Shown here one piece after another: positions 1 through 64,000 of a DNA stretch of 64,000 nucleotides (the first letter of the stretch is position 1; every line of letters begins with the position of its first letter). Under the pieces are notes generated by a model. That model did not search any database. It was not told where the DNA came from and saw only the letters and a program-made list of their open reading frames with translations. The DNA lies in contig JAYUKZ010000066.1 of the NCBI GenBank assembly GCA_043763995.1, forward strand, positions 722-64,721. The letters are read 5' to 3'. Position numbers and translations under genes: made by a program. The DNA comes from Fibrella sp. (GTDB taxonomy: Bacteria > Bacteroidota > Bacteroidia > Cytophagales > Spirosomataceae).

Positions 1-115
1 CCACCCGAAAAAGCAGTAACGCCCCTGGGTATTTGGCTTTTACCTGGTTGAATTGCTTGTTGAGGGGCGTTTCTTTGAGGGGTTTGGCGGCAGAAGCAGC
101 GGCGGCAGATTTCAC
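1..115 (-). CDS. mutS: DNA mismatch repair protein MutS, N-terminal fragment (runs off window start)
   Basis: Manual translation from GTG at 115 gives VKSAAAASAAKPLKETPLNKQFNQVKAKYPGALLLFRVG, matching the MutS N-terminal ETPL..Q...K.KYP.ALLLFRVG(DFYE) motif; not in the ORF track. Confidence 0.88.
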   Translation of the reverse strand, partial: MKSAAAASAAKPLKETPLNKQFNQVKAKYPGALLLFRV

Positions 116-473
116 TGAGGGGCCTTGATAGTGTACACAAATTTACCCGTTTTTCGCCGGGAATGGAAATGGGTTTTGCCCACGAAACCCCCCCACCATT
201 TCAGTAGAGCCAGTGAGGAGTTGACTGTTACAATCGTTGCGATTTTAAAGAACATCCAGCGGGCGGGGGCTACCGTTGCCCAACCCACCGCCGATACGTA
301 CTTGCATTGTCCTGTCCGATTTTTTGGACACTAGTAGTTTCAGGGCGGCGGCATCCGGGCAGGTTGTTCCATTTTTGCAACCAGTCCCCAAAACTAAGCC
401 AGGTACGTTGCTGTGGGGACGAAAACGACCATAATAGCGTCCTTTGCAGTGCAGTACGTTTTCCACTTTTCTC

Positions 474-1016
474 ATGCACCTTCCCCGCAAACTGGTCCTC
501 CAGGAATTGAACCGGCTTTCTGTCGATGCGTTTAAAGCCGCCAAAAAATTTCCGTACTGCCTCGTCCTTGACGATATCCGCAGCCTCAACAACGTGGGGT
601 CGGTATTCCGCACGGCGGATGCCTTCCGGGCCGAAACGTTGTATCTGGCGGGCGTTACGGGCACCCCACCCCACCGCGACATTACCAAAACCGCCATTGG
701 GGCCACCGAATCCGTTGCCTGGCAGCACATGCCCGACATTGATGGGCTGGTGGGTACGTTGCAGGCGGCTGGGTACGTGGTGGTGGCCGTTGAGCAGGCC
801 GAGGGTAGTGTGGCCCTACCCGATTTTTGGCCCGACCCGGCGCGGCAGTATGCGTTTGTGTTGGGTAACGAAGCGCTGGGGGTGCGCAGCAGTGTGGTAG
901 AACGGGCTGATCTGGTGCTGGAAATACCACAGTTCGGCACCAAACACTCGCTTAACGTGGCCGTCACGGCGGGGGTAATCTGCTATGATTTCATCAATAA
1001 GATAACAAAAACTTAA
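474..1016 (+). CDS. SpoU/TrmH-family RNA methyltransferase
   Basis: LVLDDIRSLNNVGSVFRTADAF, FVLGNEALGV and SLNVAV SPOUT motifs; ATG at 474 preferred over the ORF start at 444. Confidence 0.9.
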   Translation: MHLPRKLVLQELNRLSVDAFKAAKKFPYCLVLDDIRSLNNVGSVFRTADAFRAETLYLAGVTGTPPHRDITKTAIGATESVAWQHMPDIDGLVGTLQAAGYVVVAVEQAEGSVALPDFWPDPARQYAFVLGNEALGVRSSVVERADLVLEIPQFGTKHSLNVAVTAGVICYDFINKITKT

Positions 1017-1079
1017 TATTGACCTTGCATTTATCCCAATTATTTCGTATTTCTTTGTAGATTTTTTTCTAACACAACC

Positions 1080-1592
1080 ATGACAGAAAACAAAAAGAAG
1101 ACTAAGCCTTCGGTGGCCCTGACCTCCGAGATCATCCATGTGGTGGAAGCCAAGCTGACAGAGGCTGGAGAGGCGACCAAAAAGATGAAAAAAGCCATCG
1201 AGAAATCGGCGGAAAAGCTTTCTAAGAAGCTGGACAAACTGGTTAGCAAAGCGACTAAGAGCAAAGCCAAGGATGCCGCGAAGGCCACCAAGAAAGCGGC
1301 TGAAAAGACCAAGAAGGATGCTACGAAAGCTGCCAAAAACCTGGCCAAGTCGGCCAAAAATGCTAAGCGTACAGTTGCCAAAAAAGCAAAAGAGGCCGTA
1401 GCCGTGGTGAAAACTCCAGTAACCGCACCCGCCAAAGCCGCTCCGCCCAAAGCGGTTGCCCCCGCCCGCGCTAAAGCCACGCCAACAGCTACCCCGCGCC
1501 CTGCCCGCACCGCCACCCCCAAAGCCGCCACCCCAAAAACAGGTACCACACCTGCCGGAACGCCGCCCGCCGAAACGCCGTCTGCCGAGTAA
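1080..1592 (+). CDS. Lys/Ala/Pro-rich histone H1-like basic protein
   Basis: 170 aa dominated by K/A/T/P (KAAEKTKK, PAKAAPPKA); followed by a terminator. Confidence 0.65.
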   Translation: MTENKKKTKPSVALTSEIIHVVEAKLTEAGEATKKMKKAIEKSAEKLSKKLDKLVSKATKSKAKDAAKATKKAAEKTKKDATKAAKNLAKSAKNAKRTVAKKAKEAVAVVKTPVTAPAKAAPPKAVAPARAKATPTATPRPARTATPKAATPKTGTTPAGTPPAETPSAE

Positions 1593-1627
1593 AAAAGTTA
1601 ATAGTGCCGCTGAGGCTGAACGAGTTA

Positions 1628-1658
1628 TACCCGCCCAAAAGGCGGGTATTTTTTTTGC
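1628..1658 (+). terminator. Rho-independent terminator
   Basis: atacccgcc-caaaa-ggcgggtat followed by a T run. Confidence 0.85.
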
Positions 1659-1763
1659 TACCCCTAAATCCTGTGTTGACGTGTGACAATAATCTATAAC
1701 TTTACGTCTACAGCCAGTTAGTAACGCTTTATACCGTTTTTAAGGGCACACTCACCGTCGCGT

Positions 1764-2657
1764 ATGCATAATATTGCTACCTATTTGCTCCGTAACTGGC
1801 ATTACGGACTATTTGTTATTGTGGCCTTTGGTCTGCTCGCCCACTACAGCGCAGAGGCTCTGAAACTAGGCTGGTACATCTGGACAGCTACCGTGGTGGT
1901 GCTCTACATCATTGGCTACTTCATCTGGCGCAACGCCCGTGAACACCAAACACCCTACGTTCAGAAGGAGGTACTCGATACCATTGTCCACGAGTTCCAA
2001 ACGCCCATCTCAGCCATCAAGATGGCGGCCGATATCCTGGCCACACCCTTTGGACAGTCGTCGGAAGCGCGGACGGAGAAATACATCCAGATCATTCAGG
2101 AGGAAACCCAACGTCTTCAACAACAGGTAGATGTGATGCTTAGCCTGGCCCGCGCCGACCGTGACCGGCTTACGCTCAGTGTAGATGCGGTGGATGTACA
2201 CCAACTGATTCAGTCTATTTCTGAGCGGCATGGCCCCTACCTTACCTTACACCTCGAAGCGAGGCAACCCATGCTCCTGGCCGACCGGATGCACCTCACT
2301 AACGTGATTCATAACCTGCTGGATAATGCTGTGAAATACAGCTCCGGCGAGCCGGAACTGACCATTCAGACTGAAGACGGTTTTGGTGGTTTGTTGGTGT
2401 GCGTAACAGACCGGGGGCTGGGAATACCAAAACACCTGCACCGAAAAATCTTCAAACCCTTCTATCGCGTCAGCGAGAACGACCGGAGTAGCGTGAAAGG
2501 ATTTGGCCTGGGCCTGACCTATGTGCAGCGAATTGTGCAGGCCCATGCCTGGCATCTGGACGTGGTGAGCGAGGTAGGAAAAGGTAGCGAGTTCAGAATT
2601 AGATGCCCGCAGGATTCGCTGGCGTTGCCGGCCAAGTTGGTAGCAACTAATGCCTGA
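1764..2657 (+). CDS. Orphan sensor histidine kinase with minimal membrane sensor
   Basis: H-box VHEFQTPISAI, N-box NLLDNAVKYS, G1 DRGLGI, G2 GFGLGL; two N-terminal hydrophobic segments. Confidence 0.9.
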   Translation: MHNIATYLLRNWHYGLFVIVAFGLLAHYSAEALKLGWYIWTATVVVLYIIGYFIWRNAREHQTPYVQKEVLDTIVHEFQTPISAIKMAADILATPFGQSSEARTEKYIQIIQEETQRLQQQVDVMLSLARADRDRLTLSVDAVDVHQLIQSISERHGPYLTLHLEARQPMLLADRMHLTNVIHNLLDNAVKYSSGEPELTIQTEDGFGGLLVCVTDRGLGIPKHLHRKIFKPFYRVSENDRSSVKGFGLGLTYVQRIVQAHAWHLDVVSEVGKGSEFRIRCPQDSLALPAKLVATNA

Positions 2658-2708
2658 TCGTCAGAACCAAGAAAGACCATTCTACCGGCCTTTCTTGGTT
2701 CTGACGAT
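2657..2708. terminator. 19-bp perfect inverted repeat between convergent genes (probable bidirectional terminator)
   Basis: atcgtcagaaccaagaaag (2657-2675) / ctttcttggttctgacgat (2690-2708). Confidence 0.6.
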
Positions 2709-2728
2709 TAAACGTCAACGCTCCCGGT

Positions 2729-3601
2729 TTAATGGGCGGGTTGGTCCAAAAAAGCCAGCAAATCCTGGTTCAACCGATCTTTTGCCGTGATATACAGCCC
2801 GTGTGGTTCACCCTTATACACGGTGTAGGTTGCCTGGGGTAGTAGTTTGTGGGTTTTCTCGCCCGATGCTTCCAGCGGAACAGTCTGGTCAGCATCGCCG
2901 TGAATGATAAGCACAGGTACGTTGATGGCCCGCACATCGGTGCGAAAATCAGTAGCCGAAAACGCCCGTGCACAGTCCAGAGTAGCTTTGGGCGAAGCCA
3001 GCGAAGCCAGTAGCGTGTCGTGGTTGAGGTGCGCCTGACTGACGGGATGGCTAATGAGGCTAACTCCGTAAAACTGCTTGCCGAACGATTCCAGAAACGC
3101 AAACCGGTCCTTTTCAATGTCGGTCAGCATCCCGTCGAAAACCTCCTGGGGTACGCCGTCTTCGTTGTCGTTGGTTTTCAACATGAAAGGTGTAACAGAA
3201 CTAATCAGCACAACTTTGGTGACATTAGCCCCGCCGTGGTGGCCAAAATACCGCGCCACCTCGCCGCCACCCATCGAGAAACCTACCAGCACCACGTTGG
3301 TCAGGGCCAGTTCGTCGATCACCGCTTTCAGGTCGTCGGCGAAAGTGTCGTAGTCGTAGCCGCCCCAGGGTTTTGATGATTTTCCGAACCCCCGCCGGTC
3401 ATAGGCCACGCACCGAAACCCGCGTTCGGCAAAAAATAGGGTCTGGTTGTCCCACATTTCGTGGCTCAGAGGCCAGCCGTGGATGAATACGAGCGTAGGC
3501 TGAGTGTTGGTGGTGCCAGCGGCAGCGTTTCCCTGCAAATCCTGGTAGAACAGGCTGACGGGTTCGCCAAAACGGGTATCGTTGGTTTGAACGTAAGGCA
3601 T
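2729..3601 (-). CDS. Alpha/beta hydrolase (non-heme chloroperoxidase/arylesterase type)
   Basis: FIHGWPLS, YDRRGFGKSS, nucleophile GFSMGGG, HGDADQTVP, EPHG; start MPYVQ at 3601. Confidence 0.9.
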   Translation of the reverse strand: MPYVQTNDTRFGEPVSLFYQDLQGNAAAGTTNTQPTLVFIHGWPLSHEMWDNQTLFFAERGFRCVAYDRRGFGKSSKPWGGYDYDTFADDLKAVIDELALTNVVLVGFSMGGGEVARYFGHHGGANVTKVVLISSVTPFMLKTNDNEDGVPQEVFDGMLTDIEKDRFAFLESFGKQFYGVSLISHPVSQAHLNHDTLLASLASPKATLDCARAFSATDFRTDVRAINVPVLIIHGDADQTVPLEASGEKTHKLLPQATYTVYKGEPHGLYITAKDRLNQDLLAFLDQPAH

Positions 3602-3726
3602 AACGTATAATTGGTTTTTTGAAAGGCTACAAACCAGATGTAGCCAGTAGGTTAACCAACTACGCAGCACATGGGCAAGCCGGATGTGAATCCTTTATTT
3701 AACGGTAAAAACCAGGCCCTGCCGCC

Positions 3727-4506
3727 CTATCTCGGCCCCATCCTGATGGCCCCGTCCAGCCGAATTACCTCGCCGTTCAGCATGGGGTTTTCCACAATGC
3801 TGCGGGCCAGCATCCCGAACTCGGCGGGGTGGCCCAGCCGCGACGGAAACGGCACCTGCTGCCCCAGCGAGCGGCGGGCTTCTTCAGGCAAACCCGCCAG
3901 CAGCGGGGTCTCGAACAGCCCCGGCGCAATGGTCATTACCCGAATACCAAGTCCGGCCAGATCGCGGGCCAGGGGGAGGGTCATGCCCACAATGGCCCCT
4001 TTTGAGGCTGAGTAGGCCACTTGCCCAATCTGCCCGTCGTAGGCCGCCACTGAGGCCGTGTTGATGAGCACACCGCGTTCGCCCCCGGCGTTGGGCGTGT
4101 TTTTCTCCATGGCAAACGCCGCCAGCCGCACCACGTTGAACGTACCCAACAGGTTTATTTCGATGGTTTTGCGGAACGCGTCCAGACTGTGGGGGCCATA
4201 TTCGCCATTTACCTTGCCCAGTGTTTTGCGGGCTTCGGCAATGCCCGCGCAGTTTACGGCAATGTGCAAGGCACCAAACCGGCTCAGAGCCAGGTCAATA
4301 GCCTGTTGCACGTCGTGTTCGTTTACCACGTTGGTGAGGGCAAAGGTGGCCCGGTCGCCCAGTTCTGTCACCAGCGTGTTGCCCCGGTCCTGATTCAGGT
4401 CGGCAATGACTACGTTGGCTCCGGCGGCGTGGAAGACCCGCACCGTGGCTTCGCCCAGCCCGGAGGCTCCGCCCGTGATGAGGGCTGTGGTTTGGTGAAG
4501 ATTCAT
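3727..4506 (-). CDS. SDR-family 3-hydroxyacyl-CoA dehydrogenase (HSD17B10-like)
   Basis: [50 protein letters not shown]. Confidence 0.92.
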
Positions 4507-4532
4507 AGAAAACGGTTGGCTGTTAGTTGGTT

Positions 4533-6581
4533 TCAGTTTACTGGTAAAAATAGCACGGCATCGGCCACGGTGGGCTGCTTGGCTTCGGTAGCCGTAATTT
4601 CTACGAAGGGTGCGGCCCCTGTCTTTACCACATACGTACCCAGGTTAAGCCAGTCGTTGTTATGAAGTTGCTGATTGACAGATACTTTCCAATTTTTTCC
4701 TCCGTCGAAAATACGTACCTGAACCGCTTCGGCCTTGTCGGTCTGCACTCCAACCTGATCGGGGTTGCCGCCGCCGCCCTGCCGCGTGGGGTTGTAGAGC
4801 AGCACCCGATAGCGGCCCGGCAACAGGCCCGCCGCCGTGAACCGCACCGCTCCCGTGCCCGCGCTGACCAACGCCGAGGTGCCGTATTTGCCGCCCTTCA
4901 TAACGCGCTCCCACGTACCTGTGGTTTGAACGGCTTTGCTGTCGTCGTTATCCAAAAGGCGTTCAGGTCGGCTTCCGTTCAGCATTGGGTTGTTGCGCAG
5001 GGTACGTTGTAGTTGTGCTATGTCAATTCGCTGTACCGTCACGTTTTGGTCGATGGCCTGTGCCGCTGCCATTGCCGCGCTTTGGGCCAGCACCATAAAC
5101 ACCGGTTCCATACGGATGCTGCCGTAGGCAATGTGGCTCGCCGAGAGGCACACCGGTACCAGCAGGTTGCTGATTTCGCGCGTTTTGGGCACCAACGCCC
5201 GGTAGCTGATGGGGTACGGCCCGAAGCCCCCCACCTGCACGTCGCCCTCATTTTGCACCGTTGGCACACCGGTTGCGTTGCGCACCACCAGCCGCTGGCA
5301 ATTGTGCGAATCCATGGTGTAGGCGGCCATCCCGATGCCGTCAGGTACGTTCAGGCTGCCCTCGCAGTTAGCCTGCGTCATTACGTATTCGCCCACCATG
5401 CGCCGGGCTTCGCGGATATACAGTTGGTGCGAAAAATGCTGATTATCAGCGTATTCGTCTTTCGGATAGCCCCAGCGAAGCATCTCGTTGCGGAGATGAA
5501 GGGGCATTCGCGGGTCGTGGCCGATGAAATAAAACAACCCTTTGGTATAATCCTCGTGCGCCCGGATAATCTGCGCCCGTTCGGCATACGAAGCCTCTGG
5601 GTACGTATGATTGGCCCCGATCATATCGGTCGAGAAGCCGCCGCAGTTATTGATGTCGGTTTTGCGGTTGGGCATCGCCACAAAGTGCATCAGGTTCCAG
5701 GTTAGTTCGGTGGCTGCTTTTTGCCGAAGTTGCCGCAACAGCAATTCATATTTCGTGGAATCGTAGCGGTCGGGGCGGGCAATGGGCACCCGGTTGGCCG
5801 GATCGTCGGTGAGGCACATCCGGTAGTTGTAGGCCTGAACGGCCCGGTCGCCGGTACCGTTGGGGGGCAATGTATCGGAGCCGATGCCCCACAGCAGCCC
5901 CGATTCGGGGTGGCCAGGTACGTTGTAGGGGTCAACCCCGTCAGGGAATTGGTGTTTGTTGTGGTGTTGAACGCCATTCCAGGTTTCGCCGTATTGGGCG
6001 TTGGCTTCGCGGCCCACGGCGTAGCTCACGCCCGCCTGTGCCATTAGGTCGCCCTCATACGAGCAATCGATAAACTGTTTGGCCCGGACGGCGCGGCTCT
6101 CCGCTCCCCCACTTGCCGGTTCGAGGGTGATGGCCGTGAGGCGGTCGCCGGTTTTTTGCACGGCCCGGAGGCGGTAGTTCATCAGCGGCGTGATTTTCGC
6201 TTCGCGCAGGTACGTTCGGAAGACATTTTCGGCTACATGCGGCTCAAACGTCCACTGCTCCAGATGGCCGTACTGGGTGCCGATGCGCCGGTAAAAGTCC
6301 CGCGCCAGGCCCGTCACGGCCATTTTATTGCCAATGTCGGTGGCTCCCAGCCCGCCCGCGCTCAGCCCGCCCAGGTGGTTTCCAGGTTCAATAAGTACCA
6401 CCGTTTTGCCCAACCGGCTGGCCGAGACCGCCGCCATTACCCCTGCCGACGTGCCGCCATACACGCAGATATCGACCATAATGGGCTGGGCGTGAAGGGG
6501 GAAGGAGAAGAGGAAGGAAAGGAGGAAGGAGGGGAGGGGGAAGGAGGAAAAGGGGGGTAGGAGGGGAAGGAAACGTTTCAT
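4533..6581 (-). CDS. Secreted FAD-dependent oxidoreductase with C-terminal golvesin/xanthan-lyase-like domain
   Basis: Signal peptide; [15 protein letters not shown]; [12 protein letters not shown]; [10 protein letters not shown]; C-terminal ADAVLF. Confidence 0.8.
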
Positions 6582-6592
6582 GGAGTTGGGCC

Positions 6593-7282
6593 TTACAAAA
6601 TGTGCATTGCTTCCCGCCAGTGGGCAATGGTGTAGGTGGCTGGTTCGGGTGTGGTTTCGCCGCTGGGGTTGTAGAAAACCGTGTCCAGCCCCACGGCTTT
6701 GGCCCCCAGAATATCGGCTTCGTAATTGTCGCCCAGCATCAGGCTTTGGCTTGCCGTGGCGTTGCTTTCCCGGAGGGCATACCCGAAAATACGCGGGTCA
6801 GGTTTTTTAGCATTGGCCGATTCGGTCGTGACCACCAGATCGAAATAATGGTCAATCTCCGACGAAGCCATCTTAACCCCTTGAATGTCAGCAAATCCGT
6901 TGGTGATGATGTGCATCGTGTACCGGCCTTTAAGGTGCTCCAGCACCTCGCGGGCCGACTCCAGGAGGTGGGTTTTTCGGGGCAATAGCCGCAGGTATTC
7001 GGTGTTGAGGTCGGCGCAGCCCGTGGTGTCAGTTACGCCCAATGCCCGCAGCACCATCGGGAAACGGTGTTCGCGGATGTACTCGTGCCCGATCCGGTTT
7101 TGGTCGTAATCGCGCCAGAGTTGGCGGTTGATACGGATAAACTCCTGGGCAAAGATTGCTGCTGACACCACGCCCCGGTCGGCCAGGCGGTGGGTGTCAA
7201 ACAGTTCGGCAATCGATTCGGATGAGTTGCGGTCGAAATCCCAGAGCGTGTGGTCGAGGTCGAAAAAAAGGTGTTTATACAT
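6593..7282 (-). CDS. YjjG-family HAD nucleotidase
   Basis: FFDLDHTLWDF, ITNGF, KKPDPRIF, MLGDNYEADILGA. Confidence 0.9.
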   Translation of the reverse strand: MYKHLFFDLDHTLWDFDRNSSESIAELFDTHRLADRGVVSAAIFAQEFIRINRQLWRDYDQNRIGHEYIREHRFPMVLRALGVTDTTGCADLNTEYLRLLPRKTHLLESAREVLEHLKGRYTMHIITNGFADIQGVKMASSEIDHYFDLVVTTESANAKKPDPRIFGYALRESNATASQSLMLGDNYEADILGAKAVGLDTVFYNPSGETTPEPATYTIAHWREAMHIL

Positions 7283-7303
7283 ACCAGGTTCCGGGGGCGG
7301 GGG

Positions 7304-7609
7304 TCAGAACTTAATCTCCAGCCGGTCTACTACTTCGTTGTTGACCACGTGTTTCTCTACCAGTTCAGCCACATCGGTCACTTGCACGTTGCCGTAGTAA
7401 GTGCCTTCGGGGTAAATAACCAGCGTGGGGCCGGAGCCACAGGCATCCAGGCAACCCGCCCGTTGCGCCCGTACTTCCTTTTGCAGCCCGCGTTGGGTCA
7501 GTTCCTGCTTAAAGGCATCGAGCAGGGCGGCACCGTGCTCGGCTCCGCACGATTTTTTGGGCGATTCTTTCTGATTCGTACAGACAAATATGTGCTTACT
7601 GAATTTCAT
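7304..7609 (-). CDS. Thioredoxin-like (2Fe-2S) ferredoxin
   Basis: HIFVCTN..C, GCLDACGSGPTLVIYPEG. Confidence 0.88.
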   Translation of the reverse strand: MKFSKHIFVCTNQKESPKKSCGAEHGAALLDAFKQELTQRGLQKEVRAQRAGCLDACGSGPTLVIYPEGTYYGNVQVTDVAELVEKHVVNNEVVDRLEIKF

Positions 7610-7939
7610 TCGGGTTGGAGCCTCGGCCCTGTTTGGTTGTTAGGCGAAGGTAAGCCAGGGAGGGCAATTAAACGGTCGCAACGAAAAGCCGTCTAATAAA
7701 TTGAGCGGTGTATACATCCCTTTTACCGCAACCTGCGTATATTTTGGTACGATATTGGTAGCAGTTTGTACAAAAAGGGCAGGACTACCTGCTAAGGCTA
7801 CAAAAAGTTACGTCAGTGGCTTGCAAACTATCCTCAGATTTTGTTACTTTGACTTTCGGTTTTCTCTATCAATACAAATTCTTAACCCGGACACACACTA
7901 TCGGCGAAACCCTCTACGTTACCTAATTGTCTTTCTGAA

Positions 7940-8539
7940 ATGGAAAAAGCCCAGGTTAACGACAGCGAGCTAATTTCGTCGTACATCCGTGGTAGTGAGA
8001 AAGCCTTCGAAAAGCTGGTTCTTCGGCACAAAAACAAGGTCTTTACAACCATCTACTTGATTGTTAAAGATCAGTATATTGCCGAGGATCTCTTGCAGGA
8101 TACCTTCATTAAGGCGGTTGACACCATCCGGTCGGGCCGCTACAATGAAGAAGGCAAGTTTCTTCCCTGGATTGTGCGCATCGCCCACAATTTGGCCATC
8201 GACTATTTCCGGCGAGATAAACGCTACCCCAACGTAGTGTTTGAAGACGGAAGCACCGTGTTTAACACGCTCGAATTTGCCGAAGACTCTGTGGAGGCCG
8301 TGCAGATCAGGCGGGAAACGCACGAACACCTGCGCGAACTTATTCAACGGTTGCCGGAGCAACAGCGTCAGGTACTGATTATGCGGCACTACGAGGAAAT
8401 GAGTTTCCAGGAGATTGCCGATGCAACCGGAGTCAGCATTAACACCGCTTTGGGACGTATGCGTTATGCACTTATAAACCTGCGCAAGCAGCTAAGCAAA
8501 CGTCCTGTAAGCTATGACAAAAACGTTTACCCAAGATGA
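7940..8539 (+). CDS. ECF RNA polymerase sigma factor
   Basis: AFEKLVLRH, AEDLLQDTFIKA, WIVRIAHNLAIDYFR, LPEQQRQVLIMRHYEEMSFQEIA. Confidence 0.93.
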   Translation: MEKAQVNDSELISSYIRGSEKAFEKLVLRHKNKVFTTIYLIVKDQYIAEDLLQDTFIKAVDTIRSGRYNEEGKFLPWIVRIAHNLAIDYFRRDKRYPNVVFEDGSTVFNTLEFAEDSVEAVQIRRETHEHLRELIQRLPEQQRQVLIMRHYEEMSFQEIADATGVSINTALGRMRYALINLRKQLSKRPVSYDKNVYPR

Positions 8540-8768
8540 CGTAGTTCGGTACGTCTACGAGGAAACCTCAGACGAGGAAAACCTGCTGATTGAAGAAGCT
8601 CTGATGAGCAATCAGCCATTGATGGGCTTCTTTTTGGATGCTCTGGAACTACGGGCGTTGATGAACAAGATCGAACGGGCACCCCGCCCCGCCACCATCA
8701 ACGCCATTTTGTCCTACGCCAGTTACCAGTCCAATTCGCCCCTGCACACCTCCGGTGGCGTGTTCTAG
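8514..8768 (+). CDS. Small protein overlapping the ECF gene; possible anti-sigma-like partner
   Basis: 84 aa ORF overlapping the sigma stop codon; LVRYVY.E...EE..IE pattern resembles anti-sigma N-termini (inference). Confidence 0.65.
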   Translation: MTKTFTQDDVVRYVYEETSDEENLLIEEALMSNQPLMGFFLDALELRALMNKIERAPRPATINAILSYASYQSNSPLHTSGGVF

Positions 8769-8793
8769 TTCACTTCTCAGCCTATTCTGCATC

Positions 8794-10374
8794 ATGCGTG
8801 TCAATACCAGTCGGTGGTCTCTGTTGGGGGCCACCGTATTTTTTTTCGGCCTGTCAGGTACGTTACCGGCATCAGCCCAATTGCGCAAAACCGCACGGGC
8901 GGTGGCGACCATCACCGCTGTAGCCCCGCCCTTGCCCGAAGCCCGGCTCACCAGCCAGGAATTGGAAGCACACCTGCGGTTTCTGGCCTCCGACGAGTTA
9001 CAAGGTCGCCGCACGGGTTCGGTTGGCAACCGCGTAGCCGCCCGGTATCTGGCCGAGCAGTTCCGGCTGTTGGGCCTCATACCCGCCACTGGCAAGGGTA
9101 GCAGCACCAACGAAACCGCCGCGCCTTTCTTCCAGCCGGTGGGGTTGCAACGTACCCAGCCCGTGGCCACGGGTAGCCTCCGGTTCGGGGCCGACTCGGT
9201 GCTGGTAGGCAACCAGTTTGTGGTGGTGGCCGGTGGGGCCACCACCCGCACCGCCCCCGGCGTGTATGTGGGCTACGGCCTCACGCCCGACGAGTATGCC
9301 AACAAAGATGTGACGGGTAAGTTTGTCATCACGCAGGCCGGGTCGGCAGAGGCCAGAACCCCCCGCGAATTGCTGGCCACGGCGAGTGCCAAACGACAAC
9401 TGGCAGCCGAACGCGGGGCCGTTGGCCTGATTGAATTAGTGGCTTCGCCCACGGTTCCGTGGCCGTTTGTGAGCCGCTATTTTTCCAGCGAACAAATCAC
9501 GCTGACCCCCTCAGGGCAGACCAACCAGCCCGCGTTGCCCCACCTATGGGCCGACAACGGCAAGGGACAACTGGCAACGTTGAAAAACGGTAATCCCATC
9601 ACCCTCCGCATGTCGGGCCGGGTGGTAGAGCCGGTTAACACCGCCAACGTAGCCGGAATTATTGAGGGAACAGACCCGGTGTTGAAAAATGAATATGTGC
9701 TTTTAACGGCTCACTATGACCACATTGGCGTGGGTAAGCAGGGCGGCAATCCGGTTACGGCCACAGACACCATTTTCAACGGTGCCCGCGACAATGGCAT
9801 GGGCACGGTGGGTTTGCTGGCGGCGGCTAAGTCACTGATAGCCAGTCGACCCCGCCGGTCGGTGCTGGTGGTGGCCTACACGGGGGAAGAAGTGGGCCTG
9901 TTGGGTAGCCGCTTCTATGCCGACCACCCGTTGGTACCGCTCAACCAAACCATCTTCAATTTCAACATAGACGGGGCGGGCTACAACGACACCACGCTCA
10001 TTTCGGTCATTGGCCTGGACAGAACCGGTGCCCGCGCCGAAATTGAGCAAGCTGCCGCAGCCTTCGGCCTAACGGTTTTTGCCGACCCTGCCCCGGAGCA
10101 GGGCCTTTTCGACCGGTCGGATAATGTGAGTCTGGCCGCCAAAGGCATCCCCGCGCCCACGCTGTCGGAAGGGTTTAAAGCGTTTGATGAGGAATTGATG
10201 AAAAACTACCATCAGGTGTCAGACAATCCCGACACCATCGATTATGCGTATCTGCATCGGTTTTGCCAGGCATACGCCCGTGCCGCCCGCCTCATTGCCG
10301 ACCGCCCCACGCGCCCGTTCTGGGTACCGGGCGACAAGTATGAAGCAGCCGGTAAGGCCCTGTATGGCCGCTAA
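8794..10374 (+). CDS. M28-family zinc peptidase, secreted
   Basis: LRFLASDELQGR, TAHYDHIG, NGARDNGMG, TGEEVGLLGS, RSDN, YHQVSD. Confidence 0.9.
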   Translation: MRVNTSRWSLLGATVFFFGLSGTLPASAQLRKTARAVATITAVAPPLPEARLTSQELEAHLRFLASDELQGRRTGSVGNRVAARYLAEQFRLLGLIPATGKGSSTNETAAPFFQPVGLQRTQPVATGSLRFGADSVLVGNQFVVVAGGATTRTAPGVYVGYGLTPDEYANKDVTGKFVITQAGSAEARTPRELLATASAKRQLAAERGAVGLIELVASPTVPWPFVSRYFSSEQITLTPSGQTNQPALPHLWADNGKGQLATLKNGNPITLRMSGRVVEPVNTANVAGIIEGTDPVLKNEYVLLTAHYDHIGVGKQGGNPVTATDTIFNGARDNGMGTVGLLAAAKSLIASRPRRSVLVVAYTGEEVGLLGSRFYADHPLVPLNQTIFNFNIDGAGYNDTTLISVIGLDRTGARAEIEQAAAAFGLTVFADPAPEQGLFDRSDNVSLAAKGIPAPTLSEGFKAFDEELMKNYHQVSDNPDTIDYAYLHRFCQAYARAARLIADRPTRPFWVPGDKYEAAGKALYGR

Positions 10375-10423
10375 ACTAAACACGTTACAGGTACGTTATA
10401 CCCCGTAAAAACCAGCGAATCCT

Positions 10424-10657
10424 ATGCTGTTCAAGATCGTTTTTTTTCTGGTGTTTGTCATTGCTTTTGTACCGCCCGTGCGCCGGTTTGTGTTCTATCT
10501 GCTGGTGGGTCGGCAGTTGGTGAAAGCCCAGAAACGAGCCACCCAACCCAACAGGCCGGTGCGGGATGGCGAGACGGTAGTACAGAAAAAATCAACCAAC
10601 ACCGGCCCCTCGCCCCAGCAAAGTGGTGAATACGTTGATTATGAAGAAGTAAACTGA
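10424..10657 (+). CDS. Small membrane protein (DUF4834-like)
   Basis: N-terminal TM segment and C-terminal GEYVDYEEV, recalled as typical of this Bacteroidota family. Confidence 0.65.
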   Translation: MLFKIVFFLVFVIAFVPPVRRFVFYLLVGRQLVKAQKRATQPNRPVRDGETVVQKKSTNTGPSPQQSGEYVDYEEVN

Positions 10658-10748
10658 TTTGGGATTTGGGATTTCGGATTTGTGTAATCCTTCCGAAACT
10701 CCCGACAAGCATTTTTTTACATCCCCAATCCGACATCCCCAATCCCCC
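10656..10748. repeat. Heptamer short tandem repeats with inverted arm
   Basis: gatttgg gatttgg gatttcg gatttg ... acatccccaatccg acatccccaatcc. Confidence 0.7.
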
Positions 10749-10808
10749 GTTTTCCCCAGTTCTAAACCCCCGGTCTTCATCGGCCAGTTAGTCCCCACTC
10801 CTGAATTT

Positions 10809-11582
10809 ATGACCCTCACCCGTTGCATTGCTGTTAGCCTGTCGTTCTTCGTTTTTAGTGCCGGTTACACCGCCGCCCAAACCAAAAAAGCTGCCTCTGC
10901 TGCCCGTCCGGTGGCAAAACCCAAAGGGGTTGTGGTATCCACAGGTACGTCTGTTTTTGCCAATAGCCGCGACTCGCTTAGTTACAGCGTGGGCGTGAAT
11001 ATTGCCCAAAGTATGAAACAGCAGGGCATGATCGATATCAACACCAACCTGATGGCGCGGGGCGTGAGCGATGCGCTGAAAGGACAAACCTTGCTGTTGC
11101 CCGAAGCGCAGGTGCAGCAGATTATGATGGCCTATATGCAAAAGCAGCACTCAGCCAGGCAGGCCGAATCGGGAAAGGCGGCAGAAGGAAACAAGAAGAT
11201 CGGCGCGGCGTTTATGGCCGAAAACAAAACGAAGGCGGGTGTAAAAACCACTGCCAGCGGTCTGCAATATTTGGTTGAGAAAGAAGGTACCGGTGCTAAA
11301 CCCACCCCCACCGACCGGGTGAAAGTGCATTACACCGGAAAACTGCTCGATGGCAAAGAGTTCGACAGTTCGGTGCGGCGCGGTGCCCCCGCCGAATTTG
11401 GCGTGACGGAAGTAATTAAAGGCTGGACGGAAGTGTTACAACTGATGCCCGTAGGCTCGAAATGGAAGGTGTTTATCCTCTCGGATATTGCCTACGGCGA
11501 CCGGGGCATGGGCGGAGACATCGGCCCCGGTGCCACGCTCGTTTTTGATATTGAATTGCTGGATATTGTAAAAACCAACTAG
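10809..11582 (+). CDS. FKBP-type peptidyl-prolyl isomerase (Mip/FkpA-like)
   Basis: DSLSYSVG, SGLQY, VKVHYTGKLLDGKEFDSS, VIKGW, LVFDIELL. Confidence 0.95.
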   Translation: MTLTRCIAVSLSFFVFSAGYTAAQTKKAASAARPVAKPKGVVVSTGTSVFANSRDSLSYSVGVNIAQSMKQQGMIDINTNLMARGVSDALKGQTLLLPEAQVQQIMMAYMQKQHSARQAESGKAAEGNKKIGAAFMAENKTKAGVKTTASGLQYLVEKEGTGAKPTPTDRVKVHYTGKLLDGKEFDSSVRRGAPAEFGVTEVIKGWTEVLQLMPVGSKWKVFILSDIAYGDRGMGGDIGPGATLVFDIELLDIVKTN

Positions 11583-11592
11583 TGGCACACCA

Positions 11593-13677
11593 ATGAGACG
11601 ATACCTGATTACGCTGATCCCCGTGTTGCTGCTCGGCATGCAACCCGAATCGCCCCCGGCCACCGCCGCCGGGGCCAAACCAACGCCCGTCTGGAAACCC
11701 GCCGCCGACGACCTGAAACCTACCGTGACACAAGAGCGCGTTGAGCAGGCCGTGACGCAGCTACTGACCCGCTACCATTACCGCAAGGTGCGCCTCAGCG
11801 ATTCGCTCTCGGCGGTGGTGTGGGCCAATTACCTCAAAGAGATGGACCCCAGCAAGGTGTATTTCCTGGCAGCCGATATTGCCGGTTTCGAGAAATACAA
11901 AAACCAGATCGACGATGCGCTCGTGAATGGTGATCTGACCGCCGCGTTCGATATGTACAACGTGTTCCGAAAGCGGTTCATAGACCGGAATGAGTTCATC
12001 AAACAGACGATGAGTAAGCCGTTTTCTTTCTCTACCGATGAGAGTTATAACGTAGACCGGGAGAAGGCGCAGTGGCCCAAAAACGCCGACGAGCAGAACG
12101 ATATTTGGCGCAAAATGCTGAAAAATCAGGCACTGGAGCTAAAACTGGCCGGTAAGGCCGATACCGCCGTGACCACGCTGATGAACAGCCGCTACAAAAA
12201 TCTGGGCCGGAATATGGGCCGGATCAAGAGTGATGACGTGTTTCAGTGGTACATGAATGCCTTTGGCGAAGCTCTCGACCCGCACACTACGTACTTTGCG
12301 CCGCGCAACTCCGACCGGTTCAACGAGGAAATGAGTCAGTCGTTGGAGGGCATTGGGGCGCGGTTGCAGGAAGACGGTGAGTACATAAAAATTACGGAAC
12401 TGGTGCCGGGCGGACCCGCTTTCCGCAGCAAACAATTTACCGCCGGTGATAAAATTATTGGCGTGGCGCAGGGCGAAACCGGCGCGTTGGTAAGTGTAAT
12501 CGGGATGCAGGTAGACGATGCTGTTAAACTCATCAAAGGCCCCAAAGGCACCGTGGTACGGCTTCAGATTAAAGGGGCAACGGCCCTGGCTTCCGACGTA
12601 CCCAAAGAAATCAGGATCGTGCGCGAGAAGATTAAGCTGGAAGAACAACGGGCGCACAAAGAGGTGATCGACCTTGTGGAAGAAGGCCGACCCTACAAAC
12701 TGGGTGTGGTGATTATTCCGCTCTTCTACCGCGACTTTGAGAGTGCCCGCCGCCGCGAAGCTGACGTGTCGAGCACCACCACCGATGTGCGCAACCTGCT
12801 CGATTCGTTGAAACAGCAAAAGGTAGATGGTATCGTGATTGACCTGCGGAGCAACGGCGGCGGGTCGTTGCTGGAGGCCATCAACCTCACGGGGTTGTTT
12901 ATCCAGAAAGGCCCCGTTGTCCAGGTACGTGATTCAGGGGGCGACACCGAGGTGATGTCCGATAATGACCCGTCTGTTACGTATGATGGCCCGTTGGCAG
13001 TGCTGGTTGACCGGTTTAGCGCGTCGGCTTCCGAAATTTTCGCCGCCGCCATTCAGGATTACCGCCGGGGTCTTATTGTGGGGGGGCAAACTTTCGGCAA
13101 AGGCACCGTGCAGCAGCTTATTGACCTGAACAACATGTTGCCCAAAGAGCAGGATAAAGTGGGGCAAGTGAAAATGACTACGCAAAAGTTCTACCGCATC
13201 AATGGTAGCAGTACCCAACACAAAGGCGTAACGCCTGATATTCAGTTTCCGTCGCGGTTTTCGGCGGAAGATTACGGCGAAAGCTCACAGCCGAGTGCCC
13301 TACCCTGGGATCAAATTCCGGCCACCCGGTTCGATATGACTGCGTTTATCACGGATAAACTTACCGCCCGGCTTCGCGAAAAATATGAGCAACGCCTCAA
13401 AACCGATGCCGATCTGAAACGGGAAGCACAAGCCGTGGCCGACTTCAAAAAGGCAAAAGAGAACACCACGGTGTCGTTGCTGGAGACCAAAAGGCGGAAA
13501 GAAAAAGGGGAGGCTGAGACCAAAACAGCACTATTGGAAAAGACCACAACCTTGCCTGATGGCCCCGATGCGGCAAAGGCCAAGAAAAAGAAAGACACGT
13601 ACCTGACGGAAACTGGTCGGATTTTGGCCGATATGATTTCGGTTCAGAACAAACCCAAGCTTACCAGCAACAACTGA
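11593..13677 (+). CDS. prc: Carboxy-terminal processing (tail-specific) protease
   Basis: LDPHTTYF, GIGARL, PDZ region, IDLRSNGGGSL, SASASEIFAAAIQDY, FGKGTVQ. Confidence 0.92.
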   Translation: MRRYLITLIPVLLLGMQPESPPATAAGAKPTPVWKPAADDLKPTVTQERVEQAVTQLLTRYHYRKVRLSDSLSAVVWANYLKEMDPSKVYFLAADIAGFEKYKNQIDDALVNGDLTAAFDMYNVFRKRFIDRNEFIKQTMSKPFSFSTDESYNVDREKAQWPKNADEQNDIWRKMLKNQALELKLAGKADTAVTTLMNSRYKNLGRNMGRIKSDDVFQWYMNAFGEALDPHTTYFAPRNSDRFNEEMSQSLEGIGARLQEDGEYIKITELVPGGPAFRSKQFTAGDKIIGVAQGETGALVSVIGMQVDDAVKLIKGPKGTVVRLQIKGATALASDVPKEIRIVREKIKLEEQRAHKEVIDLVEEGRPYKLGVVIIPLFYRDFESARRREADVSSTTTDVRNLLDSLKQQKVDGIVIDLRSNGGGSLLEAINLTGLFIQKGPVVQVRDSGGDTEVMSDNDPSVTYDGPLAVLVDRFSASASEIFAAAIQDYRRGLIVGGQTFGKGTVQQLIDLNNMLPKEQDKVGQVKMTTQKFYRINGSSTQHKGVTPDIQFPSRFSAEDYGESSQPSALPWDQIPATRFDMTAFITDKLTARLREKYEQRLKTDADLKREAQAVADFKKAKENTTVSLLETKRRKEKGEAETKTALLEKTTTLPDGPDAAKAKKKKDTYLTETGRILADMISVQNKPKLTSNN

Positions 13678-13680
13678 GAA

Positions 13681-13733
13681 AATTTGGGATTGTGGATCTC
13701 GGATCGGTGCGCCGATGCGATGGGATTTGATTT
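13681..13733. repeat. Heptamer short tandem repeat
   Basis: aatttgg gattgtg gatctcg gatcgg ... gggatttgattt, same family as 10.66 kb, 25.2 kb and 62.8 kb. Confidence 0.55.
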
Positions 13734-13778
13734 CAGCTGGTTACTCCGAAACAGTATTCTCTGGCTGTGTTGCCAGGG

Positions 13779-13830
13779 GCCAAAAACAACGAAAACCAGG
13801 TCTTGCGGCCCGGTTTTCGTTGTTTTTGGC
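13779..13830. repeat. 19-bp perfect inverted repeat
   Basis: gccaaaaacaacgaaaacc / ggttttcgttgtttttggc. Confidence 0.8.
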
Positions 13831-13844
13831 AAAGTCTGGCGCAC

Positions 13845-13873
13845 AAAAAAGCCCCTCGGTTGCGAGGGGCTTT
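13845..13873 (-). terminator. Rho-independent terminator for the small lipoprotein gene
   Basis: aaaaaagcccctc-ggttgc-gaggggcttt; U tract on the minus strand. Confidence 0.75.
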
Positions 13874-13892
13874 CTGTAAGCGTTGTCGGCCC

Positions 13893-14114
13893 TTAGTTGG
13901 CTGACGTTGAAGCCGTAGTGGTAGACGTTACGGTCGTTGACTCAGGGGCCATCATGGTGGTGTCCGTAGCCATGCTGCTAGCAGCGGTGTCGGTCATCAT
14001 CGTTGATGTTGAGTCAGTGGTGGTGGTAGTCGTCTCGGTTTTCTTTGACTCACAAGCCGTTGCCAGTGAAACAATCGAGAGAACAAACAGAGCTGATTTT
14101 ACGAAGCCTTTCAT
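13893..14114 (-). CDS. Small Thr/Ser-rich lipoprotein
   Basis: Signal peptide with lipobox LATAC followed by a low-complexity T/S tail. Confidence 0.75.
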   Translation of the reverse strand: MKGFVKSALFVLSIVSLATACESKKTETTTTTTDSTSTMMTDTAASSMATDTTMMAPESTTVTSTTTASTSAN

Positions 14115-14258
14115 GATCTTATGTGTTTAAGTGTTAATGGTTAACTTTCCATTTCTTAATACGATAGACTACGGGAGGTAACCCACCCAACGGAAATATT
14201 TTTCACTTTTTTTTGGGTTACCTCTTCCCGGTGGCCGTATTAACTTTCGTTCAGTGCT

Positions 14259-14846
14259 ATGAGAGATACAGTGCCAACACTGACCACCGACGAGACGTTG
14301 TTGTTGGGCCTTGCCGAAGGCTCAGATCAGGCCCTTACCAGGCTTTACCAACTACATTACCCGATGGTGTTGCACCTGGTGGTGAACAACAGCGGCTCTA
14401 CCGACGACGCAAAAGACATTTATCAGGAAACCCTGATTGTACTGTTTGAAAAGGTATCTGCGGGCGATTTTGAGTTGAATTGCCAGTTGAAAACCTTTCT
14501 CTACGCCGTGGCGAAGCGGTTATGGTTGAAACAGTTGACCCGGCGGGGGCGGTCGCCGCTGATTCGGGCCACGCAGTTTGAAGAAGAACCGGCTGATGCC
14601 GTGGCTGATGATCTGGCTGATCATTTGCGGCGCGATCAGCAGTTTGACCAAATGGCCGAATCCTTGACCCGGCTGGGTGAACCCTGCCGGACGTTGCTGG
14701 AAGATTTTTACATCCGTCACTTGTCAATGCAGGGCATCACGGAGAAATTTGGGTATACCAACACCGATAACGCCAAGACGCAGAAGTATAAGTGTCTGGC
14801 TCGGCTAAGGAAATTATTTTTTGCCGATTATAAAGACAACGACTAA
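14259..14846 (+). CDS. ECF RNA polymerase sigma factor
   Basis: DAKDIYQETLIVL, TFLYAVAKRLWLKQL, LGEPCRTLLEDFY, AKTQKYKCLARLRK. Confidence 0.92.
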   Translation: MRDTVPTLTTDETLLLGLAEGSDQALTRLYQLHYPMVLHLVVNNSGSTDDAKDIYQETLIVLFEKVSAGDFELNCQLKTFLYAVAKRLWLKQLTRRGRSPLIRATQFEEEPADAVADDLADHLRRDQQFDQMAESLTRLGEPCRTLLEDFYIRHLSMQGITEKFGYTNTDNAKTQKYKCLARLRKLFFADYKDND

Positions 14847-14849
14847 CGT

Positions 14850-15848
14850 ATGGAAACTGGATCGAAACAACCCATTGAATTAATTCTGGCCGCTTATGGC
14901 CGGAGGCTGACCTTTCGGGAGAAGCTGACGCAGGTTCATCAGACGCTGGAGGCTGAGGGGCAGCTTACGCCTAACGCGGTGGAAGCCAGCACTCAGGTAC
15001 GTGCCTGGTGGCAAACGCACCGGCCCACGTTGGCCATTGCAGCGGCGGTAGCCATCCTGAGTACGATGGCCACGATGATTTTGTACCGGTCGTACCAGAA
15101 CAGTCATAAACAGGATCAACAATATGGTATGATGATGCGGAACCTGGCGGTGCTTCAGCAAACCCAAACCAAACTGCTCAACAACATCAGCGGGCGGGGG
15201 CGTGTGTTCCAGCAAAACCCCGGTCAGGTGGCGGGTTCGGGCTTTTTGCTTACCGCTTCGGGCTATTTAATTACCAATAATCATATCATTCAGGGGGCCG
15301 ACTCGGTGTACGTGCAGAGCCAACAGGGTGAGGTCTACAAAGCCCGGCTGGTACACACCGATCCCCAACATGACCTGGCCATTCTGACCATCGGGCAGGA
15401 TACGGCTTTTCATCCGCTGCCGCCTGTGCCTTACAGTTTCGAGGCGCGGCCCTCTGACCTGGGCGAGCGAGTGTTCACGCTGGGCTACCCCCGCGAAGAG
15501 ATCGTGTATGGCGAGGGCTACCTCAGTTCGGGCACCGGTTTCCGGGGCGATTCGGCGGCCTACCAGGTGGCCATCAGCGTGAACCCCGGCAATTCGGGCG
15601 GGCCGTTGCTCGACGAGCGGGGCAACGTAATCGGTATTATCACGGCCAAGCAAACCACTTCAGAAGGGGCCACGTTTGCTGTGAAGACCAACATTTTGCT
15701 CAACGCCTTGCTCTCTGTCTCACCCGATTCGCTTCGGGGGCAGGTGTTGGCCTTAAACCGGCGCAACCGCATGGCCCGGCTGTCGCGCAAGCAGCAGGTT
15801 AAGCAAATGCAAGCCTACGTGTACCAGGTGAAGGTGTTCAAGCACTAA
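14850..15848 (+). CDS. Single-TM S1C trypsin-like serine protease in anti-sigma position
   Basis: TM LAIAAAVAILS; GSGFLL, TNNHII (His), DLAIL (Asp), NPGNSGGPL (Ser); no PDZ domain. Confidence 0.88.
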   Translation: METGSKQPIELILAAYGRRLTFREKLTQVHQTLEAEGQLTPNAVEASTQVRAWWQTHRPTLAIAAAVAILSTMATMILYRSYQNSHKQDQQYGMMMRNLAVLQQTQTKLLNNISGRGRVFQQNPGQVAGSGFLLTASGYLITNNHIIQGADSVYVQSQQGEVYKARLVHTDPQHDLAILTIGQDTAFHPLPPVPYSFEARPSDLGERVFTLGYPREEIVYGEGYLSSGTGFRGDSAAYQVAISVNPGNSGGPLLDERGNVIGIITAKQTTSEGATFAVKTNILLNALLSVSPDSLRGQVLALNRRNRMARLSRKQQVKQMQAYVYQVKVFKH

Positions 15849-15855
15849 CTCCGGC

Positions 15856-17061
15856 TCATTCTTCTTCGCTGTTGTTCAGTTTACTCAACAGACTATACCC
15901 CCCGTTGAGCACGACGGGGGTTTTTTGTGGGTCAATAGTCGGCGGGAGGCTTACGCCAACGTACCCAGCCTCGCGAACGCCCGTTTGCACTTCCACTTGT
16001 CGAAACTGGTAGGTAACGGGTGTTCCCTGTTTCGATTCCAGCACGTAGAGGTAGTTTTTACCCCCGAAACCAACAATGGCCGTTTCGGGCAGACTGCTGA
16101 CCGGGCGCGTTTTCAGGCTGATTTGCGCCGCCACGTACCCACCGGGGATAAACACCGGCTTTATCTCGTCGGGGTGGGCCAATACGGGGATGGTGCGGTC
16201 GGAGGATAGGCTTTTGCCGATCAGAAAAATGGTGGCGCGGTGGGGCATGGCCGCGTCGTTGCCCAACCCAAACCGAATGGTCTGCCCCGTCCGAATGTCA
16301 TCGATGTCTTTCTCGAAAATATTTAGCCGCACATGCAGGTGTTCCATATTGGTGATTTCGGCCAGCACGTCGGCGGGGGTAACAAAGCGGCCCCGGTTCA
16401 CGGGCACGCTGGTGATGTAGCCGCTGGTAGGGGCGGGCACGGTGATGGTACGCGTGAGGCGGGCGGGCGTGAGGCGGGCGGGGTCAATGCGCAGCATGGC
16501 TAGCCGTTGGGCGGCGGCAGCGAGTTGCGCCTGTAAACTTTGGCGGCTGGCCGTGGTTTGCTGAAACACTTTCAATGCCCCCACATTGTCGCGGCTCAGT
16601 TCCTGTTGACGGGCAAAATCCAGGTCGGCGTAGGTGAGTTTGGCTTTGATGTCCAGGTAGTCTTGCTGAAGCTGGATGTAATCGGGGTTTTCCAGCACCA
16701 CCAGGGGTTGGCCTTTGCGCACCCGTTGCCCCGGTTCCAGCGAAATTTGGCGGATATACCCCCCGAACGGTACCGTGACCGACACTAGGTTGGACGCAGG
16801 TACGTCTATTTGGCCGTTAACTTTCAGGGTTGTGCTCAGGGTGCGGGTGGTGGGTTGTCCCAGTTCGATGTTGGCCATGCGGTACTGTGCCGCCGTAAGC
16901 GACACCTCCACAACGCCGGGTTTAGCGGCGGCTTCGCCCGCCTCTTTTTCGGGGCTGGTGGTGGTAGAAATGTCTGCCTTTTTTTCAGACGAACAGGCCG
17001 AAACGGCCAGAAGGAAAGCGACGAAAAAGCCGTTTTTGATTGAATAGGATGCTATTTTCAT
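15856..17061 (-). CDS. RND efflux periplasmic adaptor (CzcB/CusB-like lipoprotein)
   Basis: Lipobox AVSAC, biotinyl-lipoyl halves (PFGGYI..LEPGQRVRKGQPL; APTSGYI), LQQDYL helix. Confidence 0.9.
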   Translation of the reverse strand: MKIASYSIKNGFFVAFLLAVSACSSEKKADISTTTSPEKEAGEAAAKPGVVEVSLTAAQYRMANIELGQPTTRTLSTTLKVNGQIDVPASNLVSVTVPFGGYIRQISLEPGQRVRKGQPLVVLENPDYIQLQQDYLDIKAKLTYADLDFARQQELSRDNVGALKVFQQTTASRQSLQAQLAAAAQRLAMLRIDPARLTPARLTRTITVPAPTSGYITSVPVNRGRFVTPADVLAEITNMEHLHVRLNIFEKDIDDIRTGQTIRFGLGNDAAMPHRATIFLIGKSLSSDRTIPVLAHPDEIKPVFIPGGYVAAQISLKTRPVSSLPETAIVGFGGKNYLYVLESKQGTPVTYQFRQVEVQTGVREAGYVGVSLPPTIDPQKTPVVLNGGYSLLSKLNNSEEE

Positions 17062-17096
17062 GTCAAATACTGAAACAAAAGTGTAGTATTTTTTTG

Positions 17097-17226
17097 CTCG
17101 GCCTAACCCCCAAACCCGGACGCGGGACCGCCCCTGAAGGGGGCTTTTGCTTGCGCAAGCGTACCTCTCTCGGAGCAAAAGCCCCCTTCAGGGGCGGTCC
17201 CGCGTCCGGGTTGGGGTCAGGCCGAG
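17097..17226. repeat. Long palindromic REP/MITE-like element, copy 1
   Basis: ~54-bp near-perfect arms ctcggc...cccctgaagggggcttttgc / gcaaaagcccccttcagggg...gccgag. Confidence 0.85.
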
Positions 17227-17255
17227 AATTTACGAGAATAATCATACTGACCGAC

Positions 17256-20200
17256 TTACGGATTACCCAGTAGATAAGTCAGAAAAAGGACGGCTTGGTT
17301 GTGTTGGTTTACCAGGTCCAGGTACGTTGCCCGGATGGTGAGGGCTTGCTGGATGGCCAGCGAAAATTCGACGTAGCCAATGTCGCCGCTCCTGAATGCC
17401 TGCCGCGCACTGGCCTGGATGATGTCCGCCTGGGTTAGCCCCGTTTGTTCGTAGGCAGACAGAGCGGCGGCAAATTGGCGGTACTGGCCCAGGGCCTGTT
17501 GTTGCTGTTGGGCCAGGGCAAAAAAGCCTGTTTGTCGTTCGGTTTGGGCCAATTGCTCGCCCACGCGGGCAGCCTCGATACGCGCTTTCTGGGCTTTGCC
17601 GAAGAGCGGGAACGTGGCTCCAACCTGCCCGCCGAAAAACCGGTAGCCCGCCCCGAAAAAGATTTCCTGCCCATTGATAAACTGGTTGCCGATGAGCGTT
17701 TGCGAAAAAATGCCGACTAGAAAATCGGGCCGGAGGCGGGCTTGCTCTACCACGCGGGTCTGTTCGGCCACCTGCGTTTGGGCTTCCAGCACACGTACCT
17801 GCGGGTGGTTAGCGGGGGCCAAAAATAGGCTATCGGCCAGAAGCGGCGCGAGTAAGGGGCGCAGGGGCTGGTTGGGCAAGGGTAAATCGGCGGGGCTGTT
17901 GAGCAGGGTTTTCAGCCGAATTTGTGCTGCCAGAAGTGCCGCGTCGAGTTGAGCCAGCCGCACCTGCTGGTCGGCGCGTTGGCTTTGGGCGGTGGCTTTT
18001 TCCAGGTTGCCGGTCTCGCCGGTCTTAAAGCGGAGCGTTGCCGCCTGCACAAATTCGAGCAAAAGTGTGTCTTGTTGGCGGAACAATTGCTGCCGTTGCA
18101 GCAGGTACAGCAGGTCGTAGTAGGCCGATTTCACTTCGTAACGTACCTGGCTGCGGGTGAGGGCCAACGTAGCTTCGCGGCTGGCCACGGCGCGGGTGTT
18201 CAGGGTTTGCAAACGGCGGGTCAGGGTGGGGTTGGGCAGGGTGTGGGTCAGGGTCAGGTTGTTGTCGAACCGGCGGCTGTTATACTGCCCTCCCAGGAGG
18301 GATATTCCCAGCCGCCCGGCCTCGAACGCAGTGGGTCGCAGGGCTTGTTGCTGCGCCACGCCCAGGCTACCCAGCAGCAGTTGCGGGTTACGGGCATCGG
18401 CCTGTTGCAGGGCTTTTTCTAACGTAAACGCCTGTTTTTGACTGCTTTGTGCGTTGACTTTTAAACTGCCCATAGCTAACAAAAACAGCAGCGTAGCAGC
18501 CGCAACACCCGGTTTTGCCTTCGTCTCCTGCGCTTCGTCTGCCATGGCTTTTCGCTCGAAGAGCGAATATAAGATGGGCAATACAAGCAGGGTGAGCAGC
18601 GTGGCCGAGAGTAACCCGCCAATGACCACGGTGGCCAATGGTTTCTGCACTTCGGCCCCCGCCGAGTTGGAAAGGGCCATTGGAATAAACCCAAACGAGG
18701 CCACCAACGCCGTCATAATCACGGGGCGCAACCGGATTTCGGACCCCTGCCGGATAATTTCGGTCAGGTCGGTAAGGCCCTCTTCGTGGCGGAGGCGGTT
18801 GTATTCGGCAATGAGCACAATGCCGTTGAGCACCGCCACCCCAAAAAGCGCAATGAACCCCACGCCCGCCGAAATGCTGAAGGGCATACCCCGCAGTTGC
18901 AACGCAAACACCCCGCCAATGGCCGCCAGCGGAATGGCCATAAAAATCATCAGGCTTTGCCGAACGGAGTTGAAGGTGAAGAACAACAACGCAAAAATCA
19001 GCCCCAGGGCCAGCGGCACGGCTACCATCAGCCGCTGCCGGGCATCGACCAGGTTCTGAAACGTGCCGCCATAGGTGACGGAATAGCCCGGCGGAAACTT
19101 GATTTGGGCTTGTACTTTCTGCTGTAATTCGGTCACGATGCTCTCCACGTCGCGCCCGCCGCGCACGTTGAACCCCAGCGTAATACGGCGGTGGGTTTGA
19201 TCGCGCTGAATCTGGTTGGGGGCCTGTTCAAGGGTCACGGTGGCCAGTTGCGCCAACGGAATCTGCTGTGTTGGCCCGCCCGTGGCGTTGGGAACGGCTA
19301 CCAGCAGGTTCTGTATATCCTCTACCGACTGGCGTTTATTTTCTGCCAGACGCAGCACCAGGTCGTAGCGTTTTTCGCCCTCATAGACCGACCCCGCCGT
19401 TTGCCCCGCAAAGGCGGTGTTTATCGTTTGATTTATATCCGTAACGTTCAGACCAAACTTGGCAATGGCGTTGCGGTCGAGCCGAATCATGATTTGGGCC
19501 AGCCCGCTTACCTGTTCTACGTACAGGTCGGACGTACCGTCGATTTTGCGGGCCAACGCCCCGATTCGGTTGGCTAGTTTGGTGAGTTCGGCTAGGTCTT
19601 CCCCGTAAATTTTCAGGGCCACGTCCTGCCGGGAGCCGGTCATGAGTTCGTTGAACCGCATCTGTACGGGTTGCTGAATGCCAAACGTCACGCCGGGGAT
19701 GGCCGCGAGGGCTTCGCTCATCTTTTCGGCCAGTTCGTTGCGGGTTGTGGCCGATGTCCACTGGTCGCGGGGTTTCAGGATCACCATCATGTCGGCGGCT
19801 TCAATGGGCATGGGGTCGGTGGGAATTTCGCCCGAACCAATTTTGGCCACCACCTGCTCCACTTCGGGAAACTGCGCCAGCAGCACCCGTTCGCCTTTCA
19901 GGGTAGCATCCACGGTTTCGCTGAGCGAACTGCCCGTAAGGGCACGGGTATCGATGGCGAAATCACCTTCGTCCAGTTGAGGGATAAATTCGCCGCCCAG
20001 GCGCGAAAATGTGAACAACGCCGCCCCCAGTAGCAGCAGGGCCACGCCCAAAACCAGTACCCGGTGCTTCAGCGAACGCAGCAGAAGGGGTTCGTAAATC
20101 CGAAAAATATGGCGCATCAGTTTGTCGGAAAAAGACGCTTTGTGCTCTATTTTTTTGCTCAAAAACAGGGCAGAAACCATAGGTACGTAGGTTAGCGACA

Positions 20201-21797
20201 AAATAAACGCGCCCAGAATGGCGAAGGCCACCGTGAGGGCCATGGGCCGAAACATCTTGCCTTCAATGCCCGATAGTGAGAGAATGGGCAGGTAAACAAT
20301 CAAAATAATAATCTCGCCAAAAGCCGCCGCCGACCGAATCCGACTCGCCGCGCCGTAGACCAGTTGGTCGAATTGTGATTGAGTGAATGAGTGAATGTTG
20401 CGAATGAGTGGATGAGTGAATGAGTGAATGAGTGAATGTTTGGCTACTGTGTCGTTTTGTCCGCTCTCGACCATTCGCTCATTCACCAATTCGCTCCTTC
20501 GCAATTGAATATGGTGCAGCGTGGCTTCTACGATAATCACGGCACCGTCAACGATGAGGCCGAAATCGATGGCTCCCAGGCTCATCAGGTTGCCCGACAC
20601 GCCGAGGAGGTTCATCATGCCGATGGCAAAGAGCAACGCCAACGGAATGACTGAAGCCACCACCAAACCCGCCCGCACGTTGCCCAGCAGCAACACCAGC
20701 ACAAAAATTACAATCAAGGCACCTTCCAGCAGGTTCTTTTCCACGGTACCAATGGCACTGTTGACCATCTTGGTGCGGTCCAGGAACGGCACAATGGTCA
20801 GGCCCTGCGGCAAGGTTTGCTGTATTTCGGCAATCTTGGTTTTCACCCGTTTAATGACCGCCGACGAGTTTTCACCCTTAATCATCATCACAATAGCCCC
20901 CACCGTTTCGCCCTGCCCGTTGCGGGTTACGGCCCCGTAGCGCACCGCCGACCCCATGCGCACGGTGGCTACGTCGCGCACCCGGATGGCGGCGGGACGG
21001 TTGTTCATGGGCAACGTACCTGGCCCGCCCGACGACGGCACCACCACGATGTTGCCAATGTCGTCGGTAGACGTAATCAACCCTTCCGACCGGATAAAAT
21101 AGGCGTTGGGTTTTTTGTCGATGTAGGCCCCGCCTGTGTTTTGGTTGTTGCGTTGCAGGGCCTGAAACAGATCGGCCAGGCTCACGCCCACGCTGCGCAG
21201 CCGGTCGGGGTCAATGGCAATTTCGTACTGTTTCACCAGCCCGCCAAAGCCGCTCACGTCGGCCACGCCGGGCGTTCCCAACAGCCCCCGCCGGATGGTC
21301 CAGTCCTGGATAGTGCGCAGTTCGGTGAGCGAAAAACGGCTCTCGAAGCCTTTTTGGGGCACCAGCGTATACTGAAAAATTTCGCCCAGACCGGTAGTGA
21401 CGGGGGCCATGACGGGCGTACCCACCGAAGGCGGAATTTGCCCGGCCACGGTCTGGAGGCGTTCGGCAATCTGGGTTCGTGCCCAATACACGTCGGTGGC
21501 ATCGGTGAAAACCACCGTGACGATAGACAGGCCGAAGCGCGAAAAAGACCGTAACTCAGTGATTCCCGGAATGTTAGACAGGGCCACTTCGATGGGGAAC
21601 GTCACGAGCCGCTCAATGTCTTCGGCCCCCAACGAGGGGCTACTAGTAATGACCTGCACCTGGTTGTTGGTGATGTCGGGTACGGCATCGATGGGCAGTT
21701 GCGTGGCCGACCAGCCGCCCCACAGCACCAAAGCCACCGCAAAAAGGCCAATAATAAGTTTGTTCTCGATGGAGAACCGAATAAGGGAATTCAGCAT
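17256..21797 (-). CDS. czcA: CusA/CzcA heavy-metal RND transporter fused to a C-terminal TolC-like domain
   Basis: IDAVPDITNNQVQV, SLGAIDFGLIVDGAVII, GFIALFGVAVLNG, RLRPVIMTA, QKPLATVVIGGL, then a ~400 aa OEP-like domain; start MLNSL at 21797. Confidence 0.93.
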   Translation of the reverse strand: MLNSLIRFSIENKLIIGLFAVALVLWGGWSATQLPIDAVPDITNNQVQVITSSPSLGAEDIERLVTFPIEVALSNIPGITELRSFSRFGLSIVTVVFTDATDVYWARTQIAERLQTVAGQIPPSVGTPVMAPVTTGLGEIFQYTLVPQKGFESRFSLTELRTIQDWTIRRGLLGTPGVADVSGFGGLVKQYEIAIDPDRLRSVGVSLADLFQALQRNNQNTGGAYIDKKPNAYFIRSEGLITSTDDIGNIVVVPSSGGPGTLPMNNRPAAIRVRDVATVRMGSAVRYGAVTRNGQGETVGAIVMMIKGENSSAVIKRVKTKIAEIQQTLPQGLTIVPFLDRTKMVNSAIGTVEKNLLEGALIVIFVLVLLLGNVRAGLVVASVIPLALLFAIGMMNLLGVSGNLMSLGAIDFGLIVDGAVIIVEATLHHIQLRRSELVNERMVESGQNDTVAKHSLIHSFTHPLIRNIHSFTQSQFDQLVYGAASRIRSAAAFGEIIILIVYLPILSLSGIEGKMFRPMALTVAFAILGAFILSLTYVPMVSALFLSKKIEHKASFSDKLMRHIFRIYEPLLLRSLKHRVLVLGVALLLLGAALFTFSRLGGEFIPQLDEGDFAIDTRALTGSSLSETVDATLKGERVLLAQFPEVEQVVAKIGSGEIPTDPMPIEAADMMVILKPRDQWTSATTRNELAEKMSEALAAIPGVTFGIQQPVQMRFNELMTGSRQDVALKIYGEDLAELTKLANRIGALARKIDGTSDLYVEQVSGLAQIMIRLDRNAIAKFGLNVTDINQTINTAFAGQTAGSVYEGEKRYDLVLRLAENKRQSVEDIQNLLVAVPNATGGPTQQIPLAQLATVTLEQAPNQIQRDQTHRRITLGFNVRGGRDVESIVTELQQKVQAQIKFPPGYSVTYGGTFQNLVDARQRLMVAVPLALGLIFALLFFTFNSVRQSLMIFMAIPLAAIGGVFALQLRGMPFSISAGVGFIALFGVAVLNGIVLIAEYNRLRHEEGLTDLTEIIRQGSEIRLRPVIMTALVASFGFIPMALSNSAGAEVQKPLATVVIGGLLSATLLTLLVLPILYSLFERKAMADEAQETKAKPGVAAATLLFLLAMGSLKVNAQSSQKQAFTLEKALQQADARNPQLLLGSLGVAQQQALRPTAFEAGRLGISLLGGQYNSRRFDNNLTLTHTLPNPTLTRRLQTLNTRAVASREATLALTRSQVRYEVKSAYYDLLYLLQRQQLFRQQDTLLLEFVQAATLRFKTGETGNLEKATAQSQRADQQVRLAQLDAALLAAQIRLKTLLNSPADLPLPNQPLRPLLAPLLADSLFLAPANHPQVRVLEAQTQVAEQTRVVEQARLRPDFLVGIFSQTLIGNQFINGQEIFFGAGYRFFGGQVGATFPLFGKAQKARIEAARVGEQLAQTERQTGFFALAQQQQQALGQYRQFAAALSAYEQTGLTQADIIQASARQAFRSGDIGYVEFSLAIQQALTIRATYLDLVNQHNQAVLFLTYLLGNP
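20381..20504. repeat. Octamer tandem repeat with inverted arm, in frame inside czcA
   Basis: GAGTGAAT at 20381, 20389, 20414, 20422, 20430 (GAGTGGAT at 20406); inverted ATTCGCTC at 20473 and 20489, ATTCACCA at 20481. Confidence 0.85.
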
Positions 21798-21857
21798 GGA
21801 AAAGACGGTCCAACGGATGGAGGAAAAAGACACACTACGCCCCGCAGGGCAAGCGAC

Positions 21858-22247
21858 CTACCGTCGGGGGGGCTGAATCAGGGCTTGCCCGGTGGCAAAG
21901 CTGTAGAGGTCTGCCGGACGCGTAAACACCGATTTGGCAAACCGCAGCGTGGTCAACGTACCTGGAAGCGCGGGCAACCGGAGCGGTACGGGCGGGTAAA
22001 CCGAGGGCGCGTGGCCAGTGGCGGGCAGGTTGTGGTGGCCGTGATTGGGGTGTTTCTGGTGCTCAGAATCGGTAGCGTAGTGCAGAAACAAAAATTCGGC
22101 AAAACCCAGCGTATGGTCTTCGGCCTTATGCTCCCGGTAGTGGTGAGCCAGTTCTACCCACTTCGCCGACTGGTCGAGGCCAAAGCCGGGCAGCAAACCG
22201 CTGACGAGGATGAGCGGAACCAGTAAAACGGCGAGGAAGGCTTTCAC
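21858..22247 (-). CDS. His-rich small exported protein upstream of czcA
   Basis: Signal-like N-terminus; HHYREHKAEDH, HQKHPNHGHHNLP; same strand as czcA. Confidence 0.7.
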   Translation of the reverse strand: MKAFLAVLLVPLILVSGLLPGFGLDQSAKWVELAHHYREHKAEDHTLGFAEFLFLHYATDSEHQKHPNHGHHNLPATGHAPSVYPPVPLRLPALPGTLTTLRFAKSVFTRPADLYSFATGQALIQPPRR

Positions 22248-22359
22248 GGCAAAAAAAGAGTGCTTATTGGCCTAACGCGGGTAACGCCCAAAAGTTTCGC
22301 CGGTACGTTGTTGGGCCGCTGTTTGTAGTTATTCCAGGGTGTTGAGGCGAAGCTTCTTA

Positions 22360-22454
22360 CTCGGCATACCCCCAACCCCCTGAAGGGGACTTTCCCAAGA
22401 CGGAGTTACGCCGAGCCTGATGCCCCCTTCAGGGGGTTTGGGGGTTACGCCGAG
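22360..22454. repeat. Long palindromic REP/MITE-like element, copy 2
   Basis: ctcggcatacccccaaccccctgaagggg ... cccccttcagggggtttgggggttacgccgag. Confidence 0.85.
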
Positions 22455-22472
22455 AATGGCTACGTTTCCACC

Positions 22473-23852
22473 TTACTCAGCCCAGATGCCTTTGGCCGTG
22501 CGCGACACCAGTTTATCGGCCTGGATAGTGCCGAACAACGTACCCAGCAGCAATGACAAGATGGAGGCGATGATGATGCCCCGGTTGCCCAGCCCCAGGG
22601 TGCGGCCCAGGTACACACACAGCGGCAGGTTGATGGCCGCCCCGGCCAGGGCCGTGAAGAGTTGCATTTTCACTTTGCCGAACCCGTTTATGACCGTAAC
22701 CGTGATGCTGTTCCAACACGAAACGAGCACAAAACAGGCCATGAGCGCATTGAGCGACAGCGACGTTTTGAACCCCGGCCCCAGCCATATTTTATACACC
22801 CAGGTAGAGCACAAAAACATGACCCCGATAACGCAGAAAATCAGCAGCCAACTCATTTTTAGCCGCCGGTATGAGGCTTTTACCCACGCCAGTTCATTCT
22901 TGGCGTAGGCTTCGGTAAAAGCCGACCAGAAGGGCGATATAATGACCAGAAAAAACGAACTGATGGCGTTGTAATACCGAAACACTACGCTGTATTCTGT
23001 GACGGAACGCGGGCCGAACAGCTTGGAAATGATGACGTTATCGGTGTAAAAAATGATGACCCCTGCAATCTGGATGATAAAAAACTTGAGTCCCAGGCTC
23101 ATCAGTTTGGGCCTTACAGCAAAATCGACCCGTTTAAACGCCGGGGCGTAGGCCCGCAGGGCACCCCGGTAATAATAGATGCTGAACCCGATCAGTACCA
23201 CTACGGGCACAATGGCCGACATAATGGAAACCGACAGCAAATTGTTATACTGCCCTGCGCCCAACGCCCATATGCCCAGCACCAGGCCCAGGTTTACCGT
23301 AAGGTAGATGGTGTTGGAAAGAGCCGTTTTCTGGAGGGCCAGCAGCACATACGACACCGTATCGAGCAGAATTTTCAGGCAAAAGCCCGACAGCGTGACC
23401 AGCACCAGCAAGCTGACGTAGTTGTTGGAAAGCCGCACGTTGAGGATGTATTTCCAGTCTACGAGGTAGATCAGCACACAGGCCACCAGCATCAGGGCTA
23501 GTTGAATACCGGCAAAAAGTACGTAGGCCGTTGAGATGTAGGTACGTCCGGTGCGGTGATCTTCTTCGGCCACGGCTTCGGTGAGGCGGTTGCGAAGTCC
23601 GTTGCCCAGCCCAATGTCGAAAAAAGACGCAAATGTTACCAGCGAACTGATAGCCGTCCAGATGCCATATTTTTCTTCATTCAGCAACCCCAGCGTGATC
23701 CGTACCAGGATAAACGAAAGCAGAATATTACCGACTTTGATGAGTACGCTGGCTACCGAGTTTTTGAGCGCCTGCTTACTGCGGGGGTGTGCCGTGCGGA
23801 CGGAAGCGACCTGCTGGGTCAGCCATACGGTCAGGTCACGGCGTGGATTCAT
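22473..23852 (-). CDS. Wzx-like polysaccharide flippase (MATE/MOP superfamily), solitary
   Basis: EKYGIWTAISS, DIGLGNGLRN, FFIIQIA..IIFYTDNVII, PFWSAFTEAYA; ~12 hydrophobic segments. Confidence 0.85.
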   Translation of the reverse strand: MNPRRDLTVWLTQQVASVRTAHPRSKQALKNSVASVLIKVGNILLSFILVRITLGLLNEEKYGIWTAISSLVTFASFFDIGLGNGLRNRLTEAVAEEDHRTGRTYISTAYVLFAGIQLALMLVACVLIYLVDWKYILNVRLSNNYVSLLVLVTLSGFCLKILLDTVSYVLLALQKTALSNTIYLTVNLGLVLGIWALGAGQYNNLLSVSIMSAIVPVVVLIGFSIYYYRGALRAYAPAFKRVDFAVRPKLMSLGLKFFIIQIAGVIIFYTDNVIISKLFGPRSVTEYSVVFRYYNAISSFFLVIISPFWSAFTEAYAKNELAWVKASYRRLKMSWLLIFCVIGVMFLCSTWVYKIWLGPGFKTSLSLNALMACFVLVSCWNSITVTVINGFGKVKMQLFTALAGAAINLPLCVYLGRTLGLGNRGIIIASILSLLLGTLFGTIQADKLVSRTAKGIWAE

Positions 23853-23986
23853 GTAGACTAACGAACTGGTTAACGGAAAGCTTAGGATAGACTTCAGGCG
23901 CAAAAGTAAGCAACCCAGACCGGATATTGCCACTCACCCCGGTAGGCCCGGCTCAGGGGGGCCGTGGCTTGGCGGGGATAAACAAT

Positions 23987-25186
23987 TCATTCGCTCTTCG
24001 CCCGGCCTAGCACCCGGAGTAGGTTGCCGCCCCAGATCTTCGCGATGGCTGCCTCCGGGTAGCCCCGGCGTACCAGTTCGGCAGTCAGGTTTATGATCTG
24101 GCTCACGTCTTCCAGGCCATTCACGCCCGCGCCCCCGTCGAAATCGGAGCCGATACCCGCGTGGTCGATTCCGGCTACTTGCACAATGTGGTCAATGTGG
24201 TCGGCAATGTCGTTCAGGCTGGCGCGTTCGGCGCGGTAGACCTGTTTCACCGAATCGATACGTACCTGTTGGCGGGCTTCCTGTTCCGGCGAGTTGACCC
24301 GCCCCACGTTGGCCATGCGGAGCTTTGTGAGGGCCTGCCGGTGCGCGTCGGAGGGTTTGCGGAGGTAATCACTCACGAAGTTGACCTGCACCACGCCGCC
24401 CTTTGCTGCCACCGCCCGAATCATGTCGTCGGTCATGTTGCGGGGGTAGTCGCAGAGGGCGCGGCAGTTGGAGTGCGACGCAATGACGGGGGCTTTGGAA
24501 AGAGCCAACACGTCGTAAAACGTTTTGTCGGACGTGTGCGAAATATCGATCATCATACCGAGCCGGTTCATTTCGGCAACTACCTGTTTGCCAAACGGGC
24601 TGAGGCCATTGTGCAGCGGCCCGTCGGGATCGGTCGACGAGTCGCAGATGGCGTTGTTGGCGAAGTGGGAGAGGGTCACGTAGCGGCAGCCCAGGTCGAA
24701 ATAGGTTTTCACCAGCGTCAGGTCTTCGCCAATGGGGTAGCCGTTTTCCATGCCGATAAACACGGCCCGTTTGCCCTGTTTCTGGAGCCGGTACGCATCG
24801 GCGGCGGTGGTGGCAGGTTGGGCCAGGTCTGGGTACGTGGTCAGTGCTTTTTGAATGAGGCCAAACTGGAGCATGGCCTGTTTTTTGGCCTCGGCGTGGC
24901 CCGCCGCCGTGCGTGGACCCTGCGCGGTGTAAACTGCGAAAAACATGGCATCCATTCCCCCGTTTTTCATCCGGGGAAAATCAATTTGCGACTCGTCGCG
25001 GGCGGTGTTGTGGGTTACTCCCAGATCGAAACCCGGTTTTTGCAGCATGATGGGGGCATCGGCGTGGGTGTCCAGCGTCAGGATTCGGCGGTGCAGCCGG
25101 GCAACTTTCTGGCTTGGCGGCACGGGGGCCATTCCCGAATCGGGCAAACAACCCAGCAGGGTCAGGAGTAGTAGGGGAGAGGTCAT
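23987..25186 (-). CDS. Membrane dipeptidase (peptidase M19)
   Basis: DTHAD, IGMENG, TLSH, IDISH, ASHS, GIGSDFDGG, KIWGGNLLRV. Confidence 0.93.
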   Translation of the reverse strand: MTSPLLLLTLLGCLPDSGMAPVPPSQKVARLHRRILTLDTHADAPIMLQKPGFDLGVTHNTARDESQIDFPRMKNGGMDAMFFAVYTAQGPRTAAGHAEAKKQAMLQFGLIQKALTTYPDLAQPATTAADAYRLQKQGKRAVFIGMENGYPIGEDLTLVKTYFDLGCRYVTLSHFANNAICDSSTDPDGPLHNGLSPFGKQVVAEMNRLGMMIDISHTSDKTFYDVLALSKAPVIASHSNCRALCDYPRNMTDDMIRAVAAKGGVVQVNFVSDYLRKPSDAHRQALTKLRMANVGRVNSPEQEARQQVRIDSVKQVYRAERASLNDIADHIDHIVQVAGIDHAGIGSDFDGGAGVNGLEDVSQIINLTAELVRRGYPEAAIAKIWGGNLLRVLGRAKSE

Positions 25187-25202
25187 AGGATTTGGGATTT
25201 CA

Positions 25203-25347
25203 GATTTGGGATTGTGGATTTAGCTCGGCGTAACCCCCAAACCCCCTGAAGGGGGGCTTTCACTCCGAAAGAAGTACGCTTGCGTAAGCAAAGGCCCCCT
25301 TCAGGGGGTTTGGGGGTTACGCCGAGCCAAATCCACAATCCCAAATC
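25203..25347. repeat. Composite palindrome: REP-like copy 3 (25224-25326) nested in inverted heptamer arms
   Basis: gatttgggattgtggattt-a-gctcggcgtaacccccaaaccccctgaagggg ... ccccttcagggggtttgggggttacgccgagc-c-aaatccacaatcccaaatc. Confidence 0.88.
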
Positions 25348-25483
25348 ACATAAGTTTAATCGGGGGTAAACCTCATGGTTTGGGGCCGAAACTTTCCGGC
25401 ACCGGGGGTAGTTCTTTTTATCAGTAAACCACCCAGGTACGTTGTTGGCCCTGGTGGGTGTTTCACTTCTGCTCTTTCAGCAC

Positions 25484-26221
25484 ATGGCCGTTGTTCCCTA
25501 CAAAGATAAACCCACTTCCAAGCGCGAACAGGTGGGCGAAATGTTTGACACCATTGCCCCCAAGTATGATTTCCTGAATCACTTCCTCAGTGCCGGTATC
25601 GATATTTTGTGGCGGAAGAAAGCCATCCGCCTCCTGCGCCCGTTTGCGCCAAAACGCATTCTGGACATTGCCACCGGCACCGGCGACCTGGCCCTGGAAG
25701 CCCTGGCCCTGAAACCCGACAAGATTGTGGGGGTCGATATTTCGGAAGGGATGCTGGCTGTAGGTCGGCAAAAAATGGTGGCGCGGGGTGTGGAGAACAT
25801 CATCGAAATGCGCACCGGCGACTCGCAGGGGTTGCTGTTCCCGGACAATGATTTCGATGCCGCCATCGTTTCGTTTGGGGTGCGCAACTTCGAGAACCTG
25901 CTGGCGGGCCTCACCGATATGCACCGGGTCGTTCGGCCCGGCGGCGTTTGTCTGGTGCTCGAATTTTCGAAACCCCGGCAGTTTCCGTTCCGGCAGTTCT
26001 ACGACGTGTATACGGCCCGCGTGGTGCCTTTTTTCGGTAAACTGGTTAGCAAAGACACCTCGGCTTATACGTACCTGAACGAGTCGATGCGGGCCTTTCC
26101 CGACGGGCCAGAGTTTATCCGGGTGTTTGAGGCAGCCGGTTTTCAACACACAAAATGGATTCCACTCTCTTTCGGTATCGCTTCGATCTACATCGGCCAA
26201 AAATCGGCTACACCCGCGTAA
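25484..26221 (+). CDS. menG: Demethylmenaquinone methyltransferase UbiE/MenG
   Basis: MFDTIAPKYDFLNHFLS.GID, LDIATGTGDLA, SFGVRNF, LEFSKP, LSFGIASIY. Confidence 0.95.
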   Translation: MAVVPYKDKPTSKREQVGEMFDTIAPKYDFLNHFLSAGIDILWRKKAIRLLRPFAPKRILDIATGTGDLALEALALKPDKIVGVDISEGMLAVGRQKMVARGVENIIEMRTGDSQGLLFPDNDFDAAIVSFGVRNFENLLAGLTDMHRVVRPGGVCLVLEFSKPRQFPFRQFYDVYTARVVPFFGKLVSKDTSAYTYLNESMRAFPDGPEFIRVFEAAGFQHTKWIPLSFGIASIYIGQKSATPA

Positions 26222-26916
26222 TTGCGCTTACGGGCTTGTTTTTGGGGTTGGTTCAGGCCGTGGCGGGGCAATCGACCTACAAATACGTGCGGAAGCACAA
26301 GGAAGACTACGACGATAAACCCATCCATTTCGGGTTCTACTACGCCCTTCCCTTCACGCGCTACAACGTCACGTACAGCCCCGCCTTTCTGGATCCCATC
26401 GCCGACTCCACGCTGCGCATCACTTCGCCCAGCACATCAGGTTTTCGAGTGGGTTTCACCCTTAATGCGCTACTCGACGACAATTTCGACCTGCGTTCCA
26501 ACCCCGGTATATCTATCTACTCGCGCTCGGTCACGTATGCGTTGGCCAATGGCACCGAAAGAACCGATGTCCGCGAATCGACCTGGATCGAGTTGCCTAT
26601 TTTGTTGAAATACAAATCGGCGCGGCGGGTCAACTCCCGGATGTACCTGTTGGCCGGGGCCACGTTGGGTATCGAAACCAACGTGCGGCGGCGCGAGGCC
26701 CTGAGTCAGGGGCGGCTCAACACCAACACCACCGACCTCAGCCTAGAGTATGGCGTTGGGTTCGAGCAGTTTTTCGAGTATTTCAAATTTGCCCCCGAAC
26801 TGCGCTTTTCGCACGGCATCACTAACGCTTTCGGCGGCAAGGGCAGCAGCACCGGCAGCGCGGGTATTCAACGCCTCACCACCCACAGCGTGACGCTCTA
26901 CCTCAATTTTGAGTAG
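26155..26916 (+). CDS. porT: PorT/SprT type IX secretion outer-membrane beta-barrel
   Basis: YDDKPIHFGF, GFRVGF, FDLR..PG, ELPILLKYKS, RMYLLAG, FKFAPELRFSHG, C-terminal LYLNFE; sits downstream of menG; start uncertain. Confidence 0.82.
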   Translation: MDSTLFRYRFDLHRPKIGYTRVIALTGLFLGLVQAVAGQSTYKYVRKHKEDYDDKPIHFGFYYALPFTRYNVTYSPAFLDPIADSTLRITSPSTSGFRVGFTLNALLDDNFDLRSNPGISIYSRSVTYALANGTERTDVRESTWIELPILLKYKSARRVNSRMYLLAGATLGIETNVRRREALSQGRLNTNTTDLSLEYGVGFEQFFEYFKFAPELRFSHGITNAFGGKGSSTGSAGIQRLTTHSVTLYLNFE

Positions 26917-27571
26917 CCAGCAACGTACCTGAGGGTTGATGGGGAGCGGACCGAGCCTTTACATCCTTCGATGATTGGTTGTTGATGGATAAAGCAAGAT
27001 AGCCAAAACACACGTACCACACTAACCTTTACACACTCAGTTCGTTGGTCATCCCAACGTCGCATACCCATGTGCTGCCTGTCCGACGTAACCCGCCCAT
27101 TCAGATAAAAACCTTTTTGAGTAAGTATATGCTCAAACCGAAAACACTCAGACACACATTAAGAATGATAGCAAACCCTCCATTTGTATCGGCTGGAACG
27201 TTATGACCTGAGCCGTAAACCGCGACCTAAAAAAACGAGAAAAATAAAAAGGCTATTACTGATAGCGTTTTTATAATCCGAAAAGTGAGTCGCATGGCAG
27301 GTTTGATTCTGGTCAGGTATGTCGCTGTTGAACGAGCCGGGCTTGTCGGACGCGGTCGCCGACTCAATCAGGTACGTTGTCAGACGAGTTTATTTTGTCG
27401 AGCGAGACCACGGAATGGAAGCAAAAGAGGTTGAACAATAAGCTATTTACCTTCTCGCCCGCGACCCGAACTCGGAAGCATTACTTCGCCGAGGCCCAAC
27501 GATGGTTGGGCGCATCAACGTTGGGCTCATGAGTACTGTATATCTGCCACAACCTGCCCATACGGAGTGTT

Positions 27572-27739
27572 TTAAGCCTGCGACGAAGGTTTCCGAGTCG
27601 GCAGTTTTGCGTTTTTGAGCAACTCTTTAGCCCTGGCTAACTTCTCAGGAAATAGTACCTGACCTTCATAACGGTCCAATTCAGGGTTGATCTGTACGGC
27701 TGGTACTTTCTTGTTGCTGAGTTTTTGAACATGTTCCAT
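27572..27739 (-). CDS. 55-aa small protein absent from the ORF track, partner of the upstream DUF6934-like gene
   Basis: Manual translation MEHVQKLSNKKVPAVQINPELDRYEGQVLFPEKLARAKELLKNAKLPTRKPSSQA*; starts 9 nt after the upstream stop; LFPEKLA.A..L motif recalled from Bacteroidota small proteins. Confidence 0.75.
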   Translation of the reverse strand: MEHVQKLSNKKVPAVQINPELDRYEGQVLFPEKLARAKELLKNAKLPTRKPSSQA

Positions 27740-27748
27740 AGTTTTGAG

Positions 27749-28195
27749 TCAGTTTAACTTTCGTAGAACCATAAAGCCTATATACTCTCTACCAACCTCA
27801 AATTGGTGAAATTCGTCACCAACCTGGCCATAAAGCTCAAAGTCCTGAATCACCTCCTCATAGAAACGAGTAATACCCATCCGATAGAGCCGAGTGCGAG
27901 CCGTTGTACTTCCGGTGGCGTACACGTATGCTTCGGGGTAGCTATTGAAGAATGCGTACAGCGCAGCTACTACGGTAGCCAACACCTTCTGGGTGTCGCT
28001 GTTGTTCGACACAGCCAAATCGTCAATCTCGCCAGTTTTCTCGTCTTTGTTGCCAAAAGCAAGGTTATAGATGGGGGACTGATTGATCTGTTGGAACTGA
28101 ATTAGTTTGGGAATTGAGCCGTTCGGCCCTTGGCTAAAAAACTCGAAAACGGTTAAATTGCTCTGTGCTTCAAGTGGATACCTCTCCAGATTCAT
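27749..28195 (-). CDS. DUF6934-like protein
   Basis: FEFFSQGPNGSI.K.IQF, YNLAFG, DTQKVLATV, YATGST..RTRLYRMGI (family assignment from memory). Confidence 0.75.
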   Translation of the reverse strand: MNLERYPLEAQSNLTVFEFFSQGPNGSIPKLIQFQQINQSPIYNLAFGNKDEKTGEIDDLAVSNNSDTQKVLATVVAALYAFFNSYPEAYVYATGSTTARTRLYRMGITRFYEEVIQDFELYGQVGDEFHQFEVGREYIGFMVLRKLN

Positions 28196-28357
28196 ACCGC
28201 TAAAGTAACGAAAAAGGGGTTGCCTTTAGCCCAACTTTGGCTTGTCAGACGCGCCTGTTGTATTCCCATCAACTAGTACTGTCGGAAATTTCGAGTTTTC
28301 AGCAACGTACCTGAGAGCCAGCCCGTTGCGAAATTTGTTGGCAATTTTGGGGGCAGG

Positions 28358-28390
28358 TTTGTAAATAAGCCGGTCGGGTGCCTATCTTTG
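28358..28390 (+). promoter_or_regulatory. Bacteroidota sigma-A promoter of tRNA-Val
   Basis: -33 TTTG at 28358-61, 21-bp spacer, -7 TATCTTTG at 28383-90. Confidence 0.65.
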
Positions 28391-28423
28391 TAGCATCAAC
28401 CTCCAGCCGGAGAGCGACAGTAA

Positions 28424-28498
28424 GGGGGTTTAGCTCAGTTGGTTCAGAGCATCTCGTTTACACCGAGAGGGTCGGCGGTTCGAGCCCGTCAATCCCCA
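28424..28498 (+). tRNA. tRNA-Val(TAC)
   Basis: Cloverleaf: acceptor GGGGGTT/AATCCCC, D arm GCTC/GAGC, anticodon arm TCTCG-TTTACAC-CGAGA, T loop TTCGAGC; CCA not encoded. Confidence 0.96.
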
Positions 28499-28543
28499 CA
28501 GAAAGTTAAAAAACCCCGCTGAGACGCTCTCAGCGGGGTTTTT
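28486..28543 (+). repeat. attL (tRNA 3' end plus terminator hairpin 28509-28543)
   Basis: ccgtcaatccccaca-gaaagtta-aaaaaccccgctgagacgctctcagcggggttttt. Confidence 0.9.
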
Positions 28544-28641
28544 GCTTTTTACTTATCAACTTACGTGCCTGTGGTCAACTTATGTAATAATAACGAAAAC
28601 GCTTGTTAGAATTAATTGTAAACAGAGCAGAGATTTTTAAG

Positions 28642-29895
28642 TCACTCCATCTGTTTGTTTTTCTCGTCTAAATCTTCAGAAGGTGTAAAATACTCTACTA
28701 TTTTTATAATGCCTAGAGTTGGTCCAAACATAGCGAAGCTAAAACATTTTAGTGGTATTTCAGCCCTGTATTTTGATTTGTAAATCTCTATTTCTTGTTC
28801 TAGTAGATTAGCATTCATTTCGACTAGATTGAATTTTAATTTATACAAATATATATGCCGTACAATTTTGGAGCTATTACCTAAATGTATATTACAAAGT
28901 GCCATAGTTGTATCCTCTTTTCTTGAAATTTCTTCTAAATATGAATCATAATATTTAAGATTGTTTTTAAATATTTGTTTGTTTCTGTCAAATTTTAAAG
29001 AATCCAATTTTTTTGTTAGAACTATTTTATTGTTCGCCATTTTAGTCATCAACTCTCCAGACATAGTAGCGTTTGATATGGCAACATCGAAGTAATCAAA
29101 ACATTTATTACTCTTTATCTTGTCAGACAAGTATACATAATTTCCGTCAGTTCTTTTGTCTAACTTATAATAAACTTTGTAACAAGGGACTTTTCTGTAT
29201 GAACTCTCATCTAGTAAATTATTTACATTATTCCATTCTTTGTAAGGCTCATCGGATTCAATAAGGTCATCCCATTTCTCCGAAAGAAAAGTGTCAAAGC
29301 TAAACAGCGAGTACACTATCACAATAGCAGATACAATCACGTTGTATGAAAACACAACAGACAAAAACCAAGTAAACATCTGCTTTAAATTATTAAACAA
29401 AAGATAACCAAAATAAATAATCCTATACACTGATAATAAGACTATCAATAAATTAGATAGAAAATACCATTCATATTCTTGAGTTTTTAGATAAATATAA
29501 TAAGGAAAAAAAGCAAATGGTGTTATAAACATTACTGTGCAAATAATAAAAAATATGTATCTCACGATAATTATTTTCAAATTAAAATTTTTCTTAAATA
29601 TCTTATTTGAAAAAATTACCGTGAAAATTATAGGAATTAAATCAATGGTAGTTTGAAAAAGCAAAATAATGTATAGCTTCTGTGCAATAGGCCTTATCTC
29701 AAGTCCAGTCAAGACATAAGTAAAACAAATGAAGAACACAGTATAGAAAGCCAATTGCTTCCACTGTTCGTCTTCATCTTTAATGAACATGTTATTATAA
29801 AACTTATTTTGGTCACTAAAATAGTCTGCTAACTCCTTGATGTAAGACCAAGAGTTGGCTCCGAAAATCTTCAAGAAACTCTGTAATTCTTCCAT
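28642..29895 (-). CDS. AT-rich cargo membrane protein of unknown function
   Basis: 417 aa uninterrupted ORF, strongly AT-rich; ~5-6 hydrophobic segments in residues ~45-200, charged C-terminal half. Confidence 0.75.
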   Translation of the reverse strand: MEELQSFLKIFGANSWSYIKELADYFSDQNKFYNNMFIKDEDEQWKQLAFYTVFFICFTYVLTGLEIRPIAQKLYIILLFQTTIDLIPIIFTVIFSNKIFKKNFNLKIIIVRYIFFIICTVMFITPFAFFPYYIYLKTQEYEWYFLSNLLIVLLSVYRIIYFGYLLFNNLKQMFTWFLSVVFSYNVIVSAIVIVYSLFSFDTFLSEKWDDLIESDEPYKEWNNVNNLLDESSYRKVPCYKVYYKLDKRTDGNYVYLSDKIKSNKCFDYFDVAISNATMSGELMTKMANNKIVLTKKLDSLKFDRNKQIFKNNLKYYDSYLEEISRKEDTTMALCNIHLGNSSKIVRHIYLYKLKFNLVEMNANLLEQEIEIYKSKYRAEIPLKCFSFAMFGPTLGIIKIVEYFTPSEDLDEKNKQME

Positions 29896-30031
29896 TCCGA
29901 GGTTACAAATGATGTGTGTTGATGCGCTGAAGAGGTAAAATTAGGTTAATTTTGGTAGTATATAGTATGCTATTTGGTAAAAAATTCAGTAAATTTACAG
30001 TACATCAAGCAGTAAATCAAACGGTAAAACC

Positions 30032-30430
30032 ATGATAATTCAATCTGTTTCTAACTGTACGGTATGTGGTAATGAGTTCCCGTACCGTAAAAGCAAACAG
30101 TTCTGTTCTAACGCTTGTAAGCAACAAGCATACCTTAAAAGTAAAGCGGGCATTCCCCTACAGGGTTCAAGCCGCAAGGAAATGCCCACTACTGACTTTA
30201 GCTTCACTGAATTTGCTCAATTCAGTGAAGAACATGGTAACTATCATTCTTTCCTGTTCTATTGTTTCTTACGGCGCAATCTGAGCAAGTTAGCGACAGT
30301 AGACACAATTTACCAGTACATCAATAGCTTCTTTATTGAAGATGATGCATATGAAAAGATTACAGGCTCAAAGGCGTATCAAACGTTTAGAGAGGAGTTC
30401 TTGAGCGCAAAATTCACAGTTGGCCCGTAG
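30032..30430 (+). CDS. Small protein with N-terminal CxxC...CSxxC zinc finger
   Basis: CTVCGNEFPYRKSKQFCSNACKQQAY; convergent with and overlapping the primase 3' end by 17 nt. Confidence 0.7.
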   Translation: MIIQSVSNCTVCGNEFPYRKSKQFCSNACKQQAYLKSKAGIPLQGSSRKEMPTTDFSFTEFAQFSEEHGNYHSFLFYCFLRRNLSKLATVDTIYQYINSFFIEDDAYEKITGSKAYQTFREEFLSAKFTVGP

Positions 30431-31292
30431 ATCGTTGGCAAAGCATTTCGTTGAAATCTTTGAATCCTTTGTAGATCGTTGAAAAGTCGATTACGGTAGA
30501 CGTTACCGACTTTATTGTTTCTTGCGCTCTGCGGCCTGTTTTATCCAGATCAAAGAACGTACTAACCCGGCTGTATCGCTTGATGTCGGGTAGTGCTTTG
30601 TCCAGATTCGATAATGAGTTTAGAACAATGACAGAAGCAGGGAACGTTTGCTTGTTGTAATATTCCAAAGCAGAGAGGTAATCAAAGAAGCCTTCAAAAA
30701 CTAGGAGCGTACCGGATTCATTAAATGAAAATGTAGAAATCGTTTTCGGGGCAAATGAGCCTTTAAAATATTGATTCCGTACTTCGTATCCACCGGCATC
30801 ATTTGGGAAGCCTACAGCGAAGTATTTCTTGTTGTTGGTCCGGTAATGAATCTCCCGCAAGTGCCGTGAATATACCTTGCGCGAAATACCCCGCTTTTCA
30901 ACGTATTGTATCAATGCTTGATGTTGGAGCGGTTTAACGTCATTGATGGTCACGCCCGAACTTTCGGCGGTTGGAGAGTAACCGCTAAAAGAAAAGGAAT
31001 TTTTTGGGTCATCTTTCAAAAACGGCTCAAGCTGAGTAACCGCCTCAAGGAATGTGCAGCCGGTTAGATGTTGTACCAGTGAAAGTACATCTCCCTTACC
31101 CTCTCCGCTCCAATCAAAGAAAACGTTCTTGTCAGGATTCACGGCCAATGAAGGGCTTTTTTCATTGGTCTTAGGTGAGCAATAGAAATACTGATTTCCG
31201 GCTCTGTAAGCGGGCATAATGCCCCGACTGGTCAGATAGTCAACAATGGGTATTTGTTTGACTTGTTGAATGATGTGGGCCTCTTTTTGCAC
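30414..31292 (-). CDS. Primase-like protein (degenerate CHC2-type N-domain plus toprim)
   Basis: IPIVDYL, SPKTNEKSPSLAV, FFDWS.GKGDV; toprim VFEGFFDYLS, VLNS, FFDLDKTG, FKDFNEML. Confidence 0.85.
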   Translation of the reverse strand: MQKEAHIIQQVKQIPIVDYLTSRGIMPAYRAGNQYFYCSPKTNEKSPSLAVNPDKNVFFDWSGEGKGDVLSLVQHLTGCTFLEAVTQLEPFLKDDPKNSFSFSGYSPTAESSGVTINDVKPLQHQALIQYVEKRGISRKVYSRHLREIHYRTNNKKYFAVGFPNDAGGYEVRNQYFKGSFAPKTISTFSFNESGTLLVFEGFFDYLSALEYYNKQTFPASVIVLNSLSNLDKALPDIKRYSRVSTFFDLDKTGRRAQETIKSVTSTVIDFSTIYKGFKDFNEMLCQRSTGQL

Positions 31293-31340
31293 GTCTTTTT
31301 TCTTTTAGCGGTATACCGTCTCCGACTCTCCCGCAAACAC

Positions 31341-31554
31341 CTTACTACGTTACTACTCTACTACGATTACAGCTAATTGACTGGTAATCAATCTATCTTC
31401 TGTAGTAGGGCATATACAGTGTAGTAGGGCTATTCGGGGAAATGTAGTAGGGTAAACCAGTTTGTAGTAAGTAAAAAAACCTAACCCTACTACGATTCAA
31501 CTAACTATAAATCAATGGCTTACAATTAATTGTAGTAATGTAGTAGGGTTAGGT
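31341..31554. promoter_or_regulatory. Candidate iteron replication origin of the element
   Basis: 10 GTAGTA hexamers (6 +, 4 -); TGTAGTAGGG at 31401, 31420, 31443, 31539; 15-bp perfect inverted repeat 31479-93 / 31540-54 around an AT-rich spacer. Confidence 0.7.
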
Positions 31555-31561
31555 CTGAAAC

Positions 31562-32818
31562 CTATTGGTTTATGGAACCGGTCAACGTCTGAGAAACCCA
31601 GTAGCCTTTAACCGGATAATCACCACCGGGCCGTCGGGCAGTTATCTGTTCATAGCCTAGCAAGACCAACGCTTTACCAATGTTGTTGTCATTGATTCTG
31701 ATCTTACCTTCTGTCAGAATGGTAAGCCGCCTTGTGATCTCCGTAGCCGTTAGGAACTCCGCTTTCGGATTGCTCTTTGCGTCCGACTTGCCAACCGGCA
31801 AAAAGTAGTGGTTTAGCAGGTCAATTTCCGCCGTAGTGCGTTGGTGTCGGCGGTTGTTGCCTTCTGACCGCTCCAATTCGTCGCGGGTCATTTCAAAGGC
31901 GTACCCATCTTGGAGCAAGGCGTAAGCTTGCGCCCACACCTTGTTAATATCGACATTGGCCCCGTAGCCATTGGCCCCGCCTAAATCGTGCTTGATGCCC
32001 TCTGTTTCAAACACCAACCAACGCACGTTACCCGTTACGTCGGTGAGAAATTCATTTTGGTTGGTGCTACCCAAAAAGCTTGCCCGCCGTTGTATTTGGG
32101 TTTCCCGTTCGGCATAGGGTCGCCGAATCTTGACCCGTTCCTCTGTCAGATAGGCTTTAAATTTATTGGTATCTGATTTTGACAGTGAGGACAGTTCATC
32201 AAGATTAATGAGGATGTTTTCACCCAGCGCGATACGTCCGTCTTTGTTTTCAAAGTCGATGTTCTCTTTGTAGTAGTCCCTCAAAGCGGGGGGACAGAGA
32301 AAGCGGAGAAACGACGTTTTACCGTCATTCTGCTTGCCATACAGCACGAAACATTGCTTGTTGAACTTTGCCCGTCCGATAGCGCAAGCAACGGTTCTAA
32401 CAAGCATTTTCCTGAACATGAGGCCGAACCACTGAGCATCCTGAACGATCACGTAAGAGGCCAACTCCGCTATGTAGTCCGGTTGGGTTTTGTCCCATTG
32501 TGGTAAGCCATCGAAGTACTCATTGAACGGGTCATATTCGGGGATGAAGTCAGACCGTAGCAGAGCCTTTTGTTGGTCTTTGAAACGGTTAAACCCCTTT
32601 TCGTATAACTCTCTGTTGATGTTGTTTTCGTTCAACTCCCGAAAGTCGGGTTCGTTGGTTGCCCTATACTGTAAGACGTTGGAAACCACGTCAAGACGGA
32701 ATTCATACCGGGGGGTAAGATATTCCTGTAGACGCACGATCATTGGAACCTGTTCGCTTTGAGCAGGTTTATTCTTATGTATATTTGTCATTGTCAATGC
32801 CTTAAATACTTGTTTCAA
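31562..32818 (-). CDS. VapE (virulence-associated E)-type P-loop ATPase / replicative helicase candidate
   Basis: Walker A GKQNDGKT, LINLDEL, RRPYAER, RRASFLGSTNQNEFLTD.TGNVRWL; start TTG 32818 or ATG 32791. Confidence 0.87.
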   Translation of the reverse strand: MKQVFKALTMTNIHKNKPAQSEQVPMIVRLQEYLTPRYEFRLDVVSNVLQYRATNEPDFRELNENNINRELYEKGFNRFKDQQKALLRSDFIPEYDPFNEYFDGLPQWDKTQPDYIAELASYVIVQDAQWFGLMFRKMLVRTVACAIGRAKFNKQCFVLYGKQNDGKTSFLRFLCPPALRDYYKENIDFENKDGRIALGENILINLDELSSLSKSDTNKFKAYLTEERVKIRRPYAERETQIQRRASFLGSTNQNEFLTDVTGNVRWLVFETEGIKHDLGGANGYGANVDINKVWAQAYALLQDGYAFEMTRDELERSEGNNRRHQRTTAEIDLLNHYFLPVGKSDAKSNPKAEFLTATEITRRLTILTEGKIRINDNNIGKALVLLGYEQITARRPGGDYPVKGYWVSQTLTGSINQ

Positions 32819-32847
32819 AATCGGTTTGCCGCCGTGACTGAGACTAT

Positions 32848-32887
32848 AAGCCCCCTCACTATTTGCCGTAGTAAGGGGGCTTTTTTG
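32848..32887 (+). terminator. Hairpin with plus-strand T run between integrase and vapE
   Basis: aagccccct...agggggctttttt. Confidence 0.55.
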
Positions 32888-32894
32888 ATGGGTT

Positions 32895-34124
32895 TTATGT
32901 CATGTTGAATTTGCGTTTAGCCAGATCATTCATTTCACGCACTACTGTTGTTTCCATTGTCACGGCGTAATGTTTGGCGGTGGTGGTGAAAGACGAATGA
33001 CCTAAGATGGATTGAAGGGCAACGGGCGTAACCCCGTTGTTCACAAAAAACGTAGCCGCCGATTTGCGGCCTACGTGTGTCGTTAGATGCTTGGAAATGC
33101 CACACATTCCCGCTATCTCCTTGAGATAGTTGTTCATCTTCTGATTCGATATGAGGGGTATTAATTTGCCGTATAGCTCGCAGTAACCCCACCCTTTGTA
33201 CTTCTCAATGAGGGCCAACGCGGGGGGTAAGAGCGGGATAATACAAGGTGCCTGGGTCTTCTGTCGCTTGATGCGTAAGCAGGTCATACCGTCAATAGTA
33301 GTCAGGCAATCTTTAGTGGCTTCGTGTAGGTCAGTGTAAGCCAGCCCCGTATAAATCTGGAACATGAACCCGTCTCTAACCAAGCTGAATGTATCGTTAT
33401 GGAAATGAAAAGCTCTTAGCTTCTCTATCTCCATTTCGTCCAAGTAAACGATGTTTACCCGGTTATGCTTTAACCGGACATTACGGAGCGGGCTACGGGC
33501 TATATGCTCCGAATCTTCTGCCAGATTAAGCACTCGCATAGCTATACGAACGACCTTGTTAGCGTAGCTCTGCGAGTAATTCTTACCCCTCATGTATGTC
33601 GTTACATCGGCCACAAAAACCGGCTTAATTTCGCCTAACCGCAGATTCCAGTTACCCGAATCTTTCAGATAATCCAACAACCGATAGTGGGCCGTAATCA
33701 CGGCTTTCAGGGTTTCTTTCGTCGTGACTTTACCCGTTTGTTCCCGGTAACGCTCAACCATTTGAGTAAGAAGCTCTCTAAACAGCGGTGTCTTTTCAGT
33801 GTAGCCCGCTTGCTTCATTACCATTTCTGAGAGTCGGTTTAGATCAACGGCTTCACCCGACAAGCTTACCTTACTGAACGCTTGCTCAAAGTTGGATTTA
33901 ATGCTTTGTAGCAACTGAGTAGCGGGTACGTTACCCACTACTGAGAACTCCTTTGTATTCAGTTCATCGGCCTTGCAATAGATGCCCGAATGAACGCCCT
34001 TAGATTGGCCGTTGAACTTGATTTCAAACATGATAGGAGCCAACCCTTGCGCGTTTTCGGCCTGTTTACGCCGCCAACAAATGACCCTAAAGGGCTTGAT
34101 TCGATTCGTTTTGGTAGTCGTCAT
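32895..34124 (-). CDS. Tyrosine recombinase/integrase (Bacteroidota Arm-SAM-catalytic type)
   Basis: FMFQIYTGLAYTDL, IKRQKT, NQKMNNYLKEIA, HLTTHVGRKSAAT, LGHSS..TT.KHYA. Confidence 0.95.
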   Translation of the reverse strand: MTTTKTNRIKPFRVICWRRKQAENAQGLAPIMFEIKFNGQSKGVHSGIYCKADELNTKEFSVVGNVPATQLLQSIKSNFEQAFSKVSLSGEAVDLNRLSEMVMKQAGYTEKTPLFRELLTQMVERYREQTGKVTTKETLKAVITAHYRLLDYLKDSGNWNLRLGEIKPVFVADVTTYMRGKNYSQSYANKVVRIAMRVLNLAEDSEHIARSPLRNVRLKHNRVNIVYLDEMEIEKLRAFHFHNDTFSLVRDGFMFQIYTGLAYTDLHEATKDCLTTIDGMTCLRIKRQKTQAPCIIPLLPPALALIEKYKGWGYCELYGKLIPLISNQKMNNYLKEIAGMCGISKHLTTHVGRKSAATFFVNNGVTPVALQSILGHSSFTTTAKHYAVTMETTVVREMNDLAKRKFNMT

Positions 34125-34174
34125 GTATAGGTATTGGTTTGGCCCCATATCGTATTAATATGGAGCTTGAGTTG

Positions 34175-34384
34175 TTAAATCAGTTCGTTTACAGGTACGT
34201 TGAAGACTTCTGCAAGTCTCTTGATTTCATCCGAGTTGGGTTTAAGCTTACCCACTCGTAGCATACCCCAACGTTTTTGGTTGATACCGGTACGGCTATA
34301 GAACCGTTCGTCGAACTTGACACTAAGGCCAATTTTTTCCTCAAATCCCTGAACGGCTAAACTAATAGGTGTCTTCATGTGCAT
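34175..34384 (-). CDS. Small Cro/excisionase-like HTH protein
   Basis: 69 aa with an HTH-like C-terminal half (TGINQKRWGMLRVGKLKPNSDEIKRLAEVFNVPVNELI); divergent from the XRE gene. Confidence 0.7.
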   Translation of the reverse strand: MHMKTPISLAVQGFEEKIGLSVKFDERFYSRTGINQKRWGMLRVGKLKPNSDEIKRLAEVFNVPVNELI

Positions 34385-34525
34385 TATTTTTGTCTGTAAG
34401 TGTGATATTGATGATGCAAAGATTGTTATTAATCACATAATGTGCAAATATTGATAACAATAGGGTCAAATTATTTCCTTTGCATCTCATTATCAATGCG
34501 TTACTTTGCAAAAAACTCACACTTG

Positions 34526-35020
34526 ATGTTAGAAATAGATGTATCCAAGCGTATTAAGACCATCCGGGAGCGGAATGGGCTAACGCAAACAGACGTAGCG
34601 GATAAACTTGGTATGGAACGTAGCAACTACAGCCGTTTAGAAAAGAGGGGTAACGATCTATCCATTAATCAACTACTTCAAATTGCTAATGCTCTGGATG
34701 TTAGGTTGATAGATATACTTTTTCCGCTAGAGATAGACGCAATCCGTAAGGGGGGAATGAATACTATAAAACTACAGGGAGTTGTCCAAGAGCTACAAAA
34801 GCGGAATGACTATTTAATTGAGAATCAAAGAAAGATGGAAGTGATAATGAGCTTTATGATGGAGTTTGCAAAAGGAGTAGAGGGGTTTGGTATCACTGAG
34901 GATGTTTTCAGAAGACAGCTTGACCCAGAAGGTAAGTTAGAGATATGGGCCAAGAGCAAAGCTGCCGATCTATTAAAGGAGCTTAACGATCCTGAGCAGG
35001 ATTCCGACAATGTAGATTAA
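34526..35020 (+). CDS. XRE-family HTH repressor
   Basis: IKTIRERNGLTQTDVADKLGMERSNYSRLEKRG..LSINQL.QIANALDV, then a coiled-coil-like C-terminus; alternative start at 34496. Confidence 0.88.
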   Translation: MLEIDVSKRIKTIRERNGLTQTDVADKLGMERSNYSRLEKRGNDLSINQLLQIANALDVRLIDILFPLEIDAIRKGGMNTIKLQGVVQELQKRNDYLIENQRKMEVIMSFMMEFAKGVEGFGITEDVFRRQLDPEGKLEIWAKSKAADLLKELNDPEQDSDNVD

Positions 35021-35196
35021 GTACTAGCTGACTTACGTAAGTCAGATTAGCTTACGCTTGATATTCAGCCGGTTACGTCGTAGTTCCTCTCTTTACATAT
35101 ATTGCGCTACAAATCTTACGTACCAATCAACTGACTTATTAATCAGTAAGGCTATTAACCTGTTCATTATTAGAGCGTTACAAATTCAGTTCGTTA

Positions 35197-35254
35197 CCGT
35201 CAATCCCCACAAAACGTTTAAAAACCCCGTTGAGACGCTCTCAGCGGGGTTTTT
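35197..35254 (+). repeat. attR
   Basis: ccgtcaatccccaca-aaacgttt-aaaaaccccgttgagacgctctcagcggggttttt. Confidence 0.9.
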
Positions 35255-35410
35255 TCATGCCCGTTTGGGCTGATACGTACCTGAGCAGTTCCAAACAATA
35301 CAGCCGTTCCAACCGCCCATTGGGCCATCCTCTCGTAACGGTAGTGCAGGTTAGGCCGTATCTTCGCGGCCCGGCAATGGCCGTATTTTATCTTTTCCGA
35401 TGATTCTCTT

Positions 35411-37678
35411 ATGACCCCAGCCTCTCAGAAACTACGCGAAGATGCGTTGCACTATCACGCAAAAGGTCGTCCCGGCAAAATAGAAATTACCCCCACCAAA
35501 GAAACCGAAAATCAGCGCGACCTCTCGTTGGCCTACTCGCCGGGCGTGGCCGAACCCTGCCTCGCCATTGCCGACAACCCCGAACGTGCCTACGATTACA
35601 CCGCCAAAGGCAACCTGGTGGCGGTCATCACCAACGGAACCGCCGTGCTGGGGCTGGGTAACATCGGGGCCGTGGCCGCCAAGCCCGTCATGGAAGGCAA
35701 AAGCCTGTTGTTTAAAATCTACGCCGACATCGATGCCTTCGACATTGAACTGGATACCACCAATGTAGACGAGTTCATCCGTACCGTGAAAATCCTGGAA
35801 CCCACCTTCGGCGGGGTCAACCTGGAAGATATTAAGGCTCCCGAATGCTTTGAAATTGAGCGACGGCTGCGGCAGGAACTGAACATTCCGGTCATGCACG
35901 ACGATCAGCACGGCACGGCCATTACGTCGGGCGCGGCGTTGCTCAACGCACTTGAACTGGCTGATAAACAGATCAGTAATCTAAAATTGGTGGTAAACGG
36001 AGCAGGTGCGGCGGCTATTGCCTGTCTGGATTTGTACGTAGACCTGGGCGTGTTACCCGCCAACATCACCGTTTTCGACAAGGACGGGCTGCTCACCACC
36101 GACCGTACCAATCTGGTGGGCAACCAATATAAATACACTACCGACCGCCACCCCATCGGCCACACTCTGGCCGACGCGATGGTGGGGGCCGACGTGTTTT
36201 TGGGCCTCTCGGTGGGGGGCGTGGTGAGTCAGGCCATGATTGCGAGCATGGCTCCCGACCCCATCGTGTTCGCTATGGCCAACCCCAACCCCGAAATTAC
36301 CTATGAAGATGCTACCGCCGTGCGGCCTGATATTATCATGGCCACGGGCCGCTCCGATTTCCCCAATCAGGTCAACAACGTGCTGGGTTTCCCCTACATT
36401 TTCCGGGGGGCACTGGACGTTCGGGCTACTGAGATAAACGAAGCCATGAAACTGGCGGCGGTGCGGGCGTTGGCGCAACTGGCTAAAAAAGCTGTGCCAG
36501 AGGCCGTTAGCCGTAGCTACGGCACCGACGGGCTGAAATTCGGACGTACCTACATCCTGCCCAAACCCACCGACCCTCGCCTGCTCACTACCGTGGCCCC
36601 CGCCGTGGCCAACGCCGCGATGGAGTCGGGGGTGGCGCGGCTGCACATCCGCGATTGGGCCGATTATGACCTGCAATTGGCCCGGCGGCAGGGGCAGGAT
36701 AATTCGTTTATCCGAAATCTGGTGCGGCAGGCGCAACAGGCCCCCAAGCGCGTGGTCTTCACCGATGGCGAGAGCCTGACGGTGCTGCGGGCGGTGGCCG
36801 AAGTGCGCGATCAACAAATGGCCGTGCCCATTTTGCTGGGCAACCCCGACCTGATTCGGGCCACCCTGCGCGAGCAAAACATGGACCTGGGCGACATTCG
36901 AATTATTGACTACCGCGCCGCCCGGCAAGACAACATGCGCGACACCTTTGCCGGGTTGCTGTATGAAAAACGCAAACGAAAGGGCCTCACCCTGCCCGAA
37001 GCCCAGAACCTGATGCGTGACCGCAATTATTTCGGGGCCGTGTTGCTGGAAACTGGCGAGGCCGATGTGCTTATTTCGGGCCTTACCCGCAATTACCCCC
37101 AAACACTGCGGCCCGCCCTTCAGGTGATTGGTCGGCAGGCGGGCACCCGAAAAGTGTCGGGTATGTACGTGTTGTTGTCGCGGTTTGGGCCAATTTTTCT
37201 TTCCGACACCACGGTAAATATCAACCCCAACGCCGCCGAGATTGTGGAGATTACCGAAACCACGGCCCAAGCTGTGCGGCGGTTGGGTATCGAACCGCGC
37301 ATTGCACTACTGTCTTATTCGACCTTCGGCAGTGCCACTGGCGACGATGCGGTGAAGATGCAGGAGGCCACCGCCATTTTGCAGGCCCGCCACCCCGATT
37401 GGGTCATCGACGGCGAAATGCAGGCGCATTTGCCCTTTAATCAGGAGTTGATGCGTGAGTCGTATGGCTTTTCGCCCTTAGCCGAACAGCCCGCCAACGT
37501 GCTGATTTTTCCGAGTTTAGCGGCTTCTAACATTGCCTATAATTTGCTGAAAGAAATTGGCCGGATCGAAAAAATTGGCCCCGTGCTGATGGGCTTGCGC
37601 AAGCCCGTCCACGTCTTGCAACTGGGCAGTACCGTGCGCGAGGTGGTGAATATGGTGGCCATTGCCGTGGCCGACTAG
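35411..37678 (+). CDS. maeB: NADP-dependent malic enzyme with PTA-like domain
   Basis: [73 protein letters not shown]. Confidence 0.96.
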
Positions 37679-37691
37679 GCCGGGGGCAAAA

Positions 37692-37721
37692 GAAAAAGCC
37701 GGGTCATTGACCCGGCTTTTT
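37692..37721. terminator. Bidirectional Rho-independent terminator
   Basis: aaaaagccgggtca-t-tgacccggcttttt between convergent genes. Confidence 0.85.
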
Positions 37722-37795
37722 GCTGACTATTCCTAAACCCTTAACCTTTTCTACTTCAAAAACTAACTAAAATGGTTTCTTGTTCCAAAAACCAA

Positions 37796-38251
37796 CTAAT
37801 TAAGTAGGTTTTTCACTGGCTCATTCTCAGTCACTTGCGCTTCATCGGGGGCAATGGCCCAGAAGTAGCTGATGACCCGAACGGTGTTTTCGACTTGATT
37901 AGCCCAAAGGCTGGCATCGCTGTCTTTCCGTTTGCCCAGTTGCTTCATCACTACAGACGAAGCAACCTTAAAATTGTCACGTTGGGCGGCGGTAAGGCCA
38001 AGCACCGAAACCGGGTTTTGGCTGTACATCGTCACCACGTCCATGTAGGTTTGCCAAGTTGATTGGCGGGTCAGGCGGCTCATTTTCTGGTCAGCGTAGT
38101 GGCTGAACATTATTTCTGAACCGTTGACCAACATTGTTCCGGTTGGTGTGTTGGCAACCGAGCTATCATCAGTAATGGTGGTAGCCGTGTTGGCCGATGC
38201 GGTGATGCTTAGTCCAAGAATCAACGACGCGAAGATAACAGGCATTTTCAT
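37796..38251 (-). CDS. Hypothetical exported protein
   Basis: Signal peptide MKMPVIFASLILGLSITASA; no motif recognised. Confidence 0.7.
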   Translation of the reverse strand: MKMPVIFASLILGLSITASANTATTITDDSSVANTPTGTMLVNGSEIMFSHYADQKMSRLTRQSTWQTYMDVVTMYSQNPVSVLGLTAAQRDNFKVASSVVMKQLGKRKDSDASLWANQVENTVRVISYFWAIAPDEAQVTENEPVKNLLN

Positions 38252-38491
38252 TGTTTTATTCTATTTTGTGTTCATATAAAGAACGCCCTTGACCACCAGT
38301 TAGTTTATGATATTCAACGTACCTGTAGGGCAGTATCAGAATATTCGATGGAGATTATCTACTGTTTTTCATTATATAACAGTATTTACGTCTATAAATC
38401 GATAGTGAGCAGAATAATCATTGGCTTCTCCATGCAAGTAGCTACTAACTACTATTCACGGAACTAGTTAAAGATTCTTTAAAAAATTATA

Positions 38492-39052
38492 TCATTGGTT
38501 GTAATTATTCATGGCCTGTTGTATGCCCATAGTACAAAAACTGATTGCGGCGTTTCCGGCCCGGTCCAGCAGGTCGGGAAGCTGAATCAGCTCGTCTTCT
38601 GGGAATTGGCCCAGCACAAAATCGACCTGCCGCCCACGGGAAAAATCGTTGCCGATACCAATTCTGAGGCGGGCGTATTCTTGGGTAGTCAGCACCTCGT
38701 CTATGCTGCGCAGACCGTTGTGCCCCCCCGCCGAGCCTTTGGGTTTCAGGCGTAGTTTGCCAAAGGGCAGGTCTTTGTCGTCGGTCAGAACCAACAGCCT
38801 ATCGGGCGTAATTTTTTCCAGTTTCAGGTAGTGCGCCACGGCTTTGCCGCTCAAATTCATGAACGTGGTGGGTTTAACGAACACCAGCCGGTGGCCTTTG
38901 TGGTTCCAGGTGGCGGTGTAGGCCAATCGGTTCAGGCTAAAGGAAAAACCGTATTGCGCCGCTAGTCGATCCAGCACCATGAACCCGGCATTGTGGCGGG
39001 TGAGGGCATATTCGGGGCCGATGTTGCCCAGACCTACAACTAAAAAACTCAT
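38492..39052 (-). CDS. pth: Peptidyl-tRNA hydrolase
   Basis: LVVGLGNIG.EY..TRHNAGF, KPTTFMNLSG, GGHNGL, RLRIGIG. Confidence 0.96.
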   Translation of the reverse strand: MSFLVVGLGNIGPEYALTRHNAGFMVLDRLAAQYGFSFSLNRLAYTATWNHKGHRLVFVKPTTFMNLSGKAVAHYLKLEKITPDRLLVLTDDKDLPFGKLRLKPKGSAGGHNGLRSIDEVLTTQEYARLRIGIGNDFSRGRQVDFVLGQFPEDELIQLPDLLDRAGNAAISFCTMGIQQAMNNYNQ

Positions 39053-39151
39053 GGGGGATAGACGGAAAAATGGGGAGATTGATTGCGCCGCAAAGGTCAG
39101 AAAAATGGGTGAGTGAACCCGAAAAATCACTGGGGTAGTCTACTTTTGGGT

Positions 39152-39712
39152 ATGAATCAGAAACGCCTTGTGTTGGCCAGCCCCCTGCTGGAACTGGTAA
39201 TTAGCCGCCTGAGCCAGGAGTTGATCGAAAACCATACCGATTTTGCCCAGTCGGTGGTGTTGGGCCTTCAACCCCGTGGCATCTATTTCGCCGAACGCCT
39301 GGTACGTCAGCTAAACCAAACGCTAGCCCAGACCGCGCCCGGCCTTAGTGTACCCTTGGGCTACCTGGATGCTACCTTCTACCGCGACGATTTCCGCCGC
39401 CGCGACTCGCCCCTGAAGCCCAACACCACCCACGTGCCTTTTCTGCTGGAAGACAAACGCGTTATTCTCGTAGACGACGTGATGGCCACAGGCCGCATGG
39501 TTCGGGCCGCGCTCGATGCAATGGCCGCGTTTGGCCGACCCCGGAAGGTTGAACTGCTGGTACTCATTGACCGGATGTATAACCGCGATCTGCCCATCAA
39601 ACCTGATTACGTGGGACAGCGCGTCCATACCCTCGACACGCAGCGGGTGCTGGTAGAATGGACCGAACAGGGGGCCGACCAAGACCGGATTTGGCTCGTT
39701 GACCCCCAATGA
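39152..39712 (+). CDS. pyrR: PyrR bifunctional regulator / uracil phosphoribosyltransferase
   Basis: LGLQPRGI, LDATFYRDD, VILVDDVMATGR.VRAALDA, LIDR...RDLPIKPDYVG. Confidence 0.92.
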   Translation: MNQKRLVLASPLLELVISRLSQELIENHTDFAQSVVLGLQPRGIYFAERLVRQLNQTLAQTAPGLSVPLGYLDATFYRDDFRRRDSPLKPNTTHVPFLLEDKRVILVDDVMATGRMVRAALDAMAAFGRPRKVELLVLIDRMYNRDLPIKPDYVGQRVHTLDTQRVLVEWTEQGADQDRIWLVDPQ

Positions 39713-39788
39713 TACGTACCTGACCTTAATTTGCAACCTTATTGCATAAACGCTGGTTAGATGTCTAAGTCCAGCCGCATACCCGTTT

Positions 39789-40178
39789 ATGAACGTACAG
39801 ACCTTCAAGAAAAAAGCAGATTATATTGGCATTGCGGGCAGTGTGCTATGCCTGGTGCATTGTTTGGCTGCTCCGTTGCTGGTTATGACCTCCACGCTGC
39901 TTCGGGACGACACGTTACGGACGAGTTTTTTGGGGCTGGATTATGTCTTTATCGGAGTGAATATTGTGGCTGTATATTTTGCTACCCGCCACGCGGCTTC
40001 GTCCGGCATTCGGTTGGCTCTGTGGGGCTTCCTGCTGTTGTTTGCCACGGGTTTGCTGCTGGAAGATGCTGGCCCTGCGTTTCAATATCTGGCCTACGCC
40101 GCCTCTGCCGGGCTGGTAGGTTCGCACCTGCTGAATTTGCGCCGACACCATGCCCAACGTCTGCGTAACGCGCATTAG
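39789..40178 (+). CDS. MerC-domain membrane protein
   Basis: DYIGIAGSVLCLVHCL, four TM segments, SHLLN. Confidence 0.8.
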   Translation: MNVQTFKKKADYIGIAGSVLCLVHCLAAPLLVMTSTLLRDDTLRTSFLGLDYVFIGVNIVAVYFATRHAASSGIRLALWGFLLLFATGLLLEDAGPAFQYLAYAASAGLVGSHLLNLRRHHAQRLRNAH

Positions 40179-40420
40179 GCTTTCTGTCTGGCTTTCATCA
40201 GCGAAGCCACGGCAATGAGCACCCACACTACGTTGACCAGAGCCGAGGGGTAGGCACCGTGATAGTAGGTGTTGACCACGAAAAAAAGTCCGCCCACGAG
40301 GTTGGCCCATACGTACCTGGGGTCGTCGGCGCGGAGTTTGCCCTGAATATTCAGAAAATAGGCCCCTACAATCAGTACGGAGGCAATCCAGCCCAGGCCC
40401 TCAATCAGGTAGTGTAGCAT
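40175..40420 (-). CDS. Small membrane protein (CBU_0592-like)
   Basis: GWIASVLIVGAY, ANLVG, YPSALVNVVW. Confidence 0.75.
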   Translation of the reverse strand: MLHYLIEGLGWIASVLIVGAYFLNIQGKLRADDPRYVWANLVGGLFFVVNTYYHGAYPSALVNVVWVLIAVASLMKARQKA

Positions 40421-40421
40421 T

Positions 40422-41909
40422 TCAAAGGTTGGTTATCAAGTTCAGAAGCCAGTTGGGGTACACGAACAACCCCACCACGGGCGGCACCACCAGCCCCAGT
40501 ACCAGCCATTGTGCCGCTGTGAGTGACACCGGCGCAGGAATCAGGTTGGCCGGTACGGGTCTGAAAAACAGCAGGAACGGAATGCGCAGGTAATAAACCA
40601 GCGACACCACTACGTTGGCCAGCCCCAGCCCAAACAACCACAGTAGCCAGGGGTTGCCCGACGTTTGGTAGGCCGTGAACAAGGCCGTGAACGACAGCAG
40701 TTTAGCCGTGAAACCAATGGTGGGGGGGAGGCCGGTGAGGGCCAGGGCTACTACCGTGAGGCTAACGCCCAACAGGGGTGCCGCCGCCCCTTGTCCCGCA
40801 AAATCAGCGATGCGGAGCGAGCCGGTTGGGGCCAGTGCATCGATGAGGAAAAAAGCCGCCAACGAAATGAACAGGTACGTTATAACGTAGAAAAACGCCG
40901 CCTGAAAACCCGCCTCGGTCAGGGCCACCACGCCCACCAACAGAAAACCCGCCTGCGCAATGGCCGAATACGCCAGCATCCGTTTGGCATCCGTTTGGCG
41001 TAACGCTGAGAGGTTGCCCAGCAAAATTCCCGCCAGGGCCACCACCGCCAACGGCGTTTGCACCACCACCAGCACCCCCCCGCTCAGCGACGTTTGTAAC
41101 AACCGCAACAGCACCAACAACGCCGCCGCTTTTGGCCCCACGGAGAAGAATGCGGCCACGGGCATAGGCGCGGCCTCGTAGGCATCGGGAGTCCAGACGT
41201 GGAACGGCACCGCCGACAGTTTGAAAAAAACGCCCACCAGCGTTAGCAGCAGGGCCACCACAAACAGCCCATTTTGCTGCTCGAGGGCAGTTGTGAACAG
41301 GGGGCTGGTGAGGTCTAGGGTTGTGGTGAGGCCGTAGAGCAACGACATTCCGTAGAGCATGATGGCCGAACTTACGGCCCCAAACAGCAAGTATTTCAAG
41401 CCCCCCTCGGCGGCGGGGCGGTCGGCCACCAGCCCGGCCAAAAGGTATGAACTAAGCGAAACCAGTTCGAGGCTGAGGTAGATGGCGAGCAAGTTTACGG
41501 CCATGGTGAGCAGAAATAGTCCCAGCACCAACGCCAGCAAAAGTGCATACCATTCGGTGGGCAGGGTGCGCTTCTGGCCGCCTCCGGGTTGGTGGCCAGT
41601 CTCCCAAAGCACCACGCAAAAAGCCCCAAACGCCACCGTAGCTTTCATCAGAATGGCCTGATTATCCAGAAAAAGCAGTTTCAGGGTCAGCTCACCCCGG
41701 TACGTTTCCTGAATGGCCAGCCCCCCCGCCACTAGCAAACTGCCTGCCGTGAGGGCCGTGAGCCAGGTACGTGTAGTGGCGGGGTTAGGGTGCCGCAAGA
41801 GCACAATCTCGGCCAGGAGTAGCCCACAGAACGTCACTGCCAGAAACCCCTCGGCGGTGAGGCCGTCGAGACTGTCGAGAAGAGCCTGAAGTTGCTGGGT
41901 GAGGGGCAA
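40422..41909 (-). CDS. nuoN: NADH-quinone oxidoreductase subunit N (stand-alone)
   Basis: LELVSLSSY, EGGLKYLLFGA, FKLSAVPFHVWTPDAYE, KRMLAYS, GLPPTIGFTAK. Confidence 0.93.
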   Translation of the reverse strand: MPLTQQLQALLDSLDGLTAEGFLAVTFCGLLLAEIVLLRHPNPATTRTWLTALTAGSLLVAGGLAIQETYRGELTLKLLFLDNQAILMKATVAFGAFCVVLWETGHQPGGGQKRTLPTEWYALLLALVLGLFLLTMAVNLLAIYLSLELVSLSSYLLAGLVADRPAAEGGLKYLLFGAVSSAIMLYGMSLLYGLTTTLDLTSPLFTTALEQQNGLFVVALLLTLVGVFFKLSAVPFHVWTPDAYEAAPMPVAAFFSVGPKAAALLVLLRLLQTSLSGGVLVVVQTPLAVVALAGILLGNLSALRQTDAKRMLAYSAIAQAGFLLVGVVALTEAGFQAAFFYVITYLFISLAAFFLIDALAPTGSLRIADFAGQGAAAPLLGVSLTVVALALTGLPPTIGFTAKLLSFTALFTAYQTSGNPWLLWLFGLGLANVVVSLVYYLRIPFLLFFRPVPANLIPAPVSLTAAQWLVLGLVVPPVVGLFVYPNWLLNLITNL

Positions 41910-41950
41910 AAGGCAGGTTGACTGTTAGGGAATGAGCCGGATGGTATATA

Positions 41951-42769
41951 CTAGGATACGCTTTCGCTTTTGGCTTGATTCTCGTACCCGCGCATGTGTA
42001 CTGGTTTGAAGTTTTTGCGCAGTTTCATATTCAAAAATTCAACCAGGAGCGAGAAGGCAATGGCAAAATACAGGTACCCTTTTGGCACTACCCCAATGGG
42101 CGATTTGAAGAACACGACCTCCGATAGGTGCGCCCCTTCGGCGACGAGCATGAAACCAATCATGATCAGAAACGCCAGCCCAAGCATTTGAATACTAGGG
42201 TGTTCGTTCACAAACCGGCCCACCGGCCCGGCGAAGAACATCATGATCAGCACCGAAAAAACTACCGCAATAATCATCACCGTCACGTTTTGGGTCAGGC
42301 CCACGGCGGTCAGGATCGAGTCGATGGAGAACACAATGTTGATAATGGCAATTTGTGTCACCACGCTGGAGATAGTGGCTTTCCCGGTTTTTTGCCCTTG
42401 CTCGCTTTCCTCGGCATTGGGGTCGCCTTCCAATTTGTGGTGAATTTCGGAGGTGGCTTTGTAGAGCAGAAACAGACCGCCCACCACCAGAATTACCCCC
42501 TGCCCGGTGGGCGCAGCCACCAGCCACCCCGTGTCGATATGGGCAAAGGGCTTGCTGAGCGAGATCAGCACGGAGATGCCAAAGAGCAGACCCACCCGGA
42601 ACGCCATGGCCAGCACCAGCCCGATGTTACGGGCTTTAGGTTGGTCGGTGGGGGCAAGTTTATTGGCAGCAATGGAAATGAAAATGATGTTATCAATCCC
42701 CAGCACGATTTCCAGGAACGTGAGGGTAAGCAAACTGATAATGGCTTCAGCCGTAAATAATTGATCCAT
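41951..42769 (-). CDS. TerC-family membrane protein
   Basis: LEIVLGIDNIIFI, FSIDSILTAVG, HPSIQMLGLAFL, KGYLYFAIAFS. Confidence 0.92.
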   Translation of the reverse strand: MDQLFTAEAIISLLTLTFLEIVLGIDNIIFISIAANKLAPTDQPKARNIGLVLAMAFRVGLLFGISVLISLSKPFAHIDTGWLVAAPTGQGVILVVGGLFLLYKATSEIHHKLEGDPNAEESEQGQKTGKATISSVVTQIAIINIVFSIDSILTAVGLTQNVTVMIIAVVFSVLIMMFFAGPVGRFVNEHPSIQMLGLAFLIMIGFMLVAEGAHLSEVVFFKSPIGVVPKGYLYFAIAFSLLVEFLNMKLRKNFKPVHMRGYENQAKSESVS

Positions 42770-43011
42770 GAGTTTGTTTGTAAATGTAGCTGGTTGGAAG
42801 TCAAAGTACCGAAAAGCAAAAATACCGGTCGCCGTGTCGCCATGCAACATAAACCAACGTATGAACCACTGGCCAACTAAAAGGTTTGCTCATGGCAACG
42901 TACCTGGCCGGCAGAAAAAAGCCGACAAACGGGAGTGATTTCGTCCAGCCGATAGCCCTGACGACAAGCAAAAAACGCGTGACATCACCTAACGCGCTCC
43001 AATCGGTTAAC

Positions 43012-43290
43012 CTATTTGTATACCTTGTCTTTTACCAATCGGATGTCGTTGAGTTCGGGCAAAATCTCCACACAATCGGCAGGAATAATACCCCGGTTAA
43101 TCCAGGTAGTTACCTGCTGAGTTGTCAGGTCGTATTTTTTTGCGTAGTTGGTGATGGTCATCCACGGCCCCAGATCAATGGTAAGGCCCATTCGCTGCAC
43201 CTCGGCAATACTGGCATCAGATTCTGTTTTGAACTGACGAAGAGCACCACCCAAATCGTTCAAATCGGGAACAGGTTGATTCGTTTTCAT
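43012..43290 (-). CDS. Small HTH-like protein of unknown function
   Basis: 92 aa; WMTITNYAKKYDLTTQQVTTWINRG resembles a MerR/excisionase-type HTH. Confidence 0.7.
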   Translation of the reverse strand: MKTNQPVPDLNDLGGALRQFKTESDASIAEVQRMGLTIDLGPWMTITNYAKKYDLTTQQVTTWINRGIIPADCVEILPELNDIRLVKDKVYK

Positions 43291-43357
43291 ATTAGTTGTA
43301 GAGAGTTAGCAGGTTGAAAAAAGAAGTACCTACCCGCAATGTTCTGAATGATAGCGG

Positions 43358-43546
43358 TTAAATATCATCGGGAATTTCTTTGTTGAGTGCTTCAACAATC
43401 CGTTTGTGATGCACGTAACGACGTAACCATTCTTCAAGCTCACCTCGCTTGTCAAGTTCAGCATAATGTGTGTCCAGAATGTGTTTGGCGTAATCACGCT
43501 GCGCGATGTGCGTGCGGGTCATCGCAACAATCTGGTCAAGGGTCAT
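43358..43546 (-). CDS. 62-aa helical protein, first gene of a two-gene cassette
   Basis: MTLDQIVAMTRTHIAQRDYAKHILDTHYAELDKRGELEEWLRRYVHHKRIVEALNKEIPDDI*; ATG at 43546. Confidence 0.6.
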   Translation of the reverse strand: MTLDQIVAMTRTHIAQRDYAKHILDTHYAELDKRGELEEWLRRYVHHKRIVEALNKEIPDDI

Positions 43547-43624
43547 GCTTGAGGCGACTGAAAGATAGATTAAAGGTATGTTTTGTATCGTTACGAAACA
43601 AGTTGCCGGATATTCTTCTTCACA

Positions 43625-43661
43625 CAAAAAAGCCCCGTCAACGCAGCGACGGGGCTTTTTT
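43625..43661. terminator. Rho-independent terminator after rpmA
   Basis: aaaaaagccccgtc-aacgcagc-gacggggctttttt. Confidence 0.85.
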
Positions 43662-43684
43662 GTGCCCAATGAGGCAAGTAACTA

Positions 43685-43984
43685 CTAAGCGGCAACAGCA
43701 ACGGGGGCAACCTCGGCCACAACGGGGGCCGTTGCGGGTACAATGTTTACCATCGACCGGTCGGCCCGGCCTTTGGAGAACAACACTGTGCCATCGATAA
43801 GGGCAAACAGGGTATGGTCTTTGCCAATACCCACGTTTTTGCCGGGGTGGTGCTTGGTGCCCCGCTGCCGGATAATGATGTTGCCGGCAATGGCTTTTTC
43901 ACCGCCGAATAATTTCACGCCCAGCCGTTTGCTGATGCTGTCGCGGCCGTTCCTCGAACTACCAACGCCTTTCTTGTGTGCCAT
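43685..43984 (-). CDS. rpmA: 50S ribosomal protein L27 (with Ala/Val/Pro tail)
   Basis: [30 protein letters not shown]. Confidence 0.98.
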
Positions 43985-43999
43985 ATATTCAGAACTGAT

Positions 44000-44317
44000 T
44001 TAGAGAGTGATATCGTTGATTTGCACTTTGGTCAGGTACTGCCGGTGGCCGTTTTTCTTTTTGTAGCCTTTGCGCCGTTTCTTTTTGAAGACGATTACCT
44101 TCTCGCCTTTCAGGTGTTCCAGAATGGTAGCCGACACCGCTGCGCCCGCCACTGTGGGGGCACCAATGGTAATCGCACCTTCGTTGTCGACCAGGAGAAC
44201 CTTCACCTGATCGGAGGCAAGTGCAGCGTCCACCTCACCACCCAGCCTGTGGGTATAAATGAAGCGGCCCTTCTCGACTTTAAATTGCTGCCCTGCTATC
44301 TCTACGATTGCGTACAT
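44000..44317 (-). CDS. rplU: 50S ribosomal protein L21
   Basis: MYAIVEIAGQQFKV, FKKKRRKGYKKKNGHRQ. Confidence 0.98.
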   Translation of the reverse strand: MYAIVEIAGQQFKVEKGRFIYTHRLGGEVDAALASDQVKVLLVDNEGAITIGAPTVAGAAVSATILEHLKGEKVIVFKKKRRKGYKKKNGHRQYLTKVQINDITL

Positions 44318-44345
44318 GATTGTATGTTTATTGAAAATGAGGGTG

Positions 44346-44353
44346 CAAAGGTA
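44346..44353 (-). promoter_or_regulatory. -7 promoter element of rplU-rpmA
   Basis: TACCTTTG on the minus strand, 28 nt upstream of the ATG. Confidence 0.65.
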
Positions 44354-44426
44354 GGAAATTGATCCAAGTTGTCAAAACCAAAGCTATTGCCCATTTTTAT
44401 ACGTACCTGCGGGCCTGTACACCGGC

Positions 44427-45023
44427 TCAGCGCAGGGGCGGTTGCTCGCGTTGGCGTTGGGCGCGGCCAAAACTGAGCAGGGCCAAAGCAACCAGGTAGT
44501 GGTAAGCATCCAGCGGGTGGAGGGGCAGAACAAGATTTTGCATTTTGGTCGAAAACGCCAGTAACAACACGCCCACCACTAGCCAAACCGCCCACCGTTG
44601 GCGGCGCAACAGGGCCAATACCGCCAGCAGCATAACCGTCAGGATGCCCAACGCCGACACCACGGGCGCAAACACGGCCAACTGCGGCCAGATCAGGGCC
44701 ACAAACAGCACCACGCCCAGCCCCAGCGCAAGGCCAAATTGCCTGGCGGTAGCGGGCCGGTTCAGCACCGTGGCGCGGGTAGCCATCACCACCGCCACAA
44801 CCCCCAAACTACCCGCCAATAGTGTTAAAGACTGATGAAGAGGTTCTAAAACAAGTAGACCTGCGAAGCTGAAAACCCCTGCCAGCGCGGCCAATGCAAT
44901 GGTCAGGAAGAAAAACCCCCATAGCAAGCGGTCGTAAAAAGGGGTTCGGCCAAAGGCCGTGCTGAAGACCCAAACGGCAGTGGCGGCCAGCACACCATCG
45001 GAGAGCATATGCGAAAGAATCAT
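44427..45023 (-). CDS. Multi-TM membrane protein (DUF6962-like)
   Basis: SHMLSD, AGVFSFAG, LDAYHYLVA; ~6-7 TM segments (family from memory). Confidence 0.65.
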   Translation of the reverse strand: MILSHMLSDGVLAATAVWVFSTAFGRTPFYDRLLWGFFFLTIALAALAGVFSFAGLLVLEPLHQSLTLLAGSLGVVAVVMATRATVLNRPATARQFGLALGLGVVLFVALIWPQLAVFAPVVSALGILTVMLLAVLALLRRQRWAVWLVVGVLLLAFSTKMQNLVLPLHPLDAYHYLVALALLSFGRAQRQREQPPLR

Positions 45024-45115
45024 GACGGAAGGTACCGTTTTTCAGTCTACTTTTGCCCCATTGTTTCCCCAAATACCCGTCAGCGTCCGGGTAATGCCAA
45101 CGATCTCCCAACAGC

Positions 45116-45991
45116 ATGAGCGTACTAGTTAATAAAGACTCGAAAATCATTGTCCAGGGCTTTACCGGCTCGGAGGGTAGTTTCCACGCCCAGCAAATGA
45201 TCGACTACGGCACCAACGTGGTGGGTGGCGTTACTCCCGGAAAAGGCGGCCAAACCCACCTCGACCGGCCCGTTTTCAACACCGTGCAGGAGGCCGTTCA
45301 GCAAGCCGGTGCCGACACGTCGATCATTTTTGTGCCACCCGCTTTTGCCGCCGATGCCATCATGGAAGCCGCCGACGCGGGCATAAAAGTTATTATCTGC
45401 ATCACAGAGGGCATTCCTACCGAAGATATGGTGGCCGTGAAAGCCTATTTGTCGGGTCGGACGGTGCGCCTCATCGGGCCAAATTGCCCCGGTGTTATGA
45501 CCGCCGGGGAATGTAAGGTGGGCATTATGCCCGCGTTTATTTTTCAGAAAGGCAAAGTCGGCATCGTGTCGAAGTCAGGTACGTTGACCTACGAAGCTGT
45601 TGACCAGTTGACTAAAGCCGGTTTGGGCCAAACCACGGCCATTGGTATTGGCGGCGATCCTATTATTGGCACTACCACCAAAGAGGCGGTCGAGTTGCTG
45701 ATGAACGACCCTGAAACGGAAGCCATTGTGATGATTGGCGAAATTGGCGGAGGTATGGAAGCCGAAGCCGCCCGCTGGATTCGGGCCGACGGCAACCGCA
45801 AGCCGGTGGTAGGGTTCATTGCCGGTCAAACCGCCCCCAAAGGTCGCCGGATGGGTCATGCCGGGGCCATTGTGGGTGGTGCCGACGACACCGCCGCCGC
45901 CAAAATGGCCATCATGCGCGAGTGTGGTATTCATGTGGTCGAATCGCCGGCGCAGATTGGCGAAACCATGCTGAAAGCATTGGGTCACTAA
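45116..45991 (+). CDS. sucD: Succinyl-CoA synthetase alpha subunit
   Basis: [49 protein letters not shown]. Confidence 0.98.
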
Positions 45992-46016
45992 ACCTGACTT
46001 TGTAGCCCGCAAGCGA

Positions 46017-47264
46017 GTGGAAGGCACCTTAGACGCTGGCAAAGTTGCCAACGTACCTGTACCCGGATACAGGTCGGTGGTCATTCATTGGTGGTGCCGT
46101 GCCTTTTTTATGCTGTCTTGGCTCAATGTCGGGGCGAGCCAACACCTGTTTGCCCAGGCACGGCAGGAGGGTACCGGCCCCGGCCAACGGTATTTGGCGG
46201 TGCGCAACCTCCAACCCGATCTGCTGGTCTACGATGAAGCGTTCAGCGTGTATGTGCCCCACATACCCGAACTTCACGGCTCGGAACTGGCCTTCAGCAC
46301 GCCTATTGACCTGGAAAGCAACCGCTACTACACGCTGCTGATTCGGTCTAAGCAACCAGGTTTTTTGTTTTTCGATGCTGCCCTTCGCCAACGTACCGAA
46401 GCCGGTGCCTGGCAGGTGCTGCCCGTCGATAGCCTGTTCCGGGTCTACCGAAAGCCGCAGGTTTTTCTGACCCTCTACGGCCCGGCGGGTGCCAACAATT
46501 GGGAAATAGTGCTGGCCCACCGCCGCCCGTTGGTGGCCCGACCCGCGACGCTGACGGAAGATTTGTTGAGTGTTCGTCCCCGCGTTTTTGATGCATTCGC
46601 CAATTTTTTCGGCATTGGTCTGTTGCTCTTGCTGGCTATGCATGCGCTGCTTTACACGCTCTTCCGGCGGGCGTTTCAGCTCTATTATAACCCGGCTATC
46701 CTGCTAAATTTGGCCAATGCCGAGGATTCGTTCGTCATCAGCCGCCCGTTGGGCCGAATGTCGCTGGCGTTCATGGTCAATCTTAGTCTGCTGATGGCGT
46801 TTTTGTTCCTCTATACGCAGCAGACGCAGGCCAATTTGTTTGGGGTGGGTGCTTTCTTGCCACTCCGGCAAACCGTTGGCGGGTTATTGCTCAACTATGG
46901 CATTCTAAGCAGCGTTGTCTTCGGACTTTTCCTGGGAAAATACCTGCTCATCGCCCTGGTGGGAAGCCTCTACAAGTTCGACGCACTGGTTAACATTCAC
47001 TATTTCAAGGTATTGCATACGTCTCTGCTTTTTGCCAGCGGTTTGGTGGTGGTAGTAGCAGGGGTGTACTCCCGGTACGCAGCCCCATCGGGTACATATC
47101 CAAACTACGTATTTATAGTGTTTGTTGGTTTCTATGTGGCGCGGGCGGTGTGGCTCTACCTGACGTTGGCCCGGCTGCTGCCCGTCAAGAATCTGTATTT
47201 ATTTTCGTACCTTTGCCTTGTGGAATTGATCCCCCTGGTGGTTGGTATCCGGTTGGCTAATTAG
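46017..47264 (+). CDS. DUF4271-domain membrane protein
   Basis: Soluble N-terminal domain plus C-terminal TM bundle ending YLFSYLCLVELIPL; upstream of hemD; start uncertain (46017 or 46110). Confidence 0.75.
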   Translation: MEGTLDAGKVANVPVPGYRSVVIHWWCRAFFMLSWLNVGASQHLFAQARQEGTGPGQRYLAVRNLQPDLLVYDEAFSVYVPHIPELHGSELAFSTPIDLESNRYYTLLIRSKQPGFLFFDAALRQRTEAGAWQVLPVDSLFRVYRKPQVFLTLYGPAGANNWEIVLAHRRPLVARPATLTEDLLSVRPRVFDAFANFFGIGLLLLLAMHALLYTLFRRAFQLYYNPAILLNLANAEDSFVISRPLGRMSLAFMVNLSLLMAFLFLYTQQTQANLFGVGAFLPLRQTVGGLLLNYGILSSVVFGLFLGKYLLIALVGSLYKFDALVNIHYFKVLHTSLLFASGLVVVVAGVYSRYAAPSGTYPNYVFIVFVGFYVARAVWLYLTLARLLPVKNLYLFSYLCLVELIPLVVGIRLAN

Positions 47265-47337
47265 CCGGTTTCAGCTCTTGCCGGATGAATCTCCATACCA
47301 CACACCCGCCGGAACGCGTCATATTCAGGTACATTCA

Positions 47338-48123
47338 ATGAGCCATACCAACACACAGCCCACCGAGGAACGTCAGACGAAAGTCAGCCATGTGTTAGTG
47401 ACCCAATCTAAACCCGCCGACGATAAATCACCTTATTTCGACCTGGCCGACCGCTACAACGTTACCGTCGATTTTCGCCCGTTCATCCAGATTCAGGGCG
47501 TGTCGTTCAAAGAGTTCCGGCGGCAGAAAATTAATATTCTGGCCCATACAGCCATCATTTTCACCAGCCGAAACGCCATCGATCATTTCTTTCGGATCTG
47601 CAACGAAGGCCGTTTGGACGTACCTGCCGACATGAAGTATTTTTGTATTTCGGAACAAACGGCCAACTACCTTCAGAAATACATTATCATTCGAAAGCGA
47701 AAGATTTTTTCCGGTACTAAAACCGCGAAAGAGTTGTTCGATTTAATCCGTAAGCACAAAACGGAGAAGTTTTTGTTTCCCTGCTCCAACATCCGTAGCA
47801 ACGATATCCCCGATTTTATGGACACGGGCGGTTTGCACCTGTCAGAGGCTGTTATGTACGAAACCGTGGCCACTGACCTTGCTGACCTGGACGTGGCCCA
47901 TTTTGATCTGATTGCTTTTTTCAGCCCGTCGGGCGTGTCATCATTGCTGACTAACTTCCCCAACTTCAAGCAGAATGGCACCCGGATGGCGGCATTTGGC
48001 CCCACCACGGCAAAAGCAATCACCGAGGCCGGCCTATTGCTCGATATCGAGGCTCCCCTGCCCAACGCTCCTTCCATGACCGGTGCGCTGGACCTGTATA
48101 TCCGAAAAGCTAACAAAGTCTGA
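47338..48123 (+). CDS. hemD: Uroporphyrinogen-III synthase
   Basis: VLVTQSKP...SPY, DFRPFI, IFTSRNAIDHFF, AFFSPSG, AAFGPTT. Confidence 0.92.
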   Translation: MSHTNTQPTEERQTKVSHVLVTQSKPADDKSPYFDLADRYNVTVDFRPFIQIQGVSFKEFRRQKINILAHTAIIFTSRNAIDHFFRICNEGRLDVPADMKYFCISEQTANYLQKYIIIRKRKIFSGTKTAKELFDLIRKHKTEKFLFPCSNIRSNDIPDFMDTGGLHLSEAVMYETVATDLADLDVAHFDLIAFFSPSGVSSLLTNFPNFKQNGTRMAAFGPTTAKAITEAGLLLDIEAPLPNAPSMTGALDLYIRKANKV

Positions 48124-48260
48124 CCTTCGAGGGTTGGGGTATTGCTGTTGGTGTTCGCCTGTTGCCCAATACTGGCTATATTTCTGGTCAATATTTTGGG
48201 TTTTACCCCGTTATTTAGCTACTTGACCGGCGCAACAATCGCCCCGACTGCTAACCCTCT

Positions 48261-49223
48261 ATGCTTCGCAACCTTTACGTATTGGCTGGTAGCTGCCTGC
48301 TTTCGCTGTCGGCTTTTGGGCAGCAGGACCCTCAGTTCAGCTTTTTTTCGTTCGCTCCCACATTCTATAACCCCGCAGCGGCTGGCTCTGAGGGTGTTAC
48401 CCGCGTTCAGTTGCTCTACCGCACCCAATGGGCGGGTTACACTACCTCTGCCGGGCTGGGCGGTGCGCCCACCTCACAACTGCTTACGGCCAATTTGCCT
48501 CTCAACGGCATCAACAGCGGCGTGGGCATTTATGCGCTCAACGACGTGGTTGGCCCCATCAGCAGTCAGTCGGTGCAGGTGGCCTATGCCTACCGGTTTG
48601 CCCTCAAGTCAGGTACGTTGTCGGTAGGGGTTCAGGCTGGTATACACAACAAAGCCATCGATTATTCAAACATTATCTTCCGAGACCCCGGCGATTTGCT
48701 CATTGGCACAGGCCAAGTTTCGCAGCTACAACCCGATTTCAGCGCGGGCGTTCACTACAACACCGTCGACTATTGGGTGGGCCTGAGTTTGTTTCACCTC
48801 AACGCCGCCGCCTACAAACTGGGCACCGACCGGGGTATCAACCCCATGTCCAGAACGGCATACCTGTCGGCGGGCTACCGGCTGGGCCTCACCTATGACC
48901 TTGATCTTCAGCCGTCTATCCTGTATAAGTATAGTGCCGAGCCGGGCCTTCAGGCTTCATCGCTGGATGTAAACCTACTGGCCACCTATGCCAGCCGGTA
49001 TTTTGCTGGTGCAAGCTATCGGTTACAGGAAGCCGTTACTGTTATGGCGGGTATCAACTTGCTCGCCAACAATGCGCTACGGCTGGGCGTGGCTTATGAC
49101 TTCACCACCTTTGGGGCTACGGCCAAACGGCCTGCCTCGTATGAAGTAATGCTAAGTTATGCACTTCCTGCCCCCAACACCAGCCGCAAACCCATCGTGC
49201 GTACGCCCCGTTTCCGGTATTGA
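48261..49223 (+). CDS. porP: PorP/SprF type IX secretion membrane protein
   Basis: QQDPQFSFF, YNPAAAG, YRTQWAG, AYDFTT, SYEVMLSY; directly upstream of gldK. Confidence 0.9.
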   Translation: MLRNLYVLAGSCLLSLSAFGQQDPQFSFFSFAPTFYNPAAAGSEGVTRVQLLYRTQWAGYTTSAGLGGAPTSQLLTANLPLNGINSGVGIYALNDVVGPISSQSVQVAYAYRFALKSGTLSVGVQAGIHNKAIDYSNIIFRDPGDLLIGTGQVSQLQPDFSAGVHYNTVDYWVGLSLFHLNAAAYKLGTDRGINPMSRTAYLSAGYRLGLTYDLDLQPSILYKYSAEPGLQASSLDVNLLATYASRYFAGASYRLQEAVTVMAGINLLANNALRLGVAYDFTTFGATAKRPASYEVMLSYALPAPNTSRKPIVRTPRFRY

Positions 49224-49450
49224 TGGCTACACATTTTTGGCATGATGTGCTTGTTGGTTCAGTATGCCCGTCAAATTGGCCTCATTGTTGTTGGACACAC
49301 ACCGGTCAGGTACGTATTTTTGACCCAATAGGCTAAAAAAAGCAGTAAGAAGGGTTTTTCTGCTTTCGGGCGAAACACATTAACATACAATAACCCGGCG
49401 CATTTTCGTTCTTACGTCAGGTCTTGCACACGTTTATGCAGTTTATACAT

Positions 49451-50593
49451 ATGAAATCGAACCGAATGCCAACTCACACACTCCGGGGCGTATTGGTGGT
49501 GGCAACAGTACTGGTTTTGCAAAGCTGCGGCTTTGTGAAATCGAAGCTTGGTGGCGGTAAAAGTGCCGATGTCGGCGTGAACAATGGTGAAATCGTGGCC
49601 AAGTCGCGGCCCGGCTATAAGCAGACCACGCCCTATGGAATGGTGCTTGTTCCGTCGGGGTCGTTCATCATGGGGCAAGCCGACGAAGACGTGGCTGCCA
49701 CCCAGATTAACATGAACCGCCGCGTGACGATCAGTTCGTTCTACATGGACGACACCGAAATCACCAACCACGAATACCGTCAGTATGTAAACGCGCTCCT
49801 GGCCGACTCTGCCGCCACCATGGGCGAAGAGGAAATCATGGCTAAATTTTACCCAGATACCGCTGTGTGGAAGAACGATTTCACCTATCACAACGGCGAC
49901 CCTATGCTGGAATACTACTATGGCCATCCCGCGTTCGACACGTATCCGGTGGTGGGCGTAAACTGGAAAGCGGCCCAACACTTTTGCCAGTGGCGTACCA
50001 ACCTCTACAACGATTACCGCACGAAAGAAAGCCTGGTCAATTCGCCTCGTTTCCGGCTACCGTCAGAAGCCGAGTGGGAGTGGGCCGCACGGGGCGGCAA
50101 GCAGGGAGCCAAGTATCCTTGGGGCAATCCCTACGTAGCGAACGGAAAAGGCTGTTACCTGGCCAATTTCAAACCACAGCGCGGCAATTTTGATGCCGAT
50201 GGCTACCCCTACACGGCCCCGGCTAACCAGTACAATGCTAACGAGTATGGCCTGTATAACATGGCCGGAAATGTGGCCGAATGGTGCCGCGATGCCTATG
50301 CCGAAAATTCGAACGCCATTGTTTGGGACATGAACCCCGACAACCAAAACGCCGACGAACCCCGCAAAGTGGTTCGGGGTGGTTCGTGGAAGGACGTGGC
50401 CTATTACCTGGAGTCGGGAACACGTACCTACGAAGATGAAAACGCCCGTCGTTCATTCATCGGTTTTCGGTGTGTGATGGACAACCTGGAGGGGCGCACA
50501 GCCTCGGCGCGGGGTGGCCGGTCTTCCTCGTCGAAGTCAAAATCCTCGAAAAAATCGGGTGGCGACAAGGGTATGAAGACCACCAAAGCATAG
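49451..50593 (+). CDS. gldK: Gliding motility / T9SS lipoprotein GldK
   Basis: Lipobox LQSC; FGE-sulfatase fold (FYMDDTEITN.EY, YPVVGV.W, RLPSEAEWEWAARG, GLYNMAGNVAEW, IGFRC). Confidence 0.92.
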   Translation: MKSNRMPTHTLRGVLVVATVLVLQSCGFVKSKLGGGKSADVGVNNGEIVAKSRPGYKQTTPYGMVLVPSGSFIMGQADEDVAATQINMNRRVTISSFYMDDTEITNHEYRQYVNALLADSAATMGEEEIMAKFYPDTAVWKNDFTYHNGDPMLEYYYGHPAFDTYPVVGVNWKAAQHFCQWRTNLYNDYRTKESLVNSPRFRLPSEAEWEWAARGGKQGAKYPWGNPYVANGKGCYLANFKPQRGNFDADGYPYTAPANQYNANEYGLYNMAGNVAEWCRDAYAENSNAIVWDMNPDNQNADEPRKVVRGGSWKDVAYYLESGTRTYEDENARRSFIGFRCVMDNLEGRTASARGGRSSSSKSKSSKKSGGDKGMKTTKA

Positions 50594-50644
50594 TCATTTC
50601 AATCTGTTTCTTTCCTATTCTATTCTCACATCCGTAAACCACTC

Positions 50645-51466
50645 ATGGCAGCAGGAAAAGTAAATTTCTTTTGGGATCGCCTCGTTCCTACCTTATACAG
50701 TGCCGGTGCCGCCGTTGTTATCTTCGGGGCCTGGGCCAAAATCACCCACAACGAACAGTTCGGCTTTATGCTCACGGTGGGTCTGCTGACAGAAGTGGTC
50801 ATCTTTGCCCTCTACGCCGTTCAAAGTTTCACTCAGCCTATTGCCTCCGGCGATGATTACGCCTGGGAGCGCGTCTATCCCGAATTGGCTACCGACTACA
50901 AAGGCGAAGCCCGCAAGGCTGTTGCCGCCACTCCGCAAGCCAACGGCCTCACAGCCAACATGGATCAGATGCTTGCGCAGGCCAAAATCACGCCCGACGT
51001 GTTCGAGAAATTGGGTTCCGGTTTCCAGAATCTCAACAGCACGGTGTCTAAACTCACCGACCTGACCGATGCCACGGTAGCCACCAACGACTACGCCCGC
51101 AATGTGAAGTCGGCATCGGGGTCTATTTCGGAGATGAACAAATCGTATGGTACGGCCATTACGGCCATGAATTCGATGGCCGATGCCACGACCGATGCCA
51201 AAGATTACCGGGATCAGTTTCAGAAAGTGACCAAGAACATGGGTGCATTGAATGCCGTGTACGAACTGGAATTGCAGGACACCAACAAGCACCTGAAGGC
51301 CATGAATGCGTTCTACGGCAACCTCACCAATGCCATGCAAAACATGGCCGATGCCAGCAAAGACACCCAACAGTTCAAAGCTGAATTGGGCAAGCTAACG
51401 GGCAACCTTGCCTCGCTCAACAATGTCTATGGCAGTATGCTGACAGCCATGCGCAGCGGCAACTAG
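50645..51466 (+). CDS. gldL: GldL
   Basis: YSAGAAVVIFGAWAKITH, GLLTEVVIF, WERVYPEL, LNAVYELELQD, NLASLNNVYGSMLTAM. Confidence 0.95.
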   Translation: MAAGKVNFFWDRLVPTLYSAGAAVVIFGAWAKITHNEQFGFMLTVGLLTEVVIFALYAVQSFTQPIASGDDYAWERVYPELATDYKGEARKAVAATPQANGLTANMDQMLAQAKITPDVFEKLGSGFQNLNSTVSKLTDLTDATVATNDYARNVKSASGSISEMNKSYGTAITAMNSMADATTDAKDYRDQFQKVTKNMGALNAVYELELQDTNKHLKAMNAFYGNLTNAMQNMADASKDTQQFKAELGKLTGNLASLNNVYGSMLTAMRSGN

Positions 51467-51511
51467 AAATCAAATCCTCTCTCTTAAACAGTATTTAATA
51501 CTACCAACCGA

Positions 51512-53104
51512 ATGGCAGGTGGAAAAGAAACACCCCGTCAGAAAATGATCGGGATGATGTATCTGGTATTGACCGCGTTGCTTGCCTTGCAGGTTACGTC
51601 GGCCATTCTGGAAAAATTCGTCCTGCTGAATAACTCTCTGGAGCAGTCTACGGGGTCAGCAAATAAGGTCAATCAAGAGACAATTGAAAAAATCAGGGCG
51701 GCGGTCACCAAAACCGGCAACCGCCCCGCCGATGTGGCTGTGATGCAACAAGCCGATCAGGTACGTAAGCAAACCGCCGATATGATGGCGCAGATTGATG
51801 GGCTGAAAACCCAGTTGATTGCCGCCGGTGGTGGTCTGGACGAAGAAGGTAGTATCAAAAATTTGAGCGAAGAAGAAAAGGTAGCGCAGCTTTTGGTTGG
51901 CAACAACCGCAACGGAGAGGCTTACAAACTTCAGACCTCGCTGAATCAGTACACCGAGCAACTATCGAAGGCAGGCAATGCCAAATTTGCCCCCCTGGCT
52001 TTGGATGGTAAAGACGACCCTACGGCCAAACGCTCTTCTGAGCAACGTACCAAAGATTTTGCCGTGCTCAACTTTGCCCAAACGCCTGTACCGGCAGCAT
52101 TGGCCGTGTTGAGTCAGAAACAAGCTGATGTGCGCCGCCTCGAAGGCGAGGTACTCGATTATCTGGCCACAAAAGTGGGAGCGCAGGACGTGAAATTCGA
52201 CAAAATCATGGGGATGCTCAGTATGCAGTCCAACGTGGTGGTGGCGGGTACCAAGTTTCGGGGCGAGATGTTTTTGGCGGCTTCGTCGTCCGGTATTCAA
52301 CCCCGGATGAGCCTTAGCGGTGGCCCCGTCAGGATGGAAAATGGCCGGGGTGTCATTGAATTCACCGCACAGGGCGGTGCCTATGACAGTCAGGGCCTCT
52401 CGAAACGGGTGTTGTCAGGCACTATTTCTTACAACGCGCCCGACGGCACGGTGAAATCAGTACCGGTAAAAGCCGAGTATGCTGTGGCCAAGCCAACGTA
52501 TCAGATCGAGACAGGTACGTTGCCGCCGCTCTATTTGGGTTGCGAAAACAAACTCAGCATTCAAAGCCCGCAATTGGGTGCGCTCTGGAACCCCACCATC
52601 ACGGCAGACGGGGCGAGTGTGTTGCAATCGGGTGCCAAAGGAAAGGTGACGGTGGTGCCCAACTCGGCCTCGGTGATGGTTAACATCAGCAATGCCGGGA
52701 ATTTGCTGGGCCGTGAACCCTTCCGGGTGAACCGGGTGCCGCGCCCCACCATCGAGTATCTGGTGGGTGGCCGCCCCGCCACTGACCCACGGGGTGTAGC
52801 TGTAGGCTCGGCCCGGAGCATTAGCGTTCGGGCTGTGGCTGACCCCAGCTTTGCCGCGTTTGCGCCAAACGATGCCCGCTTTCGGGTAACGGGAATTACG
52901 GTTAACCTGGCACGGGGAACCCGCCGTATTGCCGGGCCACTGAATTTGGGTGCCGGTGGCGGTTCGTTGGGTGCTATGGCCGGAGAAATGGAGCCGGGCG
53001 ACCGGCTGACCATCACGGTAGAAGGCGTTCAGCGGCAAAATTTCCGGGGCGAAATCAGCGATGTTTCGATGGGAAATGTACTCCAGGTAATATCCTTGTA
53101 TTAA
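51512..53104 (+). CDS. gldM: GldM
   Basis: MAGGKETPRQKMIGMMYLVLTALLALQV. Confidence 0.95.
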   Translation: MAGGKETPRQKMIGMMYLVLTALLALQVTSAILEKFVLLNNSLEQSTGSANKVNQETIEKIRAAVTKTGNRPADVAVMQQADQVRKQTADMMAQIDGLKTQLIAAGGGLDEEGSIKNLSEEEKVAQLLVGNNRNGEAYKLQTSLNQYTEQLSKAGNAKFAPLALDGKDDPTAKRSSEQRTKDFAVLNFAQTPVPAALAVLSQKQADVRRLEGEVLDYLATKVGAQDVKFDKIMGMLSMQSNVVVAGTKFRGEMFLAASSSGIQPRMSLSGGPVRMENGRGVIEFTAQGGAYDSQGLSKRVLSGTISYNAPDGTVKSVPVKAEYAVAKPTYQIETGTLPPLYLGCENKLSIQSPQLGALWNPTITADGASVLQSGAKGKVTVVPNSASVMVNISNAGNLLGREPFRVNRVPRPTIEYLVGGRPATDPRGVAVGSARSISVRAVADPSFAAFAPNDARFRVTGITVNLARGTRRIAGPLNLGAGGGSLGAMAGEMEPGDRLTITVEGVQRQNFRGEISDVSMGNVLQVISLY

Positions 53105-53164
53105 CCATACTAAAGCGGCTTTGAGGCCGTTTTTAGGGTAGAAAACAGCCAACAAACACAAGCC

Positions 53165-54229
53165 ATGAAGCAAGTGACATTCATACGGGCGGCGGCCCTC
53201 ACGGCTACGGCCACCCTCGGCCTGCTGGGCGGTGCGCTGGCGCAGGAACGCGACAACAGCAAGGCAAACTCGATGTCGGTGCGGCCCATTGCCGACAGTG
53301 ACATTATGATGAAGAAAACCCTGTGGCGGCGTATTGACCTGAAGGAGACGCAGAACAGGAGCATGTTCGCCAAAGGCAACGAGATCACCAAATACCTGAT
53401 CGACGCGGTGAAAGCCGGGCTGCTGGATGCCTACGAAAACGACTCCTGCACCCGTAAAATCTCGCCCGACAAATTCCACGAAAAGCTGCTGATTCCCAAT
53501 CAGGAAGGGGGCTTATCGGCGGAGGAAATCAAAGCCGGGTTTGACAAAAATGGGGCCGTGGCCGGGAAAGACGAAGGTTGGGGCGATGGCAAAAAACAGG
53601 ACAAGCCCAAAACCGCCGCCGCCAAACCCGCCGACGACGGTTGGGGTGGGCCTCCCAAGAAAGCCGCCGCTGCCGACGATGGTTGGGGTGGGCCACCTAA
53701 GAAAACTACCGCCAAAACCAAAGGGAAGAAGGGAGCCAAAACAACCCAACCCATTGAGCCGGTGAGGCAGGACACGGTGGCCGTAGCCAAAACTGCGTCG
53801 CCGTCGCTTTCGGGTGACGAATATTTCCCCAAGGAATTGAGTGTGCTGGAAGTAAAAGAAGACTGGATTTTTGATAAAAAACGGTCACGGCTGTACTACG
53901 ATATTCAAACCGTAAAAATGCTGTTGCCCGCCGACAAAAACGCGGCAGGTTTCGAGCTTCCCATTGCCACCTTCCGTTACAAAGACCTCGACAAACTGTT
54001 CCGGTCTGACCCCAAGAAATTTGTCTGGTACAACACCCAAAACCAGGCGCAGCACAAAAACCTGGCCGATGCCTTTGACCTTCGTTTGTTCTACGGGCGC
54101 ATCACGAAAGTGGCCAACCCCGACGATAAAGAACTGGTAGGCCTTTACGGCGACAAAGAGGGCCTGATGAAATCGTACCAAACAGAGTACGACCTGATGG
54201 AAATCGAACACGGCCTCTGGGAATACTAA
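53165..54229 (+). CDS. gldN: GldN
   Basis: LWRRIDL, EVKEDWIFDKKRSRLYYDI, FDLRLFYGRITK, EHGLWEY. Confidence 0.93.
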   Translation: MKQVTFIRAAALTATATLGLLGGALAQERDNSKANSMSVRPIADSDIMMKKTLWRRIDLKETQNRSMFAKGNEITKYLIDAVKAGLLDAYENDSCTRKISPDKFHEKLLIPNQEGGLSAEEIKAGFDKNGAVAGKDEGWGDGKKQDKPKTAAAKPADDGWGGPPKKAAAADDGWGGPPKKTTAKTKGKKGAKTTQPIEPVRQDTVAVAKTASPSLSGDEYFPKELSVLEVKEDWIFDKKRSRLYYDIQTVKMLLPADKNAAGFELPIATFRYKDLDKLFRSDPKKFVWYNTQNQAQHKNLADAFDLRLFYGRITKVANPDDKELVGLYGDKEGLMKSYQTEYDLMEIEHGLWEY

Positions 54230-54249
54230 CGACAACGTACCTGACACAA

Positions 54250-54283
54250 AAATTGCCCCTGCGATGAACAGGGGTAATTTTTT
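54250..54283 (+). terminator. Terminator of the gld operon
   Basis: aaattgcccctg-cgatgaa-caggggtaattttttg. Confidence 0.7.
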
Positions 54284-54294
54284 GGCCGGGTATT

Positions 54295-54324
54295 CGTAGA
54301 GACGCGATGTATCGCGTCTCTACG
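54295..54324. repeat. GTAG-type REP palindrome
   Basis: cgtagagacgcgat-gt-atcgcgtctctacg, perfect 14-bp arms. Confidence 0.8.
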
Positions 54325-54334
54325 CAAGGCCCCA

Positions 54335-56143
54335 TTAAACCTCCTGCGCATCGAAATAGGCTTTAACCTTTTGGGCTTTGTCGTCGCCGATTAGTTCGGC
54401 GATGGCGGCGGTGGCGGCCTCTTTTATTTTTTTGACTCCTTTGAAATGGGTCAATAGTTTTCCGGCTGTTTTCTGGCCGATGCCGTCAATGCCTTCCAGT
54501 TCGCTGATGAGGCTGTTGCGGCTGCGTTTGTCGCGGTGGTGAGTGATGGCGAAGCGGTGAGCCTCGTCGCGGCACCGTTGGATGAGTTTCAGCGATTCCG
54601 ATTTTTTATCGATGTAGAGGGGCAGACTATCTTCGGGAAAATAAATTTCTTCAAGCCGTTTGGCGATGCCCACAATTGGGATTTGGCCGTATAATTTTAG
54701 GGCTTTCAGCGCATCACAGGCCGCGCTGAGTTGGCCTTTGCCGCCGTCAATCACGATCAGGTCGGGGAGGGGGCCTTTTTCTTCCAGCATCCGGCTGTAC
54801 CGCCGCGTGACCACTTCGTACATACTGGCGAAATCGTTGGGGCCAATCACGGTTTTGATGCCGTAGTGCCGATATTCTTTCGTGGCCGGTTGGCCATCAA
54901 TAAAACACACCATGGCCGACACCGGGTTGGTACCCTGAATGTTCGAGTTGTCGAAACATTCGATGCGGCGGGGTAAACTTTTCAGTTGTAAATCCTGCTT
55001 GAGCCGGATGAGCACCCGGTCTTTTTTGCTGGCGTTGGCCGTTGATTCTGCCGCCGCCCGTTCCTGCCGCTCGCGCCGGAAGTAGAGCACGTTCTTGAGC
55101 GACATATCCATCAGCTTGCGCTTGTCGCCAATTTGCGGCACGGTTACTTCAGCCTTCAGGTCAACGTCTAGTGGAATGTTAGTAATGATTTCTTTGGCCT
55201 GACTGCCATATTGTTCGCGAAATTCTACGATGAGCATCGTGAGCAGGTCGGCATCGGGTTCATCGAGCTTCTTTTTTACCTCTACCGTGTGCGTTTGAAT
55301 AATGGTGCCGTTGACTACTTTCATGAAGTTGATGTAGGCCGAGACCTCATCCGAGGCAATGGTAAATACGTCGGCATCGGCTATTTTGGGGTTCACCACC
55401 GTCGATTTGCTCTGAAACCGTTGCAGCACGTCCATCTTATCTTTGAACTGCTGGGCTTGCTCAAACGCCATCGTACTGGCCGATTCCACCATTCGGGTGC
55501 GGAAAAAATCCTGCGCTGGTTTGAGTTGCCCTTTCAAAATGGCGTGAATCTGTTCGATGTCGGCATCGTAGTCGGCTTCGGCCTGTTTGCCTTCGCAGGG
55601 GCCTTTGCAGTTGCCGATGTGGTATTCGAGGCACACTTTGTACTTACCGGCCTCAATGTTTTCGGGGGCCAAATTATAGGTGCAGGTACGTAGGGTGAAG
55701 AGCTGGCTGAACATTTCCAGCACGGTGTACATGGGCTTCAAGTTGGCAAACGGCCCGTAGTAGGTACCCTGCCCCCGTTCGATGCGCCGGGTCGTAACCA
55801 CCCGTGGAAAATGTTCGTTGGTGACGCAGATAAACGGGTAGGTCTTGTCGTCGCGCAGCAGAATGTTGTAGCGCGGCTGGTAGCGTTTAATAAGCTGATT
55901 CTCAAGCAATAACGCATCAAATTCGGTATGCACAATGGTAAATTCAAGCTTCCGAATCTGGCTCACGAGCCGAAGCGTTTTGCGGTCGTGCTGGTTCGAT
56001 TTGGCGAAGTAGCTGCTGACGCGGTTCTTCAAATCTTTCGCTTTCCCAACGTAGATTACCTCACCGGCGGCATCAAAATATCGATAAACGCCCGGCTCGT
56101 GGGGTACGCTGGCTAACTCTTTTCTTGGGTCGAATTCGGGCAT
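54335..56143 (-). CDS. uvrC: Excinuclease ABC subunit C
   Basis: PGVYRY...IYVGKAKDLKNRVSSYF, ECFDNSN, IDGGKGQL, RDEAHRFAITHHR, HhH. Confidence 0.98.
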   Translation of the reverse strand: MPEFDPRKELASVPHEPGVYRYFDAAGEVIYVGKAKDLKNRVSSYFAKSNQHDRKTLRLVSQIRKLEFTIVHTEFDALLLENQLIKRYQPRYNILLRDDKTYPFICVTNEHFPRVVTTRRIERGQGTYYGPFANLKPMYTVLEMFSQLFTLRTCTYNLAPENIEAGKYKVCLEYHIGNCKGPCEGKQAEADYDADIEQIHAILKGQLKPAQDFFRTRMVESASTMAFEQAQQFKDKMDVLQRFQSKSTVVNPKIADADVFTIASDEVSAYINFMKVVNGTIIQTHTVEVKKKLDEPDADLLTMLIVEFREQYGSQAKEIITNIPLDVDLKAEVTVPQIGDKRKLMDMSLKNVLYFRRERQERAAAESTANASKKDRVLIRLKQDLQLKSLPRRIECFDNSNIQGTNPVSAMVCFIDGQPATKEYRHYGIKTVIGPNDFASMYEVVTRRYSRMLEEKGPLPDLIVIDGGKGQLSAACDALKALKLYGQIPIVGIAKRLEEIYFPEDSLPLYIDKKSESLKLIQRCRDEAHRFAITHHRDKRSRNSLISELEGIDGIGQKTAGKLLTHFKGVKKIKEAATAAIAELIGDDKAQKVKAYFDAQEV

Positions 56144-56223
56144 AAAGACCTAACGAACGTACCTGGCCAAAGGTTGCGGTTGCCCCAACTGCCCGGCTCA
56201 GGTACGTTGCCGGGAGGCAGGTT

Positions 56224-58596
56224 TTAGTTCAATATCTCCTCTTCCTCCGTGGGGGCAATTTGCGGCGGAATATACCGCTGCGACGAGTCGATGTAGTAGC
56301 CGCCGCAGTCGACCTTGTAACCGTCGGGTTTCAGGAAAGGACTGGGTTTGTATTTGGTCAGCGATTTATTGGCATACACCTTCTGCATATACAGGCCCCA
56401 GGCGGGCATGGCCAACCGCGCCCCCTGCCCAAACCCAATGTCTTTGAAGTGGATAGACCGTTCATCGCCGCCAACCCACAGGCCGGAAACCAGGTTTTGG
56501 GTAATGCCCATAAACCAACCATCGGAGAAGCTGGACGTGGTACCGGTTTTGGCCGCAATCTGGTTGCCGTTGTCCAGCAGTTTATACTGCGTTTTCAGGC
56601 GGGCCGCCGTGCCGTTGGGGTCCTCAGTGGCACCGCGCATGAGGTAGAGCATATCGTAGGCTTTTTGGGCACTGATAACCTGCACCGCCGTGAGCGTGAA
56701 GTTGTGCAGCACGTTATCGTTCTTATCCGTAATGCGGTAAACGGTAATGGGTTTCACGCGGTGGCCACTGTTGGCAAAGGCGCAGTAGGCCGCCACCATA
56801 TCCATCACCGACACGTCGGCGGTGCCGAGACAAAGCGTGGGGTTGGCCGGAAAACCCGTGGTATCGACCCCCAAATCGGCGGCGGTTTTTAGCACGGCCC
56901 GCGCCTTTGATTTTTTGATGAGCCGGGCCGACACGCTGTTGACCGAGGCCCCAATGGCTTCGCGCAGCGAAAAAGCCTGCCCGCTATACCGCCCCGTCGA
57001 GTTTTTGGGTGTCCAGGAGCGGGGGCCGTTGCCGTCTTCGTAGGCAGCAAACGTCACGGGGCTGTCCGACACGCGGTCGCAGGTGGTGTAGTAGTTGTTG
57101 TTCAGGGCCGTGAGGTACACAAACGGCTTAAACGTTGACCCCGGCTGGCGTTTCCCCTGGGCCACATGGTCGAATTTCATGTACTTGAAATTGATGCCGC
57201 CCACCCACGCCCGCACGTACCCAGTGGTAGGGTCCATAGAAACGAAGCCCGTGTGGAGCAGCCGTTTGTAGTACCGGAGCGAGTCGAGCGTACTCATTAT
57301 GGTGTCTTTTTCCATCCGCCGCCCGGCATAGGTAAACACTTTCATCTTGACGGGCTTGTTCAGTTCGCGCCAGATTTTGGCCTGGTCATCGCCGTATACC
57401 TCTTTCAGTAACCGGTAGCGGCTGGTACGTTTAACGGCGTTCTCAATGAAATTGGGCATCTCCTGCCATTGTTTCGAGGCGTTTTTAAACACCCACGGGT
57501 TGCGCCCGCGCCACTGCTGGTAGAACTTTCCCTGCTGGTCGCGCATGTTGGTCATCACGGCTTCTTCTGCTGATTGCTGCATCCGGGAATCGAGGGTGGA
57601 GTAGATTTTCAGGCCGCTGGTGTAGAGGTTCAGGTCGGTGCCGTTCTCTTTGTTGTACTGTTTAACCCAATTTTTCAGGAAATCGCGGATGGTGGCGCAG
57701 TAATAGGGTGCCTTGTTGGTGTTCTGATTTTCGACGTTGAAATCGAGTTTCAGTGGCTTAATTTTATAACTCAGGTACTGATTGTTTGTCAGGAATTTAT
57801 ACTTTTTCATCTGCCCCAGCACCACGTTTCGCCGTTCGCGGGCGCGTTCCTCAAAAATGCGCGGGTCGAACAGCGACGGGTTTTTGAGCATTCCCACCAG
57901 CGTGGCACTTTCTTCTACGCTTAGTTGCCAGGGTTCGCGGTTGAAGTAGGTTTTGGCGGCGGTTTTTATGCCATATGTATTGTTGCCAAACGACACCGTG
58001 TTGAGGTACATCATCATGATTTCCTGCTTGGTGTAGTTTCGTTCCAGCCGCACCGACAGAATCCACTCTTTGGTTTTGGCAATCACGAGCCGCACCACGG
58101 GGATGTTGCCCAACACGCCTTCATACTGCTCTTCGCGGGTGTTGAACAGGTTTTTGGCCGTTTGCTGGGTCAGGGTGCTGCCCCCGCCCGTGTTGGCCGC
58201 GTTCCTGAATGTGAGAATGCCCGTCACGGCCCGCGCAATAGACCGGAAATCGATACCCGAATGTTTCATAAACCGGGCATCTTCGGTGGCCAGCAACGCC
58301 GAAATCACGTTGGGCGACACCTGCGTGATGTCTACCGGGGTGCGATTTTCGAGGTAGAACTTGCCCATCTGGGGGCCGTCGTTGAAATAAATGGTGGAGG
58401 CTACCTGGCTTTTGGGGTTCTCCAGGGCTTTCAGGTCGGGCATTCCGCCGAAGAGCCACAGAAAATTGACTGCCACCGCCAGCACGTACACCAGAATGCC
58501 AACCAGGGCAATCAAACTACCTTTCCAGAGGCGGAGAATGAGGGTGCGGTAGTGGCCGGGGGCAAAGGTGAGGTAGGTAGGAAGTGTGCGTTTCAT
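56224..58596 (-). CDS. Class A penicillin-binding protein 1A
   Basis: Transglycosylase ATEDARF, GGSTLTQQTAKN, YLNTV.FG; transpeptidase STFK, SVN, KTGT. Confidence 0.95.
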   Translation of the reverse strand: MKRTLPTYLTFAPGHYRTLILRLWKGSLIALVGILVYVLAVAVNFLWLFGGMPDLKALENPKSQVASTIYFNDGPQMGKFYLENRTPVDITQVSPNVISALLATEDARFMKHSGIDFRSIARAVTGILTFRNAANTGGGSTLTQQTAKNLFNTREEQYEGVLGNIPVVRLVIAKTKEWILSVRLERNYTKQEIMMMYLNTVSFGNNTYGIKTAAKTYFNREPWQLSVEESATLVGMLKNPSLFDPRIFEERARERRNVVLGQMKKYKFLTNNQYLSYKIKPLKLDFNVENQNTNKAPYYCATIRDFLKNWVKQYNKENGTDLNLYTSGLKIYSTLDSRMQQSAEEAVMTNMRDQQGKFYQQWRGRNPWVFKNASKQWQEMPNFIENAVKRTSRYRLLKEVYGDDQAKIWRELNKPVKMKVFTYAGRRMEKDTIMSTLDSLRYYKRLLHTGFVSMDPTTGYVRAWVGGINFKYMKFDHVAQGKRQPGSTFKPFVYLTALNNNYYTTCDRVSDSPVTFAAYEDGNGPRSWTPKNSTGRYSGQAFSLREAIGASVNSVSARLIKKSKARAVLKTAADLGVDTTGFPANPTLCLGTADVSVMDMVAAYCAFANSGHRVKPITVYRITDKNDNVLHNFTLTAVQVISAQKAYDMLYLMRGATEDPNGTAARLKTQYKLLDNGNQIAAKTGTTSSFSDGWFMGITQNLVSGLWVGGDERSIHFKDIGFGQGARLAMPAWGLYMQKVYANKSLTKYKPSPFLKPDGYKVDCGGYYIDSSQRYIPPQIAPTEEEEILN

Positions 58597-60854
58597 TTTC
58601 GTTTGGCCGATAGTTGCTCTGCCGCCACCTGCCGTTCTTTCACGTGCGAAAGTAAGGGACTCAGGGGGTAATCGCGTACAAATTCGTTCAACGCCTGTCG
58701 GTACGCCTCCGCGCCCTGCACCCGCCCCACCAGAATGACCCGAAGCAGGGCCATGCGGTCAGCCAGTTTGGCCCCGCCATACGTACCCAGCGCAGTCTCG
58801 GTGCGGGCCAGGGCTTCGGTGCTGTTGCCCTGCTGGTAGAGGTCATACAGTTGGGCATACGCCTGGTTAGCGGCCAGTTCGTTCGTCACGCCCTTGCCGC
58901 CAGGTACGTTGCCCGCCTCGGTGGGGGAGGTGCCCGTGTTCAGTAGTTTGGCGTATGACGAGGTGGGAAACTCGGCCATTAGTTTGCGGTCCCAGTCTGA
59001 CTTTTGCCCTGCCTGTGCGGTGGCCAGGTGCAACAGGTAATACGTTTCGGGACGGTAGCTGGAGTTGGGAAACCGAACAAGCAGCCGTTCCAGCGTAGTG
59101 ACTGCCATTGCTGGTTGCTCGAGTTGGAATTTGTAGAGCTTCCCCTGCCGAAACAACGCCGATTCCAGCGCGTCGTTCGATTGTTGCACCGCTTCCGCCG
59201 AAAATGGAATCTGGCGATACAGTTCGTCTTTTTTGGCTTTTCGAAGGTTCATCGTGGCGGGTTTCGCCGGGCCAGCCTCCGCCGTAAGCGGGGTGGAGGG
59301 GTTGGTGGCGTTGGCCGGATTTGCCCCGTTTAAAGGGCTGTTTTCGGCGGCAACCGCCTGCGAGGCATCCCGGTTTTGCCGCCGCCAATCGTCGCCCAGA
59401 GGGCGGTTTCCCCAAATTTGGCGAAATTCCTGACTGCCTTGGGCCAGTTGCACGGGGTTGTAGAGCACCCAGCGGTCGTTGGGGGCCAGGTCGGAGTTGG
59501 TAGCCTGCCCGCCGGTTTGGTTCATGCGCCCCGTGACCTGTTTGGCCAGTTCGGCTTGGGAGGCATCGGCTTTTTCGCGCCGGTCAATCACTTTGTCCAG
59601 TAGTTGGTCCAAGGCGGCGGGGTTCATCTGGGCCAGGCGTTGGAGGCTGTCTTCGCGGTCAATGGTGGTTTGGTTGTTCACAAACTCGTCCAGGGTTTTT
59701 TTGCGGGTGGCCAGCGTGGTGTAGTAGGCATGGTTTTGGGGCAGCAGGGCCAACGCGCTGTCATAATACGCCTGGGCGCGGCTGTACTCTTGTTTTTTCT
59801 CAAAATACAACGTACCCATCTCGGCGTAGGTGAGGGGCAGTTGCGCGGTGTTGGTCAGCCCTGTTTGCGCGGCCCGGTTGTAGTTGAGCAGGGCGCGGTC
59901 GGTGTTGCCGCGCCGGGCATCGGTGCGGGCCATGGTGAAATAAATCTTGTCGATCAGGTCGGTATTTTTCCGGTCGCCAAGCATACTTTCGAAGCGCTCG
60001 GTGTTGCGGGCCAGTTGGTCGGGGTCGTTGCCGTCGGCTTGCATCAGGTAGATGGTGGCGTAAAATTCCTGGTCGTAGTTGGGTCGGGTGCGCAATACCT
60101 GCCGAAAATGGTCGGTGGCGGGAGTATTTTTTCCGGCCAGTTCATACAGTTGCCCCGCAATGAGGTGGAGCCGTGCGGTGGCTTCCGATTTTTGCAACAA
60201 AGGAAAGGTGGCATCCAGAATGCCCGCCGCCACCAGCGGTTCGCCTTTTCGTTGGTGCAAATAGGCTTTGGTAAGGTAAAAATCGCGGGTGTTGGGTTTG
60301 TTCAGGGGCTGGATACGCAGGTACTCGGCCACGGTGAGGGCGTTGGCAAAATCGCCGGTCTCCACGTAGGTGCGCATCAGGTACGTCAGGGCTTCGTGCT
60401 TGGCAATGTCGCTGCGGCCCTTCGTATTAATGTACTTGAACACCTCGGTGGCACTGCCCAAATCCTGCCGGTAGAGGCGCGTTTTACCAATAAGCACATA
60501 CGCCGCATCGACCCACTTGCTATTCTGATGCCGCTCGGCTACCAACGACGCTTTCTTGATGGCATCGTCTAGCTGGGCGCGAACAGCCTGAGTGGCGTTG
60601 GAATCGAGCGGAAGCAGTACGGGCAGGATTTCGTTGTAATTATCCTGCCGGTTTTTAAACAGATACCGTTCCACTTCGTCCATGTCGTCATGGGCCATCG
60701 CATAGGCGTTGTAATGGGCCGTGAGGTTGTGATAGCCTTTGCTGAGCGAGCCGGTGCTGTGTTGTGAACAAGCTGCCAGGCCCGCCAACAATCCTAACAA
60801 TGTTATGGATTGACGGGTAGAGCCAGGTACGTTACCGGAAAAGAAGTTACGCAT
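58593..60854 (-). CDS. porW: TPR lipoprotein PorW/SprE
   Basis: Lipobox LAAC, YHNLTAHYNAY, SKWVDAAY..IGK, WVLYN, WG.RPL.DDWRR; stop overlaps the PBP1A start. Confidence 0.78.
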   Translation of the reverse strand: MRNFFSGNVPGSTRQSITLLGLLAGLAACSQHSTGSLSKGYHNLTAHYNAYAMAHDDMDEVERYLFKNRQDNYNEILPVLLPLDSNATQAVRAQLDDAIKKASLVAERHQNSKWVDAAYVLIGKTRLYRQDLGSATEVFKYINTKGRSDIAKHEALTYLMRTYVETGDFANALTVAEYLRIQPLNKPNTRDFYLTKAYLHQRKGEPLVAAGILDATFPLLQKSEATARLHLIAGQLYELAGKNTPATDHFRQVLRTRPNYDQEFYATIYLMQADGNDPDQLARNTERFESMLGDRKNTDLIDKIYFTMARTDARRGNTDRALLNYNRAAQTGLTNTAQLPLTYAEMGTLYFEKKQEYSRAQAYYDSALALLPQNHAYYTTLATRKKTLDEFVNNQTTIDREDSLQRLAQMNPAALDQLLDKVIDRREKADASQAELAKQVTGRMNQTGGQATNSDLAPNDRWVLYNPVQLAQGSQEFRQIWGNRPLGDDWRRQNRDASQAVAAENSPLNGANPANATNPSTPLTAEAGPAKPATMNLRKAKKDELYRQIPFSAEAVQQSNDALESALFRQGKLYKFQLEQPAMAVTTLERLLVRFPNSSYRPETYYLLHLATAQAGQKSDWDRKLMAEFPTSSYAKLLNTGTSPTEAGNVPGGKGVTNELAANQAYAQLYDLYQQGNSTEALARTETALGTYGGAKLADRMALLRVILVGRVQGAEAYRQALNEFVRDYPLSPLLSHVKERQVAAEQLSAKRK

Positions 60855-60882
60855 AGGGGTAGAGCGGCCACGGGGCAGGGCG

Positions 60883-60890
60883 TACCTTTG
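60883..60890 (+). promoter_or_regulatory. -7 promoter element of the atp operon
   Basis: TACCTTTG ~100 nt upstream of the first atp gene. Confidence 0.55.
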
Positions 60891-60991
60891 CGGAGCCTAA
60901 CAGAATTTCTTGGACACTGTTAAAACGTAGTGCCGGTGTTGAACGTATCGAATGCCGTGCCAATGTAGCGAAAGTAGCCAATTTTAGCCAA

Positions 60992-61228
60992 ATGAACGTA
61001 CCTGAAGAACCCAAACCGCCTAACCCTGACCGCCAACCGTCGGCTTTTGCGCAGTATAGCGGCATTGGCATTCAGATGCTGGGCACCATTGGCGTGGGGG
61101 TCTATGCGGGCATGAAACTGGATCAGTGGCAGGGCAACAAAACCCCCGGCTGGACCATCGGCCTGTCCCTTTTTGCCATTTTTGCCTCGTTGTATCTGTT
61201 CATTAAACAATTACCTAAATCACCCTGA
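60992..61228 (+). CDS. AtpZ/AtpI-like ATP synthase accessory protein
   Basis: YSGIGIQMLGTIG, GMKLDQW, first gene of the atp operon. Confidence 0.85.
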   Translation: MNVPEEPKPPNPDRQPSAFAQYSGIGIQMLGTIGVGVYAGMKLDQWQGNKTPGWTIGLSLFAIFASLYLFIKQLPKSP

Positions 61229-61263
61229 AAGCCTAGGCCGGGGAGCCGTGCTTTTTGATTTTC

Positions 61264-61626
61264 ATGCGTCATTCACTGCTTTTAACGGCGTTGCTCGGAA
61301 TTGTATTTTTTGTAGCTGACCGGTTTTACACTCCCGCTTGGCTCCACCCGTTTTGGCCGTATATATTGCTGTTTCAGTTCATGCTCTCGGTCTTGCTCCA
61401 TCGGCTGATGGGCTACGTAAAAGACCCTCAATCGGCTCAGTTCACCACCTTTTTTCTGGCCTTCACCACCAGCAAGCTCATTTTGTGTCTGCTTTTTGTG
61501 GGAATAATGCTTTACAACAACGTACCTGACCGGGCTGCGTTCATTGTGGGCTTTCTTGCACTGTATTTAGTTTATACCAGTTTTGAAATCTACGGCCTTG
61601 CTCGTAAATTGCGACGCGATTCGTAG
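61264..61626 (+). CDS. ATP synthase protein I-like membrane protein
   Basis: Four TM segments; lies between atpZ and atpB. Confidence 0.7.
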   Translation: MRHSLLLTALLGIVFFVADRFYTPAWLHPFWPYILLFQFMLSVLLHRLMGYVKDPQSAQFTTFFLAFTTSKLILCLLFVGIMLYNNVPDRAAFIVGFLALYLVYTSFEIYGLARKLRRDS

Positions 61627-61645
61627 AAACGCCTACTTCTTTCAT

Positions 61646-62752
61646 ATGATTAAGTCATCAATTACTAAATTTATAGCTGCCCTGACGCTGGTTTTTGGTA
61701 CGCTCACGGGCGTTCTGGCACAAGAGCATACCCCCCACGAGCGCACGGAAACACCCGCTGCGGGAGAGAAAAAATTCAACGTGGGCGAGATGATTACCCA
61801 CCACATCAGCGACGATAAAGGTTGGGAATTCGCCCACGGCCTCACCCTGCCCCTGCCCATCATTTTGTATTCGGCAGACCGGGGCCTGGAAGTGTTCTCG
61901 TCCTCACGCCTGCACGAAGGGACCATCTACAACGGATACAAAGCTGAGCACGGCCACATTCGCCGGGTCGATGTTGCCGGTAAACCACTGGAGGAGGTTC
62001 ACGTAACCGACTTGAGTATTACCAAGAATGTGGCCTCGCTCATGCTCAGTGCCATCTTGTTGCTGGTCATTTTCACCTCCATTGCCGGTTCCTACGGTAA
62101 GAACAAAGGCCGTGCGCCCACCGGATTACAGTCATTGCTGGAACCCATTGTGCTGTTTGTGCGCGACGAGATTGCCAAGCCAAACCTGGGGCCGAAATAC
62201 GGCACGTACCTGCCCTACTTGCTGACGCTATTTTTCTTTATTCTGGTCAATAACTTGCTAGGGCTTTTGCCGGGCGGAGCCAACCTCACCGGCAACATTG
62301 CCGTAACCATCGTGCTGGCCATCATCACGTTTTTGGTCACGAATTTCAGCGGCAACAAACACTACTGGATGCACCTGGTGCGGCCCACGGGTGTGCCATT
62401 GGCCCTGCTGCCCATCATGATTCCAGTCGAAATTGTGGGCTTGTTTATGAAACCGCTTTCGCTCATGATCCGGTTGTTTGCCAACATCACGGCGGGCCAC
62501 ATCATTATTCTGGCGTTGCTCTCGCTGATTTTTATTGCCCGTAACGCCGGTGGCGCGGGCATGGGTTGGGGCATCAGTGCCATTGTGGTGCCGTTTACCC
62601 TGTTCATGAACCTGATTGAACTGCTGGTGGCGTTTCTTCAGGCGTTTATTTTCACGCTGCTCACCTCTATGTACATCGGCAGTGCCATTGAAGACAGTCA
62701 CGAAGCCGACCACGGCATCGGCTACAGCGGCCACGGCGAAGAAGTTGCTTAG
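61646..62752 (+). CDS. atpB: ATP synthase F0 subunit a
   Basis: HHISD, SITKNV, NLTGNI, KPLSLMIRLFANITAGH, ELLVAFLQAFIFTLL. Confidence 0.97.
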   Translation: MIKSSITKFIAALTLVFGTLTGVLAQEHTPHERTETPAAGEKKFNVGEMITHHISDDKGWEFAHGLTLPLPIILYSADRGLEVFSSSRLHEGTIYNGYKAEHGHIRRVDVAGKPLEEVHVTDLSITKNVASLMLSAILLLVIFTSIAGSYGKNKGRAPTGLQSLLEPIVLFVRDEIAKPNLGPKYGTYLPYLLTLFFFILVNNLLGLLPGGANLTGNIAVTIVLAIITFLVTNFSGNKHYWMHLVRPTGVPLALLPIMIPVEIVGLFMKPLSLMIRLFANITAGHIIILALLSLIFIARNAGGAGMGWGISAIVVPFTLFMNLIELLVAFLQAFIFTLLTSMYIGSAIEDSHEADHGIGYSGHGEEVA

Positions 62753-62814
62753 ATTGCTCTTACACGATTCCAAAGTCGGGATGCAAAAAACCTGCTGATT
62801 ACCAGGCAATTTTT

Positions 62815-62848
62815 AAATCCAAAATCCCCGATCCGCAATCCCAAATCT
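62815..62848. repeat. Heptamer short tandem repeat
   Basis: aaatcca aaatccc cgatccg caatccc aaatc. Confidence 0.6.
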
Positions 62849-62876
62849 TTTTTTCTTTTGTTTTTTTCACTTATAA

Positions 62877-63146
<270 letters not shown>

Positions 63147-63313
63147 CGGCTTGGTTTCCAGTAGGTATTCTGTCTGCGCACTAGGCAATGACCCACAGAA
63201 TGCACCGCTTTGGCGAACGTACCTGCCCGTTGGGGTTGCCGCAGGCAGGTACGTACCCAACCCCCACAAAAGAAAGAACCAGACGTTTATTTTTCCTTTA
63301 GTTCATCCTGATT

Positions 63314-63808
63314 ATGGAACTGCTCACCCCCGATCTTGGCCTGTTGTTTTGGCAGGTAATTATTTTTGGCATCACATTTTTTCTGCTCCGTAAATTTGCC
63401 TGGGGACCCATCACGGCCAGCCTCAAAGAGCGCGAAGACAGCATTCAGGGTGCGCTGGATCTGGCCGAAAAAACGCGCGGCGAAATGACCAAGCTGAAAT
63501 CAGAAAACGAGCAGATTCTGGCCCAGGCCCGCGCCGAACGCGAAACCATTTTGCGCGGAGCCAAAGAAACCGCCGACCGGATCATTGCCGAATCCCGCGA
63601 TAAGGCCGTGGCCGAAGGCCAGCGGATGCTGGAGCAAGCCCGCGAAGCCATGCAGAATGAGCGGCAGGCCCTAGTGGCTTCCATGAAAAAAGAAGTGGTA
63701 AACCTCTCTATAGAAGTGGCCGAAAAAGTGCTCCGCCGTGAACTGGCCGACAAAACAGCCCAGGAAAAACTGGTGCAGGACCTGGTAGCCACCTCTAGCC
63801 TAAACTAA
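63314..63808 (+). CDS. atpF: ATP synthase F0 subunit b
   Basis: PDLGLLFWQ, KFAWGPI..SLKERE. Confidence 0.96.
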   Translation: MELLTPDLGLLFWQVIIFGITFFLLRKFAWGPITASLKEREDSIQGALDLAEKTRGEMTKLKSENEQILAQARAERETILRGAKETADRIIAESRDKAVAEGQRMLEQAREAMQNERQALVASMKKEVVNLSIEVAEKVLRRELADKTAQEKLVQDLVATSSLN

Positions 63809-63818
63809 GCCCCACGTT

Positions 63819-64000
63819 ATGGCCATTTCAACCGTTGCAGCCCGCTACGCCAAATCATTGATTGACCTGGCCCAGGAAAAAGGGCTGGTGGAGGTGATGC
63901 ACAGCGACATGCTCTTTTTTCAGCAAACCATTGCCGACAACCGCCCGTTGGCCGTCTTGCTGACCAACCCCATTGTGCGTAATGCCAAGAAATGGAGTAT
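63819..64000 (+). CDS. atpH: ATP synthase F1 delta subunit, partial
   Basis: Manual translation MAISTVAARYAKSLIDLAQEKG...LLTNPIV; follows atpF. Confidence 0.93.
   Translation, partial: MAISTVAARYAKSLIDLAQEKGLVEVMHSDMLFFQQTIADNRPLAVLLTNPIVRNAKKWS

Follow-up and report, generated by a model that had tools for sequence, protein, structure and literature searches.

The described systems closest to the element analysed here are minimalist satellites and tRNA-associated islands. PICMI (phage-inducible chromosomal minimalist islands) of Vibrionaceae measure about 6 kb, have a core made up solely of an integrase, a regulator and a DUF5906-type primase/helicase, contain no capsid or packaging genes, and hold a small, fast-turnover accessory/defence hotspot beside the attachment site; phage induction and concatemer packaging have been demonstrated for them (PMC10803314). 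Tycheposons, described from Prochlorococcus and further marine bacteria, use a tyrosine recombinase, sit at the 3' ends of tRNA genes and have part of the tRNA repeated at their flank; they carry primase/helicase replication genes (VirE-type included) and modular, swappable cargo beside the tRNA, where tandem copies and relics build up islands (bioRxiv 10.1101/2020.12.28.424599). P4-like satellites and PICIs combine an integrase, a repressor-type switch and a primase-helicase with an iteron origin (the SatelliteFinder families, PMC10085698), and contain hotspots with diverse anti-phage systems (PMC9122126). More than 99.9% of the PICIs detected to date belong to Proteobacteria and Firmicutes.

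In a 64,000-nt stretch of DNA (the window) from a Fibrella-like Spirosomaceae host we found what we judge, with moderate confidence, to be a compact mobile element of 6,711 bp, integrative, replication-competent and of the defence-cargo type (Table 1). The element resembles PICMI and tycheposons and appears to belong to neither. Its size, its core, its lack of capsid and packaging genes and the defence hotspot of its family all recall PICMI. It differs from them in having an XRE/Cro-like pair and no AlpA regulator, in residing in tRNA-Val instead of beside fis, in its separate helicase and primase genes with the origin between them, and in its phylum. With tycheposons the element shares the recombinase at a tRNA 3' end, the flanking partial tRNA copy and the replication genes, and its family shares the modular cargo, the tandem copies and the relics. 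Tycheposon cargo, however, consists mainly of nutrient-acquisition genes or terS/MCP, while that of the window family consists of defence genes. What defines a tycheposon is an integrase clade peculiar to the group together with a set of hallmark genes, and this definition includes neither an XRE/Cro switch nor an iteron origin. The general plan of P4-like satellites and PICIs, hotspots included, also recurs in the element and its family, but the element has no Psu, Delta, Sid, Epsilon, terS or capsid-morphogenesis genes, is about half as large and comes from Bacteroidota.

Another kinship lies within the element's own phylum. At least 16 Bacteroidales elements carry the same double iteron and have a Mob_Pre/MOBV relaxase gene directly after the primase, an arrangement (VapE, iterons, primase, Mob_Pre) that we take to be the NBU1-type layout. 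Such elements (L020, L027, L028, L034 and L040 are examples) have a homologous Bacteroidota-type integrase, VapE and Toprim primase, and the 19-nt double iteron in the same place 3' of VapE, but their VapE and primase proteins are only 31-35% identical to those of the window, and the XRE/Cro pair typical of the Spirosomaceae clade is missing from them. After the primase they carry the relaxase and a strongly conserved stretch of about 200 nt upstream of mob, presumed to be oriT. The window element has no trace of this stretch, which is missing from the Spirosomaceae clade, and no relaxase was found in the element or in any Spirosomaceae/Cytophagales relative examined. The replication module of tailed Bacteroidota phages is related too: in L023, an IMG/VR phage contig bearing terS, terL and portal genes, a VapE-type helicase precedes an iteron array of the same architecture, the exact 19-mer included; the closest phage VapE homologues are those of Flavobacterium and Cellulophaga phages (35-36% identity). 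Such phages encode terminase, portal, head and tail proteins, whereas the element encodes none. Given that its replication module is homologous both to that of relaxase-bearing elements and to that of a genuine phage, we regard the element as an offshoot, lacking Mob, of a replicon spread through the phylum, and not as an isolated oddity. Since the phage has retained the iteron region, oriV is favoured over oriT as the function of that region.

Table 1. Features of the element and its integration site (window coordinates).
Feature	Position	Strand	Basis
tRNA-Val(TAC), integration target	28424-28499	+	ARAGORN; Rfam tRNA 65 bits
attL core CCGTCAATCCCCACA, presumed crossover region	28486-28500		15-nt identical run in repeat
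Element-borne terminator hairpin of rebuilt tRNA, within extended att repeat	28509-28543	+	16-bp stem and T run
Variable cargo slot 1, tRNA-proximal hotspot	28556-29960		Homology to relatives ends at 28555, returns near 30011-30050
Cargo gene, 417-aa membrane protein	28642-29895	-	About 5 hydrophobic helices and C-terminal alpha/beta domain; GC 28.5%
132-aa 4-Cys Zn-ribbon protein (C9, C12, C25, C29)	30032-30430	+	Weak DUF2116 treble-clef match
DnaG-like primase, degenerate CHC2 N-domain and Toprim	30414-31292	-	Toprim_2 7e-11, Zn_ribbon_DnaG 2.5e-10; PHROG DNA primase
Putative replication origin, between helicase and primase genes	31293-31561		Iterons, inverted repeat, AT-rich spacer
VapE/D5-like SF3 helicase	31562-32791 (ORF extends to 32818)	-	VapE-like_dom 1e-35, DUF5906 4e-10; PHROG DNA helicase 3e-55
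Tyrosine integrase, Bacteroidota type (arm-binding, SAM-like, catalytic)	32895-34148	-	Phage_integrase 3e-12, Phage_int_SAM_5, Arm-DNA-bind_5; PHROG integrase 3e-32
69-aa Cro-like HTH protein, leads leftward operon	34175-34384	-	Weak HTH_19 match
Divergent regulatory region, 111 bp	34385-34495		Inverted TTGATGATGCAAAG / CTTTGCATC..ATCAA motifs, read directly from sequence
XRE-family repressor candidate	34496-35020 (mechanical ORF from 34442)	+	HTH_3 8e-12; PHROG repressor/regulator
Slot 2, empty in window copy	35021-35188		Relatives' genes at same position
attR	35189-35254		tRNA 3' mimic, degenerate (35189-35196); core (35197-35211); element-type terminator (35220-35254)

The target tRNA-Val is identical in sequence to that of Fibrella aquatica, and the element rebuilds its 3' end. 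A direct repeat of 66 nt (28478-28543 and 35189-35254; 89% identity, spacing 6711) contains GTTCG, then three mismatches and the identical core, present again on the attR side; the remainder is a terminator hairpin. A like hairpin lies 3' of the tRNA at attL in three other loci (L001, L002 and L109). The terminator at attR is also of the element type, unlike the native terminators 3' of the same tRNA in Fibrella species, and is probably a scar left by an earlier family member. At 40.8%, the GC content of the element lies below the 53.5% of the window.

The source biofilm metagenome, a single sample in which unitig depths were read, contains a 45-nt unitig of depth 97 that is the exact predicted empty attB. 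Its junction falls exactly at the attL core and the attR side is present on it, which confirms the element boundaries; precise empty and occupied sites thus coexist in one population. The element has a depth of about 55 (unitigs 56.2 and 53.9) versus about 164 for its flanks (163.7; 148-181), and the flanking DNA is almost invariant, with one minor variant in the 10 kb examined. The sequence-only reading had proposed a search for both junctions: the empty attB was recovered, while no circular (attP) junction unitig occurs in this metagenome. With the attP unitig missing and the element less deep than the chromosome, this one sample therefore holds no detectable excised or replicating form. The polymorphism could represent two coexisting strains instead of ongoing excision.

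Much of what the sequence-only reading had described was borne out. Besides the att duplication, the unit of about 6711 bp and the Cytophagales host, this concerns the reading as a discrete element, bounded by its integrase, that combines a divergent XRE/Cro-like switch with a helicase-origin-primase module and swappable cargo, in the order XRE (+), HTH (-), integrase (-), VapE (-), repeat array, primase (-), Zn-ribbon (+) and AT-rich cargo (-). All seven genes are intact, as are the catalytic motifs of the helicase (Walker A, GKQNDGKT; Walker B, ILINLDE), primase (Toprim E200 and D248xD250) and integrase (H358xxR361 and H384, invariant, and the Y within AKHY); the Zn ligands of the primase are absent throughout the clade. 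The absence of relaxase and virion genes also held: searches with Pfam, PHROGs, NCBIfam and PADLOC matched no element gene to a relaxase, terminase or capsid protein, no frame showed a His-triad motif, and the element contains no structural-gene remnants.

VapE, which probably starts at M10 (32791), is 83%, 74% and 71% identical to its counterparts in Fibrivirga, Spirosoma and Larkinella, and is the presumed origin-binding initiator. The repeat array next to it proved real, with five exact copies of GTAGTAGGG within 31402-31548 against 0.27 expected over the entire 64 kb. The putative origin comprises inverted CTACTAC iterons (31333-31365), direct GTAGTAGGG iterons (31402-31452), a 15-nt inverted repeat (31479-31493 and 31540-31554) enclosing a 46-nt AT-rich spacer, and the 19-mer double iteron TTGTAGTAATGTAGTAGGG (31529-31547). 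The region is kept in three genera, its DNA fold has a z of -4.9, and the 19-mer adjoins VapE in 27 of 32 loci across Bacteroidota, a real phage among these.

The candidate repressor consists of an HTH and a helical C-terminal domain of about 90 aa, without an S24 peptidase; alignment with six relatives places its true start probably at 34496, near MRYFAKN. The 69-aa HTH protein is strongly conserved in six related copies (mean column identity 78%, motif GINQKRWGML) and may double as a directionality factor, and the inverted motifs of the divergent region are candidate operators. Candidate integrase arm sites lie in slot 1 (AACTTACGT / AACTTATGT, 28557-28590) and in slot 2 (three CTTACGT copies, the palindrome TGACTTACGTAAGTCA included); four of the eight CTTACGT copies in the window are less than 200 bp from the att ends.

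The suggested survey of tRNA-Val loci in relatives did reveal the same backbone with exchanged cargo. We found five related elements: one lies on a metagenome contig, and the others come from Fibrivirga, Larkinella, Fibrella and Spirosoma, the last with two neighbouring copies whose att is inferred. The cultured strains that carry relatives are Fibrivirga algicola JA-25, Larkinella punicea ZZJ9, Spirosoma sp. KCTC 42546 and Fibrella aestuarina. In L001, L002, L010 and L013 the backbone sits at tRNA-Val(TAC); in L009 two copies stand side by side with the same att core at the ends of each, and the tRNA is outside the fetched stretch. Backbone nucleotide identity is 66-76% over at least four genera with differing cargo, and a fixed plan (XRE / Cro-like, integrase, VapE helicase, iteron origin, primase, with one or two variable slots) seems rather likely for the family. 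Among 39 species representatives whose sequence extends at least 10 kb downstream, the tRNA-Val site is occupied in one. In L050, HEPN/RES cargo is stranded at the same site with the backbone gone. The Zn-finger gene of the earlier description exists as the Zn-ribbon gene, but not as a universal core gene, being missing from L009 and L010. Its protein family has 13 members, restricted to the element's clade; (C/G)AGTAAA repeats lie 5' of it, and its N-terminus and upstream region are the best-conserved DNA among relatives. Judged by this distribution, it is a clade-specific accessory gene.

Slot 1 holds Drt8, PDC-M36, ApeA or RM genes in relatives, and slot 2 HD-CE/GHKL, TIR+NACHT, SIR2 or NACHT genes; the cargo identified includes Drt8 (3e-134), PDC-M36A/B (3e-222), TIR, SIR2/ThsA-like, ApeA, NACHT, and SmaI-like and BstXI-like RM. 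The cargo position is a defence-gene hotspot. The cargo protein of the window has no family match in Pfam, PHROGs, NCBIfam or PADLOC, matched only itself in a word-indexed search of 5.8 billion proteins, and has 19 remote relatives at 22-34% identity; its AF2 model (pLDDT 82.7) has no fold match in PDB or BFVD. As a near-orphan in the slot of the family's defence genes, it is therefore a candidate defence gene, and its position alone leads us to predict an anti-phage effector of the abortive-infection type.

These features suggest how the element might work. The XRE repressor would silence the leftward operon from the divergent region until some signal lifts the repression; by analogy, the likeliest trigger would be a protein of an infecting phage. 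LexA-type self-cleavage is unlikely because the repressor has no peptidase domain. The integrase would recombine attL with attR inside the 15-nt core and restore an intact tRNA-Val, perhaps with the 69-aa HTH protein as a helper and the CTTACGT arm sites as guides. Going by the motifs and the conservation of the origin beside it, VapE may bind the GTAGTAGGG iterons just 3' of vapE and open the AT-rich spacer, and the Toprim primase, its motifs intact, would then prime synthesis by the host polymerase.

The element encodes no transfer functions. Analogy with minimalist satellites suggests spread in phage particles or through phage lysis, a tentative reading to which we give the largest single share, below a majority. 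Satellites without packaging genes have precedents in PICMI (PMC10803314), VEIMEs (PMC9618062) and StCIs (PMC13376191). The phage satellite proposed earlier is at most a candidate reading: we found no helper phage, no cos/pac site or other packaging signal, no terS and no copy-number excess, the element's DNA showed no resemblance to phage genomes, and a protein search of IMG/VR gave no match for the close family. The element might instead act as a cargo shuttle without a dedicated transfer route, in the manner of tycheposons or integrated plasmids. It would excise and replicate, travel by passive means (vesicles, natural transformation or ordinary generalised transduction) or be inherited mostly vertically, and leave its cargo at the tRNA. 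We consider this unlikely, though a serious contender: the relics at the site (the attR terminator scar and the backbone-less cargo of L050), the adjacent copies of L009 and the sparse occupancy all suit the island-building model of tycheposons (bioRxiv 10.1101/2020.12.28.424599), and movement by competence has been demonstrated for StCIs (PMC13376191). However, a tight XRE/Cro switch and a dedicated high-copy replication module are hard to explain without an induction that is rewarded by transfer.

Conjugation in trans, in which a resident conjugative element would provide relaxase and mating pore to an integrative mobilisable element with an unrecognised oriT, is quite improbable. It draws on the homology of the VapE-iteron-primase module with the relaxase-bearing Bacteroidales elements, but neither a relaxase, in the window or the relatives examined, nor a counterpart of the presumed oriT was found, the iterons retained by a genuine phage point to oriV, and a non-exhaustive look at the 64-kb window noticed no conjugation genes. 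Least of all do we expect a decayed prophage or other immobile remnant, merely polymorphic among coexisting strains. The unseen circle junction, a depth of less than one copy per chromosome and the phage-like replication genes would suit such a remnant; against it stand the intact genes and catalytic motifs, the base-exact empty site, the absence of structural-gene remnants, and a compact backbone still 66-76% identical in at least four genera.

That such a backbone is kept across these genera while the cargo differs calls for repeated transfer and purifying selection. The element belongs to a small family, apparently undescribed so far, whose anti-phage genes differ from host to host. The host would benefit from the cargo, which in the window copy is a near-orphan membrane protein and predicted anti-phage effector.

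The duplication at tRNA-Val that the sequence-only reading had taken for a pair of attachment sites was recovered by a repeat finder as a 66-nt direct repeat, the copies of which are 89% identical and spaced 6711 bp apart, at the single tRNA gene of the window (ARAGORN, Rfam). Each copy begins with GTTCG, followed by three mismatches (AGC in attL, TTA in attR), a 15-nt identical core that constitutes the tRNA 3' end (CCGTCAATCCCCACA) and a terminator hairpin with four positions differing between the copies. The circle junction predicted from these ends, attP, contains CAGTTCGTTACCGTCAATCCCCACAGAAAGTTAAAAAAC. On the attR side the terminator is of the element-family type and differs from the native one that Fibrella aquatica has after an identical tRNA-Val; in the metagenome, the empty allele likewise carries the element-type terminator. 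Therefore, the 66-nt repeat is probably the core plus the scar of an earlier family member. Its GC content of 40.8% versus 53.5% makes the element the window's only strong low-GC island.

All seven ORFs are present and full length against homologues, in line with the first impression that they were intact. The claimed lack of Mob, terminase and capsid genes also stood: no ORF matched such a family, or a lysis family, in Pfam, PHROGs, NCBIfam or PADLOC, and a search of all frames found no relaxase-type histidine (His-triad) motif. The regulators matched XRE/HTH_3 and, weakly, HTH_19. A scan for sigma-70 promoters was uninformative (14 found, 16 expected), and Bacteroidota promoters differ. The primases of the whole clade, Bacteroidales relatives included, match the CHC2 zinc-ribbon profile with the Cys/His ligands absent, and the window subclade has a separate 4-Cys Zn-ribbon gene on the opposite strand that overlaps the primase 3' end. 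Upstream of this gene lies a noncoding stretch with five or six (C/G)AGTAAA repeats, which has counterparts in Fibrivirga and Larkinella. Together with the N-terminus of the Zn-ribbon protein it is the most conserved DNA among the relatives (86% between Fibrivirga and Larkinella, ~68% elsewhere), and it may be a cis-acting site.

Positions of the features discussed, in the window unless another sequence is named
Feature	Position	Size or depth	Description
Gap between outer-membrane-protein gene and tRNA-Val	26917-28423	1.5 kb	GC ~0.46-0.47; DUF6934 gene and 55-aa ORF
DUF6934 gene	27749-28195 (-)		
Left-flank unitig	up to 28475	depth 163.7	
Matches to second organism of run X1	28423-28491, 35220-35254		tRNA-Val and terminator hairpin
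tRNA-Val(TAC)	28424-28499		
Element unitig	28471-34870	depth 56.2	
attL repeat	28478-28543	66 nt	
Cargo gene		417 aa	GC 28.5%
(C/G)AGTAAA stretch	29960-30031		noncoding
4-cysteine protein		132 aa	C9, C12, C25, C29
Primase	30414-31292		Toprim/DnaG-type; Toprim_2 match
Iteron array	31402-31548		GTAGTAGGG, five copies
VapE helicase	corrected start probably M10 (32791)		SF3-type; Walker A and B intact; DUF5906 (4e-10)
Tyrosine integrase			Bacteroidota-type; HxxR, H and Y residues present; PF00589 (3e-12), Arm-DNA-bind_5 / SAM_5
Small HTH protein		69 aa	weak helix-turn-helix
XRE-family protein	corrected start probably near 34496		
Element unitig	34841-35226	depth 53.9	
attR repeat	35189-35254	66 nt	
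attR-side terminator	35220-35254		element-family type
Right-flank unitigs		depth 148-181	
Empty-site unitig	ends with 35197-35226	45 nt, depth 97	GTCGGCGGTTCGAGC, then window sequence
Tandem elements, Spirosoma	L009 (CP041360) 3927-19245		
tRNA-Val(TAC) and tRNA-Val(CAC), metagenome contig	L010 6525-6600, 14317-14392		
Cargo at tRNA-Val, uncultured Fibrella MAG	L050 10975-13940		
Phage genes with VapE and iterons, phage contig	L023 58-10256		

The element belongs to a family. At an E-value cutoff of 1e-40, VapE has 523 homologues, a large number of which belong to Spirosomaceae, and the genomic surroundings of the closest were examined. Elements are located at tRNA-Val(TAC) in Fibrivirga algicola, Larkinella punicea, Fibrella aestuarina and a metagenome contig (L010), and Spirosoma sp. 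KCTC 42546 (L009) carries a pair of neighbouring copies, both delimited by the same att core, with the tRNA outside the retrieved stretch. Gene order is identical in all five loci, with a backbone nucleotide identity of 66-76% in Fibrivirga and Larkinella. A survey of tRNA-Val loci, as the sequence-only reading had proposed, thus returned the same backbone with swapped cargo. Homology breaks at two places: slot 1 extends from the tRNA-proximal terminator to the end of the primase, and slot 2 from XRE to attR. In the relatives, slot 1 holds a Drt8 reverse transcriptase with a partner, PDC-M36 A/B/B, ApeA, or an RM pair of SmaI-like or BstXI-like type; slot 2 holds an HD-CE/GHKL ATPase (twice), TIR with NACHT-sigma, a SIR2/ThsA-like gene with a partner, or a 952-aa NACHT protein. 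The window copy has the 417-aa gene alone in slot 1, and its slot 2 is empty. The same upstream outer-membrane-protein gene was found at 80 loci, directly followed by tRNA-Val(TAC) in 57. Given that the backbone was present in only one of the 39 surveyed loci with at least 10 kb downstream (Larkinella punicea), the family is rare and patchy.

Several of these sites have a peculiar organization. The closest relative is an uncultured Fibrella MAG (L050). Downstream of its tRNA-Val come an element-type terminator, arm-like repeats, a HEPN/RES gene, the two unknown partner genes of the latter, and then housekeeping genes; integrase, helicase, primase and a second att core are all absent from this locus, which looks like the stranded cargo of a lost element. 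The backbones of the Spirosoma tandem are 95% identical over 2.9 kb and are separated by an att core and an element-type terminator, the cargo of the pair comprising TIR, NACHT-sigma, a SmaI-like RM pair and SIR2 genes. Fibrivirga algicola (NZ_WAEL01000001; L001, L053) has two tRNA-Val(TAC) genes ~18 kb apart, of which the one by the outer-membrane-protein gene is empty and the other occupied. In L010 the element sits between tRNA-Val(TAC) and tRNA-Val(CAC). The window itself has an enlarged gap upstream of tRNA-Val; among the 57 related loci of Spirosomaceae, the corresponding gap mostly measures ~130-350 nt, reaching up to ~760. Because it shares unitig and depth with the chromosome, this gap lies outside the element.

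The source of the window is a biofilm metagenome; in one public run (X1), 99% of the 31-letter words sampled from the element were recovered. Unitig breaks in this run fall exactly on both att copies. Moreover, in a 45-nt unitig the intact 3' end of the tRNA runs straight into the attR-side sequence, and the whole unitig matches, without mismatch, part of the attB predicted from the core. As the element depth (56) and the empty-site depth (97) together approach the flank depth, about one third of the population is occupied and two thirds precisely empty; only one minor variant exists across 10 kb, which makes the gain or loss of the element a recent event. No circular-junction unitig was present in the run's assembly, where contigs drop rare variants and low-level circles could be missed. 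Considering also that the element depth is below that of the chromosome, the sample gives no indication of excision or replication. Metagenome contigs of 6-7 kb (L014-L016) were considered as excised circles and rejected, since terminal overlap is absent; L016 ends in att repeats and is an integrated copy with its ends cut by the assembler. A second organism in the run, at depth ~36, has a related tRNA-Val with a similar terminator hairpin.

The repeat array that had been noticed between helicase and primase is real (0.27 copies expected per window). The region contains additional degenerate and inverted copies, as well as a 15-nt perfect inverted repeat flanking a 46-nt AT-rich spacer, and it is kept position by position in Fibrivirga and Larkinella. 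Scanning the double iteron TTGTAGTAATGTAGTARGG against one genome per species and IMG/VR returned 26 and 6 loci, respectively, with about nine chance matches estimated in the genome collection. In 27 of the 32 loci a VapE gene ends just upstream of the motif, and these VapE proteins, the close family aside, are only 29-45% identical to that of the window. At least 16 Bacteroidales loci, among them Prevotella, Porphyromonas, Tannerella, Phocaeicola and Hoylesella, have the order integrase, VapE, iterons, primase and Mob_Pre relaxase, which we equate with the arrangement in NBU1-type mobilisable elements. A stretch of ~200 nt upstream of their relaxase gene is very highly conserved, and this is where MOBV systems usually have their oriT. 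Another match is a genuine tailed-phage contig of 43.6 kb (L023, IMG/VR UViG 3300047325_000022) with terS, terL, portal, head and neck genes, in which a VapE-type primase-helicase is followed by GTAGTAAGG iterons, direct and inverted, arranged as in the window; the 19-mer TTGTAGTAATGTAGTAAGG is present there without change.

Other roles for the iteron region fared poorly. A function as oriT was rejected, given that the region is kept in a genuine phage and does not coincide with the conserved mob-proximal region. A structured RNA was rejected too: the sole Rfam match of the region was to mir-991, at 27 bits against a threshold of 100, and the arms of the hairpin are the iterons themselves and lack conservation among the Bacteroidales relatives. 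A known plasmid replicon was likewise dismissed, with plasmid VapE proteins at most ~33% identical over most of the protein (one partial match, 38.8%). From these comparisons we conclude that the iteron region is a putative replication origin, recognised by VapE and common to phages and integrative elements of the phylum, and that the window family represents a relaxase-less branch that gained an XRE/Cro-type switch. The Spirosomaceae elements have no relaxase and no trace of the Bacteroidales mob-proximal region; the Mob protein of a Bacteroidales element (L020) had no tblastn match in the window or the Spirosomaceae loci, and Pfam at E up to 0.05 revealed no hidden relaxase in the Cytophagales relatives.

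The known systems closest to the element in function are PICMIs and cargo-carrying tycheposons. With PICMIs the element shares an integrase (PF00589 at 3e-12 here; PF00589 or a serine recombinase in PICMIs) and a DUF3987/DUF5906-type primase (DUF5906 on VapE here). However, the AlpA gene that defines PICMIs (PF05930 / PF12728) has no counterpart, as no ORF matched AlpA or HTH_17, and PICMIs integrate next to fis rather than in tRNA-Val(TAC); helper-phage induction and concatemer packaging further characterise PICMIs, and VEIMEs are defined by concatemers recovered from virus particles. Tycheposons, which are defined by a gene-sharing cluster that includes their integrase and hallmark genes, share integration at a tRNA 3' end, a partial tRNA copy and adjacent cargo. 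PICIs and cfPICIs (SatelliteFinder) resemble the element, by analogy of function, in their block of integrase, regulator and primase-replicase (Int, XRE/Cro-like, VapE and primase here), yet their terS, capsid morphogenesis and head-tail connector genes contrast with the lack of any PHROG head or packaging match. None of the P4-like core (Psu, Delta, Sid, Epsilon, AlpA) was found in Pfam, PHROGs or NCBIfam, and none of the virion structural, packaging and lysis genes expected of a prophage occur in the 6.7 kb. Finally, NBU-type IMEs share the Bacteroidota-type tyrosine integrase, Toprim primase, VapE and 19-nt iteron, and the replication module of the Bacteroidales Mob-bearing elements is homologous; what sets the element apart is the defining relaxase (Mob_Pre/MOBV or other), which it does not have.

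Beyond what is observed, namely exact boundaries, a precise empty site in nature, intact catalytic motifs, a conserved backbone and origin, and defence cargo in relatives, how the element works and spreads can be outlined as a proposal. It would be under repressor/operator control, with an induction trigger for which LexA-like self-cleavage is unlikely, since the XRE protein has no S24 peptidase domain. The 69-aa protein might act in excision, and CTTACGT copies, which cluster less than 200 bp from both ends, could be the arm sites of the integrase; VapE would then fire the iteron origin. As for the presumed transfer route, phage-dependent induction and/or carriage, by analogy with PICMIs, VEIMEs and StCIs (PMC10803314; PMC9618062; PMC13376191), is the likeliest, although we give it somewhat less than an even chance. 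An IMG/VR scan with the VapE alignment gave one distant match (30%) and no virome evidence for the close family, and blastn of the whole element against 50,697 phage genomes found no match. Passive transfer without specific hijacking is somewhat less likely and keeps a sizeable share of the probability. Conjugation in trans would be improbable. The element has no similarity to the Bacteroidales mob-proximal region, the one presumed oriT type compared, and an unrelated oriT is conceivable. The rest of the probability falls to an element that is no longer mobile.

Food for speculation is the cargo gene. The 417-aa protein matched no family in Pfam, PHROGs, NCBIfam or PADLOC, and a word-indexed search among 5.8 billion proteins returned the query alone. 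HMMER, run exhaustively over 1.84 billion representatives, retrieved 19 relatives, nearly all of similar length and 22-34% identical, with N185, D201, E220, P237 and R304 invariant and a conserved LKFxRNK motif. A single-sequence model was useless (pLDDT 41), while AlphaFold2 with an 18-sequence alignment gave a confident one (pLDDT 82.7, pTM 0.78), in which long helices, hydrophobic for the most part, form a bundle that precedes an alpha/beta domain. Against PDB and BFVD this model had no significant match (best E 1.0 and 0.17; query-normalised TM-scores at most 0.19). Given that its slot otherwise holds defence genes, an anti-phage role, suggested by association, is our best guess. At least eight distinct defence systems, known or candidate, occupy the slots of the family, which makes its orphan cargo genes, this membrane protein included, good candidates for new ones. 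With one iteron origin common to tailed Bacteroidota phages, relaxase-bearing mobilisable elements and the relaxase-less islands, the islands could be the first Cytophagales phage satellites and act through origin mimicry, with the orphan membrane cargo as a new anti-phage effector of new fold, a combination that we regard as rather unlikely. An infecting phage with a GTAGTA-iteron/VapE system would then fire the island origin or, alternatively, the island helicase would occupy the phage origin. If origin mimicry were true, sensing, amplification, interference and concatemer packaging would all follow from one shared cis-element, and a packaging gene would be unneeded.

The SatelliteFinder study placed more than 99.9% of PICIs in Proteobacteria and Firmicutes, and its text does not mention Bacteroidota (PMC10085698). 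Our literature search found no phage-satellite family or comparable small defence-carrying element described for Cytophagales/Bacteroidota. The family is thus apparently undescribed, although its kind, small integrase-primase islands carrying defence genes, is known. The element is possibly the first of its sort in Bacteroidota. It could also serve as a tractable model, with a backbone of at most seven genes, an integration site defined to the nucleotide, natural polymorphism between occupied and empty alleles, and relatives in several cultured strains. Phage dependence or a new defence function, if true, would make it considerably more significant to specialists. Finally, one origin common to phages, conjugatively mobilisable elements and islands would mean that a single replicon has been re-used by elements that spread in different ways.

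Follow-up and report, generated by a model that had tools for sequence, protein, structure and literature searches.

The DNA analysed here (the window, 64 kb in full) contains a 6,711-bp mobile island inserted in a tRNA-Val gene of a Spirosoma-family bacterium. A dense array of short repeats sits inside this island, between the vapE gene and a primase gene. The features of the island, in window coordinates, are as follows.

28478 to 28543, plus strand: attL, made up of the tRNA-Val(tac) 3' end (gene 28424-28499) and a copy of the terminator; crossover core 28486-28500
28642 to 29895, minus strand: cargo gene of about 26% GC for a 417-aa protein with transmembrane helices at its N terminus
30032 to 30430, plus strand: 132-aa zinc-ribbon-like protein, with a -7 promoter motif at 29947-29954
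30414 to 31292, minus strand: 292-aa primase of the DnaG type, with a CHC2 zinc finger and a Toprim domain; starts with GTG
31339 to 31554, both orientations: the complete array (candidate ori), with ten iterons of 9-10 nt
31562 to 32791, minus strand: vapE, SF3-type P-loop helicase and candidate initiator, 409 aa from the ATG at 32791
32895 to 34148, minus strand: tyrosine integrase of Bacteroidota type (Arm-DNA-bind_5, SAM_5 and catalytic domain)
34175 to 34384, minus strand: 69-aa weak HTH protein, encoded first in the leftward operon and, judged by where it lies, cro- or xis-like
34442 to 35020, plus strand: cI-like regulator of 192 aa (HTH_3), whose gene diverges from the int-vapE operon
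35189 to 35254, plus strand: attR, 89% identical to attL; core 35197-35211

The att sites form a 66-nt direct repeat at tRNA-Val, and their crossover core is an identical stretch of 15 nt. The GTG start of the primase aligns with an ATG in Larkinella. The public gene call for vapE begins at the ATG at 32743 (393 aa) and the longest open reading frame at a TTG at 32818; residue numbers below follow the 393-aa form. Homologues of the 69-aa HTH protein occupy the same position in 25 loci, and a Bacteroidota -7 promoter motif was found at 34385-34392, by the HTH_3 gene. Conservation of the 132-aa zinc-ribbon-like protein was limited to the closest sister islands. Searches with the 417-aa cargo gene gave no functional assignment. 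A sister island carries a reverse transcriptase, and the present one an orphan membrane protein. The cultured strain Fibrivirga algicola JA-25 also harbours a sister island.

Occupancy of the tRNA-Val site was read from the assembled contigs and unitigs of one metagenome that holds the island, the source metagenome. Unitigs break at attR, and a 45-nt unitig of depth 97 joins 28471-28485 directly to 35197-35226, the junction of an empty site. The island was recovered at a depth of 56 against 164 in its flanks, about one third. This shows that the island is carried by only part of the source population. No circular attP junction was recognisable among the many foreign tRNA-Val unitigs of the same metagenome. 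The lower depth and the missing circular junction thus gave no indication that the island was replicating actively in this metagenome.

Several hallmarks of phage-inducible islands and satellites are present, namely the integrase, the flanking att repeats and the divergent pair of HTH regulators. Searches of the island reading frames against Pfam, PHROGs and PADLOC returned no terminase, capsid-size redirection, phage interference or other packaging gene, and no relaxase domain was found in any island reading frame at E ≤ 0.01. Close relatives were rare in viral contigs. The closest of these (43% identity) lie on contigs of 10-12 kb, and two viral contigs of this size also bear a GTAGTA array after vapE, which is too little to name the family satellites.

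Layout of the repeat array

An earlier note on this DNA had reported ten GTAGTA hexamers between the VapE and primase genes and had taken them for an origin. All ten were correct, position by position: six lie on the plus strand (31402, 31421, 31444, 31464, 31532 and 31540) and four on the minus strand (31343, 31351, 31359 and 31488). Their placement also held, with vapE ending at 31562 and the primase gene starting at 31292, both on the minus strand; only 7 nt separate the nearest repeat arm (31554) from the vapE stop codon. The hexamer occurs 34 times in the whole window, where shuffled sequences predict 11.5 ± 3.7, and 203 bp (31343-31545) hold ten of the 34 copies. In a sliding scan the segment 31301-31550 was the most hexamer-repetitive 250 bp of the window (10 copies, against 6 in the runner-up). 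The iteron consensus over the array (31339-31554) is tGTAGTA(G/A)G(G/T), and its parts are as follows.

31340 to 31365, minus strand: three iterons 8 bp apart at the primase-proximal edge (hexamers 31343, 31351 and 31359)
31365 to 31400: spacer I (36 nt, AT content 67%), in which TGATTA at 31385-31390 is conserved
31401 to 31472, plus strand: four iterons, TGTAGTAGGG at 31401, 31420 and 31443 and TGTAGTAAGT at 31463
31473 to 31478: A-tract, in an AAAAAAA run at 31472-31478 whose first A also ends the iteron 31463-31472
31479 to 31493: left arm of a perfect 15-nt inverted repeat, ACCTAACCCTACTAC, which includes the lone minus-strand iteron (31485-31494)
31494 to 31531: spacer II, 38 nt, 76% AT, with a conserved TATAG; proposed melting site
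31531 to 31554, plus strand: two iterons 8 bp apart (31531 and 31539) and the right inverted-repeat arm (31540-31554)

Each spacer has minus-strand iterons on its left and plus-strand iterons on its right: three and four, respectively, around spacer I, and one and two around spacer II. The two spacers are partly homologous to each other (repeat families D5, D7 and D15). Spacings between the four plus-strand iterons at 31401-31472 are 19, 23 and 20 bp, about two helical turns. The three copies of TGTAGTAGGG that had been reported 19 and 23 bp apart were exact, and a further exact copy was found at 31539, together with a one-mismatch copy on the minus strand at 31485-31494. The inverted repeat (31479-31493 and 31540-31554) is, as had been described, perfect over 15 nt with 46 nt between its arms, but the AT-rich spacer that it was said to bracket is really 38 nt long (31494-31531), because the remaining 8 of the 46 nt (31532-31539) belong to another iteron.

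The 30-bp stretch with the highest AT content in the intergenic region (80%, start 31502) lies in spacer II, whose overall AT content of 76% compares with an island mean of 59%. As single-stranded DNA the segment 31470-31562 folds with a predicted energy of -15.5 kcal/mol (z = -4.5). In an Rfam scan of the island the tRNA alone passed threshold; a match to 'mir-991' at 31468-31564 (27 bits against a gathering score of 100) was rejected as a product of the inverted repeat.

The iterons stand out as a footprint among the three sister islands. Invariant columns made up 52 of 60 iteron hexamer positions (87%) against 85 of 209 in the rest of the intergenic region (41%, P = 9e-11). In the minus-strand trio (31343, 31351 and 31359) two iterons were kept throughout, and the remaining one in two of the sister islands. 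Three of the four plus-strand iterons at 31401-31472 were invariant and the one at 31464 was degenerate, while those at 31531 and 31539 were both invariant.

VapE and the array across related loci

The vapE product matches the Pfam VapE-like_dom (1.2e-35), and its sole PDB profile match is 7pds_A (1e-18), from the structure of SaPI1 Rep1 with DNA. The AF2 model (pLDDT 88.5) ends in a predicted C-terminal winged helix (helices 333-343 and 352-361, hairpin 366-385), within a C-terminal domain of about residues 325-393, and the best full-length Foldseek match of this model was again 7pds (TM 0.67-0.69, E 7e-17). Sequence identity to SaPI1 Rep1 is only about 15%. Invariant residues make up Walker A (G141 K142), Walker B (D182 E183) and motif C (N228). 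VapE is a homologue of SaPI1 Rep1 in both sequence and predicted fold. SaPI1 Rep1, a helicase that loads itself, uses its C-terminal winged helix to bind iterons that directly follow rep (PMC9371898). In a plasmid collection searched for close VapE proteins used as Rep, distant relatives alone were found, at no more than 33% full-length identity and on large plasmids.

Genome contigs yielded about 350 relatives. We compared 80 related Bacteroidota loci of roughly 13 kb each and sought the most repetitive 250 bp in every one. This segment fell 0-450 bp after the vapE stop in 63 of the 80 loci, so that homologous elements do have repeats at this position, a point on which the earlier note had staked its reading. 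The median related locus holds 9 copies over 212 bp, with the first copy 20 bp past the vapE stop, and neighbours on the same strand are most often 8 bp apart. In 57 of 73 loci there was a perfect inverted repeat of 10 nt or more (median spacer 41 nt, 70% AT). The repeat sequence varies by lineage (TGTAGTA, CGAGTA, CAGGTA, TAAGTA and others) and the layout is conserved; Larkinella (locus L015), for instance, has an array of the CGAGTA type.

The array might instead serve mainly in transcriptional control and not as an origin: VapE or an island HTH protein would bind it as the promoter or operator sites of the primase gene. It lies directly upstream of the primase start (31292), and CCGCTAAA (31304-31311), between the array and the primase start codon, is conserved. 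N-terminal columns of the primase show some association with repeat class. Such control could also coexist with an origin role, as Rep autoregulation does in iteron plasmids. The array, however, stays at the 3' end of vapE in 37 of the 44 loci that have no downstream DnaG-type primase. The next gene in such loci varies (RepB primase, DUF6371, RhuM, SSB, AbiC or the host gene era), and in some of those that keep the array it is unrelated, a host gene or on the opposite strand. Promoter and terminator scans of the array found no sigma-70-like site, no terminator and no Bacteroidota -7 motif (TAnnTTTG), whereas TAnnTTTG precedes two other island genes; a pure promoter reading was therefore dropped. 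Furthermore, ten sites across 216 bp by AT-rich spacers go far beyond the needs of an operator. We consider control as the main function of the array unlikely.

The earlier note had proposed as a check that the repeat sequence should co-vary with VapE in homologous elements. Such co-variation was seen at winged-helix residues, although it is confounded by the shared ancestry of the loci and by linkage. Eleven VapE columns perfectly separated TGTAGTA from CGAGTA loci, and five of them (residues 352, 354, 361, 370 and 371) map to the predicted wing or recognition helix; no primase column did so. At residue 370, Arg was found in 29 of the 31 TGT-type loci and in none of the 30 others, which mostly have Tyr, counts that include any effect of kinship. 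Repeat class was predicted by identity of the C-terminal domain with an AUC of 0.66, of the core with 0.58 and of the N-terminal domain with 0.53, values that likewise include any effect of kinship. The pairwise identity signal is moderate, and the pattern at single residues appears clearer. Two loci (L036 and L047) group with the TGTAG type in the ATPase tree and with the CGAGTA type in the tree of the C-terminal domain. Because the DNA encoding this domain lies less than 100 bp from the array, recombination could move the two jointly without any interaction between them. The N-terminal zinc-finger columns of the primase, just as near on the far side of the array, also had a raised but imperfect association with repeat class.

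The array might also be a signal for DNA transfer, either a pac-like site for a helper-phage terminase or, as the earlier note had offered, an oriT for mobilisation. An island of this look, like a small satellite of a phage or a mobilisable element, must carry a transfer signal of some kind, some pac sites have multi-copy short repeats, and one related locus has a NikA-like gene downstream of the array. The lack of any detectable relaxase, terminase or packaging gene in the island argues against both forms of this proposal, as do the constant position of the array immediately after vapE and the fact that repeat class tracks the winged helix of the island's own VapE and no helper-encoded protein. 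We regard a transfer signal as very unlikely. The last alternative, that the repeats are arm-type sites of the island's tyrosine integrase, as the earlier note had also offered, or else excision-factor sites, is barely credible: the integrase does have an Arm-DNA-bind_5 N-terminal domain and such proteins bind short repeated sites, but in lambda-type and Bacteroides integrases the arm sites lie no more than a few hundred bp from the core, whereas the array is some 2.8 kb away from attL and 3.6 kb away from attR. The 10-mer, with one mismatch allowed, was not found near either att site, and many related loci retain the array though their integrase is far away or of another lineage.

A SaPI-like candidate origin

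Judged by comparison with known systems, the array is probably the vegetative replication origin of the 6,711-bp integrative island and resembles the SaPI origins (we put the probability at roughly 0.8). Most likely it is a further example of the known SaPI/PICI-type Rep-ori design, not a new type of element. The SaPI analogy drawn by the earlier note is backed by the homology to Rep1, the downstream iterons, their conserved position and the winged-helix co-variation. A literature search found no paper linking VapE to iterons, Bacteroidota included.

The published rules for SaPI origins are six to twelve iterons right after rep, an AT-rich centre, at least two opposed iterons on each side of it and recognition by the C-terminal winged helix (PMC9371898). 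Modules of this type are further marked by a self-loading initiator-helicase (SF3 or MCM class) encoded beside the repeats, by a Rep that needs no ATP to bind and melt ori, and by autonomous replication from pri-rep-ori. Ten copies lie just downstream of vapE. At least two opposed iterons flank the AT-rich region on each side if spacer I, or the array in its entirety, is considered. Two points speak against the origin reading: spacer II has a single left iteron where the rule wants two, and the AT-richness of the spacers is moderate (67-76%). For the rule that iteron sequence is cognate to Rep, repeat classes co-vary with VapE in data that still contain ancestry and linkage.

SaPI1 Rep1 (PDB 7PDS) and the SaPIbov1 ori (Ubeda 2007, 2012; Qiao et al. 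2022, PMC9371898) share with the present island a VapE-family, SF3 helicase with a C-terminal winged helix, short iterons right after the rep stop, and an AT-rich centre with opposed iterons. In both, iteron sequence varies between islands, a primase gene is adjacent, and the element as a whole is a chromosomal island that encodes an integrase and a cI-like regulator. The present host belongs to the Bacteroidota (Spirosomataceae-like), whereas SaPI are Firmicute elements. Gene order is rep-ori-pri here and pri-rep-ori in SaPI; the conserved repeat unit is 9-10 nt with a core hexamer here and 5-6 nt there; and the present island has two paralogous units of inverted iterons plus AT spacer where SaPI has one. 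It also differs in being only 6.7 kb long, with no detectable packaging or capsid-size genes. SaPI primases are of a different, primase-polymerase type, unlike the DnaG-type (CHC2 plus Toprim) enzyme encoded here.

The earlier note had also invoked P4, and this part of its analogy is the weaker one. P4 is a small integrative satellite at a tRNA gene, in which primase and helicase are fused; the C-terminal domain of its alpha protein, an SF3-type helicase, binds short repeated octamers in ori, and P4 needs a second repeat cluster, crr, that lies several kb away. The present island is like P4 in its SF3-type helicase with repeats at the candidate origin and its tRNA-gene integration, but encodes primase and helicase as two separate proteins. 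Within the island, copies of the 10-mer with at most one mismatch were confined to 31401-31548. The comparison is weakened because the island has no second, crr-like cluster.

Iteron plasmids (pPS10, RK2, F and R6K) have direct repeats of 17-22 bp and WH1-WH2 initiators of the RepA, TrfA and Pi type, which recruit host DnaB through DnaA and DnaC (PMC4980987). They share with the island repeated initiator sites by an AT-rich unwinding element and the rep gene. In contrast to theirs, the island repeats are short and occur in both orientations, the candidate initiator is itself a helicase, and no DnaA box was noted. The PICMI (PMC10803314) and VEIMEs (PMC9618062), described in Vibrionaceae and marine plankton, are like the island very small, with an integrase, replication genes, few cargo genes and no capsid-remodelling genes; we found neither VapE nor iterons mentioned in the VEIME paper (PMC9618062).

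From these comparisons we infer how replication might proceed from the candidate origin. VapE, encoded immediately upstream of the array, would be both initiator and replicative SF3 helicase, and its C-terminal winged helix would read the 9-10-nt iterons (tGTAGTAGGG), arranged as opposed groups flanking two related AT-rich spacers. VapE oligomers on opposed iterons would melt an AT-rich spacer, most likely 31494-31531, and VapE would load itself as hexameric helicases with no need for a separate loader. The DnaG-type primase encoded just downstream would then prime, and host polymerase would complete synthesis. The divergent cI-like/HTH pair at the far end of the int-vapE operon probably governs expression.

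Implications for Bacteroidota islands

To our knowledge, small replicative islands and phage satellites of environmental Bacteroidota are almost undescribed. A SaPI-like origin in the present island would widen the design of an initiator-helicase plus downstream iterons from Firmicutes to these bacteria. It also suggests an annotation rule: in such islands, the repeat cluster that lies about 250 bp or less past the vapE stop would be taken as the origin. The 80 loci would supply dozens of natural VapE/iteron pairs with one architecture and differing repeats, and thus data on how an SF3 self-loading helicase reads its origin. Such pairs would be useful for orthogonal replicon design in Cytophagales, which are poor in genetic tools.

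A broader and tentative reading, to which we give somewhat worse than even odds, is that the present island belongs to a large undescribed family of replicative Bacteroidota islands of about 6-13 kb, with a readable recognition code between wing residue and iteron. This family would range over Cytophagales, Saprospiraceae and Bacteroidales and share an integrase, a cI/cro-like switch, a Rep1-like VapE and an iteron origin, with variable primase and cargo. In the code, Arg370 would go with iterons that start with TGT, and Tyr370 with CGA, CAG and TAA. Members of such a family may be phage satellites or defence-carrying hitchhikers.

Island at tRNA-Val and its polymorphism

The genes of the island and its integration site are listed here with coordinates and strand.

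Features of the island and its integration site
28424-28499, tRNA-Val(tac) gene
28642-29895, minus, 417-aa ORF of ~26% GC without a family match
30032-30430, plus, 132-aa zinc-ribbon-like protein
30414-31292, minus, primase with CHC2 zinc finger and Toprim
31562-32791, minus, VapE-domain P-loop protein
32895-34148, minus, tyrosine integrase of Bacteroidota type
34175-34384, minus, small weak HTH protein
34442-35020, plus, divergent cI-like HTH_3 regulator

The 3' end of the tRNA-Val gene and its terminator (28478-28543) recur at 35189-35254 with 89% identity, the island bringing its own copy of both. GC content is 25-47% between these repeats and 55-63% in the flanks. The att cores lie at 28486-28500 and 35197-35211, and the island spans 28486-35196. 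Host DNA just upstream of the integration site encodes a DUF6934 protein (27749-28195, minus strand, E = 1e-53).

The sole public run with this sequence is a biofilm metagenome, available as assembled unitigs. Word depth was 164-181 in the flanks and 54-56 in the island unitigs (28471-34870 and 34841-35226), with unitig breaks coinciding exactly with the tRNA-Val repeats. A 45-nt unitig of depth 97 joined GTCGGCGGTTCGAGC (28471-28485) directly to 35197-35226 and matches the empty tRNA-Val site exactly. These results indicate a discrete insertion of 6,711 bp with the 15-nt crossover core CCGTCAATCCCCACA, carried by about one third of the source biofilm population. Neither a circular-form junction nor excess island depth was seen among the metagenome unitigs, and the data therefore show insertion polymorphism, not replication.

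The 417-aa cargo gene (~26% GC within a 45%-GC island and a 58%-GC host) had no match in Pfam, PHROG or PADLOC, and a word search of 5.8 billion proteins returned the protein alone. Full HMMER recovered 19 distant relatives (22-29% identity), none with a domain. Its AF2 model was confident and mainly helical (pLDDT 82) and matched no PDB fold (best E = 0.1); residues ~48-200 resemble 4-5 transmembrane helices. A role in defence or abortive infection is possible, as speculation. The sister island of Fibrivirga algicola (locus L001, 8847-11488) is also at tRNA-Val with the same core genes, and a 368-aa unknown protein and a 509-aa reverse transcriptase (RVT_1) occupy its cargo slot. This difference points to variable cargo between the 132-aa gene and the tRNA, perhaps with a role in defence. 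The 132-aa protein has an N-terminal CxxC...C zinc-ribbon-like motif and a Fibrivirga homologue 63% identical to it. A Bacteroidota -7 motif, TAATTTTG (29947-29954), precedes its gene, with an isolated GTAGTA directly after the motif at 29955.

Repeat array downstream of vapE

GTAGTA occurs 34 times in the 64-kb window, against 11.5 +/- 3.7 expected from dinucleotide-preserving shuffles, and ten of these copies fall within 31343-31545. A both-strand search and reading of 31100-31800 reproduced all ten positions given in the earlier note. The three spaced 10-mers it described were also found (TGTAGTAGGG at 31401, 31420 and 31443); TGTAGTAGGG has four exact copies in the whole window, all inside the array (the fourth at 31539), and a minus-strand copy with one mismatch at 31485-31494. 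In a sliding scan of 250-bp stretches across the window, hexamer repetition peaked at 31301-31550, with 10 copies against 6 in the runner-up (~20200-20500, six CACTCA or ATTCAC copies per 250 bp). The repeat finder returned the perfect 15-nt inverted repeat already reported (31479-31493 / 31540-31554, arms 46 nt apart), an outer 18-nt inverted repeat of 89% complementarity that encloses the whole array (31339-31356 / 31532-31549), and partial mutual homology between the two spacers (repeat families D5, D7 and D15).

Order of the array along vapE transcription (minus strand)
stop codon of vapE, followed by 7 nt
iteron pair with 8-bp spacing, its second member running on into an arm of the 15-nt repeat
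31494-31531, spacer of 38 nt, 76% AT, containing the 30 bp of highest AT content in the intergenic region
single inverted iteron, the other arm of the 15-nt repeat
T7 run on the minus strand (A7 on the plus strand)
four iterons in the first orientation, spacings 20, 23 and 19 bp
31365-31400, spacer of 36 nt, 67% AT
three inverted iterons, 8 bp apart
~50 nt, then the start codon of the primase gene

Seen on the plus strand, either spacer is thus flanked by minus-strand copies to the left and plus-strand copies to the right. Only the window and its closest relative have the extended 15-nt repeat. Larkinella keeps complementarity in the 9-nt cores only, so that the general feature is inverted iterons rather than the palindrome seen here. 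When single-stranded, the region was computed to allow a hairpin (-15.5 kcal/mol, z = -4.5), any role of which is conjectural.

Among the three sister islands (window, Fibrivirga algicola and Larkinella punicea; VapE identity 73-84%), 8 of the 10 iterons were kept in all, and invariant columns made up 52/60 of the iteron hexamers versus 85/209 of other intergenic positions (Fisher p = 9e-11). The non-iteron segments CCGCTAAA (31304-31311), TGATTA (31385-31390) and TATAG (minus strand, 31505-31509) were also invariant, and TGATTA/AATCAAT-like motifs are present in both spacers; such short conserved segments could be host-factor sites.

Spirosomataceae, other Cytophagales, Saprospiraceae and Bacteroidales commonly encode VapE homologues; among named relatives the best is that of Fibrivirga algicola (83% identical). 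We compared 80 fetched genomic loci of 350 confirmed. The earlier note had counted a lack of repeats at this position in homologous elements among the signs against its proposal; in 63/80 loci the top hexamer-repetitive 250-bp window of the ~13-kb locus was centred 0-450 bp past the vapE stop. One metagenomic locus (L022, 2301-5607) has three vapE-like segments in tandem. As to other island proteins as binders of the array, homologues of the 132-aa protein were found in 5/80 loci and homologues of the HTH proteins in 25-28, all fewer than the array-bearing loci.

The top window followed vapE in 26/36 loci with a DnaG-type primase next and in 37/44 without, where the next gene was variously a RepB-type primase, DUF6371 plus zinc ribbon, RhuM, SSB, AbiC, HNH or host era. 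Because the array persists in front of such varied genes, it travels with the vapE 3' end and not with the primase promoter. This persistence where no primase gene follows argues against a promoter or operator of the primase gene, as does the array itself, within which no sigma-70-like or Bacteroidota -7 motif was found; TAnnTTTG precedes the 132-aa and HTH_3 genes yet is absent from the array.

The 68 loci with at least 6 copies had a median of 9 copies over 212 bp, the first copy 20 bp past the vapE stop, 8 bp as by far the commonest same-strand spacing, and typically an orientation pattern starting '<<>' and ending '>>'. In 57/73 loci the repeat unit lay within a perfect inverted repeat of 10 nt or more (median spacer 41 nt, 70% AT); the inverted-repeat control in coding regions gave a median of 7 nt.

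VapE and its co-variation with the repeat

A profile of 24 VapE family members matched one PDB sequence, 7pds_A (E = 1e-18), from the cryo-EM structure of a SaPI1 Rep1-DNA complex. The AlphaFold model of the window VapE was confident (pLDDT 88.5, pTM 0.78), and its best full-length Foldseek matches were all six 7pds chains (TM 0.66-0.69, lowest E 7e-17); next came other SF3 primase-helicases (NrS-1, ASFV and mpox D5-like, SaPI5 PriRep5). The family alignment showed no variation in the residues of Walker A, Walker B and motif C. VapE is thus homologous to SaPI1 Rep1. Its C-terminal end is modelled as a winged helix, with helices at 333-343 and 352-361 and a beta-hairpin at 366-370 / 377-385 (numbering of the 393-aa form).

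The family repeat unit consists of variations on TGTAGTAAG, including TGTAGTA(G/A)G, TCGAGTAAG, TCAGGTAAG, ACTAAGTAAG, TGTGGTAAG, TGTAGTGA, TGTAGCCAT and ATAGTAAGAT. We compared the two largest classes within 37 primase-bearing loci (11 of TGTAGTA type, 15 of CGAGTA type). Eleven columns of the VapE alignment split them perfectly, five of which fall in the ~60-residue C-terminal domain, at the start and end of the second helix (352, 354, 361) and in the first wing strand (370, 371). No primase column did so (best mutual information 0.88). Among all loci with a clear array, residue 370 was Arg in 29/31 with a TGT-starting repeat and in 0/30 with CGA, CAG, TAA or other starts; of these 30, 27 had Tyr, Trp, Phe or His. 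The second wing strand also differed by class: Pro-Val/Ile with TGTAG, Ser/Thr with CGAG and Tyr-Gln with TAAGTA. When neighbour-joining was applied to the ATPase core, two Saprospiraceae loci (L036 and L047) fell among TGTAG-type loci; the C-terminal-domain tree placed them with the other CGAGTA-type loci.

Separation of repeat classes by VapE domain
C-terminal domain, AUC same vs different repeat class 0.66, nearest neighbour shares class 33/60
ATPase core, AUC 0.58, nearest neighbour 27/60
N-terminal domain, AUC 0.53, nearest neighbour 23/60

These pairwise statistics agree in direction with the column-level test and are weaker. Co-variation of repeat and VapE, which the earlier note had listed as a check, was observed at the discriminating winged-helix columns and residue 370, uncorrected for kinship and linkage: the loci share descent, and the C-terminal coding DNA, <100 bp from the array, is co-inherited with it whatever the function. 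The primase zinc-finger region, equally near the array on its other side, showed a raised association with repeat class too. The primase columns most tied to iteron class were in this N-terminal zinc finger (residues ~31-64, mutual information 0.70-0.88); physical linkage to the array could explain this, as could recognition of the template sequence by the primase.

A repeat sequence that tracks the island's own protein also speaks against the array being an oriT, as the earlier note had allowed, or a pac site, and no relaxase or terminase was detectable in the island. The other alternative raised there, integrase arm sites, fits poorly, the array being kilobases away from both att sites. A P4-type ori plus crr is disfavoured, no second repeat cluster having been found, and the search for an RNA element brought no Rfam family to threshold.

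A candidate origin and the SaPI Rep-ori module

SaPI Rep is initiator and helicase in one; its C-terminal winged helix reads penta- or hexanucleotide iterons, and it binds and melts the origin without ATP or a loader (PMC9371898). The SaPI ori has 6-12 iterons directly downstream of rep and is AT-rich near its centre, with at least two iterons on each side, the two sides opposed in direction (PMC9371898). The array fits these rules closely. Given the directly observed repeat architecture, its conservation and position, the VapE-Rep1 homology and the co-variation, we consider the array probably a replication origin (probability about 0.8). By analogy with SaPI Rep, the VapE winged helix would bind the iterons, and the opposed iteron groups would place two VapE assemblies across one of the AT-rich spacers, 31494-31531 being the likeliest. 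The spacer would melt without ATP, VapE would load itself as a 3'-5' hexameric helicase, and the adjacent DnaG-type primase would prime synthesis.

The SaPI Rep-ori module is the closest known system. The island differs from it in phylum (Bacteroidota), in its rep-ori-pri gene order, in its DnaG-type primase, in its longer repeat units and two paralogous spacer units, and in having no recognisable helper-exploitation gene. Our literature search found no paper on these Bacteroidota islands or tying VapE to iterons. The main value of these findings lies in family-wide data on origin recognition, and the possibility that these islands are Bacteroidota phage satellites adds to it.
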